Positions 1-64,000 of a stretch of DNA of 64,000 nt are shown one piece after another. Location: assembly GCA_965219685.1 (NCBI GenBank), contig CBDCOH010000002.1, forward strand, positions 2,848,001 through 2,912,000, read 5' to 3'. Position 1 is the stretch's first letter. The number at the start of each line of letters is the position of its first letter. Under the pieces are notes generated by a model. The model made no database searches. It worked only from the letters and a program-made list of their open reading frames with translations, and had not been told where the DNA came from. The position numbers and the translations under genes were made by a program. Origin of the DNA: Candidatus Spongiisociaceae bacterium (GTDB taxonomy: Bacteria; Actinomycetota; Acidimicrobiia; Spongiisociales; Spongiisociaceae).

Positions 1-1332
1 GTTGTCGCGGGCCGCGTCTAGGTAACGGCCGTCGCCCAGCACCGGTCCTGCCACGGCCAGTGCTCGCAGGGCAAGCCCGTTCCATGCGGTGATTATCTTG
101 TGATCCAGGCCGGGCCGGATCCTGGTCTCCCTACGAGCCAGCAACCCCGTCCTGGCTCTCCGGATCGCTGCTGCCACCTCCTGGCGGCGCATGGAGAAGA
201 GCTCGGCGACCTCGGTAACGGTGAGCGCCTGGTGCAACACGTTGGTGCCTTCGAAGTTGCCGGACTGCGTGACCCCGAAGTAGGCCGCGGCGGGGGGACC
301 GTCGGCCGGCCCCACGACCTCGTGGAACTCCCCGTGGTCGAACACGTAGAACTTGCCTTCGACACCTTCGGAGTCGGCGTCCTCGGCCGCGAAGAACCCT
401 CCCGCCGGGTGGCGCAGATCTCTCAGGATGTAGTCCAGCGTCTCGGCGGCTACCCGGTGATAGAACCGGTCCCCGGTGATCTGGCCCGCCCGTAGGTAGA
501 GGCGGGCGAGGTCGGCGTTGTCGTAGAGCATCTTCTCGAAATGGGGAACGAGCCAGATCCGGTCGACCGCGTAGCGGGCGAACCCGCCGCCCAGGTGGTC
601 CCGGATGCCCCCGCGGGCCATACGGGTGAGGGTATCGGTCAGCATCCCGGCAGCTTCGGTCGCCCACGGGAGTCCGGCGATACGGCTCAGGAACTCCAGA
701 GAGGGCGCCTGGGGGAACTTGGGGGCACCGCCAAAGCCGCCGTGCTCCCGGTCGAAGTGGTGGGCGAGCGTGCGGTAGGCGGTCTCGACCCGATCGCTGT
801 CCGGGACCTCCTCGGCAACGGGAAGCGCCGCTCCGATGACCTTGGTGAGTTCAGCCGCCTGCGCCTGCACGTCCCCGCGCCGGTGTTCCCATGCGTGGCT
901 GATCGCCTCCAGTACCCGGCGGAAGCTCGGCATCCCATGGCGTTCAACATCCGGGAAGTACGTGCCGGCGAAGAAGGGCTTGCCCTCCGGTGTGAGAAAC
1001 ACGGTCATCGGCCACCCACCCCTGCCTGTCATGGTGTTCACGGCATCCATGTATATGGAGTCGACATCGGGCCGTTCCTCGCGGTCGACCTTGACCGAGA
1101 CGAAATACCGGTTCATGAACCGGGCGGTCTCCTCATCGTGGAACGACTCGCGCTCCATGACATGGCACCAGTGGCAGGTGGAGTAGCCGACCGACAGAAG
1201 GATGGGCCGGTCGGTGCGTCGGGCGACCTCGAAGGCGTCGTCACTCCACGGATACCAGTCGACGGGGTTGTCCCGATGCTGGATGAGGTAGGGCGACAGG
1301 CCTCCGAGATCGAGATTTCTCAGGAGTGACAT
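1..1332 (-). CDS. Thioredoxin-domain protein, YyaL/SSP411 (DUF255) family; runs off the window start
   Basis: Hand translation from ATG at 1332: [34 protein letters not shown]...[18 protein letters not shown], the diagnostic YyaL N-terminus. Missing from the ORF track because the stop lies outside the window. Confidence 0.93.
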
Positions 1333-1592
1333 GGCGAACAGGATTGTATTTCGATGGTTGCCTCGGGGTCGGTCATCCAATGATACGGGCTACGGGCGGC
1401 GGCGGCGGCGCATCCCACCACAGCCGGTCACTCCCCGCAGCGTGGCGCATCTCCGATCAACTCAACAGGAACCGGATCGGTCGCCGGCACGAACCGGCCG
1501 GACGTCCGCGGATCATCCCCGGAGCCAAGCTCGGGAGACGGACCGCTAAGGGACGCCTCGCCGGGACCGGAACAAAACGCGAACAAAGGGGG

Positions 1593-1621
1593 TTAACAAG
1601 TGGAAGTACTTCTGGCATAGT
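1593..1621 (+). promoter_or_regulatory. Putative sigma70-type promoter of the sigma-factor gene
   Basis: TTAACA-17 nt-CATAGT in an AT-richer patch about 260 nt upstream of the ATG at 1881. Confidence 0.55.
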
Positions 1622-1880
1622 TATGGTTGCCGGAATCGGTTGGTCATACCGTGCGGTCCAGATCCGCGTCGTCGTCGGTGGAGGTTCCACAGGGCGTGAC
1701 CACGATATTGCCGGGTGGCAGAGTAGGTTGAGCGGGCCGGTACCATTGCCGCACGACCCCCGCGCGCCCGTGGCAGCCGGCACGACGGAGGAGAGGCGCC
1801 CCAAGTAGGGTGCCTGAGGAGAGGCCAGCGACGATGGCGAGAATCTTGAGGATCGAACGAGGACAGGGGGAAGCATCCGC

Positions 1881-2894
1881 ATGGTTGTAGCCAACCGGAC
1901 CAGGCAGAAACCGGTGCCCGCGGCGGCGGATGCCCGTACCAGGCGGGCGCGTGAGCGCAACCGCAGCAAGCTGACCGACGAGCGGGGACGCTTGACCACC
2001 GATCTGGTCAGCCAGTACCTGGCCGCTATCGGCGAGTACGACCTGCTCACCGCCGAGCAGGAAGTGGAACTCGCCCAGAAGATCGAGTCCGGGCAGGAAG
2101 CGGCGGCGCGTTTGTCGGAGGGCGACTTCACCACCTCCAAGGAACAGTACACGCTGGAGCGGAAGCGGAGCAAGGGTCGCGAGGCCAAGGACACGTTCCT
2201 CACTGCGAACCTGCGTCTGGTGGTGGCCAACGCCAGGAAGTACGCCAACACCAACGGCATCGACTTCCTCGACCTGATCCAGGAGGGCAACCTGGGCCTG
2301 ATCCGGGCTGTCGAGAAGTTCGACTGGCGCAAGGGGTTCAAGTTCTCGACCTACGCGACCTGGTGGATACGCCAGGCCATAACCCGCGCGATCGCCGACA
2401 AGTCCAGAACGGTCAGGATCCCGGTCCATCTCCACGACACGTTGGCCGCGGTCAGGGCGGCTCAGGCCAGCCTCAAAGCCGAGTTGGGCAGGGACCCGAA
2501 GCCGGCCGAGATCGCCGAGGAAGCCGGTGTCACCCTCGACAAGGTGGAGTTGGCCCTCAGCGTCTCCGATGCCGCCTCCCTCGAGAAGCCGGTCGGCGAG
2601 GACGGAGCCCAGCTCGGGGACTTCATCGAGGACCAGGACGCCGCCGACCCGGTTCGCATCACCGAGGAACTCGACGTCTCGGAGTGCCTGCGCCGGTCAA
2701 TCGACCGACTTCCCCGACGCGAGGGCAGGATCCTCGCGCTGCGTTACGGGTTCCTCGACGGGGTGCCCCGCACGCTCGAGGAGATCGGGGAGGAGTTCAA
2801 CCTGACCCGCGAACGGATCCGCCAACTTGAGAAGCTGGCCCTCTGCCGGTTGCGGCATCCTTCATTCGGTATCCGCGAGCAGGACCTGATCTGA
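1881..2894 (+). CDS. RNA polymerase sigma-70 factor, RpoD/SigB-like, lacking region 1.1
   Basis: Region 2 ANLRLVV...[37 protein letters not shown]; region 4 [20 protein letters not shown]. Confidence 0.95.
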
Positions 2895-2971
2895 CCGCAG
2901 ACCTGTAGGGACAGACCTGCCGCGCCGCGTCGGGCCACCGGCAACCCGGGACCCGAGGTGTCAGGGTCCGG

Positions 2972-4378
2972 TCACCCCTCGTAGACCGCGCCTTCCGGGT
3001 AGAAGGCACCCCAGGCGAACCAGAACTCGTTGCGGTGCACCGCGATCTGTAGGCGGTTGCCTGCGAGCGGGCCGCTGACCGCCTCGCCCAGCAGGGTCCA
3101 CTGCGACGACGTCTCCAGGTCGCGGAACACATCGCCCTCCTTGGCGAACGTGAGTTCCCGGCCGTCGACAGTTCGAAGGTAGGCGAGGCCGGTCCCGATC
3201 GAGCGACCCTCGCTCAGATCTCTGGTGTCCAGGGCGTCGGCCGTCTCGCCTCCCCAGAAGACCGCGACCGGAACACCGCCGACGGAGTCGTTGACAGCGC
3301 CGAGCGCCGAGATGACCGGGAACGGATAGGCGGTGGCGCCCCCGCCCTCGGTCACGCCCACCACTCGCTCCAACGCCCGGTAACGGGGATCGATCTCTCC
3401 CGTGTAGAACGGGTAGGGAGCCGACCGGGTCGAGTAGCCCTCGTAGGGGTTGTAGACGTAGGGCGCTCCGAGCCCGCTCTCGCGGGACAGCGAGACACCG
3501 TCGGGATAGGCGGCGGCGAACTCGCCGAAGGAGACGATGGCGGTGGGGACCGGCTGCAGGAACGTTCCCGTCGCGGTGCCGACGATGGCTTCGCCGGTCA
3601 CCTGCTGCCACAAAGAGACGGTCCGATCGTCCCACATCACGAGATCGGAGTTGCGCAACAGACCCGACACACCGAAGCGCAGCACGTGGCCGTCCACCCT
3701 CCGATCGAAGGCGAGGGCCGTGTTGCATAGAGGGCAGTAGGTGACCGCCACCGGGATCCCGGCGATCTCGTCGTTGACTATCTCGTGGCGGTGGAGGATG
3801 CCCAGCGGATAGAAGCGGGCCTCGCCGCCCAGCAGCACCAACGTACCCGGCACCCGGTTGTCGAGCCATGAGGAGGCGTCGGCCACCGACTCGAAGACGG
3901 GGCGGTCGATGGGCGGTATGCCGTCACGGGGATCGATCATGGGCAGGCCCACCAGCAGTTCGCCGAGATCGATCGAGTTGATGCTCCAGTCGGTGGGCCA
4001 CGGAGCGGTGACCTGCCTGACCAGCGGGTCGAGGCGCTCCAAGGGATCAGAGGTAACGGCGGAGGGAGCGGAGGTCGAGGGGACGGAGGTCGAGGGGACG
4101 GAGGTGTCGGCAGGCGCAGTTCCCACCGATGTGCTGCTCGCCGCAGTACTGCTCTCCGCCGCGGCTGTAGTGCCGGGTTGGGACCCTTGCGTGCTCGAGG
4201 GGACGGCCGCGGTAGTGGGGACCGGCCCGGCAGGCGTGGTCTCCACCGCGGACGTTGGAGGAGCCGGCTCGGCATCCTCCGACCCGGAACAGGCGGCGGA
4301 TAGCACCAGCAGCATCGCCAAACCGGAGAGTGCCAAGGCCCGTAGGGCCCGGTGAAGGGGATGCTGGGCGGTCAACAT
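2972..4378 (-). CDS. DUF3179 domain lipoprotein with Ser/Thr/Pro-rich linker
   Basis: Lipobox LSAAC; DGIPPIDRP, HEIVND, TYCPLCNT, FGVSGLLRNSDLVMWD and FWFAW motifs. Confidence 0.88.
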   Translation of the reverse strand: MLTAQHPLHRALRALALSGLAMLLVLSAACSGSEDAEPAPPTSAVETTPAGPVPTTAAVPSSTQGSQPGTTAAAESSTAASSTSVGTAPADTSVPSTSVPSTSAPSAVTSDPLERLDPLVRQVTAPWPTDWSINSIDLGELLVGLPMIDPRDGIPPIDRPVFESVADASSWLDNRVPGTLVLLGGEARFYPLGILHRHEIVNDEIAGIPVAVTYCPLCNTALAFDRRVDGHVLRFGVSGLLRNSDLVMWDDRTVSLWQQVTGEAIVGTATGTFLQPVPTAIVSFGEFAAAYPDGVSLSRESGLGAPYVYNPYEGYSTRSAPYPFYTGEIDPRYRALERVVGVTEGGGATAYPFPVISALGAVNDSVGGVPVAVFWGGETADALDTRDLSEGRSIGTGLAYLRTVDGRELTFAKEGDVFRDLETSSQWTLLGEAVSGPLAGNRLQIAVHRNEFWFAWGAFYPEGAVYEG

Positions 4379-4466
4379 GAGAGCGAGCCCAGCCTAGGCG
4401 ATCCGGGTGCCTACTCCCGCCGAGGTGTGGACGGGACTCGCGCCGGGTCGCGGCTCCGGGCGGGCC

Positions 4467-5330
4467 CTACCCGGGTGGCGCCAGGTAATTGGAGGTTGCC
4501 AGCTTGCCGTCGACGAAGTCGAAGACCCAGGTGGACCCCTTCTGGAACGGAAGGGTCGCCGGATCGCCGACCAGCTTCCGCAGGATCTTCCTCACGTTGG
4601 CCCGATGCGAGCAGAAGAGCCTGGTGCCCCCGCCCGGGCTTTCGACCAGGGACTCGACCCGGGTCCTTCCGGCTTCCTCCCACAGGGCCTTGCTGATCTG
4701 CGGAACGAGCCCGCGCGCCCGGGCCAGGGGAGCGACCGTCTCCACACAACGGGCCGCGGGGCTAGTGACGATCGTGTCGATGTCGAACCACTGGAGGAGC
4801 CCGACGATGGCCTCCGCCTGTGCCGTCCCTCGTTTCGACAGCGGCCGGGCTGAGTCGTCGGGGCCCCACCTGCCGCGGGCGCCGGCTTTGGCATGACGGG
4901 TCAGCAGGATACGGTCGGCGGGACCTCTCCACTTCTCCCCCAAGCCGGCTACCAACTCCCGCTCCGTCGCGTAGGCGACCCGGGAGTCCAGGGACTGCTC
5001 ACCCACCCAGCGGATCCGGTCGACCTCGCCCGAAGGGACGAACGCGAGGCTTCCGGCCCGCATCGCCCAGTAGTCCACCACCTTCGGCATACCGTTCCGC
5101 TTCGTGTACGAGAGACGGCCGAGGTAGCAGCCGACCACGGGAGTAACTCCGGCCTCCTCCCACACCTCCCGGCTGGCGCATTCGAGCAGGCTCTCGTCGT
5201 CCTCCACCTTCCCTTTGGGAAACGTCCAGTCCCCGTACTTGGGGCGGTGCACCTGCAGGAACTCGACGCCGTCCGGTCCTTCACGCCAGACCACCCCACC
5301 AGATGCGCGCTCGACGGGAAGGTCCGTCAT
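4467..5330 (-). CDS. NUDIX hydrolase fused to a histidine-phosphatase domain (MutT1-like)
   Basis: HRPKYGDWTFPKGK...REVWEEAG Nudix box; RHAKAG phosphatase motif; SPAARCVETV. Confidence 0.88.
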   Translation of the reverse strand: MTDLPVERASGGVVWREGPDGVEFLQVHRPKYGDWTFPKGKVEDDESLLECASREVWEEAGVTPVVGCYLGRLSYTKRNGMPKVVDYWAMRAGSLAFVPSGEVDRIRWVGEQSLDSRVAYATERELVAGLGEKWRGPADRILLTRHAKAGARGRWGPDDSARPLSKRGTAQAEAIVGLLQWFDIDTIVTSPAARCVETVAPLARARGLVPQISKALWEEAGRTRVESLVESPGGGTRLFCSHRANVRKILRKLVGDPATLPFQKGSTWVFDFVDGKLATSNYLAPPG

Positions 5331-5434
5331 CGCAAAGACATGAACGTCTGCCTGTTCATAGGATCATGGCCACTCTAGGGGCGCGGCCGCTCCTACCCTG
5401 TTTTCACACCGCGGCACCGGACCGCAGGGTCCGG

Positions 5435-5986
5435 TCATCGCATCCCGGCTCGTCCTACCTCGATCACCGCGTCGACCGCCTCGCGGGCAGTGTCCACCAT
5501 CGTGACGAGACCGGGGGCTGTACGCAGGTCGGCGGTCAACATATCGACGATCCGCCCCCATGCCTGGCGGAATGCGATGACCGGGTCCGGCGGCACTCCG
5601 CGCCTCGCGGCCAGGAACGCATCGTTCCATGCAAGGGCCAGTTCGGTCAGCGTCCCGATGCTCCCCGGCATGACGACGTAGGCGAAGGACAACTCGGACA
5701 TGATCTTGATGCGATCGATGAGGCTTTCCGCCGGAATCTCCTCGGTCAGATAGCTGTTCCCGCCCGGCCTGCCGGGGAAGAGAGCGGGCGCAGTGACCCC
5801 GATCGCCCGTCCTCCGGCACCGGCGGCTCCGGCCGAAACGGCCTCCATCAGCCCGGAGTAGCCGCCATTGACCACCCCGAAACCGGCGTGCGCGAGACGC
5901 CGGCCCAACTCGACACCCATCTCGTAGACACCGTCGCCCGGCCGCGAACTCGACGCGCCGTACACGGCCACGATCCTGTCGTCCAT
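5435..5986 (-). CDS. LOG family nucleotide-binding protein
   Basis: VAVYGAS, NGGYSGLMEAVS and PGSIGTLTEL (PGGxGTxxE-like). Start moved to MDDRIV. Confidence 0.85.
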   Translation of the reverse strand: MDDRIVAVYGASSSRPGDGVYEMGVELGRRLAHAGFGVVNGGYSGLMEAVSAGAAGAGGRAIGVTAPALFPGRPGGNSYLTEEIPAESLIDRIKIMSELSFAYVVMPGSIGTLTELALAWNDAFLAARRGVPPDPVIAFRQAWGRIVDMLTADLRTAPGLVTMVDTAREAVDAVIEVGRAGMR

Positions 5987-6165
5987 CCCGGCCGAGGGTA
6001 CACGGACCGTCCGAGATGCGCGGTCCCTCGGACCCACACTGGACGGCTCGTGTCGCGGCCCGCCGGAGATCGCCCGGCCTTGAACCAGTAGTTTCGTGCC
6101 CTGATTAGGGTGAATGCCGAGTAAGGAAGACCCAGACGCCGATCACTCACAGGAGGAGACGCAGG

Positions 6166-6957
6166 TTGAGCGAACGTCCCCGTTTCTACAGACGAAGGTC
6201 CGTCCAGATCGCCGCGGTGGTGATAGTCGTACCTCTCGCGGCCCTAGCCTGGTGGCTGCTTTCACCCCTCTTCATCGACGAGGTCGTGGACGAACCGTTC
6301 CCCAGGGCGGCCATGGCGGTGATACCGGACGACATGACCGCCGAAGAGGTCGAGCAGAAGATGATGGAGGCGGAGGCGGTCGACACGCCCGCCTACGAGG
6401 ACATGCCGGAACCGGCAGCGGCGGCGCCTCCCACGACCACTCCCGGAACGACGACCACCCACGCGTCCGGCGCGATGGATGCGGATGACCCGGTCGAGAC
6501 GGACGAGGGGAGCGCGGGCACAGCCGTCGAGGAGACCTCGGGCACTACGACCACGTCGCCGGCTTCCGAGGAGGCGAGCGCCACACCTACGACTGCACTG
6601 CAGCAGGCCCGTCCCGTAGCCCTGGCGACCGGGGAACTCATGGATGCCGACTCCTTCCACAAGGGTTCCGGACAGGTGACCCTCTATCGCCTGGAGGACG
6701 GCACGAACCTGGTACGCATGGAGGACATCTCGGTCACCAACGGGCCCCAGCTCCACGTGCTGCTGGCGCCCATACCGAGCGTGGGCAGCCGCGAGGATCT
6801 GCAGTCCGCCGGATACATCGACCTGGGACCGCTCAAGGGCAACAAGGGTTCCCAGAACTACGAGGTACCGCCCGACTATCCGATCCCCGAGGAGATGACC
6901 CTGGTCATCTACTGCGTGCCGTTCCACGTGGTGTTCGCAACCGCGCCCCTGGCGTAG
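6166..6957 (+). CDS. DM13 domain membrane-anchored protein
   Basis: N-terminal TM segment with LSPLFID; HKGSG, VTNGPQLHVLL, LGPLKGNKGSQNY and VIYCVPFHVVFATA. Confidence 0.88.
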   Translation: MSERPRFYRRRSVQIAAVVIVVPLAALAWWLLSPLFIDEVVDEPFPRAAMAVIPDDMTAEEVEQKMMEAEAVDTPAYEDMPEPAAAAPPTTTPGTTTTHASGAMDADDPVETDEGSAGTAVEETSGTTTTSPASEEASATPTTALQQARPVALATGELMDADSFHKGSGQVTLYRLEDGTNLVRMEDISVTNGPQLHVLLAPIPSVGSREDLQSAGYIDLGPLKGNKGSQNYEVPPDYPIPEEMTLVIYCVPFHVVFATAPLA

Positions 6958-6959
6958 GT

Positions 6960-7023
6960 TGGTGAATGGTGAGTGGTGAATAGTGAATGGTGACCAGTGC
7001 TAAGTTAACTTAACACCTAACAC
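6960..7023. repeat. Heptamer tandem repeats between convergent genes
   Basis: GGTGAAT/GGTGAGT units follow the DM13 stop; TAACACC units (GGTGTTA on the minus strand) follow the stop of the opposite gene. Confidence 0.8.
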
Positions 7024-9093
7024 CTAGACCAACGTCTCCAGGATCGCCGACACGATTCGCCGGGGTGTGATGATGGCATGGTGCTCCACCCCGAACTGGG
7101 GCCATGGTGCGTCGAACCCGGCCACCCGCAGGATGGGCGCCTCAAGGTCGTAGAGGGCCTCCTCCGCCACGGTGGCGGCGACCTCGGCCGCCATTCCCGC
7201 CGTCTTCGGGGGCTCCTGCACCAGGACCAGGCGACCGGTCTTCGCCACCGATTCCAGCACGGCCTCGCGATCCCACGGCTTGAGCGTTCTCAGGTCGATG
7301 ACCTCGCAGTCCACCCCTTCGGCGGCCAGATCCTCCGCCGCCGACAGAGCCACCCTCACCATGCCCCCGTAGGTGACCACGGTCACGTCCGGACCGGGCC
7401 TCCGGATCCGGGCCCGGCCGATCGGGAGACTGTAGTAGCCGGTGGGTACATCCTCCCGGCCAGCCCGGTACAGGACCTTGGGCTCGAGGAACAGGACCGG
7501 GTCGGGACTCTCCGCGGCCGCGGTGAGAAGGCCCTTGGCATCGACCGCGGTGGAGGGAATCACCACGGTTAGGCCTGGGGTGTGGACGAAGTAGGCCTCC
7601 GGGCTGTCGGCGTGGAACTCGTGGGGGGCGATCCCCCCGCCGTTGGGCCAGCGAACCACGATCGGCAGCGAGACGTTGCTCCGGGTGCGGAAGCGGAAAC
7701 GGGCCATATGGCTGACGATCTGGTCGAAGGCGGGGTAGACGAACCCGTCGAACTGGATCTCCACCAGCGGCAGGGCGCCGCCGATCGCCATGCCCACCGC
7801 GGTGCCGGCGATACCGGTCTCGCAGAGAGGCGTGTCGATCACCCGGTCGGCCCCGTACCGGTCCAGGAGGCCTTCGGTGATGCGGAACACGCCTCCGGTC
7901 TTGCCCACGTCCTCCCCCATCACCACTGCGTTCCCGTACCGGTCCATGACCTCGCGGAGCGCCGCGTTGAGCGCCTCGGCCATTGTCCAGCGGCTTGTAG
8001 GCCCCTGGAGAGGCGGGTCGTAGCCGATGCGCCACAACTCGTCCGGCACCACCGCGGACGGCCTGCCACCCTCCCTCTTCATCGCAGTGCCGAACTGGCG
8101 GGCGAGATCACGGGGGATCCGAGCGTAGATGTGGCGGACGGCCTCCTCCCGGGGCGGTTCTTGACGGGTCTCGATATCCGCCAGCGCCTCGTCGAACTTG
8201 GCCGCCTCGGCCTTCACCTGGTCTTCGATCTCGTCCGACCACAGCCCCTCGCCTACCAGGAAGCGCTTGAACCGGACCAGCGGATCCCGGTCCCTCCAAG
8301 CGCTGACCTCCTCGTCGTCGCGGTACAGGCTCGGATTGTCGGCGGTGGCGTGGGGGCCGTACCGGTAGGTGACAGCTTCGATCAAGGTGGGGCCGCCGCC
8401 GTTGCGCGCCCGCTCGACCGCCGCCCTGGTAGCCGTATACACCGCCAGCACGTCCATCCCGTCCACCTGCACGCCCGGCATGCCGTACCCGACCGCCTTG
8501 TCGGCCAGCGCAGCCGCCGCGGTCTGGTTCCGGACCGGCATCGAGATGGCCCACCCGTTGTTGGAGCACAGGAACACGGTGGGGGTCTTCCAGAGACCTG
8601 CGAAGTTCATGGCGGAGTGGAAATCGCTCTCGGAAGTGGCGCCGTCCCCGAAGTAGACCACCGTGATCAGGTTCTCGCCGGCCAGCCGGGCCGCCTGGGC
8701 ATGGCCGACCGCGTGGGGCAACTGGGTGGCGATCGGGATCGTGTGGATGTTCATCCGATAGCGATGCACATCCCAGTCCCGGTTGGGCAGACCGCGGAAA
8801 TAGGCGAGCATCACCGAAGGGGGCATCCCCCTCGCAAGCTGGAGGGCGTGCTCCCGGTAGCTGGGGTAGATCCAGTCCTCCGGTCCGATGGCGTAGGCGG
8901 AACCGATCTGGGTTGCCTCCTGGCCCTCCCCGGGCGGGAACGTCCCGAGACGGCCCTGGCGCTGCAGGTTCATCGCCCGACGGTCGAACTGGCGGCCCAA
9001 CGCCATCAACCGGTACATCTCCACGAGGTCCTTGTCGTCCAGGTCCGGCACCTCCCCGACGAGGCGACCGGATGGATCGAGGATCTGCAACAC
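7024..9093 (-). CDS. 2-oxoacid (pyruvate/branched-chain) dehydrogenase E1, fused alpha+beta subunits
   Basis: TPP motif GDGATSESDF...NN; YRYGPH; beta-part GEDVGKTGGVFR, DTPLCETGIAG and EVIDLRTLKPWD in one 689-aa ORF. Confidence 0.92.
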   Translation of the reverse strand: MLQILDPSGRLVGEVPDLDDKDLVEMYRLMALGRQFDRRAMNLQRQGRLGTFPPGEGQEATQIGSAYAIGPEDWIYPSYREHALQLARGMPPSVMLAYFRGLPNRDWDVHRYRMNIHTIPIATQLPHAVGHAQAARLAGENLITVVYFGDGATSESDFHSAMNFAGLWKTPTVFLCSNNGWAISMPVRNQTAAAALADKAVGYGMPGVQVDGMDVLAVYTATRAAVERARNGGGPTLIEAVTYRYGPHATADNPSLYRDDEEVSAWRDRDPLVRFKRFLVGEGLWSDEIEDQVKAEAAKFDEALADIETRQEPPREEAVRHIYARIPRDLARQFGTAMKREGGRPSAVVPDELWRIGYDPPLQGPTSRWTMAEALNAALREVMDRYGNAVVMGEDVGKTGGVFRITEGLLDRYGADRVIDTPLCETGIAGTAVGMAIGGALPLVEIQFDGFVYPAFDQIVSHMARFRFRTRSNVSLPIVVRWPNGGGIAPHEFHADSPEAYFVHTPGLTVVIPSTAVDAKGLLTAAAESPDPVLFLEPKVLYRAGREDVPTGYYSLPIGRARIRRPGPDVTVVTYGGMVRVALSAAEDLAAEGVDCEVIDLRTLKPWDREAVLESVAKTGRLVLVQEPPKTAGMAAEVAATVAEEALYDLEAPILRVAGFDAPWPQFGVEHHAIITPRRIVSAILETLV

Positions 9094-9272
9094 CTACACG
9101 CCCTCCCGACGATCCGAACAAGCCTGCGAAACGACATTGTAAGACCCCGCAGCCGGTCCTGTCAGACCGGGGCCGCACCCTCCTGAATCCCTCCCGAGGG
9201 TCGCATGCACCCACCGGCCCCCGTGGGGACGGGGACGGAATGCCGGTCGCGGCGGACTGTTAACGTGAGTTG

Positions 9273-10358
9273 ATGGCCCGCATCCGCCCGGAGATCGACT
9301 CGCTGACGCCGTACGAAGGGGGGGCGACCACCGACGAGATAGCCCGCCGGTACGGCGTCGAGGACATCGTGAAGCTGGGCGCGAACGAGAACCCGCTGCC
9401 GCCCTTCCCCGAAGTCCAGGAGGCCTTGGTCGCTGCGGCCGCGGGTATCAACAGGTATCCCGACCAGGGCGTGGTGGGACTCGCCGAAAGTCTGGCCGAG
9501 ACGATCGGCGTGGCCCCCGACCACCTCTGGTTCGGGGCGGGAAGCGCCGAACTGCTGACCACCACCGCCCGCGCCCTGGGCGGGCGCGCGCGCAGTTGCG
9601 TCTACCCGTGGCCTTCCTTCGCCATGTACCCGATCAACTCGACGCTGGCCAACGCCGAGAGCATCACGGTACCACTCGACCAGAGCCATGCCGTCGACCT
9701 CGACGCAGTTCTGGGGGCCATCAGGGACGACACCACCCTCGTGTACCTGTGCAACCCCAACAACCCGACCGGCACCTACCTTCCCCGGTCCGAGATCCGC
9801 GCCTTCGTCGACCGGGTCCCTGACGGCACGCTCGTCGTGGTGGACGAGGCCTACGGCGAGTACGTGGCGGCCGAGGACCGGCCGAGCGCCATACCGCTGG
9901 CAGTCGAGCGGCCCAACGTCACGGTCGCGCGCACTTTCTCGAAGATCTACGGGTTGGCGGGACTGAGGATCGGTTACATGGTGGGCCGCCCCGAGACCCT
10001 GCGCTCGCTGCGGAAGGCACAGATCCCGTACGTGGTCAACTCCCTCGCCCAGGTCGCGGCGACGACCGCCCTACGCTTCCCCGAACGGCTGGAGGAACGG
10101 TTCGACATGAACCGAAAGGGTGTCGAATACGTCGAGTCAGCCTTCGGGGAGCGCGGTATCGAGTTCGCCCCCACGCAGGCCAACTACGTCTGGACACGCC
10201 TCGGACCCAGGACCAGGTCCATCATCCAGGCTCTCCTCGAGCGGGGCACGATCATCCGCCCGGTATCGGACCAATGGACCCGGGTCAGCATCGGCGCGCC
10301 CCGGGAGAACCGCCGGTTCATGGCCGACCTCGACGCGGTGCTCGCAGCCTCCCGCTAG
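9273..10358 (+). CDS. hisC: Histidinol-phosphate/aromatic aminotransferase (class I/II PLP)
   Basis: KLGANENP, LCNPNNPTG, VVDEAY and RTFSKIYGLAGLRIGY. Could be the Pat paralogue. Confidence 0.85.
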   Translation: MARIRPEIDSLTPYEGGATTDEIARRYGVEDIVKLGANENPLPPFPEVQEALVAAAAGINRYPDQGVVGLAESLAETIGVAPDHLWFGAGSAELLTTTARALGGRARSCVYPWPSFAMYPINSTLANAESITVPLDQSHAVDLDAVLGAIRDDTTLVYLCNPNNPTGTYLPRSEIRAFVDRVPDGTLVVVDEAYGEYVAAEDRPSAIPLAVERPNVTVARTFSKIYGLAGLRIGYMVGRPETLRSLRKAQIPYVVNSLAQVAATTALRFPERLEERFDMNRKGVEYVESAFGERGIEFAPTQANYVWTRLGPRTRSIIQALLERGTIIRPVSDQWTRVSIGAPRENRRFMADLDAVLAASR

Positions 10359-10376
10359 CCGCGGCGGGCCAGAGGC

Positions 10377-10937
10377 TCAGCTATCCAGCCAGGCTGCCGA
10401 CTGGTCCAGCAGCCACGTGCTCACCCCGTGGGCACACTCGAGCACGTCGCAGGTCTTGAGTTCCCGCATGAATATCTTCTGCAGTGGCAGGTCGATCCGG
10501 CACACCAGTGACAGGCTCCGCGTGGCCGGGTCGGTGACCGACATGTAGGTGTCGGTGGCCGATACCTCCACGGGAAGGGTCATGCCGGACACACCGGCCA
10601 ACTCGGTGGCGAGGATCAACAGATCGGGCGGCTTGGGCAAGGGTGGCAGCGCCCATTTGAAGAACATGGGCAGTTGCAGTCGTTCGTCCTGCTCCTCGTC
10701 GAATTCGTGGTGGCCGGCCACCAGATCCTCGAAGGCCAGGATCACCCTGGGATCCACTTCCAGCACCATGAGCATCTCGAGCGGTCCCTCGCAGGCCTCC
10801 TCGGGATGCAGGTCCACCTCCCAGGCCTGGCCGAGGGAGTAGGACTCGATGAAGTGGCGCTCGGCGTGCACGTGGAATCCATGCTCCACGGCGTGGGCCT
10901 TCATATCGGTTATGAACCCCGCGAGGTCGACACCCAT
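10377..10937 (-). CDS. Hypothetical protein (186 aa)
   Basis: Fills the gap between genes with coding-like GC3 and normal amino-acid composition; no motif recognised. Confidence 0.75.
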   Translation of the reverse strand: MGVDLAGFITDMKAHAVEHGFHVHAERHFIESYSLGQAWEVDLHPEEACEGPLEMLMVLEVDPRVILAFEDLVAGHHEFDEEQDERLQLPMFFKWALPPLPKPPDLLILATELAGVSGMTLPVEVSATDTYMSVTDPATRSLSLVCRIDLPLQKIFMRELKTCDVLECAHGVSTWLLDQSAAWLDS

Positions 10938-11017
10938 GTGAACCTAGGAGCGTCCGGAAGCCCGGACAGGACCGGAGTCCACGCCGGATCGTCGGAGAAG
11001 GCGGGAAGCGGAGCGCA

Positions 11018-12079
11018 TCAAACCCGTACCTCGTAGTACAGATGCATCGGATCGTCCTTCAGGCCGAACTCGCGGAAGGAGCCGAATCCGGCATCGCGGG
11101 CGATCCGTTCGGCGACCACCGGAGGCAATCCCAGCGTCCCCAGAGCAGCGCCCCCCTCGGCCGAAGCCCCCGACAGGAGGCAGGCCGACACGCTGTAACC
11201 GTACTGCATGGCCAGCATCGGGTTCTTCAGGTTCTTCTCCCAGACCTCGGAGCACTTCATGTCCTTGATCAACCAGGTGCCGTCCCGCTTGATAGCCCTC
11301 CGGATGTTGGCGGCGATCCGATCCGGGAAGGGAACGTCGTGCATGCAGTCCAATGTCAGGACCAGGTCGAACCCGGCATCGGCGGGAAGCTCCTCGCCGC
11401 CCGCGTGCACCAGCGTGGCGTTGTCCACGTCGGCCAGCCGCCGCCGGCCGTGGGCAACAGCGTGTCCGGAAGGCTCGAAGCCGACGAAGTTACTGGCGGG
11501 GAAACGGCGAGCCATCGCCCGGACCGAGATGCCTCCCCCACAACCGATGTCCGCCACTACGGCTCCGGCCTGGAGTTTGTCGACGACGCCGTGAAGTTGG
11601 GGAAGCACCCTGTCAAGCAGGTACGTACTCACCCAGGCATTGTTCATCCGGTCGATCTGGCGAGCCACCGTGTCTCCCATGTCGTGGTAGGTCACACCCA
11701 TTCCGGTGCGGAACGACTCCAGGATGCCATCCACCTGGTCGGGTGGGAACCCCCCTATGAACGCCCCGGCCGCGAACGAGACGGTGCTGTCGTCGACGAG
11801 AACCCGCTCCCCCTCCGGATCGAGCGAGTAGGTCCCCTCGGGGCTGCGGGTGAGGAGGCCGGCCGCTGCCTGTCCCATCAACCACTCCCTGACCATGCGT
11901 TCGGCCAGGCCCGTGGTGGCCGCCAGTTGCTCCGGCGTGAAAGCTGCGCCGCCGGCCATGGCCTGGTACAGGCCAAGACGGTCCCCCAGGTGGACCATGA
12001 GGCTCACCACTTCGCCCTGCTTGTACTTCCAGACCTTGAATACGTAGGCCTTGAGGAGTTCCGGATCGACTTTTCGCAT
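11018..12079 (-). CDS. Class I SAM-dependent methyltransferase with N-terminal wHTH (Rv2258c-like)
   Basis: LGDRLGLYQAM, ERMVREWL, VADIGCGGG and DCMHD. Start moved to MRKVDP. Confidence 0.88.
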   Translation of the reverse strand: MRKVDPELLKAYVFKVWKYKQGEVVSLMVHLGDRLGLYQAMAGGAAFTPEQLAATTGLAERMVREWLMGQAAAGLLTRSPEGTYSLDPEGERVLVDDSTVSFAAGAFIGGFPPDQVDGILESFRTGMGVTYHDMGDTVARQIDRMNNAWVSTYLLDRVLPQLHGVVDKLQAGAVVADIGCGGGISVRAMARRFPASNFVGFEPSGHAVAHGRRRLADVDNATLVHAGGEELPADAGFDLVLTLDCMHDVPFPDRIAANIRRAIKRDGTWLIKDMKCSEVWEKNLKNPMLAMQYGYSVSACLLSGASAEGGAALGTLGLPPVVAERIARDAGFGSFREFGLKDDPMHLYYEVRV

Positions 12080-12172
12080 GGGCGTAACACTAGTGGTCCG
12101 CCGCCATCCCGAATCGCACCGGGTGATGCCGACACCCCTCGAATAGGACCCCGTCGACGCAGGCCGGCCCAT

Positions 12173-12206
12173 CAATCACCAATCACCACTCACCACTCAC
12201 CACTCA
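12173..12206. repeat. Heptamer tandem repeat (CAATCAC/CACTCAC, about 5 units)
   Basis: Direct reading; same family as 6960, 48267 and 57759. Confidence 0.8.
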
Positions 12207-12297
12207 TGCCGGGCCCATCGCTCGACGGGCCCGAGCATCTTCCGCAGACGCCTTGCCGGCGGGGACTCCCCGCTGTGAGGCGCCAACCCACCCCCGG

Positions 12298-14118
12298 CTA
12301 CCGGCTGTAACCGCTGCTGTCCGAGCTCGCGGCCGGAACGTGGGCCGTGATGTGGTCCAGCAGGAAGGTGAAGTCGTTGAAGGAGTCCAGCCCGCCGAGT
12401 TCCCTGCCCAATGGACGGAGCCGATCCGTCAACGACCAGAGGTCGCTTCCCACCGACCCCGCGTCCGCCTCGACGTAGGGGAGGCTGGCGTAGCGATCCG
12501 ACGCCAGGGCAACCACCGCGCCGAACTGCAGGAGGGGATCGGCGGCGTCGAACTCGATGTCAGGCCGCTGCCTCATGATGGTGGACTGCCGGTTGGAAAG
12601 ACCGCTCAACGGGGTCACCCACCTGAGGTCCACGTCGGCCAGCTCGACCGTCCGGGCCGGACTCCGCCGGACCCGGTCGCTCAGTTCGAGTTCGTAGAAC
12701 ACCGTGGTCGCCGCCCCGACCGGGATCTCGGCGAACTCCTTGCGGTCATCGAGGAAGGACTCGTCGGACGTGACCCGGTTCTCGTAGCCGATCATCCTCC
12801 ACGACTCCACCACCTGGTCGTTCCAGGTCACTTGGGCCCGGGTCTGGTCGGCGAACGGAACCGAGAGGGCCAGCCAGCTTTCACGGCTGAACGTCGAGCG
12901 CGCCTGGCCGGTGTCGCTCAGGTACCGGTACCAACCGTTGCCGTACTGGGCGAGCTGCTCGAGCAGGTAGTCGTGGTAGTTGGCGATCCCCACGCCGACG
13001 GTGATAAGGCGGAGCGGGTTGCCGCTGTCGGGGTCGTGGGCCGACTCGAGTATGGCGAACGGGTCGGTGGCATCCACGTTCGCCACCCCGTCGGACATCA
13101 GGATGATGTAGTTGTGGGCGTCCGGACGTTGGCGCCTGACCCGGTCGGCCAGCCAGACGCCCTCGTCCAATCCGGCCTGCACGTTGGTGCTGGAGTGGGG
13201 AGCGAGCCGGCTGATCGAGTCCCTGACCGCCCGGTCATCCGGGGACCGGTGCTCGACCGTGAGCCGGTCGATGACATCCTCGGTGAAATGGACAACCGCG
13301 ATGCGGTCCCGGCTCCGCAGGCCCCTCCGGATGCTCTCCGCGGCCTCGCGGGCGATCGCAACCCGGTTGCCTTCCCGCATGGAACCCGACGCGTCGAGCA
13401 CCAAGGTCACGTTCAAGGGCCGGTCGTCGCGGAACTCCGGCGCCTGAAAGCCGATGCGGGCCAGATGCTTGCGGTCGTCCAGCGGATGCCTGACCAGATC
13501 CGTGACGATGGCGAAGCTGTCCAGGTGCTTGGGGTGTTCGTAGCCGTAGTTGAAGGCGTTGATCCACTCCTCGGCCCTCACCGAGTCCGGGTTCACCTCG
13601 TATCCGGAGCGGGCCCAGTTGAGGGCCAGATGGAAGGAGGTCCGGTCGGTGTCGAGGCTGAAGGTCGACGTCCTGTCCCTCGAGGTCGACACGAAGCGCG
13701 ACTGCTGGTAGTCCCTGAACGTGGTAACCGACGGCGGATGCGCCTTCGGCGCCTTGTATGGGGTGGTGGTCGCCGCCACGTCAGCGGCCGGATCTTCCTC
13801 CACGATCATCGGCTCTGCCGCCTCCTCTGCCTCGTAGGCGATCCAGGTAGCCGCGGTAGTGGTCGGCGCGTAGGTCTGCTCGGTCTCGTACCTCGCCGTG
13901 GTCGTCGCAGCAGCCTCATAGGCCGCGGCGGTCGTGGCCGGTGCCGCAGTGGTCCGGGGAGCGCCGGTGGTCGCGGCCGGCTCGTGGTCCTCCTCCCCGC
14001 AGCCGATCAGCCCCAGGACGAGCAGCGCTCCCAAGGCGATGTGAATGAAGGGTCGCCTCGCCCACTCGGAAGCAACCCCCTGCCTGATTCTCGATCCCCC
14101 TGTCCCAGCCCCGTACAT
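12298..14118 (-). CDS. VWA domain lipoprotein (YfbK/DUF3520-like)
   Basis: Lipobox LIGC; STFSLDTDRTSF, VRAEEWINAFNY; MIDAS motif DASGSM; LMSDGVAN; WRMIGYENR. Start is uncertain. Confidence 0.85.
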   Translation of the reverse strand: MYGAGTGGSRIRQGVASEWARRPFIHIALGALLVLGLIGCGEEDHEPAATTGAPRTTAAPATTAAAYEAAATTTARYETEQTYAPTTTAATWIAYEAEEAAEPMIVEEDPAADVAATTTPYKAPKAHPPSVTTFRDYQQSRFVSTSRDRTSTFSLDTDRTSFHLALNWARSGYEVNPDSVRAEEWINAFNYGYEHPKHLDSFAIVTDLVRHPLDDRKHLARIGFQAPEFRDDRPLNVTLVLDASGSMREGNRVAIAREAAESIRRGLRSRDRIAVVHFTEDVIDRLTVEHRSPDDRAVRDSISRLAPHSSTNVQAGLDEGVWLADRVRRQRPDAHNYIILMSDGVANVDATDPFAILESAHDPDSGNPLRLITVGVGIANYHDYLLEQLAQYGNGWYRYLSDTGQARSTFSRESWLALSVPFADQTRAQVTWNDQVVESWRMIGYENRVTSDESFLDDRKEFAEIPVGAATTVFYELELSDRVRRSPARTVELADVDLRWVTPLSGLSNRQSTIMRQRPDIEFDAADPLLQFGAVVALASDRYASLPYVEADAGSVGSDLWSLTDRLRPLGRELGGLDSFNDFTFLLDHITAHVPAASSDSSGYSR

Positions 14119-14469
14119 AGTCAACCTCCCCTCGAACGTCTCATTGCCCGAGCGGTCATCAACCGCTCTTTCCGCATAGACGCTCGGAAAACCCGACCCG
14201 GTTCCCACCATCCCGGAGTTTTCTCCGAGGCGGACTCGGCGGGGGACGCCAAGTGGTCGGTCACGATCAGGCCGCGAAGCGGGCTCGAACACGATGCCGG
14301 CCGCGGCAGACAGACGCCGCCGACCGACCCCCACTGCCTGACGTGGCTCCCCCCGTCGCCCACCCGATCAGCTTTCGCCCGACGCCGGGGCCGGAATCTC
14401 CGACCGACCCTGTCGCGCGGACATCGACATCTCGAGGCATCGAGCAAGAGGGTGTCGGGCCCGCTCCGG

Positions 14470-15753
14470 TCAAGGGGGCAGGCCATCCCGTGGCCGGGCA
14501 TCATATCCGTCAGCGGTCCGCCGGACCACGAGGCTCTCGGTTTCGAGCCAGCCGTGATGCTTGCGGCAGACGGCGACCAGGTTGTCCACATCGGTCCGGC
14601 CGCCGTCGCGATGCCATTCCCGGATGTGATGGAGTTCGCACCTGTGCATCGGGGCGCCGCACTCGAAGCAGCCGCCGTCACGGACAGCCACAGCCAACCG
14701 CTGGGCAGCGTTGGCGAGTCGTTGCCTGCGGCCCAGCCACAATGGACGACCCGCCCGGTCGAAGACCATCCCGGCCAGTTCGGTATCCGGGGTCAAGGTG
14801 CCGAGGATCTCGCGGGGAACCGGACCCACCCCGATCATCTCGACATGAGCGGCCGGGTCGGTGCCGTCCACCACACCCATCGGAGCTACCAGGATCACCT
14901 GGGTCGATGCCTTCGCCTTCACACCCGAGAACCCGGCGATGAACTCCCCGGTCTGCGAGTCCCGGTTGGTGAGCAGTTCGTAGACCGCGTCCGCCAGACG
15001 TTGCCTGGGGTTGCGAACCTGGTCGGGATCCCGCCCGTCGGCCCCGTCGCGGCGGAGCAATTCCAGGAAATGGCCGTCGACAGCCTGTCGCAGATGTTCG
15101 AACTGGGGCCGTGGGAGCTTGGCCATGAGCACCCCGAGTCCGGTGTCCTTCTCCACCCACAGCTTGGCTTCCCGGGCCCGACGCTGCCGTTCCAAGGGAC
15201 TCACGCCCGCTTCGATCAGCTTGCGCTCTGCCCACTTTCTCGCATGCCGCCCGAACTTGTCCGGCAACAGCCGGTCGGCGGACTCCAGCAGGGAAGCATC
15301 GGCCTCCACCACATCCGGTCCCACCTTCTCCGCCGCATCGGCCAGGGCAGAAGCCTGGTCCAGGGTGATGTCGCCCTCGGCGAACTTCTCCCGCACCTTG
15401 GGCATGTCCGACAGCCGGCGGGCCACCGTCGCCATCCGCTTGGATTCCCGCCGCGGGAGGCGCGCCTTCGTGCGCAGGACCTCGACCGGGTCCGAGCCGG
15501 AGTCCGCTTCCGACACTGTTCGCGTCACGTCGCACATCATCGAGGCCACCCGGGTCTGCATCCGGCCCAACAGGTCGAGTGTCCGGTCCGCTCGGTGGCG
15601 GGGCATCGGACCTATCTCGACGCGTTCCAACTGGCCCAGGAGAACCGCTATCCGGCCATCCACGCCAACACCCGTGCCCGCGCGATCCGGGGAATCGGCG
15701 AGTGTCTCGGCGGTAGCGCGATCGATGTGTACGAACGTATGTTCGTTTCTCAT
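14470..15753 (-). CDS. DUF222 + HNH endonuclease protein (REP13E12-like)
   Basis: QRLADA; PLWLGRRQRLANAAQRLAVAVRDGGCFECG...CELHHIREWHRDGGRTDVDNLVAVCRKHH. Confidence 0.92.
   Translation of the reverse strand: MRNEHTFVHIDRATAETLADSPDRAGTGVGVDGRIAVLLGQLERVEIGPMPRHRADRTLDLLGRMQTRVASMMCDVTRTVSEADSGSDPVEVLRTKARLPRRESKRMATVARRLSDMPKVREKFAEGDITLDQASALADAAEKVGPDVVEADASLLESADRLLPDKFGRHARKWAERKLIEAGVSPLERQRRAREAKLWVEKDTGLGVLMAKLPRPQFEHLRQAVDGHFLELLRRDGADGRDPDQVRNPRQRLADAVYELLTNRDSQTGEFIAGFSGVKAKASTQVILVAPMGVVDGTDPAAHVEMIGVGPVPREILGTLTPDTELAGMVFDRAGRPLWLGRRQRLANAAQRLAVAVRDGGCFECGAPMHRCELHHIREWHRDGGRTDVDNLVAVCRKHHGWLETESLVVRRTADGYDARPRDGLPP
15732..15745. promoter_or_regulatory. LexA (SOS) box overlapping the first codons of DUF222-HNH
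   Basis: CGAACgtatGTTCG matches the actinobacterial/Gram-positive CGAAC-N4-GTTCG box. Confidence 0.75.
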
Positions 15754-15760
15754 GGTCCCA

Positions 15761-15782
15761 GTTGTATCATGCCGCTGTGACA
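15761..15782 (-). promoter_or_regulatory. RecA-NDp/PafBC-like promoter variant of DUF222-HNH (near-leaderless)
   Basis: Minus strand TGTCAC-agcggcatga-TACAAC(T), 7 nt before the ATG. Confidence 0.6.
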
Positions 15783-15922
15783 GATACAACCCCGAATATC
15801 GAAAAGCGTCTGTCAGTTCACCAAAACGCACCGTGTGGTGATACCGAGGACAAGGGCGACCGACCACTCATGCAGGCCGACGGATCCCCGAAACCGCCGT
15901 CCATTCAAGGGCATCGGAACCC

Positions 15923-16525
15923 CTAGTTCATCCTCGGATCGGCCGGATAGGTGGAGAACCAGGCGTAGCGGCCGCCGGCTCTGCGGAGGACCTCCTCCCA
16001 CAGCTGTTCGGGAGCCGGTGTGAACACATCGTCAGGTAGGGCGTCGACCACGAACCAGCCGTTGGACGACAACTCCGACTCCAACTGCCCCGGACCCCAC
16101 CCGCTGTATCCGGTGAACACCCGCGCTTCGAGCCCCGAGTCGGGCTCCGGTTCGAACTCGAGATCGACGGCCCGGACGCCGAGCACCTCCGGCCAACCCT
16201 CCAACGGCGCCGAACCGGCGCCACGAGCCAGACCGATGCCGCCCCCTTCCCCCACCGGCCCCCCGACGAACACGACCCGTGGATTGACCGCCGCCGACCA
16301 CCACCCGGGGAGATGATCCAGCAGGTCGGCCTTCGTAGGCCGGTTCAGCACCAGCCCCACCGCCCCCTCCTGGCTGTGCTCGACCATCAAGACCACAGTC
16401 CTGGAGAAGTTCGGGTCAAGCATCCCGGGCATCGCCACCAGCAACCGGCCGGCCAGCGACGTGAACTCCTCACCCACGTCAGGGCCCTCCGCTGGCAATC
16501 CCTCCGAACCAGGCATCGTTTCCAT
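15923..16525 (-). CDS. YqgE/AlgH (UPF0301) family protein
   Basis: GRLLVAMPGMLDPNFSRTVVL, GLVLNRP, FVGGPV and GYSGWGPGQLESE. Confidence 0.93.
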   Translation of the reverse strand: METMPGSEGLPAEGPDVGEEFTSLAGRLLVAMPGMLDPNFSRTVVLMVEHSQEGAVGLVLNRPTKADLLDHLPGWWSAAVNPRVVFVGGPVGEGGGIGLARGAGSAPLEGWPEVLGVRAVDLEFEPEPDSGLEARVFTGYSGWGPGQLESELSSNGWFVVDALPDDVFTPAPEQLWEEVLRRAGGRYAWFSTYPADPRMN

Positions 16526-16725
16526 CTACCACCCAATGTTGCCACATCCGGATGAAGCAACGTCCTGAACACGCATGGATACTGGGCTCCGTCAACGAGG
16601 TGCCAAGCTCATGGTGCTCGGCGGATCCTGCCCCTCTCCCCCACGAAGTCTGGTTCCGTTGAGTCCCTCGCATCGGACGAATTCCTCCGGACGACCTACT
16701 TGAACAGCCGCCAGTCAGGGGGAGG

Positions 16726-16896
16726 TCAGGTGACCTCGCTGGTGCCTATGCCTAGATGACCCTCGATCCGGGCAACCCGCTGTTCCAACTGCCCTAGACG
16801 TTCACCAACCTTGTCGCGTCGACTCATCACCACGGTGAACAAGTTGAGAGCAACAACCACTACCCACCCGACGGCGGTAATCGCTACCGTGTCCAT
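16726..16896 (-). CDS. Small membrane protein, 56 aa (TM helix + short coiled coil); below the ORF-track cutoff
   Basis: MDTVAITAVGWVVVVALNLFTVVMSRRDKVGERLGQLEQRVARIEGHLGIGTSEVT; purine-rich RBS (AGAAGGAGAGAGGGG) upstream. Confidence 0.7.
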   Translation of the reverse strand: MDTVAITAVGWVVVVALNLFTVVMSRRDKVGERLGQLEQRVARIEGHLGIGTSEVT

Positions 16897-17267
16897 GCGT
16901 ATCCCCTCTCTCCTTCTACTCGTGGATCAGCTGTATCCAACGCTATCATCGCTACCAGTCACTGTAGTACGATACCACCATCGACGCCAAGTGGTCCACC
17001 CCGTCTCGATAACCCACGACCCAGCCACTGACTGATGCTGTCCACGATCCACCCGAACCCGCCGGCGAAGACGAGGGCATCGTGATTGTTGTTCGGTGAA
17101 TCTCCGCACACTCATTGGGGAGTTATGGAGACCGGGCCCTCGGTGTCCTGCGGCTGCCGCCTACCGGTCGACTCCGGCGAGTAGAACTACTTCCGCACGG
17201 TGTGAGTGCAGAACCTACCAGGAGCACCCAGCACCTTTTGGCGCTCTGTGAACGAAAGACCATAACT

Positions 17268-17289
17268 TGTCACACCCACCTCATATCCT
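17268..17289 (+). promoter_or_regulatory. RecA-NDp/PafBC-like promoter of the cas interference operon
   Basis: TGTCAC-acccacctca-TATCCT, 45 nt upstream of the cas7 ATG (RBS AAGGGAGG). Confidence 0.7.
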
Positions 17290-17334
17290 GAACACACACG
17301 GGTCCTCGACATCTGGACATAAGGGAGGTAACAC

Positions 17335-18578
17335 ATGGCGGCACTCACGTTCGAACAACTCCATCGGGCGGTCGCCGGGGAGGCTGTAGCTCTCCGTTTA
17401 CGAACAACTCTCCAGCCCGCTGGCGGGCCGGGGGACAAGATCTTCCCGCCAACGTACGCTGTTGCGCAGAATGCCGAACACAAGTACGCCGTCGAAGAGA
17501 GAGTTGTCGATGGCGAGATCAAGACGACTGTCCTGTTGGACTCGGTGGCATCCCAGGCCAATCGAGCCGAACTGGCGCTTCTCGACGGATGGGAGACCGA
17601 CGAACTGGACTTCCCGGTCCCGTTCGTTGACTTCACCATTGACAGCGATCTGGCCGATCTAGGTAGGCTGACCGTACTAGAAGCCCCCCACCGAATCGTC
17701 GACGCCATCTTTAGGGACAGCCTGCTGGATGACACTCTGTTCCGTCTCTCAAACGTGGGCCAGTCCATAACGAACTGCAGTCCCCGAGACGCTACGGCGC
17801 TATTTCGCTACTCCCCCACAGCCCTCTTGTTCGGAGTCTGGGACTCGACAGGCCCAAAGGGAGGACTGGGATCGAAGTTCCAGCGAGCCTATGTGTCGGA
17901 GATAGTCGGCATGGATACCAAGATCGGCAAGAAGGTGGGAAGCCGGATCGATCCCTTGCAGATCGAGAAGCTCGCACAAGAGGACAAGGCGTTCAACCAC
18001 CAAGACGCCGCCCAGGTGTGGACCTTCGACGAGAGGGTGGCCGAGAGGGACAAGAGAGGGAAACCCACATATGCATCTCGAGGCGCCGAGACCGGCGAAG
18101 CCGGTCAGCCCTCCAAGATCAACCATGGGAACGTCGCGCCGACCATCGATGAGGTCTCGGGAGGAGTCACAATAAGCGAAGCCATCCAGACCACCGTCAT
18201 TTCCCTGGCCGCGCTCCGGCGACTGCGTTTTGCCGGCCACGATCGAAACACCGAGACAGTAATCCGGACCGCAGTGGCCGCGCTCGGAGTGGCGGCGATG
18301 GCCTACCAACACGAACTCGACTACGACCTTCGCTCGCGTTGCCTTCTGGTTCCGACCCACCCACCGCGGATCGAACTCATCGGTCGCGACGGTTCGGCCC
18401 CCGAAACGGTTACGATCGACCGGTCAGGTGCTGCTGGAATACTGCGAGCGGCCACCGATCGCGCATCACAAGCAGGGATCGGATGGGAGTCACAGGAGAT
18501 CAGGCTGATCCCGGCCCCGAAGCTGGTCGAGTTGATCAAACGGAGCCGTAGCGTGTCGGCGGCAGAGCAACCGTCGGG

Positions 18579-18582
<4 letters not shown>
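17335..18582 (+). CDS. cas7: Type I-G CRISPR Cas7 (Csb1)
   Basis: LQPAGGPGDKIFPPTY, VLLDSVASQANRAE, APHRIVDA, PTALLFGVWDS and LRSRCLL; first gene of the cas operon. Confidence 0.95.
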
Positions 18583-23948
<5,366 letters not shown>

Positions 23949-24106
23949 TACCTTGCATCTTGCGTGCGATCTCTTCAATGCCCAAACGGACATTCGGGTT
24001 CAGTAGTGGGGGCAACGGACGGACCAACCAGATCTGGACAGGCACGAGACTCGCGCTGGTCCAAGATCATTCGAGGCTTCGCAATAACTGATATTCTTCG
24101 CCTGAG

Positions 24107-25750
24107 GTGAGAGATTTACCGAGACTCGTACCCGTTCGTATGGTCAACGAGTTCGAGTACTGCCCGCGTCTGTTCTACTTGGAGTGGGTACAGTCCCGTT
24201 TCGTTGACAACCCAGATACGGTGGAAGGACGCTATGTCCATCGCCGGGTAGACATAGGCGGTGGACGGTTCGGCGACTCGACCGAGGACGAGCCGGTTCG
24301 AGTAGCCCGTTCGGTAACTCTGGGATCCGAACGCCTTGGCCTTATCGCCAAGGCGGACCTCATCGAGGGTTCCACGAACGGGCAAGTGATACCGGTCGAG
24401 GTCAAGAGAGGGCGCCCTCCATCGCATGGCCCTGCTTGGTCACCGGAGCTGATCCAGCTGTGTGCAATCGGTCTCCTGCTCCAGGACAACGGATACGAGT
24501 GCACTGAGGGTCAGATCTACTTCGCCGAGACGCGCCAGCGGAGAACAGTCCCATTCGACGACGAACTGGTAGCCAGAACTCTCAGGGTGCTCGACGATCT
24601 GCGGCCGGTGGCGGCGGCGCCTGATCCACCTCCCCCCCTCATCGACAGCCCGAAGTGCCCACGCTGTTCACTGGTGGGTATCTGCCTCCCCGATGAGACC
24701 AACCTCCACACCCGCAGATCCCGGAAGCGACCCCGGCGACTCACACCTCGGGATTCGGCCGCCCGCCCTCTCTATGTCACCGAGCAGGGGGCGAAGATCG
24801 GGATCAGAGGGGGCCGTGTGAGAGTCACGAGACACAACCAAGAGATCCAGCAGGTCAGAGCCATCGACGTATCCCAGATCTCGGTGTTCGGCAACGTACA
24901 GCTGAGCTCCCAACTCATGCGCGCGGCCTTCTCACGAGAGACCCCGGTCTGCTGGTTCTCGTACGGAGGATGGTTCCAAGGCATCGCCCAAGGACTGCCA
25001 TCGAAGCACGTTGAGCTCAGAAGGCGACAGGTCGGGATCGCAGCCCAAGCCGGTCTGCCGGTGGCACGGCGAATGGTTGAAGGCAAGATCCGTAACTGCC
25101 GAACGTTCCTCAGACGAAACTCTCGATCCGACACAGGGTCCGTTCTGCCCCAGCTCAAAGACTTGGCCGACAAGTCAGCCTCGGCGGAATCGATAGAGTC
25201 GCTACTCGGGTTCGAGGGGACGGCCGCTCGCCTGTACTTCGGACGGTTTGCCGGGATGCTCAAGAATGACGACCTTGGCACGTTCGATGTCAAGGGCCGA
25301 AATCGACGACCTCCCCGGGACCCCACCAACTGTTTGCTCTCCTATGCCTATTCCCTGCTGACCAAAGACCTGACTGCAACTGTGCTCGGAGTCGGATTCG
25401 ACCCCTACTTGGGTCTATACCATCGTTCTCGTTTTGGACGGCCGGCCCTTGCGCTAGATCTGGCTGAGGAATTCCGACCACTCATCGCCGACTCCGTAGT
25501 AGTCAACGTGATCAACAACGGCGAGATCCGCTCATCCGGTTTCATCATCCGCGCCCAAGGAGTGGCCCTGAGTCAACAGGCCCGACGCTCATTCCTTGCT
25601 GCGTACGAGAGACGACTGGATCATCAGGTGACCCACCCGACGTACAAGTACCGCATCACCTACCGTCGCGTACTGGAAGTTCAGGCTCGAATGCTCGGTG
25701 CCTATCTTCTGGGCGAGATTCCCGAATACGTACCCTTCATGACGAGATAG
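24107..25750 (+). CDS. cas4/cas1: Cas4-Cas1 fusion
   Basis: EYCPRLFY, PVEVKRG and KCPRCSLVGICLP (Cas4 Fe-S); LLGFEGTAARLYF, RNRRPPRDP and LALDLAEEFRP (Cas1). Confidence 0.96.
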   Translation: MRDLPRLVPVRMVNEFEYCPRLFYLEWVQSRFVDNPDTVEGRYVHRRVDIGGGRFGDSTEDEPVRVARSVTLGSERLGLIAKADLIEGSTNGQVIPVEVKRGRPPSHGPAWSPELIQLCAIGLLLQDNGYECTEGQIYFAETRQRRTVPFDDELVARTLRVLDDLRPVAAAPDPPPPLIDSPKCPRCSLVGICLPDETNLHTRRSRKRPRRLTPRDSAARPLYVTEQGAKIGIRGGRVRVTRHNQEIQQVRAIDVSQISVFGNVQLSSQLMRAAFSRETPVCWFSYGGWFQGIAQGLPSKHVELRRRQVGIAAQAGLPVARRMVEGKIRNCRTFLRRNSRSDTGSVLPQLKDLADKSASAESIESLLGFEGTAARLYFGRFAGMLKNDDLGTFDVKGRNRRPPRDPTNCLLSYAYSLLTKDLTATVLGVGFDPYLGLYHRSRFGRPALALDLAEEFRPLIADSVVVNVINNGEIRSSGFIIRAQGVALSQQARRSFLAAYERRLDHQVTHPTYKYRITYRRVLEVQARMLGAYLLGEIPEYVPFMTR

Positions 25751-25752
25751 CG

Positions 25753-26049
25753 ATGGCTAGACGCAAGAGATACCTAGTGGCGTACGACATCCGAGACGAC
25801 AAACGGTTGAGACGGGTCCACAAAACGGTGAAAGGCTACGGATGGAGCCTCCAGTACAGCGTGTTCATCTGCGACCTGGACGCCATGGAGCTGCTCTCGC
25901 TGAAGACAGACCTCGGCTCGGTGATCCACCACGCTGCCGACTCCATAGCTATCGTAGACCTAGGCGCCCCGGAGGAGCGCGGCAGCGAGTGCTTCCAGTT
26001 CATGGGTGTCGCGGCTAGGTTGCCCGCATCCGGTGCCGTGATTGTCTGA
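25753..26049 (+). CDS. cas2: Cas2
   Basis: YLVAYDIRDDKRLRRV...LQYSVF. Confidence 0.96.
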   Translation: MARRKRYLVAYDIRDDKRLRRVHKTVKGYGWSLQYSVFICDLDAMELLSLKTDLGSVIHHAADSIAIVDLGAPEERGSECFQFMGVAARLPASGAVIV

Positions 26050-26220
26050 TGCGAGCGGTCCGGTGACACCCGTAGCCCCAGTGAGCGCTCGTTTCGTCGC
26101 TCTACCAGGGGTTTCCGGCTCCTTGACAACCAAATGCGGACTCCAGGAAAGCCGCCCTTTCAAGTACCGCTCGCAAACCTTGACAAAGCCCCAGGTCAGG
26201 GCTAGGTTTTGGTGCGAGCC
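26050..26220 (+). promoter_or_regulatory. CRISPR leader
   Basis: 171 nt between cas2 and the first repeat; GCGAGCG...CGCTCG(C) inverted motifs and two TTGACA hexamers. Confidence 0.75.
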
Positions 26221-28133
26221 GAACGGGCAGTCTTACGACTGCCCCTCCATTGCGGCTGCTTGGGCTTGGCCGTCGGCTCGAAGGTTCCGATCTGAACGGG
26301 CAGTCTTACGACTGCCCCTCCATTGCGGCTGCTCCCTCGGTGCGACGGTGACCTGTACGGCGGGTCGAACGGGCAGTCTTACGACTGCCCCTCCATTGCG
26401 GCGGGTTGCTTCGCTGATGGTTCCCCGCTCCCGGACTGAACGGGCAGTCTTACGACTGCCCCTCCATTGCGGCCGGGTGAACCCGTGGCAGGGCGACCGC
26501 ATCACCGCCGGAACGGGCAGTCTTACGACTGCCCCTCCATTGCGGCTGTGGTGGCGGAGGGGCTGCTGAGGGTCTCCAGAGGAACGGGCAGTCTTACGAC
26601 TGCCCCTCCATTGCGGCTGCGCCGGCATGGCCGGGATCGTGTGGGTGCGGTCGGAACGGGCAGTCTTACGACTGCCCCTCCATTGCGGCTCTGCCATCCT
26701 TGTGCTCCTCTCTCCACTGGCGGATGAACGGGCAGTCTTACGACTGCCCCTCCATTGCGGCCTAGCCCGTCGATCCCGATAGGGGCCGCCATGATGGCGA
26801 ACGGGCAGTCTTACGACTGCCCCTCCATTGCGGCGGGGTATACGACAGCCGCCGGCGCCGGCGGGTGACCGAACGGGCAGTCTTACGACTGCCCCTCCAT
26901 TGCGGCATGGATGCAGCGATGGCAGGGTTCAAACTGTATCGGGAACGGGCAGTCTTACGACTGCCCCTCCATTGCGGCAAGACACACCAGTAAATCAGCT
27001 TGTACGACTACCCGAGAACGGGCAGTCTTACGACTGCCCCTCCATTGCGGCGATGTCGAGGGCGAGGATCGAGTCGTCGGAGTCGGTGGAACGGGCAGTC
27101 TTACGACTGCCCCTCCATTGCGGCCCGGTCTCCGCCCCGTGTTCGTCGTCAGGTCTTTGTCTGAACGGGCAGTCTTACGACTGCCCCTCCATTGCGGCCG
27201 GTATCTTTTCCTGCCGTTTTTCCGGTCGATCGACGAACGGGCAGTCTTACGACTGCCCCTCCATTGCGGCTGATCGGGTGCTGGGTTGTCACCGGCGACC
27301 GGTTCTGAACGGGCAGTCTTACGACTGCCCCTCCATTGCGGCCCGACGGATCCGACCGGGACCCCGCATCCGACGAGAGAACGGGCAGTCTTACGACTGC
27401 CCCTCCATTGCGGCGCCGCGGACCCGCCGCCGCAGGCGCTGTACATCGGCCGAACGGGCAGTCTTACGACTGCCCCTCCATTGCGGCCATCCGAGGGGAG
27501 TCCGTTCCCCAATCGGTATTGGAGAACGGGCAGTCTTACGACTGCCCCTCCATTGCGGCATCCCTCCGTCGGGGGTCTGCCACCAGGCGAGATTAGAACG
27601 GGCAGTCTTACGACTGCCCCTCCATTGCGGCACACGCCACCGGTGCCGCCGCCGGTCTTGTCTAGGGCGAACGGGCAGTCTTACGACTGCCCCTCCATTG
27701 CGGCACGGGCAGGTTGAACACGCCGCCGGCGGTGGTCACGAACGGGCAGTCTTACGACTGCCCCTCCATTGCGGCACTCTGGGCATCATCACACCCAGCC
27801 GGGCCAGCACGAACGGGCAGTCTTACGACTGCCCCTCCATTGCGGCATTGTTAAGCCTACCGGCGTGCTCTCTGCCTACTGGGAACGGGCAGTCTTACGA
27901 CTGCCCCTCCATTGCGGCAGCAATAGCCTTACTACCTACTCCTGTGGGCCGCGAACGGGCAGTCTTACGACTGCCCCTCCATTGCGGCGCACCTGACGCA
28001 AGCCGATACGGTCGGACGTATGATGAACGGGCAGTCTTACGACTGCCCCTCCATTGCGGTACCTCGATCCACACCGCGGCGTAGGTGCACCACACGTAAA
28101 CGGGCAGTCCTACGACTGCCCGTTCATTCCAGT
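26221..28133 (+). CRISPR. CRISPR array: 27 repeats (36 nt GAACGGGCAGTCTTACGACTGCCCCTCCATTGCGGC), 26 spacers of 34-38 nt
   Basis: Repeats counted from 26221, 26294, 26367 to 28025 (last base T), plus a degenerate terminal copy at 28098. Stem GGGCAGTC/GACTGCCC of 8 bp; ATTGCGGC 3' handle typical of I-G. Confidence 0.99.
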
Positions 28134-28141
28134 ACCGACCG

Positions 28142-29317
28142 CTACCAGAAGCTCGACTCTTCGGAGTGCACGTGGTCGGGGAGTCTGTAGCTGATTCCTG
28201 CCTCGTCGAATGCGGATACCTCCAGAAGGGAGGTGAAGGCGGTGAAGTTGGTCTGCTTGGCTACCTTCGCCAGGTACTTGCGGACGAAGGCCTTGTAGCG
28301 CATCTGCATCCTGAACCACGGGAGAACGCCGACCACCGGTGTGGCCGGGTACATGAGCTGGTCGGACAGCGGCTTGCCGACCAGAGCCCGCGACACGCGA
28401 TAGACGTACTTGCTGAAGCTCCGGCGGACCTCGGGTTCGGTCATACCCACCAGCAGCGGTCCCGAATTGATCAGTGCATTGGCCATCACCATCGACTCGA
28501 CTCCGGGAGTGGGCTCGCACATCCCGCCGATCTCGAACAACCTCACCGCCGCCGCCTCGTCTTCGAACAGAATCGTGTCGGGTATCCCCATCAGATAACC
28601 GGTGTAGCGCCAAACGGCCATGAAGCTCTCGCGCTCCTCGTCGTTGTAGCTCGCCCCCAGGTTCTCCATGTGCCTGAGCAGTCTGGCCGAGAACGCCGTG
28701 ATCGCGAAGCCCAGATGCGCGGCGCTGACGGGCGCTCCCCAAGCGTCGCGATCCCAGTCATCGGACTTGTCCAGGAGCCTGCGGATCTGTGCATGGATGA
28801 TCCGGACCCGGACCGAGAGCTTCCACCCGTCACCGGTCCTCTCCAGCCCACCGGGCATGAAACACTCGATCATGTGCCGGTTGTTCTGCTTCAGCCGCCT
28901 CACACCCTGATCGCGGAGCCGGCCCGTTATGAAGAAGGACTTGCTGATATTGGTCGAGAAACCCTCCACCAGCGTTCCGGCCAGCATCGAGGCCAGAACG
29001 ACCGGTGAGTTCCGGTGGAACATGCGGATACCGGGCAGGAAGGCATCCGGGTCCAGCCAGTCGGGCGTGGCGGATGCGTGGTCGAAGAACTCCCGTACGA
29101 AGACCGGGCTCGCCTTGAGCGCCTCCTCGTCCATATCCATGGCGACGCGGAGTGTCTGGTTTATCTGCCTGGGTCTCTGCGAGTAAAGCTGTTCGACGAA
29201 AGCGTCCGCAACCGGATCGGTGATGAGCATGTGGGCGATGTAGTTCGACGCCAACTCCGGGTCGATCAGCCGGGCCTTCTCGAAGCCCTCCGCGTAGTCC
29301 GTCGGTATGTCGAGCAA
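28142..29317 (-). CDS. DUF2236 / MpaB-Lcp-like heme oxygenase family protein
   Basis: DPVADAFV, PDWLD, VRVRIIHAQIRR, WGAPVS and WRYTGYLMGIP. Confidence 0.85.
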   Translation of the reverse strand: MLDIPTDYAEGFEKARLIDPELASNYIAHMLITDPVADAFVEQLYSQRPRQINQTLRVAMDMDEEALKASPVFVREFFDHASATPDWLDPDAFLPGIRMFHRNSPVVLASMLAGTLVEGFSTNISKSFFITGRLRDQGVRRLKQNNRHMIECFMPGGLERTGDGWKLSVRVRIIHAQIRRLLDKSDDWDRDAWGAPVSAAHLGFAITAFSARLLRHMENLGASYNDEERESFMAVWRYTGYLMGIPDTILFEDEAAAVRLFEIGGMCEPTPGVESMVMANALINSGPLLVGMTEPEVRRSFSKYVYRVSRALVGKPLSDQLMYPATPVVGVLPWFRMQMRYKAFVRKYLAKVAKQTNFTAFTSLLEVSAFDEAGISYRLPDHVHSEESSFW

Positions 29318-29353
29318 CTGTGTCCCTCCGGACCTTCCTCTACATCGTCGGTC

Positions 29354-31558
29354 TCAGTGGTCGTCCTCTGCCTCTACCCGGAGGTCGGGCAGCCAGTCCA
29401 GCCACGGCGGCAGGTACCAGTTCCGGGCTCCCAGCACCTCCATGCTGGCCGGGACCAGGATCGATCGAACGAAGGTGGCGTCGAGGAACACCGCTATCGC
29501 GAGACCGAACCCCATCAACTGGTTGATGACGGTGCGCCCGGTAGCGAACGCCCCGAACACCACAACCATGATGAGTGCCGCCCCCGTGATGATACCGGCG
29601 GTCGAGCGCAACCCGTAGGCGACCGCTTCGGTATTGTCGCCGGTCTCGTCGTAGCGTTCACGAATCCGGCTCAGCAGGAACACGTGGTAGTCCATCGACA
29701 GCCCGAAAAGCACGGCGAAGAGGAACAGCGGCATCCAGGCGTCGATCACCTCGGCCCGCTGGAACCCGAACAGGTCGATCCCGATTCCCTTCTGGAAGAC
29801 GAGCACCAGCAACCCGTAGGTCGCGCCGACCGAGAGGAGGTTCATGACGATGGCCTTCAGCGGGATGACTATCGACCGGAAGACCATCATCAGGATGATG
29901 AAGCTGAGGCCGAGCACCAGGGCGAAGACGATCGGCGTGTAGAACCTGACTATCCCGTAGAAGTCGGCCACCTCCGCGGTGAGGCCGCCCACGTGGACCT
30001 CGGCCGGTACGCCTTCGAAGAAGGCGGGGATGATCTCCTCGCGGAGAACGGTCACCTGATCGGCCGCCTCCGGGCTGCTCGGCTGTCCCGGGAAGGGGAG
30101 GGACAGGAGGGTCAGATCGCCGGCATCGTTGACCGTCTTGGTCGGGGGGACGGGAAAGGCGGGGTTGGTGAACAGTTCCCTCTGCAGGTCGCCTATCGCC
30201 GCTGCCACTTGCGGATCGTCGGCGTCGCCGTCGATGACTATCTCGGCGGGGCTGAGGACCCCGGCAGGGCTGACACTCCCCACGGAGAACTTCTCCTCGA
30301 GGAGGAGGAAGGCTTCCTTGGCCTGCGCGCCGTCGGGGAAGGTGTTCACATCGTTAAGGCCCGTCCGGATGTCCAGGTAGAAGTAGGACAGGGCCAGCAT
30401 CGGTATGCCGACCAGGAGGATGCTGATGACCGGGCGCCGCATGACGACCCGCGTCACGCTCTCCCAGAACCCCTCCTGGCTGACCTCGGGACTCTTGAGG
30501 GAGAAACGGGCCAGGAACGGTATGGGGAGGAGATCGACCCTCGGACCGAGCAGCGCCAGGGCTGCAGGCAGCAGCGTGAGGGTTCCCAACAGCGCGAAGA
30601 TGACCACCACGATCGCGCCCAGGGCCAGCGACTGGTAGAAGGACGCCGGCGTGATGAGGAGACCGATGAGAGCCAGCACCACGGTGGCCCCGCTGAACAC
30701 CACGGTACGCCCGGCGGTCGCGGCGGACCGCACCACGGCGTCGAACGTCTCCAGGCCCCGCGCCAGTTCCTCCTTGAACCTCGACACGATGAGAAGCGAG
30801 TAGTCGATTCCGACGGCCAGGCCGATCATCACCACCATCAGCCGGACGAAGAAGACCAGTTGGAACTGCTGGCCTATGACCGCTATGCCGGCCGTTGCCA
30901 GAACGATGGCGAACGCGGCGAGGCCCAGCGGAAGCAGGGTGGCGACGACGGCGCCTAGCAGCACGAGGAGGATGATCAGCGCGACCGGAACACCGAACCG
31001 CTCGCCCTTCTCCAGGTCTTCGAGCGCCAGTTCGTTGGTCTCGTAGGCAACGCTGGCGTCTCCCCCGATCAGCACGCGAAAATCGTCGGCCGCATCCGCC
31101 TCCTCGATGATGTGAATCACCTCCCCCACGTTCGCCGTGGCGGCGTCGGCGTTCCCGGTCATGCCGAACACCAGGATGGTCGTCTGGCGGTCCAGCGACA
31201 CTATGACCGGGTTGGAGGTCAGGTAGAAGTGGTCCAGCACGGTCACCTTGTCGGCTCCGAGGGCGGTCACATCGGCTGCGATCGACTCGACCTTCGTGCG
31301 GAAGGCGGCGTCGTCCACGGTGAGGGACGGCGACTGGACCACCACCAGTTCGGTCAGCTGCCTCGGCCCCCGCAACCGATCCTCCAGCAGCGCGGAAGCC
31401 TTCTCGGATTCGTAACGGCCCGCGAGCCGGAAGTCGGTGGTGGTGGCGGTGTCGAGCAGGCGGTCGATGAGACCCAACGAGACCACCAGCGCCAGCACCC
31501 AGAGACCGATGGTGAGCAGTGGCCTCCGTGCTGAGAAGCGGGCCAGAACGCCGATCAT
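29354..31558 (-). CDS. MMPL (RND superfamily) transporter
   Basis: GLAVGIDYSLLIVSRFKEE, TAGRTVVFSG, FGLSMDYHVFLLSRIRE and NWYLPPWL. Start moved to MIGVLARF. Confidence 0.93.
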   Translation of the reverse strand: MIGVLARFSARRPLLTIGLWVLALVVSLGLIDRLLDTATTTDFRLAGRYESEKASALLEDRLRGPRQLTELVVVQSPSLTVDDAAFRTKVESIAADVTALGADKVTVLDHFYLTSNPVIVSLDRQTTILVFGMTGNADAATANVGEVIHIIEEADAADDFRVLIGGDASVAYETNELALEDLEKGERFGVPVALIILLVLLGAVVATLLPLGLAAFAIVLATAGIAVIGQQFQLVFFVRLMVVMIGLAVGIDYSLLIVSRFKEELARGLETFDAVVRSAATAGRTVVFSGATVVLALIGLLITPASFYQSLALGAIVVVIFALLGTLTLLPAALALLGPRVDLLPIPFLARFSLKSPEVSQEGFWESVTRVVMRRPVISILLVGIPMLALSYFYLDIRTGLNDVNTFPDGAQAKEAFLLLEEKFSVGSVSPAGVLSPAEIVIDGDADDPQVAAAIGDLQRELFTNPAFPVPPTKTVNDAGDLTLLSLPFPGQPSSPEAADQVTVLREEIIPAFFEGVPAEVHVGGLTAEVADFYGIVRFYTPIVFALVLGLSFIILMMVFRSIVIPLKAIVMNLLSVGATYGLLVLVFQKGIGIDLFGFQRAEVIDAWMPLFLFAVLFGLSMDYHVFLLSRIRERYDETGDNTEAVAYGLRSTAGIITGAALIMVVVFGAFATGRTVINQLMGFGLAIAVFLDATFVRSILVPASMEVLGARNWYLPPWLDWLPDLRVEAEDDH

Positions 31559-32041
31559 GGAATGACTTCCCCTTTCGGTTCGCCGAGCGGGCTCGAACAG
31601 CGTCGATGCCCGCCGTCTCGACCGGGATGGAGGCCACGGCCGGGGCTGAGTATCCAAACGTGGACACACCCTCGATGCGGAGCCTCGAGAATCCGGGACT
31701 TGCCGTCTGAACCTTAGCCGTGGGGGCGAAGCCTTCCCCGACAATCCGGATCGTCGGGTCTCGGTCGATGATTGTCCGAAGTCCGGCGTACTCCAGACAG
31801 CTGCATAGAGGAACCGGACAGGACAAGGATCCGCCGCCGATACCAGCCAGGGGGACACGGCGGGTCGGCAGCGACCCGGCGCGGCCGGCGTTAACGGACC
31901 TGTACTTCCTGCTCGCCTTCCGGCACCGACCGGATCCGGCTCTGCTGCTACGAGGTCACCGCGACCCCTTACACTCGGTGCCGCCCCACGCTACGGCCAG
32001 GGGCTTCGAACGCCACCCGGAAGCGGTATGGAGGTTGCGTC

Positions 32042-33571
32042 ATGGCCGGCTCGACGAGGAAGCCCAACGTCCTGCTGGTGATGGCAGACCAGCTGGCGCC
32101 GCACTTCACCGGAGCCTACGAGCATCCGCTGGTCCGGACACCGGCCATGGACAGCCTGGTCGAGCGGGGCGCCCGTTTCGACAGCGCCTACTGTCCCTCG
32201 CCGCTGTGCGCTCCCTCGCGGTTCGCGATGATGACCGGACAACCGGTGTCGGCCATCGGCGCCTGGGACAACGCGGCCGAGTTACCGGCATCGGTACCCA
32301 CCCTCGCCCATTACCTCCGGAGGGCCGGATACCGCACCACCCTGTCGGGGAAGATGCACTTCGTAGGCCCGGACCAGCTGCACGGCTTCGAGCGCCGTCT
32401 GACCACCGACATCTACCCGGCGGACTTCGCCTGGACACCCCAGTGGCAGTCGTCCGGCGACCGGATCGACAAGTGGTACCACGGCATGGACAGCCTGGCT
32501 GAGGCGGGCCGGGCGTCGGCGACCTACCAGATCGACTACGACGAGGAGGTGGGTTTCGCCGCGGTGAGGCACCTGTACGACATGGCCCGCGACCGCGACG
32601 ACCGGCCCTTCCTCCTGGTCGCCTCCTTCATCCATCCCCACGACCCGTACGTGACCAGACCCGAGTGGTGGGAGCTCTACGACCACGACCACATCGACTT
32701 TCCCGACGTGCCACCGGAGGATTCCCTCGATCCCCACACACGGCGCATCCGCCGGGGCATCCAGGTCGAGAGCATCGGCTACGACGAGCCCGGCTGCCGC
32801 AACGCCCGGCACGCCTACTACGCCAACACCAGCTACTTCGACTCATGGGTGGGCGCCCTCCTGAGAACGCTCACCGAGACGGGACAACTCGACGACACCG
32901 TGGTGATCGTGACCAGCGATCACGGCGACATGCTGGGGGACCGCGGCACATGGTTCAAGATGTCGTTCTTCGAGCGCTCGGCGAGGGTTCCGCTCATCAT
33001 GGCGGGACCTGACGTGGTCCAGCGCACCGTCCCCAATGCGTGCTCTCTCCTGGATCTGCTGCCGACGCTCGTCGATGCCGCATCGGGAGACGGGATCGGG
33101 CCGGAGTTGGCCGAACCCCCCGCCGGGCGCAGCCTGTGGGAGAGCGCGGCAGGAGGCCGGGACCCGGTCGACGAGACGACCTGCGAGTACATGGCCGAGA
33201 TGACGACGCAACCGATGTTCATGATCCGCCGGGGGCGCCACAAGTACATCCACTGCGACACCGACCCGCCCCTCCTGTACGACTTGGAGGCCGACCCGCT
33301 GGAACGGGTGAACCTGGCGGGTGACCCCGACCACGCCGCCCTGTCAACCGCCTTCGCCGCGGAGGTGGGACAGAGATGGAACAGCGGCGCCATCCGGGAG
33401 CAGGTGCTCGCCTCGCAACGTACCCGGCAGCTGATCCACGGCGCCATGGAGACCGGCGAACGGACCTCGTGGGACTACGCCCCGGTACGGGACGCGGCCA
33501 ACGAGTACGTGCGCAACCACATGGACTGGGACGTGGTCGGCCCCCGGTACCGGCTCCCGGCGTCCGGCTGA
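32042..33571 (+). CDS. betC: Choline-sulfatase
   Basis: CAPSRFAMMTG (CxPxR), SGKMHFVGPDQLHGFERRLTTDIYPADF and the C-terminal WDY..YVRNHMD. Confidence 0.92.
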   Translation: MAGSTRKPNVLLVMADQLAPHFTGAYEHPLVRTPAMDSLVERGARFDSAYCPSPLCAPSRFAMMTGQPVSAIGAWDNAAELPASVPTLAHYLRRAGYRTTLSGKMHFVGPDQLHGFERRLTTDIYPADFAWTPQWQSSGDRIDKWYHGMDSLAEAGRASATYQIDYDEEVGFAAVRHLYDMARDRDDRPFLLVASFIHPHDPYVTRPEWWELYDHDHIDFPDVPPEDSLDPHTRRIRRGIQVESIGYDEPGCRNARHAYYANTSYFDSWVGALLRTLTETGQLDDTVVIVTSDHGDMLGDRGTWFKMSFFERSARVPLIMAGPDVVQRTVPNACSLLDLLPTLVDAASGDGIGPELAEPPAGRSLWESAAGGRDPVDETTCEYMAEMTTQPMFMIRRGRHKYIHCDTDPPLLYDLEADPLERVNLAGDPDHAALSTAFAAEVGQRWNSGAIREQVLASQRTRQLIHGAMETGERTSWDYAPVRDAANEYVRNHMDWDVVGPRYRLPASG

Positions 33572-33696
33572 AACCCTCCCACCACCCGGATGATGTGGGG
33601 CGGTGGACCACTCGGGCTCCGGCATACGCTGGGCGGCTACGCCCTTGTACGGGGTTCAAATAGCGAATACGCCGGGGTCAGGGCGGGATCGGGAGG

Positions 33697-34101
33697 TCAG
33701 AGATCGACGACGCCCGCCGCCCACCGGATCATGCGCCGGGAGAAGCGTCGGCACTCTTCAATGTCCTCTGCAGGCACGGGTCGGGCCCGTACGTACGGCG
33801 CCAGGTAATTGCGGGAGAACTCTTTCACGAACCTCTCGGAGTATCCCTCCAGCACATCCTGCACGCTCTCGTCAGGACACTCCTCCATCAGTTCCCACAC
33901 GCTGTGTGTCCGGGGGAACGGGGTTCCGAGCTTGATGTAGACGGTCTTGAGGGCCAGCTCCGCGGCCGAGGCGAAGTCCCTGACGGCTTCCTTCGTATCC
34001 CCCGTCTCGTCCAGAACCCTCAGACCGGTGGAGTGCCGCCACTCGGCCCGGGCCAGCCACTCCTCGGCAATCTCGCGGCCGCTGTTCGGGAGGTTGCTCA
34101 C
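33697..34101 (-). CDS. HEPN domain protein (toxin partner of an MNT-HEPN pair)
   Basis: EWLARA, AAELALKTV and FPRTHSV; GTG start overlaps the MNT stop. Confidence 0.8.
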   Translation of the reverse strand: MSNLPNSGREIAEEWLARAEWRHSTGLRVLDETGDTKEAVRDFASAAELALKTVYIKLGTPFPRTHSVWELMEECPDESVQDVLEGYSERFVKEFSRNYLAPYVRARPVPAEDIEECRRFSRRMIRWAAGVVDL

Positions 34102-34547
34102 GTCCCGGTGCCCGCCTGTCTGTCGAACACCAGGCGTCCGTCTTCCTGTGCCCACCTACAGGGACTGACGACCAGGTCTCGCATCCGGGTCAGGTCCTCG
34201 ACATCGGTCACGAAGACGTTCACCGGATAGGGGCAGAAGAACCTCGCGACGTATCTGATCTCCTGTTCCCACCGGTCCCAAGTCTCGACAGGCATAGAGT
34301 CGAAGGCGACGAGAAGGTCGATGTCCGAACGGAGCGTGTCCTCTCGACGCACCGTCGACCCGAATACGTACACCTTGTCGGGATCGAACATCAGGGCCAC
34401 GTCGATCGCCTGGCGGACCCAGTCGCGGGGTAGTCCCCGGTATGGCAGGGCATTGCGTCCGTGCCGGAGTGCTCGACGCTGGCGTTCGAGCATGTCCACA
34501 TCCGGATGCTCCACCTCCGGGACCGACCAGTCCGTTCTGACGGTCAT
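34098..34547 (-). CDS. Minimal nucleotidyltransferase (MNT) antitoxin-like protein
   Basis: VYVFGSTVRREDTLRSDIDLLV (GS-x-DxD). Confidence 0.85.
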   Translation of the reverse strand: MTVRTDWSVPEVEHPDVDMLERQRRALRHGRNALPYRGLPRDWVRQAIDVALMFDPDKVYVFGSTVRREDTLRSDIDLLVAFDSMPVETWDRWEQEIRYVARFFCPYPVNVFVTDVEDLTRMRDLVVSPCRWAQEDGRLVFDRQAGTGT

Positions 34548-34893
34548 GGACCGCACCGTAGACCGGTCCGTGAAGCAGAAACCATTCGCGGTCACTCCTT
34601 CCAGGGTTCGATACTGCCCGGCCGTCTCCGGACCGTCCCCCGCTCTTGCCCGGAAGGATAGTTTGCAGGGCTCCTGCGTCCGGTGACTCGACCATGTCGC
34701 CCGGGTCCGAACCCCGCCCGGCCGATGCGCGTAAGCGCCCGATCACCGGACGCCCGCCCAGGGATCCGGCTAGCGCGTCAGTATCCCCCGCTGTCCGGAC
34801 AGGATGCGTCACGACCATTCCCCGGCCCGTGCCACGAGCCTCGCCACGCTGCCGGATCCGGTCGGGGGGAAACCTCACTAGGTGATTGGCTCC

Positions 34894-34930
34894 TAGTCGG
34901 TAGTCGGTAGTCGGTAGTCAGTGATCAGTA
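34894..34930. repeat. Heptamer tandem repeat (TAGTCGG x3-4, degenerating)
   Basis: Direct reading. Confidence 0.75.
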
Positions 34931-34966
34931 ATTAACGTTAGAGTGGATCAAATTGCCGCCTTCCGT

Positions 34967-35042
34967 AGCACTGTTTGGCTCTCGCGTCTACGCCGCGGGT
35001 GGCTCTTCACGAAGTGGCAGCCGCGGGGTCCGAGTCCAGGAA
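34967..35042 (+). repeat. Dispersed structured element, copy A (candidate cis-regulatory or ncRNA)
   Basis: About 76 nt, highly similar to the reverse complement of 53381-53456, including an identical core TACGCCGCGGGTGGCTCTTCACGAAGTGGCAGCC. Confidence 0.85.
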
Positions 35043-35150
35043 TAGGTATAGGGGTCATCAATGTTATGCGGCGTTGTGTAACACAACGTAGAGTACGGCC
35101 CCTCCCCGGTCAGATGCCTTGGAACCACTTGTCTAGACTGACGCACCGGT

Positions 35151-36446
35151 ATGTCACGAGTGTTCACGGCCATGGAACGGGGAATGGTGGCACGCCGCGC
35201 CCAGAGGAGGATGGCGGCAGCAGGCGCCGGCACCCGAACCGAAGTGCTGCGCCACCTCGAGCGTCTGCTGCGCGAGCGGGAGGCGGACCTCCTCGCGGCC
35301 AACAAACTCGACTTGGACGCCCCCGGCGCAGACGAGCTTCCCGGCCCCATCCTGAAGCGACTGGCATTGACACCGTCGAAGCTGGAGACCCTCCGGGAAG
35401 GCGTGAGGGTGCTGATCGAAGAACCCGACCCTGCAGGGCAGCCCCTGCTCCGCCGTGAGTTGGACGAGGGACTGGTCCTGGAACAGGTGAGGGTTCCGAT
35501 CGGCGTCCTGCTGATCGTCTTCGAGAGCCGTCCGGACGCGGTCATCCAGATCGGATCCTTGGCTCTGCGGACCGGCAACGCCGTACTGATGAAGGGTGGC
35601 TCGGAAGCCCTCCACTCCAACCGGGCAATCACCGGGCTGCTCCGTGATGCGGTCACCGAGGCGGGCGCGGACCCGGACGTGGTCCAGAACGTCGAGGGCA
35701 GGGAAGCGGTCACCGACCTGCTGGAGTTGGACGAGTACATCGATCTGGTGATCCCCCGCGGGTCCGCCGAACTGGTCCGCTCCATCAAGTCGTCGTCGCG
35801 CATCCCGGTGCTGGGCCACGCCGACGGGATCTGCCACGTGTTCGTCGACGCGGCCGCCGATCCCGCAATGGCGGTGCGGGTGACCGTCGACGCCAAGACC
35901 AACTACGTGGCGGTGTGCAACGCCGCCGAGACCCTCCTGCTCCATCGGGACTTCCCGGCGGGCGCCGCCGTCGTGCAGGCGCTGCTCGAGGCCGGGGTGG
36001 AGGTCCGGGGGGATGACGCCGTCCAACGCATGGCGGACGGCGTGATCGCGGCGAGCGAGTCGGACTTCGGCTGCGAGTTCGGAGATCTGGTAATCGCCGC
36101 CCGGGTGGTGGACGGAGTCGAGACCGCCATCGACCATATACATTCGTACGGGTCGGCCCACACGGACACCATCGTCACCGGCGACGCCGGGGTCGCCCGG
36201 CGGTTCCTCGAAACGGTCGACGCCTCTTCGGTCTTCTGGAACGCCAGCACCCGCTTCGCCGACGGTTTCCGCTACGGGCTCGGAGCCGAGGTCGGTATCG
36301 CCACCGGCCGGGTGCATGCAAGGGGCCCGATGGGCGCGGAGGGTCTTTTCACCACCAAGTGGGTGCTGAGCGGGAACGGGCACGTGGTGGGTGACTACGG
36401 CCCCGGGAAGAGGTCGTACACGCACCGGGATCTCCCCCTGGACTGA
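35151..36446 (+). CDS. proA: Gamma-glutamyl phosphate reductase
   Basis: VPIGVLLIVFESRP, KGGSEA, VIPRG, VCNAAETLL and NASTRFADG...GLGAEVGI. Confidence 0.96.
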   Translation: MSRVFTAMERGMVARRAQRRMAAAGAGTRTEVLRHLERLLREREADLLAANKLDLDAPGADELPGPILKRLALTPSKLETLREGVRVLIEEPDPAGQPLLRRELDEGLVLEQVRVPIGVLLIVFESRPDAVIQIGSLALRTGNAVLMKGGSEALHSNRAITGLLRDAVTEAGADPDVVQNVEGREAVTDLLELDEYIDLVIPRGSAELVRSIKSSSRIPVLGHADGICHVFVDAAADPAMAVRVTVDAKTNYVAVCNAAETLLLHRDFPAGAAVVQALLEAGVEVRGDDAVQRMADGVIAASESDFGCEFGDLVIAARVVDGVETAIDHIHSYGSAHTDTIVTGDAGVARRFLETVDASSVFWNASTRFADGFRYGLGAEVGIATGRVHARGPMGAEGLFTTKWVLSGNGHVVGDYGPGKRSYTHRDLPLD

Positions 36447-36745
36447 CCAGCGCATGGCAGGTCGCAACGGCTCGGCTTCCGCGCAACTCCAACCACCGGG
36501 CCTCCGGAAAGAACGGAGCCTGGGTCGGCGATGTTTGTGCCTGCGACATCCCGAACTATGCACGACCGGTGTGAAAGGTAACAGCCCCCTTGTCGGCGTC
36601 CGGGTCCGCGAGGAACGGGCGAGCGCCACCCTTCCCATCGAGAGGCGCCGGGTGCTCCCGCGGGCCTTCCGGCCCGGTCGGCACACTCGAGGGGAGTACC
36701 GTCAGCGGCCGATAGCCGGGACACGGCCTTGGCGGTCGGTCTGTT

Positions 36746-37185
36746 TCAGGGCACCAGCAGGATCACAGTCTCGGCCACGCAGGCAGGCCGGTCGCTTCCC
36801 TCCAACTCGACCGTGACCCTCTCGTTCACCCGCACCCCTTTGGCGGTCTCCGAGACCGAGGCCAACTCGGAGACCACCCGCACCCTCGAACCGGCCGGAA
36901 CGGGGGAGACGAACCTGACCCTCTCGAGGCCGTAGTTGATGATCATCGCGACCCCGCTTACGTCGAGGCGGGGGCCGATACCGGGGATCAGGGCGAGGGT
37001 CATGAAACCTGGGCAATGGTCGAACCGAATGGGCCCCGGCTTGCACGCTCGGCATCCACGTGGATCCACTGGTGGTCGCGAGTTGCGTCCGCGAACTTGT
37101 CGATGTCGGCCTGGGTGACGGTGTGCCACTCGCCCACGCCTGTCACCTCGCCGATCCTCGCCTCCAGGTCTTCCTTGACACCCAT
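36746..37185 (-). pseudogene. MaoC-family dehydratase interrupted by a 1-nt deletion near 37010
   Basis: [26 protein letters not shown] in one frame continues as GFMTLAL..NYGLERVRF in another; the His codon of TIAHG lacks one base. Could be a sequencing error. Confidence 0.85.
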
Positions 37186-37323
37186 CGGACCTCCTCCGTC
37201 GGGACGACGCTAACCGCGGCGATCCGGGTCCGGCAACGGCGCCGTGGACACCCATGGTCCGCCTCCTGCCCGACCGGGCGGGCGACGGGAGGTCGGCGCC
37301 CGCGGCCGGAGAGAACGGCTCGT

Positions 37324-38049
37324 TCAGATGCCGCTCTCCTCCAGAGCGACGCGGATTCTCCTGAAGCCCCGGCCCTTGGACTGGATCTTGGTGATCCTCA
37401 CCCTGCCTACCTCGGCGGTGGATCCGACGTGGGTGCCTCCGTCCGCCTGGCGGTCCAGACCCACGATGTCGATGACGCGGATGTTCCGCACCGACGGCGG
37501 GATGAGGTTGACCTTGGTGCGTATCAGGCTGGGGTCCTGGTCAGCTTCCTCACGCGGCATGAACGACACCTCGATGGGGAGCCGGCAGGCGATGGCGGCG
37601 TTGAGCGCCTCCTCCAGCGGGGTGCGGTTCTCCGGGTCCCAGTCGGGCAGCTCGAAGTCGAGCCGACCGTGACCGGGCTCCATGTTCCCCCCGGTCACAG
37701 GGCTGCGGAACCAGTCCCACACCACGCCGCACAGGGCATGCATGGATGTGTGGGTACGCATCAGCAGGTAACGCCGGTCCCAGTCGATCCGTCCCTCTAC
37801 CCGGGCGCCCACTCCGGGCAGATTCCCGTCGAGCCAGTGCCAGACCCCGTCGGAGTCCTGGGTCACCCTGACCACGTCCAAGCGGTCGTCACCCACCCAC
37901 AGAGACCCCCGATCGATGGGCTGGCCACCCCCTCCCGGGTAGAAGACCGTCCGGTCCAGCAGCACCCTCCCGTCGCCCGGGTCGGAGGCGACGACCGCCG
38001 CGGTCATTTCGGATACGTATGCGTCGGTTGAGTAGATCCGTTCCGTCAT
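37324..38049 (-). CDS. alaX: Alanyl-tRNA editing protein AlaX
   Basis: LDRTVFYPGGGGQP, MRTHTSMHAL (HxxxH) and QADGGTHV. Confidence 0.92.
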   Translation of the reverse strand: MTERIYSTDAYVSEMTAAVVASDPGDGRVLLDRTVFYPGGGGQPIDRGSLWVGDDRLDVVRVTQDSDGVWHWLDGNLPGVGARVEGRIDWDRRYLLMRTHTSMHALCGVVWDWFRSPVTGGNMEPGHGRLDFELPDWDPENRTPLEEALNAAIACRLPIEVSFMPREEADQDPSLIRTKVNLIPPSVRNIRVIDIVGLDRQADGGTHVGSTAEVGRVRITKIQSKGRGFRRIRVALEESGI

Positions 38050-38137
38050 CCCCTCAACCTACCCGCCCTGGAGGTCATTGCCACCCCCGTCCTGCACATC
38101 GGGGAGTCGGGGACGCTTCCGCAGCCGGACGTGCCCG

Positions 38138-39031
38138 CTACGTTCCGGATCCGGATCCTTCGAGGTCGGCCCGGAAGAAGCGGGTCGTCGGGTAGGCCAG
38201 ATCGACCTCGGGCGTCTCGTTGATCGCTCGAAGCAGATCCTGCCAGATCCTGGACTCGACGAGCCGTCGGCCGCGCGCCGGCACGAGCACGCGTCCGGTC
38301 ACCGTTGCGCCGAAGTCGATCGCCTTCACGTAGACCGCGGGCTCCAGATCCCGGTAGAGGCCGAAGTACTGGTTCGCGGCCCGCTCGGAGTCGGCTACCT
38401 CCACCACCTGCCCGGGATCGGCCGCGTGGCGGTCGATGGCCGCCTGGACGAGTTCACGGGCCACCTCCCAGTCGCTCTCGAATGTGACCGTGACCGGGAC
38501 CTCGAGCCAGATGTAGGGGAATCCCTCGTTGTAGTTCGCCAGCGGCTCGACGAAGACGATGCCGTTGGGAATGTGGAGCACCCGCCCGGTCGTCTGGTCC
38601 GCGTCTACCCAGTTCCCTATCTCTATCAGGGTGAACCGAAAGACCCCGATGTCGATCACGTCCCCCGCATTCGGTCCCACCTCGATCCGGTCCCCGACCT
38701 TGAAGGGCCGGCGGAAGAGGATCAGCACCCAGCCGGCCATGTTCTTTAGGACATCCGAGAGGGCGATGGCGATGCCGGCGGACAGGAGACCGATGAACGA
38801 ACCCGCGCCGGAGAGGTGCTGGGTCCACACCGATGCGAGGACGAATATCACCAGCGCCACCGATATGTAGAAGGAGAGCTTTCGCGCCCGGAAGGCGGCC
38901 TCGGCATCGTTGAGGCGGGTCACCACGGTGCGCAGGACCAGGTACCGGAGCGTGAAGATCAGAACGAGAAAGAGAACGCTGAGGCCGAGGTTGAGCGAGT
39001 TGTCGGAGATCAGGCTCGGGAGGCGTTCCAT
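38138..39031 (-). CDS. MscS family mechanosensitive channel
   Basis: GLLSAGIAIAL, RPFKVGDRIEVG..GDVIDI and IPNG. Confidence 0.92.
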   Translation of the reverse strand: MERLPSLISDNSLNLGLSVLFLVLIFTLRYLVLRTVVTRLNDAEAAFRARKLSFYISVALVIFVLASVWTQHLSGAGSFIGLLSAGIAIALSDVLKNMAGWVLILFRRPFKVGDRIEVGPNAGDVIDIGVFRFTLIEIGNWVDADQTTGRVLHIPNGIVFVEPLANYNEGFPYIWLEVPVTVTFESDWEVARELVQAAIDRHAADPGQVVEVADSERAANQYFGLYRDLEPAVYVKAIDFGATVTGRVLVPARGRRLVESRIWQDLLRAINETPEVDLAYPTTRFFRADLEGSGSGT

Positions 39032-39093
39032 CTCCCGGAGAGGCTAGCCAACGACCGGCTGCGCGGCCGGTCGTCAGACTCCGGATATCCGGA

Positions 39094-39417
39094 TCAACCG
39101 ACCTCGCGGAACTCCCTCACGAGGAGCCGCCGCAACCTGCGGCGCTCGCCCCTGGTGGTGCCGCCCCATATGCCCTCGGTCTGGTTGGTGAACACGGCAT
39201 AGGACAGGCAATCCCACGCTACCTCGCAGGGTTCGCAGGTCTGCTTGGCCCTCTCGACCCCTACGTGGTCCCCTTCGTCGGGGAAAAACATTCCCGGGTC
39301 GAGGTCCCGGCATGCGGCCCGGTCCCGCCACGAGGTCATGCCCTCGACGGCGGGCTCGACGGCCGATGCGACGACGTCGAGAGCCGGTGTACTGATGAGG
39401 ATCTGCTGCTCTTCCAT
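39094..39417 (-). CDS. WhiB family Fe-S transcription regulator
   Basis: WRDRAAC...FFP...AKQTCEPCEVAWDCL...GIWGG. Confidence 0.93.
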   Translation of the reverse strand: MEEQQILISTPALDVVASAVEPAVEGMTSWRDRAACRDLDPGMFFPDEGDHVGVERAKQTCEPCEVAWDCLSYAVFTNQTEGIWGGTTRGERRRLRRLLVREFREVG

Positions 39418-39513
39418 ACCCCGCATAACACCGGACAAGGGCTATTTGTTCCGTACCGAACCAAAATAGTTTGGGAACGAACGGTAAACGTTAGGTTACA
39501 AACAAACCAGGTA

Positions 39514-40749
39514 TCAGGCCTGGTAGGAGTTCGGAACGTGCCCGGGTTCGTACCGGGCCAGCTCCCGGCGGGCGACCGCCATTATGTGTACCTCATCGGG
39601 CCCGTCGACAATCTGCAAGGCCCTCACCTGTGCGTACATCTGCGCCAGGGGAAACGAATCGGACACGCCGGCGGCGCCGAACAGCTGGATGGCCCGGTCG
39701 ACCACCGCCTTGGCCATCCTGGGGACCGCGACCTTGATGGCGGATATCTCGACGCGCGCCGACCTCACCCCGACCGTGTCGATCAGCCAGGCGGTCTTGA
39801 GCACCAGCAGCCGCGCCTGCTCGATCAGGATGCGGGAGTCGGCGATCCAGTCCTGGACCACACCATGACCTGCCAGGGTCGACCCGAAGGCCTCCCTGGC
39901 CTTGGCGCGGGAGCACATCATGTCGAAGGCCCGCTCCGCCATACCGATGGCGCGCATGCAATGGTGGATCCTGCCCGGTCCCAACCGGGCCTGGGCGATA
40001 GCGAAGCCCGCTCCCCTCTCGCCGACCAGGTTGGTTGCCGGTACTCGCACGCCGTCGAAGTTGATAGTGGCGTGGCCGCCCCGCTCGTGGTAGCCGAATA
40101 TCGAGGAGTCGTGCTCGATCTCGACTCCGGGGGTGTCGAGCGGTACGAGCACGATGCTCTGGCGACGGTAGGGATGGCCCTCGGGCTCGCTCACCCCCAT
40201 CACCAGCGCCACGCGGCACCTGGGGCTGGCAGCCCCCGTCGAGAACCACTTCCGCCCGTGGATCACGAAATCACCGCCCTCCTCGACGATCCGGGTACGG
40301 ATGTTGCGTGGATCCGACGAAGCCACATCCGGCTCGGTCATCGAGATGCAGGAACGGATGGCGCCGTCGAGCAGCGGATACAGCCAGCGTCGCTTCTGCT
40401 CGTCGGTGCCGAACAGGTACAGGGTCTCCATGTTGCCGGTGTCGGGCGCCGAACAGTTCAGTGCCTCGGGCGCCAGGGATGGGCTCCGCCCGGTCACCTC
40501 GGCCAGCGGGGCGTACTCGAGAACCGAGAGCCCGGCCCCCAGTTCCGGATCGGACAGGAACAGGTTCCACAACCCACGGGACCTCGCCTCGGCCTTCAAC
40601 TCCTCCATGATCGGCGGGTGGTGATGCGGATCACCCGCCTCCGCCATCTGCCGCTCGTACACGGCCTCGGCGGGATACACGAAGTCGTCCATGAACACCG
40701 AGAGAGTCGCCTGAAGCTCCCTGACCCGGCCCGAGAAGTCAAAGTCCAA
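39514..40749 (-). CDS. Acyl-CoA dehydrogenase (ACAD10/11-like)
   Basis: NCSAPDTGNMETL, MTEPDVASSD, AQARLGPGRIHHCMR and IVDGPDEVH. Confidence 0.94.
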   Translation of the reverse strand: MDFDFSGRVRELQATLSVFMDDFVYPAEAVYERQMAEAGDPHHHPPIMEELKAEARSRGLWNLFLSDPELGAGLSVLEYAPLAEVTGRSPSLAPEALNCSAPDTGNMETLYLFGTDEQKRRWLYPLLDGAIRSCISMTEPDVASSDPRNIRTRIVEEGGDFVIHGRKWFSTGAASPRCRVALVMGVSEPEGHPYRRQSIVLVPLDTPGVEIEHDSSIFGYHERGGHATINFDGVRVPATNLVGERGAGFAIAQARLGPGRIHHCMRAIGMAERAFDMMCSRAKAREAFGSTLAGHGVVQDWIADSRILIEQARLLVLKTAWLIDTVGVRSARVEISAIKVAVPRMAKAVVDRAIQLFGAAGVSDSFPLAQMYAQVRALQIVDGPDEVHIMAVARRELARYEPGHVPNSYQA

Positions 40750-40822
40750 CCACTACCTCCGGTCTGAGACACAGAGACGATAGCAATCAGCTGTTTGGCG
40801 CCAACGCAGATCGGGCTAGTTC

Positions 40823-41827
40823 CTAGCGCCCCGGCCCTAGATCCGGTTCCAAGAACCAGGGTTTCGATGGTGGAGAGTGATCGTAGAATCGTTCCCCCGG
40901 CTGCGCCGGTGACCACAAGGAATGATCGTCATCGCCGAACAGGCTCGTCAATCCCATAAACTCATTGTCCAGTCGTATCCGAATTCGACGTGCATCCTCA
41001 CGCATCTTCGGAAACTCTTCAGCGGCCTGCGCGTACACCGACCGCATAATTCGATCGCCCGCATCATTGTCCGTTGCGAAGATCATGTAGTAGATAATCT
41101 GCCCGCGTTCGTTCCGAACCTCGATGGCATGTGTCCACCGATAGCGGAGGTCAGTTTCGAGCCTCCATCTCATTAGATTGAGATACTCTTCTCGTGCCCG
41201 ATGAGGCTCGATTATGTTTCGTAAGCGTGCCAGGTATATGTGGCGCCAGTCAGTGGTACCGTACATCTGATCTATTGAGGCTGCGTCGCTCGGTCGTACT
41301 TCGCGTCCGTCAACTGGTAACACACGACTGAACATCGGTGGTGCAAATAACAGAAATAGCTCAGCCTTATACTTCCTTCCTCTCTTGAATTGGGCAAGGG
41401 CTTTGAGTGTAATCCACTTTGCCTCCATACCGTTCGGATCTATGAAGGCGAACGTAGGTGCCCAGTTGAACATCTGCAGTCGGTTCAACTCCATCGGGAT
41501 CAGTTCATTACAGTCTCCTCCAAACACTTGAAAGTCACGACCAGGATAGTCACGCCGCAGATATGCCTCCAATCTCGGAGCATTCGTTTTGGTTTCAAAG
41601 AACCGAAGTTTCGTGAAGGGAGGATCATCCACGGATAGGGCAATCGCTGCGGATCCTTCAAGCGGTTCGTTAGTAAGCCGGTCACGATTTGCCGGAATTC
41701 CGGCAAAGGCATCTATGTATATCGTTTCGGATGCCTTTAGCTTGGTTGCTGTCGTGAAGGCATCCAAGTATCGCCGTAGGATATCCAACTTTCCCTTAGT
41801 CCAGTAACCCCAGGCTCGTTCCGTCAT
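40823..41827 (-). CDS. Three-Cys-motif partner protein (TcmP, methyltransferase-like fold)
   Basis: WGYWTKGKLDILRRYL, YIDAFAG, GDCNE and FAFIDPNG; lower GC; paired with DUF5131. Confidence 0.88.
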   Translation of the reverse strand: MTERAWGYWTKGKLDILRRYLDAFTTATKLKASETIYIDAFAGIPANRDRLTNEPLEGSAAIALSVDDPPFTKLRFFETKTNAPRLEAYLRRDYPGRDFQVFGGDCNELIPMELNRLQMFNWAPTFAFIDPNGMEAKWITLKALAQFKRGRKYKAELFLLFAPPMFSRVLPVDGREVRPSDAASIDQMYGTTDWRHIYLARLRNIIEPHRAREEYLNLMRWRLETDLRYRWTHAIEVRNERGQIIYYMIFATDNDAGDRIMRSVYAQAAEEFPKMREDARRIRIRLDNEFMGLTSLFGDDDHSLWSPAQPGERFYDHSPPSKPWFLEPDLGPGR

Positions 41828-41829
41828 GG

Positions 41830-42576
41830 CTAGTAAGCAACTCGCATCGGCATCTCATCGTGATGCCTACCATCTAGCTCCCTGCCGCCGGACTTAGGCG
41901 TACGCCCGCCCCACTGCTTGAAGAAGAAAGCTACATCCGCGATCCGACACTGATCGCGAAGATCGCGGACCCATGAGACATCCATGGGTCGGGCGTTCGG
42001 ACCACTCTCGCCACCTGCGATAAGCCAGTCGATGGACGACAGATTGAGATCGTGTAAAGGGCCTAGGAGAGGCTCGGCGCTGACAAACCGAACAACTGAG
42101 TCCACGCTGCGAAGGTGATTGATACGGAAGGCGTAGCGATCGCTCTCGACGCTCACACCCATCCATACGTTCGGTGGCCAATCCAGGTCGGAAGCGACGG
42201 ACTCGAGCCTCTTGGAGCGTTTGGTCAAGACCTGGTATGTGTGCCGCGGTGTGTCGGACATCACGGCGAAAACACGCTTGATGAAGTCCAAGGAGATGCC
42301 GGGATGGAACAGATCGCTCATCGAGTCTACGAATACAAGGCGAGGCGACCTCCACCTGTAGGGCACCTCTAAGGTTCCCTCATGCAATGTCAGGCCAAAG
42401 CCCGGACCGCTTGTCCTAGGATCTCCGTCGTTCTGGTACTTGGCCACACCCATCGCCTTGAGCCGTTTGGCGAGCGTCAGGGCGTAGCAGTTGTCACACC
42501 CAGCCGACACCCGGTCACAGCCGGTGGTGGGATTCCAGGTTGCGTCGGTCCACTCGATGCTTGACTGGTCGCTCAT
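41830..42576 (-). CDS. DUF5131 (phage Gp37/Gp68) radical-SAM-like protein
   Basis: IEWTDATWNPTTGCDRVSAGCDNCYA, SMSDLFH, LTKR, SAEPLLG, GGESG and FFFKQWGG. Confidence 0.95.
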   Translation of the reverse strand: MSDQSSIEWTDATWNPTTGCDRVSAGCDNCYALTLAKRLKAMGVAKYQNDGDPRTSGPGFGLTLHEGTLEVPYRWRSPRLVFVDSMSDLFHPGISLDFIKRVFAVMSDTPRHTYQVLTKRSKRLESVASDLDWPPNVWMGVSVESDRYAFRINHLRSVDSVVRFVSAEPLLGPLHDLNLSSIDWLIAGGESGPNARPMDVSWVRDLRDQCRIADVAFFFKQWGGRTPKSGGRELDGRHHDEMPMRVAY

Positions 42577-42609
42577 GGTCCTTCTCCCAGGGGAACGTGA
42601 ACGTCTCGA

Positions 42610-42631
42610 AGCGTATCAATCAACTGTGACA
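42610..42631 (-). promoter_or_regulatory. RecA-NDp/PafBC-like promoter of DUF5131-TcmP
   Basis: Minus strand TGTCAC-agttgattga-TACGCT, 33 nt upstream of the ATG. Confidence 0.7.
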
Positions 42632-42699
42632 GCGCCTAGGGGGACGCGCGCCGTCACCACGCAGCCTGCGTCACTCTGACGCAAGCTCCGGACCGGGGG

Positions 42700-43470
42700 T
42701 CACATGCTGGTGTAGCCGCCGTCGACCACCAGCACGGCGCCCGTGATGTAGGAGGCGGCCGGGGACGCCAGGAACACGGCGGCGCCCTGGATGTCCTCGG
42801 GACGGCCGGGCCGCCCCAAAGGGACTCTCCCCATGTGGTAGTCCCACACCTCCGGCCGGGCCTGCTGGGCGATGACCGGTGGGGTGAGCATGAACCCGGG
42901 GGCGATGGCGTTGACCCGGATCCCGTGATCGGCCCACTCCACCGCGAGGGATCGGGTCAGCATGATGAGGGCCGCCTTGGCCGAGTGGTAGGCCGCGTCC
43001 TGGTCGGGGTAGAGGGCTTGGAGACCGGCGATGCTGGCCATGTTGACGATGCAACCGGCCCCCCGCTCGGACATGGGTCGGAATGCGGCCTGGGAGAAGG
43101 CGAAGGGGCTGAACACGTCGACGTCGTAGATCCGGCGGAACCGGCGAGGATCAACGTCCTGCGCCGGACCCAATTCGCCTATCCCGGCGTTGTTGACGAG
43201 GATGTCGATGCCCCCCCAGGCGTCGACGACACGACCGACCGCGGCGGCGGGGACGCCGGCGCCCGCCACATCGGCCACGATCGTCAGGGCAGTCCCGCCG
43301 TCTCCCTCGATCTGTCCGGCCGCGTCGGCCGCCGCATCCGGATCCCGGTCGAGGATCGCCACCCGTGCACCATGCTCGGCCAGCGCCTCCGCGATGGCCC
43401 GGCCGAGGCCGCTGCCGGCCCCGGTGACGAGAGCCGCCTGGTCTCGAAGATCGAAACGGTCGCGAACCAT
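42700..43470 (-). CDS. SDR family oxidoreductase
   Basis: TGAGSGLG, NNAG, YHSAK and VNAIAPG. Confidence 0.93.
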   Translation of the reverse strand: MVRDRFDLRDQAALVTGAGSGLGRAIAEALAEHGARVAILDRDPDAAADAAGQIEGDGGTALTIVADVAGAGVPAAAVGRVVDAWGGIDILVNNAGIGELGPAQDVDPRRFRRIYDVDVFSPFAFSQAAFRPMSERGAGCIVNMASIAGLQALYPDQDAAYHSAKAALIMLTRSLAVEWADHGIRVNAIAPGFMLTPPVIAQQARPEVWDYHMGRVPLGRPGRPEDIQGAAVFLASPAASYITGAVLVVDGGYTSM

Positions 43471-43617
43471 GGCCCTTATATAACAGGGGAGGTCGCGGAG
43501 CCGGATAGACTACCGGTGCCACAGCACCCGATGACGGCGCCATCTCGGATTGGCGCGGCAACGGGGTTGGGAAGAAGGTTGCCGGTCCTGGCAACACGTC
43601 ACCGGGGGTTACAACAC

Positions 43618-44259
43618 ATGCTCACATTTGTCGAGGAAATCATCCTTCTGCTGCTACGCGATGACGACGGGAAGTTCGTTCCGGTCTCGAGGTTGGCCAT
43701 GGACCGTGCCATCGCCGGCGCCGTCCTCATGGATCTCGCGATGGAGAACCGGATCGACACCGACCTGGAGAGCCTCCTGCTTATCGATGCCACCCCTGTC
43801 GGTGACCAGTTGCTGGACCCGACCCTGGCGGCGATCGAAGCGGGAGAAGGGCGTGACGCCCGCTTCTGGATCGAGCACACCGCGCAGCAGGCCACAGAGA
43901 TACGCGAGGCGGCTCTCGCCAGGCTCGTCGAGCGGGGGATCCTCGAGCAGCACGACGACCGATTCCTGTGGGTGTTCAGATCCCGCCGCTACCCGATGGT
44001 CGACGGTAAGGCCGAGCGGGAGGTGAAGCTCCGGATCATGGGAGTCCTGCTCAGCGACGAGATCCCCGATCCCCGCGACGTGGTGATCATCTGCCTGGCG
44101 GATGTCTGCGGACTCTTCCGCCAGATGCTCTCGAAGCGGGAACTCGACCAGGCCTCAGCCCGGATCGAGCAGGTGCGCAAGCTCGACCTGATCGGCCAAG
44201 CGGTGTCCCAGGCAATCCACGATATCGAGATCTCGATCGCGTCAGCAATGATCTACTAG
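43618..44259 (+). CDS. GPP34/GOLPH3 family protein
   Basis: MLTFVEEIILLLL, AGAVLMDLA, LVERGIL and RRYP. True start taken at ATG 43618. Confidence 0.88.
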   Translation: MLTFVEEIILLLLRDDDGKFVPVSRLAMDRAIAGAVLMDLAMENRIDTDLESLLLIDATPVGDQLLDPTLAAIEAGEGRDARFWIEHTAQQATEIREAALARLVERGILEQHDDRFLWVFRSRRYPMVDGKAEREVKLRIMGVLLSDEIPDPRDVVIICLADVCGLFRQMLSKRELDQASARIEQVRKLDLIGQAVSQAIHDIEISIASAMIY

Positions 44260-44641
44260 CCCCAATTCTTCATGGATCGGAGTTTGTAGGGATCGATGGA
44301 GCGGGAGCTTTGGAGTCCTGACCTGGGATTACGGCTATCGGATAGCCTTGCCCCGGCGGCCGCGCGAGCCTAACCCGCCGGGGCAAGGGTGGCCCCTCCG
44401 GAATCATGAGGTTGAACTGGGCTGATGTACGTCGGTGTGCCGGGAACGTCAAGAGTCAGGGCTAGTGGCTGGTGGCTAAGGGCGACAGTCGGTAGCCACG
44501 AGAAGGTAGTATCGTCACTCTCGCGACCGGTATGGACCGGTAGAACCTGACGGAGGCGACAAGAGTGGTCTATCCGTCCAGGACCGTTCCCGTAGACGGT
44601 GACTTGCCAGCGACAGGTTGTAACCGGAGAGGAGGACTTGA

Positions 44642-44896
44642 ATGACCGGCCTAGTCCGTATTCTGCCTCGGCCGAGAGCCCCGTTCCTAGATGGAATGGC
44701 CCGACTGGTGGACATCGGATCCACCCTCGGTGCGCATAAGCGGTTGAACTCGCCTACAGCCGCAGATCTGTACGCTCTCCAAATGGACTCGGAAGCACTG
44801 CGCGGCGATTGGTCCATTGTCCGTCAAGATGCCCTCTTTGCTAAAGAGGAGTTCATCGCGGGAGTAATGGCGATGATCCCGACGCCTGCCGAGTAG
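44642..44896 (+). CDS. Small hypothetical protein upstream of DUF2335
   Basis: RBS GAGGAGG; FLDGMARLVDIG...DSEALRGDWSIV. Confidence 0.7.
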   Translation: MTGLVRILPRPRAPFLDGMARLVDIGSTLGAHKRLNSPTAADLYALQMDSEALRGDWSIVRQDALFAKEEFIAGVMAMIPTPAE

Positions 44897-44913
44897 AGCC
44901 AAGATCTGTAATC

Positions 44914-45309
44914 GTGACCGATGATGTTCCGCGTCAGCCGGAAGACGCGGATACTCCGAAGGAAGTATCGATCTTAGCTACCCAGAGCTTTGAGTGGACG
45001 GGACCCCTTCCGCCTCCGCAAATACTTGAGGCCTATGGACAGCTCATACCGGACGCTCCAGCTAGGTTCATGATCGTCCTCGAACAACAGGTCGAGAACC
45101 GTCTGAGATTGGAACGTGCAGAGTCCCGGCGTGACACTTATGGGCTAATTGCGGCATTTGTCCTCGCGGCGGCCATCATCGTAGGTGGCATATACCTAAT
45201 CGCTACAGGACACGACTGGGCGGGGGGATCGATCATTACGGTCAACCTTGTGAGTCTCGTCGGTGTCTATGTCTATCGTTCCCGGAACGGCAGAAATCCT
45301 GAGGGGTAG
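44914..45309 (+). CDS. DUF2335 membrane protein
   Basis: GPLPPPQILEAYGQLIPDAPARF followed by two TM helices. Confidence 0.85.
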   Translation: MTDDVPRQPEDADTPKEVSILATQSFEWTGPLPPPQILEAYGQLIPDAPARFMIVLEQQVENRLRLERAESRRDTYGLIAAFVLAAAIIVGGIYLIATGHDWAGGSIITVNLVSLVGVYVYRSRNGRNPEG

Positions 45310-45314
45310 GCGGG

Positions 45315-46718
45315 ATGCGAGGGACGGATCGAGAACGGCGGGTCCATCCGTATATTCCTAACTCGGCACCCGGAGTTAGGAGCGAGATGCTCGACTACCT
45401 GGACCTCGACGACGTCTCGGAACTCTACGGGGCTATTCCCGCCGAGCTTCGCCTGGACAGGGCTCTCCGACTCCCGGAGGCGATCCTCTCGGAGCACGAT
45501 CTCAAGGCTCACGTTCTGGGCCTGCTCGAGGACGTGGTGAGCACGGAGGACTATGCGAGCTTCCTCGGAGGCGGATGCTGGAGGCACTTCGTTCCGGCGA
45601 TCTGCGACGAGATCAACAACCGTCGGGAGTTCGTGACCGCCTACGCCGGCGACGCGTACTCGGACCATGGCAAGCATCAGGCCTGGTTCGAGTGGCAGAG
45701 CCTGATGGGCGAACTTCTTGAGGCGGACTTCGTGTCCCTGCCCACCTATGACTGGATGGCCGCGACCTCCAGCGCCTTGCTGATGACCGCCCGCCTGACC
45801 GGGAGGAGCGAGGTGGTCGTCCCCCGCAACCTGAACCCAGAGAAGCTCTCCCACATGAGCAACTACTGCCGGGCAGGTCTCGAGGCCATCCGCACAGTGT
45901 CCTTCGACCCTTCCACCGGGGAGATCGACCTCGACCACCTCCGGGAGCAGTTGTCCGAGTCAACCGCCGCGGTGTACTTCGAGAATCCGACCTTCCTCGG
46001 CACGATCGAAGGACGGGCCCCCGAGATCGTGGAGGCGGCACACCAGGTAGGTGCCCTGTGCGTGGTTGGGGTCGACCCGATCTCGCTGGGGGTCCTCGCC
46101 CCGCCCGCGGCCTACGGGGCCGACCTGGTGGTGGGCGAGGTCCAGCCCCTCGGCGCCCACCTGCAGGCGGGCGGCGCGACTTGTGGATTCATCGCCGGCG
46201 ACGACGATCCCCGCTTCGCCGCGGAGTACCCGACCCTGCTGGAGACCATCACCACCACCGAGCGAGAAGGATCGTGGGGCTTCGGATGGGCTACGTTCGA
46301 ACGCACGTCGTTCACCAAGAGAGGCTTGTCGGATGACTTCACCGGGACCACCAGCGGCCTGTGGGCGATCACCGCAGCCGTCTACCTGGCGCTGCTGGGA
46401 CCCCACGGCATCCGGGAGGTGGGCGAGACGATCATGCAGAAGTCCCACTACACGAAGGCCTGTCTCGGGGAACTGCCCGGAGTGGATGTCGGGCCTACGG
46501 CCACCCCGTTCAAGGAATTCGTGGTCGACTTCACCGGAACCGGACGGACGGTTGCCGGGATCAACGGGGCGTTGCTAGAATCGGGGATCCTCGGCGGCCA
46601 GGACCTGTCGGCGGACTTCCCCGAACTGGGCCAGAGCGCCCTCTACTGCGTCACCGAGGTAACGCCGCTGGAACACATCGACCGGTTGACCGGGACGTTG
46701 GCGGAGATCGTCCGGTGA
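45315..46718 (+). CDS. gcvPA: Glycine dehydrogenase subunit 1-like (GcvPA, divergent)
   Basis: HPYIPNS, FLGGGCWRHFVP, EFVTAY, YFENPTFLG and PPAAYGADLVVGE. Confidence 0.88.
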   Translation: MRGTDRERRVHPYIPNSAPGVRSEMLDYLDLDDVSELYGAIPAELRLDRALRLPEAILSEHDLKAHVLGLLEDVVSTEDYASFLGGGCWRHFVPAICDEINNRREFVTAYAGDAYSDHGKHQAWFEWQSLMGELLEADFVSLPTYDWMAATSSALLMTARLTGRSEVVVPRNLNPEKLSHMSNYCRAGLEAIRTVSFDPSTGEIDLDHLREQLSESTAAVYFENPTFLGTIEGRAPEIVEAAHQVGALCVVGVDPISLGVLAPPAAYGADLVVGEVQPLGAHLQAGGATCGFIAGDDDPRFAAEYPTLLETITTTEREGSWGFGWATFERTSFTKRGLSDDFTGTTSGLWAITAAVYLALLGPHGIREVGETIMQKSHYTKACLGELPGVDVGPTATPFKEFVVDFTGTGRTVAGINGALLESGILGGQDLSADFPELGQSALYCVTEVTPLEHIDRLTGTLAEIVR

Positions 46719-48283
46719 CCGGCTCGGCCCCCCTCAGGGACGGTTTCCACGCCGCCAGGTGGTTGGAACCGCTCATAACGGAACTGGGAACGCCCGGCGA
46801 ACGGGGCGTGATCCCTCCCGCTGCCGAACCCGCCATCCGCGATGCGGTGGGAGATGTCCTCAAGTCGATCCCCACACGCTTGCGGCGGGCCCGGGCCCCG
46901 GAGCTTCCCGAACTGTCCCAGCCCCAGCTGCTGCGCCACTACCTGCGCCTCTCCCAAGAGACCCTGGGCGCGGCCGTGAACATCGACATCGGACTCGGCA
47001 CCTGCACGATGAAGTACAACCCGGTGGTCAACGACGTGGTCGGGAGCGATCCGAAAGTTACCCAGGTCCATCCCAACCAACCGCCCGAGACGATCCAGGG
47101 GCTGCTCCGGATCCTTCACGCCCTCGAGTCCCAGTTGTGCGAGATCTCCGGCATGGACGCGTTCAGCCTCCAACCTGCGGGAGGGGCAGCCGCCATCTTC
47201 ACCAACGCCTCGATCATGCGGGCCCACCACGAGCGCAACGGCGAGAGCGGGCGGCGGGACGAGATCATCACGACGGTGTTCTCCCACCCGGCCGACGCGG
47301 CCGGCCCGGCCACCGCCGGCTACAAGGTGATCACGCTTTATCCCGGCGACAACGGCTATCCCGACTTCGAGGCCCTGAGGGCTGCCGTCTCGGACCGGAC
47401 CGCCGGGCTGATACTCACCAATCCGGAGGACACGGGAATCTTCAACCCGAGGGTCCGCGACTACACGGAGGCGGTTCACGCCGCCGGAGGCGTGTGCGCC
47501 ATCGACCAGGCCAACGCCAACGGCACCCTCGGGATCACGAGGGCGAAGGAACTCGGGTTCGACCTGTGCCACTTCAACCTGCACAAGACGTTCTCCACCC
47601 CGCACAACTCCGAGGGACCGGCACTGGGCGCGGTCGGCGTGCGAGAGGAGTTCGCCCCGTACCTGCCCGTGCCGGTGATCACCCGCTCAGACGACGGTGG
47701 CTACCGGCTGGACTACGACCGGCCGCATTCGATCGGCAAGGTCAAGGGCTTCCTCGGCAATGTGGGAACCGCAGTCCGCGCCTACGCCTGGATCATGGCC
47801 CTCGGTGCGGACGGCCTGAGAACCGTCGCCGAGACCGCGGTGCTGAACAACAACTACCTGGCCAGGAAACTCGACGAGATAAGGGGCATCAGCGTGCCGT
47901 ACGGGGACACGGCCGGTTACCGGCTCCAGGAGGTTCGCTACAGCTGGGAACAACTCCACGAGGAGACCGGAGTCGGGACCAACGACGTGAAGAACCGGAT
48001 GCTGGACTACGGGGTCAACAGCTACTTCACCAGCCACGAACCCTGGTTGGTCGCCGAACCCTTCACCCCCGAGGCCGCAGAGTCCTACTCGAAGGAGGAC
48101 CTGGACGAGTACGCAGCAATCATCGCAAGGGTGGTCGAAGAGGCCTACACGGACCCGCAACGGGTCAGGTCGGGCCCCCGGCGGAGCTCGATCTCGGGGA
48201 TGGACGATGGTCCGCTGGTCGACCCGGCACAGGTCGTCACCACGTGGAGGGCTTGGAAGAAACGACTGAGTGGTGAGTGGTGA
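46715..48283 (+). CDS. gcvPB: Glycine dehydrogenase subunit 2-like (GcvPB, divergent)
   Basis: RHYLRLSQ, GTCTMKYNP and PLP lysine in HFNLHKTFSTPH. GTG start overlaps the gcvPA stop. Confidence 0.88.
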   Translation: MTGSAPLRDGFHAARWLEPLITELGTPGERGVIPPAAEPAIRDAVGDVLKSIPTRLRRARAPELPELSQPQLLRHYLRLSQETLGAAVNIDIGLGTCTMKYNPVVNDVVGSDPKVTQVHPNQPPETIQGLLRILHALESQLCEISGMDAFSLQPAGGAAAIFTNASIMRAHHERNGESGRRDEIITTVFSHPADAAGPATAGYKVITLYPGDNGYPDFEALRAAVSDRTAGLILTNPEDTGIFNPRVRDYTEAVHAAGGVCAIDQANANGTLGITRAKELGFDLCHFNLHKTFSTPHNSEGPALGAVGVREEFAPYLPVPVITRSDDGGYRLDYDRPHSIGKVKGFLGNVGTAVRAYAWIMALGADGLRTVAETAVLNNNYLARKLDEIRGISVPYGDTAGYRLQEVRYSWEQLHEETGVGTNDVKNRMLDYGVNSYFTSHEPWLVAEPFTPEAAESYSKEDLDEYAAIIARVVEEAYTDPQRVRSGPRRSSISGMDDGPLVDPAQVVTTWRAWKKRLSGEW

Positions 48284-48357
48284 ATGGTGAGTCGTGAATG
48301 GTGAATGGTGAATGGTGAGTCGTGAATGGTGAATGGTGAATGGTGAATAGTGAATAG
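48267..48357. repeat. Heptamer tandem repeat, 13 units (TGAATGG/TGAGTGG/TGAGTCG/TGAATAG)
   Basis: Direct reading; includes the gcvPB stop codon. Confidence 0.92.
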
Positions 48358-48394
48358 GGAAGGGCCACCACCAGCCACCAACTAGGGTCGGCCC

Positions 48395-49501
48395 ATGAAG
48401 ATCACCTCCGTGGACGTCTGGCCGGTGAGCATCCCGTTCGTAAAGCCCTTCGAGGTGTGGAGGGGGGTGGCCCGGACCAAGGACCACGTCATCGTGGAGG
48501 TGCACACCGACGAGGGGATCAGCGGGATCGGCGAGGCCTCACCGTTCCTCTACTACGCGGCCGAGACCCAGGAGGATGTGGTCGCGACGTTGACCAACCA
48601 CCTGGCCCCGATGGTCCGGGGCTTGGACCCTTTCGACACCGAGAGGCTGAACAGGCTGTTCGACACGGTCGTGGACGGTCACCAGTTCTCGAAGGCCGCC
48701 GTCGAGATGGCCCTGTGGGACATCGTCGGCAAGGCCCTCGGAGTACCCGTCTACCGGCTGCTCGGGGGCAAGGTCAGGGACGCGGTGGAGGTGATCGCGC
48801 TCCTTGACAACGGGCCCCCAGCGGCGATGGCCGCCCAGGCCGCCGACCGGGTCGAGGCCGGCTACCGGCACCTGAAGGTGAAGATCGGATTCGATCCCGC
48901 CACCGACGTGGCAATGGTGACCGCGGTGGTCGGCGCGGTGGGTCGATCGGTTTCGGTGCGGGTCGACGCTGAGGAGAGCTACGACCTCAAGACCTCCCTG
49001 CGGATCGCGCGCCGGCTGGAGGAGTTGGAGGTGGAGTTGCTATCCCAGCCGATCTCCCGCCACCACCACCGGCAGATGGCTCGGCTACGGGAGGCGATCT
49101 CGATCCCGTTGCTCGTGGACGAGAGCATCGAGATACCCGCCGACGTGATGCTGGCCACCGAACTCGGCACCGGTGACCTGGTCAACATCAAGGTAGTGAA
49201 GTGCGGCGGGATCCTCAAGGCCAAGCGGATGGCAGCCATCGCCGAAGGGGCCGGGATGGACTGCCTGGTCGGCAGCATGATCGAGATGGGCCCCGGAACC
49301 GTCTGCGGGGCCCATGTGGCCATCTCGACCCCGAACGTCACCTATGCCAGCGAGTTGGTGGGGCCTCAGATGATCGCCGACGACGTGCTGGTCGACCCCA
49401 TCGAGATCCACCAGGGGAGGATCCAACTCCCTGACCGGCCCGGGCTGGGAGTGGAGTTGGACAGGGAGCGGCTGGCCCGGTACGCGACCACCGCGTCCTG
49501 A
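48395..49501 (+). CDS. Enolase superfamily, mandelate racemase/muconate lactonizing enzyme (dipeptide epimerase-like)
   Basis: GIGEA, AAVEMALWDIVGK, KxK motif LKVKIG, DES and NIKVVKCGG. Confidence 0.9.
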   Translation: MKITSVDVWPVSIPFVKPFEVWRGVARTKDHVIVEVHTDEGISGIGEASPFLYYAAETQEDVVATLTNHLAPMVRGLDPFDTERLNRLFDTVVDGHQFSKAAVEMALWDIVGKALGVPVYRLLGGKVRDAVEVIALLDNGPPAAMAAQAADRVEAGYRHLKVKIGFDPATDVAMVTAVVGAVGRSVSVRVDAEESYDLKTSLRIARRLEELEVELLSQPISRHHHRQMARLREAISIPLLVDESIEIPADVMLATELGTGDLVNIKVVKCGGILKAKRMAAIAEGAGMDCLVGSMIEMGPGTVCGAHVAISTPNVTYASELVGPQMIADDVLVDPIEIHQGRIQLPDRPGLGVELDRERLARYATTAS

Positions 49502-49503
49502 AG

Positions 49504-50613
49504 GTGGCAGGGCCGGGCCGGCTCGGGCTGGTGGTCAATCCCTGGGCCGGGATCGGAGGGCCGGTCGGCCTCAAGGGCTCGGACGGGTCCGCCACACGGG
49601 ACCGGGCCCTCCGGCTCGGCGCGGCGCCCGTCGCGCCCGGGCGCGCCCTGCAGATGCTGGCGGCCCTGAAGTCGTCGGATCCGCCGCCGCTGATCACGTA
49701 CCCGGCCGAGATGGGGGCTGACAAGGCTGCCGAGGCCGGGTTGGACCATAGGGTGCTGGGATCTATCGAGGCAGGCGCCACCACCGCGGAGGACACGATG
49801 CGTGCTGCCGCCGAGCTCAGGACCTCCGGGGTCGAGCTCCTCGCCTTCGTAGGCGGCGACGGGACCGCCCGTGACGTGCTCGACGCGGTCGGCACCGAGG
49901 TTCCGGTCATCGGGGTTCCCGCCGGTGTGAAGATGCACTCCAGCGTGTTCGCCCTCAATCCGAGGAGGGCGGCCGACGTCATAACCGCCTACCTCCACGG
50001 CCGGACCGGGACCCGGCCGGGCGAGGTCATGGACATCGACGAGGATCTGGCCAGGGCCGGCCGGTTGTCGGCAGAGCTGCACGGTTACCTGCAGGTGCCC
50101 GACCAGCCCCGCCTCGTCCAGGGCCCCAAGAGCCCTTCGCGCCGGAGTGGCGAAGCGTCGGGCATCGCCCGGCGGATGGTGGAGGAGATGGACCCGGAGA
50201 CCTGCTACATCCTGGGGCCGGGAACCACTATTAGGGCGATCACCGACGCGATGGGCATCGACAAGACCCTGCTGGGGGTGGACGCGGTGTACCGGGGAGG
50301 GCTGGTGGGTCGTGACCTGGCCGAGTACCAACTGCTGGAGCTGGCGGACGCCTACCCCTGCAAGGTGGTGGTCGCCGCGGTCGGAGGCCAGGGTTACGTG
50401 CTCGGCCGGGGCAACCAGCAGATCAGCCCGGAAGTGATAGGAAAGGTCGGTGCCGCCAACATCATGATCCTGGCCACGACGGAGAAGCTGGCCGCGCTGA
50501 CCGGGCCGCTGCGGGTCGACACCGGTGACCCGGAGTGCGACCGGTCCCTCACCGGATACCGCCGGGTGATCACCGGACCCGACCAGGACTCGGTGGTCAG
50601 GGTGGAGGCTTAG
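49504..50613 (+). CDS. ATP-NAD kinase family protein (COG3199-like)
   Basis: VNPWAGIGGPVGLKGSDG, GGDGTARD, PAGVKMHS and GRGNQQISP. Confidence 0.88.
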   Translation: MAGPGRLGLVVNPWAGIGGPVGLKGSDGSATRDRALRLGAAPVAPGRALQMLAALKSSDPPPLITYPAEMGADKAAEAGLDHRVLGSIEAGATTAEDTMRAAAELRTSGVELLAFVGGDGTARDVLDAVGTEVPVIGVPAGVKMHSSVFALNPRRAADVITAYLHGRTGTRPGEVMDIDEDLARAGRLSAELHGYLQVPDQPRLVQGPKSPSRRSGEASGIARRMVEEMDPETCYILGPGTTIRAITDAMGIDKTLLGVDAVYRGGLVGRDLAEYQLLELADAYPCKVVVAAVGGQGYVLGRGNQQISPEVIGKVGAANIMILATTEKLAALTGPLRVDTGDPECDRSLTGYRRVITGPDQDSVVRVEA

Positions 50614-50776
50614 TGGTCCCGCCGAAGGGTGACTCGCCGTCGCCTGCTTGCCGTCGACGCCCCTCGGTGCGTTCCTCCTCCTCAACGTACGCTTCCGGTA
50701 CGCCGTCGCCGGCGGGCATCGGGAGGACCGCCGCCGGTGGCGCACGTCGCACCGCCACTTCACCGAGAGACCACTA

Positions 50777-51637
50777 GTGCTGGCCGCAGTGGCCCTCTTA
50801 GGCGTCGCATTCGGAGTTCTCGGCGCCGTCGCGGTCGGAGTCGGGGACTTTCTCGGCGGTGTAGCCAGCCGGAGGTCCACCGCATGGGGGGTGACCGCCG
50901 TCGCCTGGTTGGGCCAAGCCCCACCTATGGTGGGACTCGCCTACCTGCTCGAGGGTGGCCTGGATGCAGCGGCGATCGGGCCGGGTCTGGTGGCCGGCGT
51001 GGCCGGCGCTGCCGGAGGGGTGTTCCTCTACGGCGGTATCGCCCGGGGGGAAGTCGCCATCGTCGCCGCGACCTCCGGGGTCCTCGCATCGAGCGGGGCT
51101 GCGATGTACGACGCAGTGACCGGCGTGGCGTTGGCCACGGTCACCTGGGCGGGCATCGCGCTCGCCGTGCCGGCCATCGTGCTCGTCGCGGGAGGAGCCG
51201 CAGACATCGGGACGGTCTCCCTGCGCGGTCTGGGCGCCGGTCTGGCCGCCGGTGCGTCGTTCGCGCTGTTCTACGTCTTGATCGGTGTTACCGGGGGCGA
51301 GAACGGGGACCCCACCGTACTTGCGGTGGTGGCCGCCACGGCAGGTCTGTTGCTCTTGGTCACAGCTCCTCTACGGCCGGGACCGGTTATGCCGAGGGGA
51401 TCGGCGCTCGGGATCTCTCTCGCCGCCGCGGCGCTGTCCGGCCTGCATCTCGTCTCGCTGCTGTTCGCGGTGGAGTACGGGTCGGTTGCCACCGGAACCG
51501 TCCTGGTCTCCCAGTACCCGGCCTTCACCGTGCTGATGGCAGCCCTCGTTTGGCGCCAGAGGCCTACCCGTCTCCAGATCGCAGGGCTCCTGCTGGCGCT
51601 GGTGGCGGTCGGGATGATCGCGTCGGGAACTCCATGA
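50777..51637 (+). CDS. EamA/DMT family transporter
   Basis: About 10 hydrophobic helices; GVGDFLGG and SQYPAFTVL. Start taken at GTG 50777. Confidence 0.82.
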   Translation: MLAAVALLGVAFGVLGAVAVGVGDFLGGVASRRSTAWGVTAVAWLGQAPPMVGLAYLLEGGLDAAAIGPGLVAGVAGAAGGVFLYGGIARGEVAIVAATSGVLASSGAAMYDAVTGVALATVTWAGIALAVPAIVLVAGGAADIGTVSLRGLGAGLAAGASFALFYVLIGVTGGENGDPTVLAVVAATAGLLLLVTAPLRPGPVMPRGSALGISLAAAALSGLHLVSLLFAVEYGSVATGTVLVSQYPAFTVLMAALVWRQRPTRLQIAGLLLALVAVGMIASGTP

Positions 51638-51668
51638 TCGTGGTCGGTCGCCCGCGTAGGGCCGGGAA

Positions 51669-52760
51669 GTGATGCGGCGGGTCGACGTCCGGCGGGCGGG
51701 CGGGGTGGGCCACTACCTGGTGGTACTCACCCTGGTGTTCCTACCGGGATGCGCCACCGTTCCTCCGGCGGAGCCTCCGACGACGGCTACCGAGCGGCAA
51801 CCTGGGATGGCCGATGCGGCGCCCGCCTCCGTCGCTTCGACCTCGAGCACCCGCCCCCCAGACACCGTCCCGGCCCCGGCGCCCCAGCCGGAGCAGCAGC
51901 CAACTTCCACCACGGTCACCCCCTCCGCGACGACAGCGACCACGAGAGTCACGCCCGACGTTCCAACCCTTCCGACCACCACCGGAGCCGGCGCGGCAGC
52001 AGCAGCCGAACCCGACGACGACCCCGTGACGGCCGAACCGTCCGGGACCCAGGAGGTCCTCGTGCTGGACTCCCTACCCCACGACTCTTCGGCCTTCACC
52101 CAGGGTCTGGTCCTCGACGACGGGGTGTTCTACGAGAGTACCGGACTCTACGGTTCCTCCACCGTGCGGATCGTCGATCCCGAGACCGGTGAAGTGCTCG
52201 CTTCGGTGAGCCTCGACGACCGTTACTTCGGGGAAGGCCTGGAGGTGGTGGACGGGCGGGTGGTCCAGCTGACGTGGAAGGAGCAGACCGCGTTCGTATG
52301 GGACGCCGCCACGCTGGAACCGCTGGGAGCCTACACCTACGACGGGGAGGGCTGGGGACTGTGCGCCCTGGAGGACCGCTTCGTGATGAGCGACGGATCC
52401 TCGACCCTGACGTTCCGGGACCTGTACAGCTTCGAGGTCACCGGGAGCGTGGAGGTGGTGTACCGCGGCGAGCCGGTCGACAGGCTCAACGAACTGGAGT
52501 GCGTCGGGGATCTGGTCTACGCCAACGTGTGGCTCTCCGACGGGATCGTCGTGATCGCGGCGGGATCGGGCGAGGTCCTGGCGCGCGTCGACGCTTCGTC
52601 CCTCCGCGGGGAGTTGTCGTCCAGCGAGGGGGTAGACGTGCTAAACGGGATCGCGTACGACCCGGACCGCCGGCTGTTCTATCTGACCGGGAAGCTCTGG
52701 CCGGAGATCTTCGAGGTCAGGATCGGCGATGGTCCCGGACCGGCGTCCGCCCGACAGTGA
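51669..52760 (+). CDS. Glutaminyl-peptide cyclotransferase lipoprotein
   Basis: Lipobox LPGC, P/T linker, FTQGL, YESTG, FGEG, EGWG, LNELE and VLNGIAYD. Confidence 0.92.
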   Translation: MMRRVDVRRAGGVGHYLVVLTLVFLPGCATVPPAEPPTTATERQPGMADAAPASVASTSSTRPPDTVPAPAPQPEQQPTSTTVTPSATTATTRVTPDVPTLPTTTGAGAAAAAEPDDDPVTAEPSGTQEVLVLDSLPHDSSAFTQGLVLDDGVFYESTGLYGSSTVRIVDPETGEVLASVSLDDRYFGEGLEVVDGRVVQLTWKEQTAFVWDAATLEPLGAYTYDGEGWGLCALEDRFVMSDGSSTLTFRDLYSFEVTGSVEVVYRGEPVDRLNELECVGDLVYANVWLSDGIVVIAAGSGEVLARVDASSLRGELSSSEGVDVLNGIAYDPDRRLFYLTGKLWPEIFEVRIGDGPGPASARQ

Positions 52761-52782
52761 CCGGGCCACCGGTCGTGGCTCC

Positions 52783-53262
52783 TCAGCGGTACCCGGCGTC
52801 GGCGTAGTCCCCGCTGGGGACGGGTGAGCGCGAGGGAGACAGGAGCGAAGCACCCAGCCGACCCATCTCGTAGAGCCATGCCCGGACGTTGTCATGTGGC
52901 CCGACGGTCACGGTCACCGCGACCCGTTGATACAGGTTGTCGGCGGGATCCCCGTGCGGGTCGTATCCCTCCAGGTGGTCGACATCCGAGAGCACCCGGT
53001 CGTACATCGCCGGAGTCGGCCACACCACCTCGACGACCAACCTCCCACCCGGGCGGCGCCGGGCGTAGGGGATCCGGTCCACCACCAGTTCGTACCCGCT
53101 AACCAGTCCCGCCGCTACCCGGTGGATCCGCCCGGCGAGGAGCCCGTGGTTGCCGAACCCGGAGCGGAGGGTGCCGTACACAGCCAGGGGCAACCGGTCC
53201 GTCAGTGCTGCGTCGTCAGTGGACCGCCTCTGCGACCTGTTCTCACGGGCTGTACGTGTCAC
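52783..53262 (-). CDS. Gamma-glutamylcyclotransferase (AIG2-like) family protein
   Basis: VYGTLRSGFGNH, DHLEGY, LYQRV and AWLY. Confidence 0.85.
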   Translation of the reverse strand: MTRTARENRSQRRSTDDAALTDRLPLAVYGTLRSGFGNHGLLAGRIHRVAAGLVSGYELVVDRIPYARRRPGGRLVVEVVWPTPAMYDRVLSDVDHLEGYDPHGDPADNLYQRVAVTVTVGPHDNVRAWLYEMGRLGASLLSPSRSPVPSGDYADAGYR

Positions 53263-53380
53263 AACCCGGCGGCCAGCAGAGGGGGAGGAAAAGAGGGACC
53301 GGCGAACGGATCGGCCTCCCGGAGGGTGACTGCCGACCGGCCTGCGAAGAGTGGCAGACTCACGAGGCTCCGTGCCCTCG

Positions 53381-53456
53381 TTCCTGGACTCGGAACCCAG
53401 GGGCTGCCACTTCGTGAAGAGCCACCCGCGGCGTAAACGCGAGACCCAACAGTGCT
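53381..53456 (-). repeat. Dispersed structured element, copy B
   Basis: Reverse-complement homologue of 34967-35042. Confidence 0.85.
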
Positions 53457-53492
53457 CTGGAGCATGGGAAATAATCCAATTTGATGTAAACC

Positions 53493-53524
53493 ACTATCAA
53501 CTATCAACTATCAACTATCAACTA
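53493..53524. repeat. Heptamer tandem repeat (ACTATCA x4)
   Basis: Direct reading; begins at the stop codon of the minus-strand gene. Confidence 0.85.
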
Positions 53525-53968
53525 AGAAAGTACAGGGCAGGCAGCCAGCCTGTAGGTGCGAAGGCGTTTGCGGAGCGTGTAGAGCAGCAGCGCTACCGCG
53601 GCCAGCCCGACCACGGGTTGCACCGGCGCCCACCAGGTCAGCGCCCCCGAGGTGCCTACCAGGGCCACCACCGCCTGGTTGCACACCGGGCAACCGACCG
53701 CGAGGAACGAAGTGAAACAGCCCCAGATGGTGCGCGTACCCTCGCGATCCCGGGACCGGGCAAGCTCGGCGGAGCCCGACATAGCCGGCCGGATGGCGAA
53801 TATCAGCCCGATCAGCGCGGCGGTTACGACCAGGATCACGTAGTCGATCCAGCGGGTCTCCACGGGACGCCCGAAGACGGGCGTGTCGATGAGATCGGAG
53901 GGCACCGCGATTACGACCGCCGCCACCCCACCGTACAGTAGGGCACGGAGCCACGTGCTCGCGGGCAT
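53522..53968 (-). CDS. Conserved actinobacterial membrane protein with a GCPVCN motif
   Basis: PSDLIDTPVFGR and LAVGCPVCN; four TM helices. Confidence 0.8.
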   Translation of the reverse strand: MPASTWLRALLYGGVAAVVIAVPSDLIDTPVFGRPVETRWIDYVILVVTAALIGLIFAIRPAMSGSAELARSRDREGTRTIWGCFTSFLAVGCPVCNQAVVALVGTSGALTWWAPVQPVVGLAAVALLLYTLRKRLRTYRLAACPVLS

Positions 53969-54298
53969 CGACTTCAACTCCCTGATCACAGGTGGGATGC
54001 TACCGGCCCGGCCCGGGTACCCGAGTGGCCGGCTCCGCGGTGGGGCGGGGCGGTGACATGACCGAGTCGCCGCCGGAAGCCGGAACCGCCCGGCAGCCAT
54101 CCCCACTCCATGCGACCCGGGCGGTCATAGCGCCCCCTTTGGTGTTCTCGCGGCACATACCTCTAGAATCGCAGGCGCCACTCGTGCATGATGTCGTGCA
54201 TGTGGCTCCAACAGAAACGATCCTGCACCCTGAGAAGGTGCCTTCCCGGACCCGGTGGACCACCAGGTCGGGATGTCCGAAGGAGGTGACGCACTTCG

Positions 54299-54628
54299 AT
54301 GCGCACGTATGAGTTGATGACCATCCATAGGCCCGAAATGGCCGAGCCCGATGCCCGGCGGCAGTCGCGCATCCTCGAGAAGTTCCTCACCGAGGTCGGG
54401 GCCAGCGTCTCCGATATCGACTTCTGGGGCAAGCGGCGCCTCGCTTACGAGATCGACAAGGCGAACGAGGGCTACTACACCGTCCTCACCTTCGAGGGGG
54501 AGTCCCATCATGTCACCGCCCTGGACCGGGCGCTGTCCCTTTCCGACACGGTGATGCGACACAAGATCATCCGGCCCGAAGCCCGCCCCGTCCGGGCCTC
54601 CCGGAAGGGGGCGAAGCGGGACGGATAG
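54299..54628 (+). CDS. rpsF: 30S ribosomal protein S6
   Basis: MRTYELM, WGKRRLAYEI and VMRHKI. Confidence 0.96.
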   Translation: MRTYELMTIHRPEMAEPDARRQSRILEKFLTEVGASVSDIDFWGKRRLAYEIDKANEGYYTVLTFEGESHHVTALDRALSLSDTVMRHKIIRPEARPVRASRKGAKRDG

Positions 54629-54632
54629 CACC

Positions 54633-54654
54633 TGTCACACCCCTAGGGCATAGT
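54633..54654 (+). promoter_or_regulatory. RecA-NDp/PafBC-like internal promoter of ssb
   Basis: TGTCAC-acccctaggg-CATAGT in the rpsF-ssb gap. Confidence 0.7.
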
Positions 54655-54706
54655 GACATGACAATTGAGAAGCAGGACACTCAGGACGAGAGGCAGGGAA
54701 GAACTA

Positions 54707-55162
54707 ATGCCAGACAACTCAGTGACGGTGGTCGGCAACCTGGTCGAGGATCCGGAGCTACGTTTCACGCCATCCGGCGTGGCGATGGCAAGGCTCCGCG
54801 TGGCCGTGAACCGAAGGTGGATGAACCGCAACACCAACGAGTGGGAGGAGGAAGCGAGCTTCTTCTCTGCAACGTGCTGGCGGGAGATGGCCGAGAACGC
54901 GTCGGAGTCGCTCCAGAAGGGATCGAGGGTGATCATCAACGGCCGGCTCCAGCAGCGCTCCTGGGAGACCCAGGAAGGGGAGCGCCGCTCGATGATCGAG
55001 ATCTCCGTAGACGAGATCGGACCCAGCCTCCGGTGGGCGACGGCGTCGGTGACCCGCACCCCTCGGAGGGGCGGGGACAATTGGGGCGGCGGCCGGCCCG
55101 CGGCCCGACCGCCCGGACCGGTCGCCCGGGAGACCTACGGGCCCGACGAGGCCCCCTTCTAG
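54707..55162 (+). CDS. ssb: Single-stranded DNA-binding protein
   Basis: VGNLVEDPELRFTPSG, DEIGPSLRWA and the acidic tail DEAPF. Confidence 0.97.
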   Translation: MPDNSVTVVGNLVEDPELRFTPSGVAMARLRVAVNRRWMNRNTNEWEEEASFFSATCWREMAENASESLQKGSRVIINGRLQQRSWETQEGERRSMIEISVDEIGPSLRWATASVTRTPRRGGDNWGGGRPAARPPGPVARETYGPDEAPF

Positions 55163-55177
55163 AAGGAGTCGAGGATC

Positions 55178-55462
55178 ATGGCAAGAAGAACGCCCAACAG
55201 GCGCAGGCGGCGACCCCGGGGACCGAAGACGGTCCGGAAACGGGTCTGCCCCGGGTGCGGCCAGCTGAAGTGCGACAACACGCGGGTCCCCTACGTCGAC
55301 TACAAGGACCTGGCGACGCTGCGCAGGTTCGTCTCCGATCGCGGGAAGATCCGCTCCCGCCGGGTTACCGGTGCATGCGCCCAGTACCAGCGCCGGGTCG
55401 CCACCGCCATCAAGAACGCCCGCGAGATGGCGCTCCTCCCCTACGCAGGCAGCCACCGATGA
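55178..55462 (+). CDS. rpsR: 30S ribosomal protein S18
   Basis: [18 protein letters not shown] and [13 protein letters not shown]. Confidence 0.96.
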
Positions 55463-55905
55463 AGCTCATTCTCACCGCCGACGTAGCCGGGCTGGGTGTC
55501 AAGGGCGACATCGTGCAGGTCGCCAACGGTTACGGTCGGAACTACCTGCTCCCCAAGCGGCTGGCTGTCAAGGCCACCCAGGGCGCGATCAACCAGATAC
55601 AGGAGGCACGCCGGGTCAAGGTAGCGGCCCGCCGGCGGGAGCTCGAAGCGGCCGAGAACCTGAGAAGGCAACTCGCCGCCACCCGGATTGTCATCGCCGC
55701 TCAGGTGACCGACCAGGGCCGCCTGTTCGGGTCGATCGGGAGGAGCGAGGTGATAGACGCCGTCCGTAGCCTGTCGCAGGTCACGCTGCACCGCAAGATG
55801 ATCACGCTGCCCGAACCGATAAAGACGATCGGCTTCCACGAGGTGAAGGTCACCATTGACCCGGAAGTCGAGGTCCTGCTGACTCTGGACGTCATACCGG
55901 CCTGA
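55459..55905 (+). CDS. rplI: 50S ribosomal protein L9
   Basis: [32 protein letters not shown] and GRLFGS. Confidence 0.96.
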
Positions 55906-56166
55906 GACGCACCCCCTCGCACCCTGGTCAGACCCGGATCCGGGACAGAAAGACAAATTTCTGAGGCCGAACGGGCGACTACGGGCCGTCACGGCCGCGT
56001 AAGCTATTGCAAGCTCGGACGAGAGGCGGGCCGGACCGTCTCTCTGTCCCGTCACTTCCCGCTTCCCCGAGCGACTTCCCCAAGTGACTTCCCCACCCGA
56101 CCGGGAGGCGTCGGTCGCCGCGCCTGCCGGGACGGACCGAGGCCTGGATCGAGTGATCGAGAGAAG

Positions 56167-56188
56167 TGTCACACCCTCTCGGCATACT
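56167..56188 (+). promoter_or_regulatory. RecA-NDp/PafBC-like promoter of dnaB
   Basis: TGTCAC-accctctcgg-CATACT about 83 nt upstream of dnaB. Confidence 0.7.
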
Positions 56189-56271
56189 TCAGGGCAGGCA
56201 CACGCGAAGAGCGAAGGGAAGGGGGAAATGAGAGGGGTAGGTCGGGGGCGACCCGGCATGGGGACACCAGC

Positions 56272-57654
56272 ATGACGATGCCCGAACGGGTCACGGGCCC
56301 GACCCCCGCGCGCCGTCATCTCGCGCCGCCTCATAGTGTGGAGGCGGAGGAGTCGGTGATCGGCGCCATGTTGAGGTCGCGTCCGGCGGCGGATGAGGTG
56401 TTCGAGCGTTTGACGGTTGAGGATCTGTACGTGCCGGCGCATCGGACGATCTTCGAGGCGATGCGACGGTTGTATGACGAGAACCAGCCGATCGATACCG
56501 TGACGGTGGTGGACCGCCTGCATCGGGGTGGTGACCTCGAGGCGGCGGGCGGTCCCGGTTTCGTGGTCCGTTTCTGGGACGCGGTGCCGTCCGCCGCGAA
56601 CGTGGGCTACTACGCCGGCGTGGTGGAGGAGCATTCGCTGCGGCGGCGGATGCTGGATGCCAGCAACCAGATATCAGCGTTGGCGATGAACCTGGACTCC
56701 GAGGTGGACATGGTCCTGGACCAGGCCGAACAAGCCATGCTGGCCGTCGCCGAGCGGCGGGTGGACGGCGGGATGGAGGCGATGGGGAAAGTCCTGGCCC
56801 AGGTGCTGGAACGGCTCGAGAAGGTGGAGTCCGAGGGCCTCGACGTGACCGGCCTCCCAACAGGCCTGGTCGACTTGGACCGCAAGCTCGGGGGGTTGCA
56901 GCCGTCCACTCTGGTGGTGGTGGCAGGCCGCCCCGGGATGGGCAAGAGCGCCCTGGCCATGAACATCGCGTCGCACATTGCGATCCATCACGGGCCGGTG
57001 GCGTACTTCAGCCTGGAGATGTCCCCCACCGAGATCGCCTACCGCTGGCTCGGTTCCCAAGCCCGGGTCGACTCGCTGAAGCTGCGCTCCGGCCTCGGCG
57101 GGGTGGGCGACGCGTCGCGGATCTGGTCGTCGCTGGTCGAGGCCACCTCCAAGCTCTACAAGGTGCCCCTCCACGCCGACGAAGGATCCCGCACGGTCAC
57201 CGACATCCGCGCCAAGTGCCGCCGCCTCAAGCGCAAAACGGGCCTTGCACTGGTGGTAGTGGACTACATGCAGCTCATGCAGGGCCGCAGCCGCGAGAAC
57301 CGCCAACAAGAGATCGCCGAGATCAGCCTCAACCTCAAAGCCCTCGCCCGAGAACTCGACGTACCCGTCATCGCCGTGTCCCAGCTCAACCGGGCACTCG
57401 AAGCCCGCCAGGACAAACGACCCCAACTCGGCGACCTGCGCGAATCAGGCGCCATCGAACAGGACGCCGACGTAGTACTGATGATCTACCGCGACGAGTA
57501 CTACAACAAGGACACCCGCGAGCTCGGCATCGCCGAGATCATCATCGCCAAACAAAGAGCCGGCCCCACCGGCATGATCAAGACCACCTTCGCAGACAAG
57601 TACACCCGCTTCGACAACCTCCCCCACGGCTACACGGACGCCATGGGTCAGTGA
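56272..57654 (+). CDS. dnaB: Replicative DNA helicase
   Basis: PPHSVEAEESVIG, GRPGMGKS, VDYMQLM, SQLNR and DLRESGAIEQDAD; no intein. Confidence 0.97.
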   Translation: MTMPERVTGPTPARRHLAPPHSVEAEESVIGAMLRSRPAADEVFERLTVEDLYVPAHRTIFEAMRRLYDENQPIDTVTVVDRLHRGGDLEAAGGPGFVVRFWDAVPSAANVGYYAGVVEEHSLRRRMLDASNQISALAMNLDSEVDMVLDQAEQAMLAVAERRVDGGMEAMGKVLAQVLERLEKVESEGLDVTGLPTGLVDLDRKLGGLQPSTLVVVAGRPGMGKSALAMNIASHIAIHHGPVAYFSLEMSPTEIAYRWLGSQARVDSLKLRSGLGGVGDASRIWSSLVEATSKLYKVPLHADEGSRTVTDIRAKCRRLKRKTGLALVVVDYMQLMQGRSRENRQQEIAEISLNLKALARELDVPVIAVSQLNRALEARQDKRPQLGDLRESGAIEQDADVVLMIYRDEYYNKDTRELGIAEIIIAKQRAGPTGMIKTTFADKYTRFDNLPHGYTDAMGQ

Positions 57655-57855
57655 GCCCGTTGCCCGTCTTCCGTGGCCCGTTGCCCGTCGTTCGTCTTCC
57701 GTCGGTTCGGTCCACCGTTACTCGTTGCTAACTCCCCGGTCCAGTACCCTAAAGAGTTCCATTCACCATTCACCATTCACCATTCACCATTCACCACTCA
57801 CCACTCACCACTCACCACTCACCACTCACCACTCACCACTCACCACTCACCACTA
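57655..57855. repeat. Two opposed heptamer tracts (GCCCGTT-like, about 7 units; CCATTCA/CCACTCA, 13 units) between convergent dnaB and GTPase genes
   Basis: Direct reading: 57655-57705 and 57759-57855. Confidence 0.88.
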
Positions 57856-58857
57856 GGTGTGGATCTCGATGCGGTCTCCGTCCCGTAGGGGGAAGGCGCG
57901 CCCGATGCGCCGGTCGGGATAACCAGCGCGCATCAGGCGAGCGAACTTGAGGTCACGGACGAAGTCCTTGTGGATCAGGGCAGCCACATCTTCCAGTGTC
58001 TGACCCTGTCTGATCGTGTAGGGACGGTCGTCCCCCTTCTGGGCCGCCGACTCCGTGTAGACGCGGACCACACCCAAGGCCTCGAACAGCCACACCCCCA
58101 CATGCTCGAACTCCCGGTCGGCGACCGATGTACTGAGAACCGGTAGCTCCAGTTCTAGCAGTTCGAGCAGGACCTCCGCTTCCCCCTCCACGTCGTCGAT
58201 CAGCTCCGCCTGGGCGGCCACCAGGGCGGTGGGGAGGAACTTGGAGAAGGGATCGTCGGGATCCGGAGCCGCCCCGGCGCCTCTGGGCCACTCCCCCGTC
58301 AGGTAGATGCGCCTGCCGGCCAGCATACGCACCACCTCGTCCACGCCGGTGACGCAGTCAGCCAACGACAGGTCCACCACCAGAAGCGCCCCGTCGGCCG
58401 GCTGGAGGGCGTTGCCGATCCACGGCATCGGGTGATCGTCGGCCAGCGGCGGAAGATCGATCAGCTGGATGCCGATGTCCTCTACCGGCACCATTCCCGG
58501 CTGCGGGTGATGGGTGGTGAAGGGGTACGGTCCGGCCGGCGCACCCGAGCCGGTCAGCGCGTCGTGGAGCGACGACTTGCCGCTGTTGGGGGGTCCGAGC
58601 AGCGCGATCTGGCCGGCGCCTTCGGGACGGATGGTGAACACGGGACCGCCCCTCGCTCCCCCCTTCCTCGGGCCGGCGAGTTCTTCGGTCAGTTCCTTGA
58701 TCTTGGTCTTGATCCCCGCCTGAAGATGCTCGGTCCCCTTGTGCTTCGGGATGGTCCGCAGCATGGCGCGCAAAGCCACCAACCGTTCCCTGGGCTCCCG
58801 GGCCGCCTTGTAGTCGGCCTCCGCCTTCTTGTACTCCGGGGTGACGTTGGTGGGCAT
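57853..58857 (-). CDS. OBG/DRG-like GTPase with TGS domain
   Basis: MPTNVTPEY, PKHKGTEHL, G1 GPPNSGKSS, G2 YPFTT, G3 DLPP and a C-terminal TGS (IHKDF..FAR..DGDRIEIH). Confidence 0.9.
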   Translation of the reverse strand: MPTNVTPEYKKAEADYKAAREPRERLVALRAMLRTIPKHKGTEHLQAGIKTKIKELTEELAGPRKGGARGGPVFTIRPEGAGQIALLGPPNSGKSSLHDALTGSGAPAGPYPFTTHHPQPGMVPVEDIGIQLIDLPPLADDHPMPWIGNALQPADGALLVVDLSLADCVTGVDEVVRMLAGRRIYLTGEWPRGAGAAPDPDDPFSKFLPTALVAAQAELIDDVEGEAEVLLELLELELPVLSTSVADREFEHVGVWLFEALGVVRVYTESAAQKGDDRPYTIRQGQTLEDVAALIHKDFVRDLKFARLMRAGYPDRRIGRAFPLRDGDRIEIHT

Positions 58858-58977
58858 GTACCCATAATCATGCCTCACACCTGACCGCTACGGCAGCCGA
58901 TCCAGGCTCTCGCGATACGGAACGTGGCTATCGAGCCGCCGGCGGCGCCCGAGTCGGATCGCACGTAAGCTCTCCCG

Positions 58978-59760
58978 ATGTTCCAAGAACTGTCCGAGGG
59001 GGTGTTCCGGCGCCGGTTCCCGTTCCTCCGCCTCAACATCGGGGTGGTGGTCGGCGAGGACGGCGTGCTGCTGGTCGACACCCGGGAGAGCCACGAAGCG
59101 GCCCGTGAGTTGGCCGGAGAACTCAGGAGCCTCACGTCCAAGCCGGTGCGCTGGGTCATGAACACTCACTGGCACTGGGATCACACCTTCGGGAACTCCG
59201 TATTCCCCGATGCCGCCATCTGGGGCCACCGGCTCTGCCGCCGGGCGCTGCGGGACAATCCCGAACAGCACCGGCGCGACGCCCGCATGTGGATGCCAAA
59301 GCGTCGCTTCGACGAGATCGAACGGGTGCAGATCGTCCCGCCGGACGAGACGTTCGAGGCCCTCACCTCCATAGACGTGGGTGGGAGAAAGGTGGAGGCC
59401 ACCCACCACGGCCGCGGCCACACCGACGCCGACATCCTCATCCACTGCGGCGGGGCGACCTTCATGGGCGACCTCGTGGAGGAGGGCGACTCCCCCAAGA
59501 TGGGCGACTCGTACCCGTTCGACTGGCCAAACACCCTGGCCGCCGCCCGTTCGGCCCTCCGACCCACGGTGGTCCCCGGCCACGGCGAACTGCTCACCCC
59601 CGAGGACGTGGAGGACCAGCGTCGCAGACTCGCACAGGTAGCGGAGATGCTGCGAGAGGTGCTGCACGACGGCCGCCCGGCTGATGAGGCGGTACGCAGC
59701 GGACCCATCCCCGAGCTAGATATGCGCAAGGCCCTAGCCCGGGCACGCCAGGCGCAGTAA
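58978..59760 (+). CDS. MBL-fold metallo-hydrolase
   Basis: NTHWHWDHTFGN, GHTDAD, GDLVE and VPGHG. Confidence 0.92.
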   Translation: MFQELSEGVFRRRFPFLRLNIGVVVGEDGVLLVDTRESHEAARELAGELRSLTSKPVRWVMNTHWHWDHTFGNSVFPDAAIWGHRLCRRALRDNPEQHRRDARMWMPKRRFDEIERVQIVPPDETFEALTSIDVGGRKVEATHHGRGHTDADILIHCGGATFMGDLVEEGDSPKMGDSYPFDWPNTLAAARSALRPTVVPGHGELLTPEDVEDQRRRLAQVAEMLREVLHDGRPADEAVRSGPIPELDMRKALARARQAQ

Positions 59761-59856
59761 ACCTCGGTTCGAAGCTCGCATCAGCCGCGATCCTGGAGTC
59801 GCCTCGCGTGGATGAGGTGTCCTCACTCTCCTTCATCGCATGGAAACACCAGCAAG

Positions 59857-60525
59857 CTACGGGCGTTGACCGAGTATCCCCACTGTTCTGCTCCGGGAGA
59901 CGATCCAATTCTTGGTGTCCGGACACATCCATCCGGCGACCTCGACCAGAGCTTCGAAGTCGCCGACTAGATTGCGCCTGTGAATGGGTTCGTGGTGGGC
60001 GATCCGGTTCCGCAACTTATGTAGCCGTGTCATCCGGTCGTAGACGTCGGCGCGCACCGCTCGGGCATTCGGCGCGCCCGGGTGTTGGAGGAAACGCGGA
60101 GGCGAGTGCGGGTACCCAGAGTGATGTCAGGTAGCTTGTCGAGCACAAAACCTCCAGAACCCAAAGTTGAACTCAGCTATCACCTTGCCCCGGCGTTCTG
60201 GCCCACCCGCCCTATTGGCATGATCTCTGGCCTTGGCGATGTCCTCGCATCCCTTCTTCGTGAACAGTCGACAGTCCTGATACCACTCTGTCCGCCATCC
60301 CATCCGCCGGCAGTAGTCGACGAGAGCCGCATCGACGCTGTTACGGAATACGACTTCGAAACGTGCGATGTCTTCGAGCAACGCACCGCTGATTAGCACG
60401 TTCCAGTCGTAGAGTCGGACTGCGGCCTTCTTATGGTGCCCGGTCGCGTCAAGATACGATCCGAGTCGCTCCTTGGTGAGCCGGACGATGATTACGTTGT
60501 GATTGAAGGGTTGGCGCTGTCTCAA
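59857..60525 (-). pseudogene. Abi-family (AbiD/F-like, HEPN RNase) gene disrupted by two compensating frameshifts
   Basis: RLGSY..LYDWN..EVVFRN..FGFW, then YLTSLWVPALASAF in a shifted frame, then LRNRIAHHEPI (RxxxxH) back in the original frame after a TGA. Confidence 0.8.
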
Positions 60526-60724
60526 GAGACTGCTATAGTGGCCTTTGAAGACCCCGGAACCGTCCCTGCTTCGGTAAACGGCCGGGGTTACAGCTTCCCG
60601 AACGTAAGCGAACCTACGGGGTGCCCTCCAAGGCCGGACCCACGGGAGCGTCGGGCGCGCCCCTCCCTCCATGAGACCGACCAGCGCGCTGACCCGACGT
60701 CGCGTATGTCGTGGTAGATGGCTG

Positions 60725-61053
60725 CAACCATGTGATCGCGACCGCGGCCATGACTCACCTGAACCTGGTCCTCGTACATCTGTTCAGCGACGGCAACCGA
60801 CGCGTGGCCCGCTGCCTCCATCACTGGTGGTGGGCTCCGAAGGACTCCTGTCGCCGGTGTTCCTGAGCATCGAGGAATACCTAGGCCGAAATATACCCGC
60901 TTACGACGCGGCACTACAAGATATCGCTCGAGGCGAATGGTCACCAGGTCGCAGTGCCCGTCCTTGGATCGAGTTCTGCATCACTGCCCACTACCGCCAG
61001 GCCATGACCCTCCGCCATCGGATACGAGAAGTGGAGGCCATCTGGGATCGCTG
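60725..61053 (+). pseudogene. Fic family protein fragment
   Basis: AAMTHLNLVLVHLFSDGNRRVARCL (degenerate HPFxDGNGRxxR), a frameshift, then SIEEYLGRN..PWIEFCITAHYRQA. Boundaries are approximate. Confidence 0.75.
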
Positions 61054-61103
61054 CGAACAAATGTTCGTGTTCCATGATGTAGCTATATCAACGGTCTGTG
61101 ACA
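61054..61103 (-). promoter_or_regulatory. Orphan LexA box + PafBC-like promoter (remnant of a DUF222-HNH 5' end)
   Basis: CGAACaaatGTTCG at 61054-61067 and minus-strand TGTCAC-agaccgttga-TATAGC(T); colinear with 15732-15782. Confidence 0.65.
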
Positions 61104-61230
61104 GCGGTCAACCCCTGCAACCGTCATCCATAATTCAGAACGGCTACAGATCGCCTAGGAGGATCCCAACACGGTGGGGAGCAACGGCCCGTCCCCTCCG
61201 GGTCCAGAAGCGAGATCGATCCGGTACCGC

Positions 61231-61794
61231 CTAGCGGAAGTTCTCGTGGATTCGGGAGGCGGTGGGTCCCCGCTGGCCTTGATACTTCGAGCGGGCGGTC
61301 AGCGACCCGTAGGGGTGCTCGGCCGGACTGGACAGCTGGTAGAAGCTGACCTGGCCGATCAGCATGCCGGGGTAGATGGCTATGGGGAGATTGGCGACGT
61401 TGGCCAACTCGAGGGTCAGGTAGCCGTCGAAACCCGGATCCACAAACCCTGCCGTCGAGTGAATGAGGAGGCCGATCCTCCCGAGGCTGGACTTGCCCTC
61501 GAGGCGGGCCACGATGTCGTCCGACAGGCGTATCCGCTCGTGGGTGGAACCGAGCACGAACTCGCCCGGATGCAGGATGAACCTCCCGTCCGGCTCCACC
61601 GCCATCTCCTTGGTCAGGTCGGGCTGGTAGGTCTTCGGGTCGATGAACGGGTAGAGATGGTTCTCGAACACGCGGAAGACACGGTCGACGCGCAGGTCCA
61701 CCGAAGAGGGCTGCACATGGTCTGCAACGTAGGGATCGATCCCTATCCGGCCCGACTCGACGGCCGCCTTGATGTCCCGGTCCGAAAGTATCAC
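61231..61794 (-). CDS. dcd: dCTP deaminase
   Basis: [32 protein letters not shown] and [12 protein letters not shown]. Confidence 0.96.
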
Positions 61795-61964
61795 CTACCC
61801 GCTCCCTCTTTCGGCAAGCACGCGCGGGTCCGCATGTCAGGCGGGAAGTCGGGCGAGTGCGCGCCAAGCGCAGTATAAGTGCCCTCCACCATCGGAAGGG
61901 ATAGCCCGCCGGCACATGGGCGGTAGGCGTTGACTAAGTCGGCGCACTATGGAAGGGTTCGATA

Positions 61965-62294
61965 GTGGTGACGACAGAGCACACCGAGACCACAGCGGAG
62001 TTCGAGGCCCGACTGATGAAGCAGGCGGAGGCTGCGGAGGCCGGAGCGTACGACGACGTGCTGGCGGAGCAACTCCTCTACCTGCTGAGCCAACTGCCGG
62101 ACGGCTACATCCTGGACGAAACGAGCCGCATCGTTCGCCTGGATCCCGACCTGCCGGACCATATCTACGTGACCTCGATGATCAACGGCGTGCCCTCCGG
62201 TCGGGTCAGAGTGCCTGCGTTCCGGGTTGACGAGCCCATAGACAGCCAGGGTGAACGGCCCGTAGCCCCGTCGTCGGTCGAGCGGAGCGGGTGA
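61965..62294 (+). CDS. Hypothetical acidic protein (109 aa)
   Basis: Coding-like GC3 and composition; its 3' end overlaps the tRNA 3' end on the opposite strand. Confidence 0.6.
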   Translation: MVTTEHTETTAEFEARLMKQAEAAEAGAYDDVLAEQLLYLLSQLPDGYILDETSRIVRLDPDLPDHIYVTSMINGVPSGRVRVPAFRVDEPIDSQGERPVAPSSVERSG

Positions 62295-62356
62295 GGGGAA
62301 TCGAACCCCCGTTCTCAGCTTGGGAAGCTGATGTTCTACCACTGAACTACACCCGC
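62286..62356 (-). tRNA. tRNA-Gly (CCC); CCA not encoded
   Basis: GCGGGTG-TA-GTTC AGTGGTA GAAC-A-TCAGC TT CCC AA GCTGA-GAAC-GGGGG TTCGATT CCCCT-CACCCGC-T cloverleaf. Confidence 0.96.
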
Positions 62357-62430
62357 CGACGAGCCACGATGCTAGCCGGGGACGTGGGGCCGTGCACCTC
62401 GCCGGGTACACACCATCGCTGCTTACCCGG

Positions 62431-62646
62431 TCAGCCGATGAGGCCCGAGACACCCCAGACACCGATGACGATGCCGACGATCAGGAGGAAGCGCGCCCTA
62501 CCGGGCCGGTACACGCCCGCAAAACCCTTCGGTCCTTCGCCCCGGGAGTGCTTCCACATGGCGAATCCGTTGCCGGCAACCATGGCGAGGCCGATGGCCG
62601 CCATCATCTGGGCCAGCAGCGTGTCCAATCCGAGGATGTCAGCCAT
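62431..62646 (-). CDS. Small two-TM membrane protein (71 aa)
   Basis: Two hydrophobic helices with a basic loop; fills the gap between genes. Confidence 0.7.
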   Translation of the reverse strand: MADILGLDTLLAQMMAAIGLAMVAGNGFAMWKHSRGEGPKGFAGVYRPGRARFLLIVGIVIGVWGVSGLIG

Positions 62647-62708
62647 ACCCGGCGTACGGTAGCCGCCGGCGGCGCACCGAACCGTCGCGATCCTCGTACA
62701 CTGCGGCC

Positions 62709-63617
62709 ATGGCTTCGCAAGGATCCCGCCTCGCCGTCATCGCGGCACTGGTCGCCAACTCCTGCATCGCCGTCGCCAAGTTCGCGGCCGCAGCCGTAAC
62801 CGGCTCGGCCGCCATGCTCGCCGAGGGCATCCACTCCGTCGCCGACTCCAGCAACCAGGGGATGTTGCTGTGGGGCATGGCGGTCTCCAAGCGGCATGGT
62901 GGCTCCGTCCACCCGTTCGGACGGGGCAAGGAGGTCTACTTCTGGAGTTTCATGGTGGCGGTGATGCTGTTCGTGGGCGGCGCGGTGTTCTCCATCCAGC
63001 ACGGCATCAACGCACTGCGCCATCCCCACGAGGTCGAGAACTTCGTCATCTCGGTGAGCGTTCTGGCAGGGGCCCTGGTCTTCGAACTCTTCCCGTTCGT
63101 GATCGCCATCAAGGAGTTCAACCGGGCGCGCGGCACTCGCTCTGTCTGGCGCTCGGTCCGGGAGACCAAGGACGCGGCCCTGCTCGTCGTCCTCTTCGAG
63201 GACAGTGCCGCGGTGTCAGGCCTGGTGGCGGCGCTAGCCGGGGTGATCGCCTCGGAGGTGACCGGAGATCCGACCTGGGACGCACTGGCTTCGATCCTGA
63301 TCGGCGTCCTGCTGGCCGTGGTGGCCTTCTTCCTCGCGTTCGAGACGAAAGGGCTCCTCATAGGCGAGGCGGCCGGGCGCAGGGACCGCGCCACGATACG
63401 TGCCAGGGTCCTCGCTCACCACAACGTCGAACAGGTAGGCCGGTTGCTTACGATGCATATGGGACCTGAGGAGATCCTTGTGAACCTGGATGTCGAACTG
63501 GTCAACGGCCTGTCGGGGCAGGAAGTTCACCAGACCATCGAAGACGTCGAGGAGGCTGTCCGCTCCGCGATCCCGGCTGCGAAGAACATCTTCGTCGAGG
63601 CGAAAGCCGGCGAATGA
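62709..63617 (+). CDS. Cation diffusion facilitator (CDF) transporter
   Basis: AMLAEGIHSVAD, HPFGRGKE, FEDSAA and LLIGE. Confidence 0.93.
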   Translation: MASQGSRLAVIAALVANSCIAVAKFAAAAVTGSAAMLAEGIHSVADSSNQGMLLWGMAVSKRHGGSVHPFGRGKEVYFWSFMVAVMLFVGGAVFSIQHGINALRHPHEVENFVISVSVLAGALVFELFPFVIAIKEFNRARGTRSVWRSVRETKDAALLVVLFEDSAAVSGLVAALAGVIASEVTGDPTWDALASILIGVLLAVVAFFLAFETKGLLIGEAAGRRDRATIRARVLAHHNVEQVGRLLTMHMGPEEILVNLDVELVNGLSGQEVHQTIEDVEEAVRSAIPAAKNIFVEAKAGE

Positions 63618-64000
63618 AGGAGGCTTCGGCACCGGCATCGTCCGCCAACCTCGGTCCGGGCTTCGACACTCTCGCTCTCGCGCTCGACCTGCGATGCGAG
63701 GTCCGGGCGGAGGTGGCCAGAACCTGGTCGATCCGGCACGTCGGCCCCGAGTCCTATCACGGCAGCGCCGGCGACGACGCCATACTTGCCGCTGCCCGCA
63801 GGGTGAGCCGGCGGCCGCTCCGGATCGAGGTCGCCAACCAGATACCCCTCTGCCGCGGCCTGGGATCCAGCGCGGCCGCATACGCCTCGGGGACGCTGGC
63901 CGCCCATCGGGCCAACGGGGAAGACCCCGGCCACCGCGAACTCTTCCGGTGCGTGCAGGAACTGGAAGGTCACCCCGACAACGCCGCCGCGGCCGTCTAC
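63614..64000 (+). CDS. thrB: Homoserine kinase (runs off the window end)
   Basis: Hand translation: MKEASAPASSANLGPGFDTLALAL...IPSAAGLGSSAAA...EGHPDNAAAA. Confidence 0.93.
   Translation, partial: MKEASAPASSANLGPGFDTLALALDLRCEVRAEVARTWSIRHVGPESYHGSAGDDAILAAARRVSRRPLRIEVANQIPLCRGLGSSAAAYASGTLAAHRANGEDPGHRELFRCVQELEGHPDNAAAAVY

What the first reader, a model, noticed from the sequence alone, without database searches (positions are those of the whole stretch)
17268..17289. Type I-G CRISPR-Cas interference operon sits behind a DNA-damage (RecA-NDp/PafBC-type) promoter
Seen: TGTCAC-N10-TATCCT lies 45 nt upstream of cas7. The same fixed-spacing motif is upstream of ssb (54633, CATAGT), dnaB (56167, CATACT) and DUF5131-TcmP (42631, TACGCT). 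About ten other TGTCAC hits I checked lack a -10 at that spacing. Known: mycobacteria and streptomycetes have a LexA/RecA-independent DNA-damage promoter (TGTCRG-N10-TANNNT, a -26 element replacing -35). In mycobacteria it is activated by the WYL-domain PafBC heterodimer on sensing ssDNA. Inference: Cascade/Cas3 expression here is part of an ssDNA/DNA-damage alarm regulon, so phage replication intermediates or damage could switch on CRISPR interference. I know of no description of this wiring for type I-G.
Basis: partly seen in the sequence, partly recalled or inferred. Interest (0 to 1): 0.88.

Follow-up and report, generated by a model that had tools for sequence, protein, structure and literature searches.

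The report
DNA-damage-type promoter drives CRISPR operon
The CRISPR interference genes of this sponge-associated actinobacterium sit behind the same unusual promoter type that this genome uses for recA and other DNA-repair genes, so immunity is probably switched on by DNA damage or stray single-stranded DNA.

Summary
TGTCAC-N10-TATCCT lies at 17268-17289, 45 nt before the cas7 ATG, with no -35 hexamer. It is not chance. Genome-wide, TGTCAC-Nn-TANNNT occurs 34 times at n=10 against 1-10 at other spacings.

The same motif precedes recA, lhr, an adnAB-like helicase-nuclease, rmuC, alkA-like, comM, ssb and dnaB. It also precedes a Wadjet jetCAB operon and other defence-like genes.

The genome's only two WYL genes are a pafB-pafC pair inside a canonical Pup-proteasome locus.

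A matrix built only from relatives' recA promoters ranks the cas7 site 15th of 8.8 million positions.

The strict motif precedes cas7 in 10 of 22 Acidimicrobiia loci against 1 of 54 loci from other phyla with 66-72% identical Cas7.

Induction, the transcription start and PafBC binding remain untested.

The concept has a published precedent: the WYL activator DdaA controls CRISPR-Cas in Moraxellaceae. I therefore call this a new variant of a known kind.

The parts
17268..17273 (+). -26-type element TGTCAC of the cas operon promoter
   Evidence: The same hexamer at the same N10 spacing precedes recA and other repair genes. It is conserved before cas7 in relatives.
17284..17289 (+). -10 hexamer TATCCT (TANNNT type), 10 nt after the -26 element
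   Evidence: In this motif class the start ATG lies 6-8 nt after the hexamer at 9 unique sites plus the 5 HNH copies, which fits a true -10.
17294..17297 (+). Predicted transcription start (inferred, not mapped), giving a 5' UTR of about 39 nt
   Evidence: Inferred from the 7-nt distance between the -10 and leaderless ATGs at other sites of the class. No RNA run was available.
17321..17328 (+). Shine-Dalgarno AAGGGAGG of cas7
   Evidence: read directly.
17335..18582 (+). cas7g/csb1
   Evidence: PF09617 E 3.2e-52; TIGR02570.
18579..20261 (+). csb2 (Cas5-Cas6 fusion of type I-G)
   Evidence: TIGR02165 E 3.6e-93.
20254..23016 (+). cas3g helicase-nuclease
   Evidence: TIGR02621 E 7.6e-224; Cas3 HD and helicase domains.
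23013..23948 (+). Cas8g / Cas3-extension family protein of type I-G
   Evidence: PADLOC Cas8g E 4.3e-60; NF049934 E 7.1e-82.
24107..25750 (+). cas4g-cas1g fusion
   Evidence: NF049935 E 8.5e-230.
25753..26049 (+). cas2
   Evidence: PF09827 E 6.3e-18.
26180..26208 (+). Ordinary-looking promoter in the CRISPR leader: TTGACA, 17 nt, TAGGTT. It lies 12 nt before the first repeat.
   Evidence: Read directly. The consensus scan did not list it because its -10 matches only 3 of 6.
26220..28059 (+). CRISPR array, 36-nt repeat, about 25 repeats
54633..54654 (+). Same motif class (…CATAGT) 52 nt before ssb
56167..56188 (+). Same motif class (…CATACT) 83 nt before dnaB
42610..42631 (-). Same motif class (…TACGCT) 33 nt before DUF5131-TcmP

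Best explanation
The type I-G cas operon runs cas7-csb2-cas3-cas8g and probably reads on into cas4/1-cas2. It is transcribed from a PafBC-type promoter.

The promoter has a -26 element (TGTCAC) placed exactly 10 nt before a TANNNT -10 hexamer, and it has no -35 hexamer. By homology with mycobacteria, the PafB-PafC heterodimer, once loaded with single-stranded DNA, would bind the -26 element and bridge to region 4 of the housekeeping sigma factor (sigma adaptation). Cascade and Cas3 would then rise together with recA, lhr, adnAB-like, rmuC, ssb and dnaB when DNA is damaged or when invading or degraded DNA yields ssDNA.

The CRISPR array has its own ordinary -35/-10 promoter, so guides may be made constitutively while the effector is inducible.

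Shown here:
- the motif, its non-random fixed spacing and its regulon content;
- the pafBC pair;
- conservation of the motif before cas7 and before recA.

Inferred:
- PafBC binds TGTCAC;
- ssDNA or DNA damage is the signal;
- the position of the transcription start;
- read-through into the adaptation genes;
- any positive feedback from ssDNA produced by Cas3.
For: 1. Fixed spacing. 34 TGTCAC-N10-TANNNT sites against 1-10 at nine other spacings. After masking repeats, 25 intergenic sites against 0-9.

2. Regulon content. Of 34 unique non-coding strict sites, I assigned functions as follows.
- 12 precede repair, recombination or replication genes: recA; Lhr, YraN, ComF-like, NucS-like; UvrD-type helicase with Cas4-type nuclease, RecB/Cas4-like nuclease, RmuC, AlkA-like; SSB, a second SSB-like gene, DnaB.
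- 5 precede defence genes: cas7; jetC-jetA-jetB; a type II methyltransferase, PDC-S23 and a LmuB-like ATPase.
- 3 precede conflict-associated genes: a macro domain, DUF5131-TcmP and ARPP-1.
- 6 precede ORFs with no family.
- 8 have no credible ORF downstream.
- None precedes a ribosomal or metabolic gene.

3. Architecture. It equals the published PafBC motif tGTCgg(N10)tA(N3)T (PMC8635444, passage read). No sigma-70-type promoter was found in 16400-28200.

4. Regulator. The only two WYL genes are adjacent. Their best PDB matches over the full length are PafB (E 2.4e-30) and PafC (E 1.4e-31) of 7p5x/9fnd. They lie between pafA and tatA/tatC, downstream of mpa, dop, prcB and prcA.

5. recA in relatives. 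28 of 28 evaluable relatives from 12 families have TGTC[AG][CTG]-N10-TANNNT upstream (24 of them TGTCAC). 26 of 28 also have a GAAC-N4-GTTC LexA box further upstream, a two-promoter layout. I recall, and did not check, that mycobacterial recA has the same layout.

6. Independent matrix. A matrix trained on 26 relatives' recA promoters, with no G000 and no cas sequence, ranks the cas7 site 15th of 8,841,878 positions at 17.9 bits.

7. Conservation before cas7. 14 of 19 distinct loci in genome handles carry the motif. Among named MAG loci the strict pattern occurs in 10 of 22 Acidimicrobiia against 1 of 54 other phyla. The N8 and N12 spacing controls, run with the looser NANNNT -10, gave 1/22 against 1/54 and 2/22 against 0/54. 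Flanks carry about 0-0.4 bits per column, and the A after TGTCAC, which is not in the search pattern, is present in 28 of 29.

8. Leaderless genes. The ATG lies 6-8 nt after the -10 at 9 unique sites plus the 5 HNH copies.
Against: - No transcript data. No RNA run holds the locus, so the start site and induction are untested.
- The -26 hexamer differs from the mycobacterial ChIP consensus at positions 5-6 (AC instead of GG). Binding by this PafBC is inferred only.
- uvrA and uvrB carry neither this motif nor a LexA box. ruvC has a LexA box only. No radA was found with TIGR00416.
- 40 of the 97 strict matches belong to one repeat family that also has a TTGACC-type -35 at 17 nt. This is not the textbook -35-less architecture.
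- The host association rests on few events. In the Cas7 tree, 53 of the 54 non-Acidimicrobiia rows (L117 lies in the Acidimicrobiia part) form one clade together with one unlabelled row. Host changes number 2 and motif changes 5. The Fisher values therefore overstate the evidence.
- The relaxed pattern that gave 18 of 22 was written after looking at the misses.
- 4 of 22 Acidimicrobiia loci lack even the relaxed pattern.
- Only 2 of 11 I-G cas7 loci from other Actinomycetota lineages show the pattern.
Confidence: 0.75

Rival explanations
1. The TGTCAC-N10-TANNNT class is real and includes the cas7 promoter. It is read by some factor other than PafBC, or it is not damage-specific. For example, it could be a general promoter type for mobile, defence and DNA-metabolism genes in this lineage.
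For: - The hexamer differs from the mycobacterial consensus.
- About 45 copies of a repeat element carry the motif together with a -35 hexamer.
- Many targets are defence or unknown genes.
- uvrA and uvrB lack it.
Against: - recA carries it in 28 of 28 relatives, beside a LexA box.
- Lhr, adnAB-like, RmuC, AlkA-like, ssb and dnaB carry it.
- The 22-nt layout is exactly that of PafBC promoters.
- PafB and PafC are the only WYL proteins in the genome.
Confidence: 0.15
2. The cas operon is mainly driven by another promoter that I did not see, and the TGTCAC element only adds a minor boost.
For: - The 740-nt region upstream of the motif (16525-17267) was not dissected.
- 4 of 22 Acidimicrobiia cas7 loci lack the element. 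L046 and L048 show ordinary extended -10 promoters instead.
Against: - The scan found no sigma-70-type promoter in 16400-28200.
- The motif sits at a constant 29-99 nt before the ATG in 29 unique loci while all else diverged.
Confidence: 0.07
3. Chance match with no function.
For: Background sites exist: 0-9 intergenic matches at wrong spacings.
Against: - Rank 15 of 8.8 million positions with an independent matrix.
- Conserved in relatives.
- Correct strand and distance to cas7.
Confidence: 0.03

Closest known systems
PafBC-dependent (RecA-NDp) promoters of mycobacteria, read by sigma adaptation (PMC8635444, PMC11804915, PMC6789036; passages read)
   Same: - 22-nt bipartite layout: a TGTC-type element at -26, N10, then TANNNT.
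- No -35 hexamer.
- Found at recA beside a LexA-controlled promoter.
- A pafB-pafC pair in the Pup-proteasome locus.
- Targets include dnaB and alkA, which the abstract of PMC8151990 lists among damage-induced genes. That lhr and adnAB are also targets in mycobacteria is recalled, not checked.
   Different: - The hexamer is TGTCAC, not TGTCGG.
- The regulon here includes a CRISPR-Cas I-G operon, a Wadjet operon and other defence genes.
- It also includes a multi-copy small element whose promoter has a -35 as well.
- Nothing here is experimentally tested.
DdaA, a WYL activator of Moraxellaceae that controls the DNA-damage response together with RM and CRISPR-Cas (PMC12392091; passages read)
   Same: - One WYL-family damage-response activator has binding motifs at repair genes and at CRISPR-Cas and RM promoters.
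- DNA damage raises CRISPR interference.
- The published rationale is prophage induction after damage.
   Different: - Different phylum and a different protein.
- The DdaA site lies about 50 bp upstream of the start, and the authors state that it does not look like sigma adaptation.
- The CRISPR subtype tested there is I-F, not I-G.
Local WYL repressors of defence systems such as CapW and BrxR (PMC11662680 abstract; PMC9122601 listing)
   Same: ssDNA or DNA damage sensed by a WYL domain switches on immunity genes.
   Different: Those are repressors encoded next to the system they control. Here no WYL gene lies at the cas locus, and the genome has only pafB and pafC.

Membership tests
PafBC-type (RecA-NDp) promoter | Bipartite 22-nt motif: a TGTC-type -26 element, exactly 10 nt, then TANNNT | tested here: met
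   The spacing is specific. Hexamer positions 5-6 are AC, where the published consensus has gg.
PafBC-type (RecA-NDp) promoter | No usable -35 hexamer at 16-18 nt from the -10 | tested here: met
   The scan found no sigma-70-type promoter in 16400-28200. The bases at the -35 position (cataac/ataact) read directly match TTGACA poorly.
PafBC-type (RecA-NDp) promoter | The same motif at recA and other damage-response genes of the same genome | tested here: met
   recA; Lhr, adnAB-like, RmuC, AlkA-like, ssb, dnaB. Not at uvrA, uvrB or ruvC.
PafBC-type (RecA-NDp) promoter | PafB and PafC encoded as a pair in the Pup-proteasome locus | tested here: met
PafBC-type (RecA-NDp) promoter | PafBC occupancy and PafBC-dependent induction by DNA damage or ssDNA | not testable with these tools
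   No RNA run. No ChIP data. The organism appears to be known only from assemblies.
PafBC-type (RecA-NDp) promoter | Transcription start about 7 nt after the -10 | tested here: inconclusive
   Indirect evidence only. The ATG lies 6-8 nt after the -10 at 9 unique sites of the class plus the 5 HNH copies. No 5'-end data exist for cas7.
Type I-G CRISPR-Cas | Csb1/Cas7g, Csb2, Cas3g, Cas8g, the Cas4g-Cas1g fusion, Cas2 and an adjacent array | tested here: met
   Scores are above the curated cut-offs for TIGR02570, TIGR02165, TIGR02621, NF049934 and NF049935.
LexA/SOS-controlled promoter | GAAC-N4-GTTC box at the promoter | tested here: not met
   No exact box lies between 16525 and 17335. Only 1-mismatch hits occur at 16645 and 17341. 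Exact boxes do occur at ruvC and recA and after the HNH-gene promoters.
DdaA-type regulon (Moraxellaceae) | DdaA protein and its motif about 50 bp upstream of the start | not tested
   Considered as a functional analogue only. Different phylum and a different promoter layout.

The most novel reading that the evidence does not exclude
In this Acidimicrobiia lineage the PafBC regulon has grown from a repair regulon into a general nucleic-acid alarm. One ssDNA-sensing activator would co-induce recA-type repair, CRISPR-Cas I-G, Wadjet, methyltransferase, Lamassu-like and Fic-type defence genes, and a family of about 45-50 small promoter-bearing elements. I-G systems that move between sponge-symbiont phyla would carry this promoter only in hosts that have PafBC. 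ssDNA made by Cas3 and AdnAB could feed back on PafBC and amplify interference and primed adaptation.
Probability: 0.45. Interest if true: 0.75.

Novelty: new variant of a known kind. Interest (0 to 1): 0.62.

Why it matters
In my literature searches I found no paper on how type I-G systems are regulated, nor on CRISPR regulation by PafBC in Actinomycetota.

If the wiring holds, an actinobacterial class would time its CRISPR effector, and several innate systems, to the appearance of ssDNA or DNA damage. It would do so through sigma adaptation, not through a local regulator. That would give a second, mechanistically different case beside DdaA of Moraxellaceae. It would suggest that coupling immunity to the damage response arose more than once.

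The finding also gives a practical rule. Lineage-specific -26 matrices learned from recA promoters can predict which defence systems are inducible in uncultured Actinomycetota.

Finally, it makes a testable prediction for sponge holobiont metatranscriptomes: cas7 should rise and fall with recA and lhr.

Tried and rejected
RNA evidence: the look-up of sequencing runs listed no RNA holder. It listed 4 runs of one study, kind unknown, kept as contigs. Read laying was therefore not used and no start site could be mapped.

Rfam: 5 copies of the multi-copy element gave no match at E <= 0.01. An RNAalifold consensus of 36 copies gave only a weak structure of -8.8. I draw nothing from it.

I asked whether the multi-copy element lies upstream of cas7, because several relatives show a TTTTCGCG-like stretch there. 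nhmmer found 51 genomic hits and none at the cas locus. Rejected.

I asked whether that element is a leader of one gene family. Its neighbours are unrelated and on either strand, 27 opposite and 18 same. Rejected.

A LexA box at the cas promoter: none.

A phylum-wide survey searched 401 genomes including G000 and found 14 with Cas7g, G000 included. I examined 11 loci outside the order, and 2 have the pattern. This is too few to claim generality, and in some loci cas7 may not be the first gene.

My own gene caller is crude. It covers 78-86% of the genome and missed csb2 and cas8g. I used it only to sort sites into coding and non-coding. Two sites it called coding were rescued by eye: comM at C2:1242713 and sspB at C2:3965650. 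The sspB site truly lies inside the 3' end of sspA, so it is not counted as an intergenic promoter.

Supplementary files of papers were closed. The regulon tables of the PafBC papers and the DdaA motif tables could bear on which targets are shared.

The Rafique 2025 paper on PafBC and mycobacteriophage resistance was seen only as a citation in PMC12848934.

Full report
THE OBSERVATION

The 22-mer TGTCACACCCACCTCATATCCT is at window 17268-17289 on the + strand. TATCCT ends 45 nt before the ATG at 17335, and AAGGGAGG lies at 17321-17328.

The gene behind it is Cas7g/Csb1. It is followed by Csb2, Cas3g, a Cas8g/Cas3-extension protein, a Cas4g-Cas1g fusion and Cas2. A 36-nt-repeat array lies at 26220-28059. 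This is a complete type I-G locus.

TGTCAC-N10-YANNNT occurs 4 times in the window against 0.47 expected; 0 of 100 shuffles reached 4. The hexamer alone is not enriched: 21 found against 31.7 expected.

IS IT MORE THAN CHANCE?

The window lies at C2:2848001-2912000 of a 4.42-Mb, 65% G+C genome.

Across the genome, TGTCAC-Nn-TANNNT counts are 4, 10, 1, 7, 34, 2, 5, 4, 3, 10 for n=6 to 15. With YANNNT the count is 97 at n=10 against 10-39 elsewhere. TGTCAG, TGTCGG and TGTCGC show no peak at n=10 with TANNNT.

The 97 strict matches fall into four groups:
- 40 copies of one intergenic repeat family;
- 5 copies of an HNH-endonuclease gene;
- 34 unique sites mostly outside coding sequence;
- 18 sites mostly inside coding sequence.

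With both repeat families masked, intergenic TANNNT sites number 25 at n=10 against 9, 0, 3, 1, 2, 1 at n=7, 8, 9, 11, 12, 13. About nine in ten such intergenic sites therefore exceed background.

WHAT THE CLASS CONTROLS

I annotated the ORFs behind the unique sites.

Repair, recombination and replication:
- recA (motif 59 nt before the ATG);
- Lhr;
- a UvrD-type helicase with a Cas4-type nuclease domain (AdnA/B-like);
- a RecB/Cas4-like nuclease;
- RmuC;
- an AlkA-like glycosylase;
- YraN;
- a ComF-like and a NucS-like protein (both weak matches);
- SSB, a second SSB-like protein, and DnaB;
- ComM, at a site my gene caller had called coding.

Defence or conflict:
- the cas operon;
- a jetC-jetA-jetB Wadjet operon, with a leaderless jetC (JetC E 3.8e-260);
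- a type II methyltransferase;
- a RhuM-Fic protein (PDC-S23);
- a LmuB-like ATPase;
- a macro-domain protein;
- ARPP-1;
- DUF5131-TcmP.

Six ORFs have no family, and eight sites have no credible ORF downstream. No annotated target is a ribosomal or metabolic gene.

At nine unique sites and at the five HNH copies, the ATG lies 6-8 nt after the -10. This is what leaderless actinobacterial mRNAs started from a true -10 would look like.

THE REGULATOR

The genome has exactly two WYL-domain genes. They are adjacent and overlap by 4 nt. The upstream one matches mycobacterial PafB over its full length (7p5x_AY/9fnd_X, E 2.4e-30). The downstream one matches PafC (7p5x_AX, E 1.4e-31).

They sit in the order mpa, dop, prcB, prcA, pafA, pafB, pafC, tatA/B, tatC. 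LexA is also present.

LexA-type boxes (GAAC-N4-GTTC) occur at ruvC, upstream of recA, near lexA and directly after the -10 of the HNH genes. Both damage pathways known from mycobacteria therefore appear to exist here.

INDEPENDENT TESTS OF THE CAS7 SITE

(a) recA in relatives. In 28 of 28 evaluable relatives from 12 families of the order, recA is preceded by TGTC[AG][CTG]-N10-TANNNT (24 TGTCAC, 2 TGTCAT, 2 TGTCGC). 26 of 28 also have a LexA box further upstream. One truncated locus was not evaluable and one unpublished genome was left out.

(b) A position matrix. I built it from 26 distinct recA promoters of relatives only, and it scores the cas7 site at 17.9 bits. That is rank 15 of 8,841,878 positions in G000. 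Above it rank recA, the SSB-like gene, comM, rmuC, the adnAB-like gene, jetC and yraN.

(c) Cas7 orthologues in genome handles. They were found in 18 of 60 relatives searched. In 14 of 19 distinct loci a TGTC[AG][CG]-N10-YANNNT lies 60-86 nt before the ATG. Two more loci have near variants and three have none.

(d) Named public MAGs. Cas7 proteins 66-80% identical to the window's occur in Acidimicrobiia and in about a dozen other phyla. Family names were checked.
- The strict pattern lies within -150 to -20 in 10 of 22 Acidimicrobiia loci, 1 of 54 loci of other phyla, and 2 of 4 unlabelled loci.
- Spacing controls, run with the looser NANNNT -10, gave 1/22 against 1/54 at N8 and 2/22 against 0/54 at N12.
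- A relaxed pattern (TGTCRY-N10-NANNNT), written after I had looked at the misses, gives 18 of 22 against 1 of 54. It carries less weight for that reason.
- The single hit outside Acidimicrobiia is a 7-kb contig of a MAG labelled Acidobacteria. Its Cas7 nests among Acidimicrobiia sequences.

(e) Anchored on the motif, 29 distinct upstream regions show almost no conservation in the flanks, at 0-0.4 bits per column. An A follows TGTCAC in 28 of 29, although that position was not in the search pattern. The -10 ends 29-99 nt before the ATG.

LIMITS

The Cas7 tree needs only 2 host changes and 5 motif changes. 53 of the 54 non-Acidimicrobiia rows form one clade together with one unlabelled row; L117 lies in the Acidimicrobiia part. 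The contrast between hosts is therefore few events, not 76 independent ones, and the Fisher values overstate the evidence. The stronger argument is retention of the element within Acidimicrobiia while everything around it changed.

Other limits:
- uvrA and uvrB carry neither motif. Instead they have runs of a TTCACCA heptamer right before the gene.
- No radA was found.
- The hexamer is TGTCAC where the mycobacterial ChIP consensus reads tGTCgg.
- The 40-copy element combines TGTCAC with a TTGACC-type -35 at 17 nt.
- Outside the order, 2 of 11 examined Actinomycetota I-G loci show the pattern.
- No RNA run holds the locus.

MECHANISM

Shown: a conserved -35-less promoter of the recA/lhr class lies in front of the I-G interference genes, and a canonical pafBC pair is present.

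Inferred from the mycobacterial work (PMC8635444, PMC11804915): PafB reads the -26 element, PafC contacts sigma region 4, and ssDNA in the WYL tunnel activates the pair.

No sigma-70-type promoter was found between 16400 and 28200 by the scan. By eye, the CRISPR leader has TTGACA-17-TAGGTT at 26180-26208. Guides may thus be made from an ordinary promoter while Cascade and Cas3 are inducible. Whether cas4/1-cas2 are read through across the 158-nt gap at 23949-24106 is open.

COMPARISON WITH WHAT IS KNOWN

My searches used these term sets:
- PafBC + CRISPR;
- RecA-NDp;
- sigma adaptation + CRISPR-Cas + actinobacteria;
- type I-G / DNA damage / cas7;
- PafBC with defence terms;
- cas operon / mitomycin C / SOS-independent.

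They found no paper that places a CRISPR-Cas system in a PafBC regulon.

The closest precedent is DdaA in Moraxellaceae. It is a WYL activator whose motif precedes repair genes, RM systems and 90.3% of Acinetobacter CRISPR-Cas systems, and it raises I-F interference after UV. Its authors say the promoter layout differs from PafBC sigma adaptation (passages).

Local WYL repressors that sense ssDNA at defence loci are also known (PMC11662680, abstract seen). PMC12848934 cites a 2025 paper on PafBC and mycobacteriophage resistance, which I could not read.

VERDICT

It is a new variant of a known kind. The promoter mechanism is known (PafBC type, with a lineage-specific hexamer). The regulatory idea is known (the damage response switches on immunity). 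The combination of that promoter type with these targets, in a phylum where my searches found no description of it, is what is new.

Interest is moderate to high. It makes I-G regulation testable and suggests that the damage-immunity link arose more than once.

Noticed in passing
G000 C2, 45 places at E<1e-20 (e.g. L029 = C2:3675300-3675800; L028, L030-L032); none in the window: A family of intergenic elements of about 165-200 nt, with 51 nhmmer hits of which 45 are strong.

Each element starts with a TTGACC-type -35, a 17-nt spacer that contains TGTCAC exactly 10 nt before a CATACT-type -10, and ends in a stem plus T-run.

- No Rfam match.
- Neighbouring genes are unrelated and lie on either strand.
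- It is multi-copy in 17 of 24 same-family relatives and was not found in 17 genomes of other families by BLAST.

It may be a damage-responsive small RNA family or a promoter-carrying mobile repeat.
   Followed up: partly
G000 C2:468613, 512278, 1412504, 1750630, 4118681 (L027 is one copy): Five copies of a gene of about 452 aa with an HNH motif. Each has TGTCAC-N10-TACAAT/TATAAT followed at once by a perfect GAAC-N4-GTTC LexA-type box and a leaderless ATG. I recall that damage-induced HNH repeat genes of mycobacteria look similar; I did not check this.
   Followed up: partly
G000 upstream of uvrA (C2:1056832, -), uvrB (C2:1069871, -) and lexA (C2:384082, -); window 48267-48355, 53493-53524, 57759-57854: Long tandem arrays of 7-nt units (TTCACCA, CCACTCA, ACGGACA and similar) lie directly upstream of uvrA, uvrB and lexA, and at three places in the window. 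Their function is unknown. They could be phase-variable or regulatory spacers.
   Followed up: no
window 26180-26208: The CRISPR leader holds TTGACA, 17 nt, TAGGTT, 12 nt before the first repeat. It looks like an ordinary promoter separate from the cas promoter.
   Followed up: no
L194 (C2:3851000-3866000) 4470-11250: A Wadjet type II operon in the order jetC-jetA-jetB, with a leaderless jetC directly behind a TGTCAC-N10-TACGGT promoter. I did not look for jetD.
   Followed up: partly
L195 (C2:3957000-3970000) 7555-11486, minus strand: sspA-sspB (phosphorothioation type) next to a Shedu SduA-like gene. The TGTCAC motif here lies inside the 3' end of sspA, before sspB.
   Followed up: partly
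L057-L136: Cas7g proteins 66-73% identical to the window's occur in MAGs labelled Gammaproteobacteria, Gemmatimonadota, Binatia, Chloroflexota, Latescibacterota, Acidobacteriota, Thermodesulfobacteriota and even a Nitrosopumilaceae archaeon. Several MAG labels (Spongiisociaceae, Poriferisodalis) point to sponge symbionts. This pattern suggests recent horizontal spread of one I-G lineage within a habitat.
   Followed up: partly
L052 (G060, another family of the order): A distant Cas7g (33% identity) is preceded by TGTCGGTG…CATAAT at the same N10 spacing, which is the mycobacterial form of the -26 element.
   Followed up: no
window 16757-16898, minus strand: A small ORF of about 47 aa with a hydrophobic stretch and its own Shine-Dalgarno lies in the 800-nt gap between the AlgH-like gene and cas7. 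I read it by eye and did not search it.
   Followed up: no
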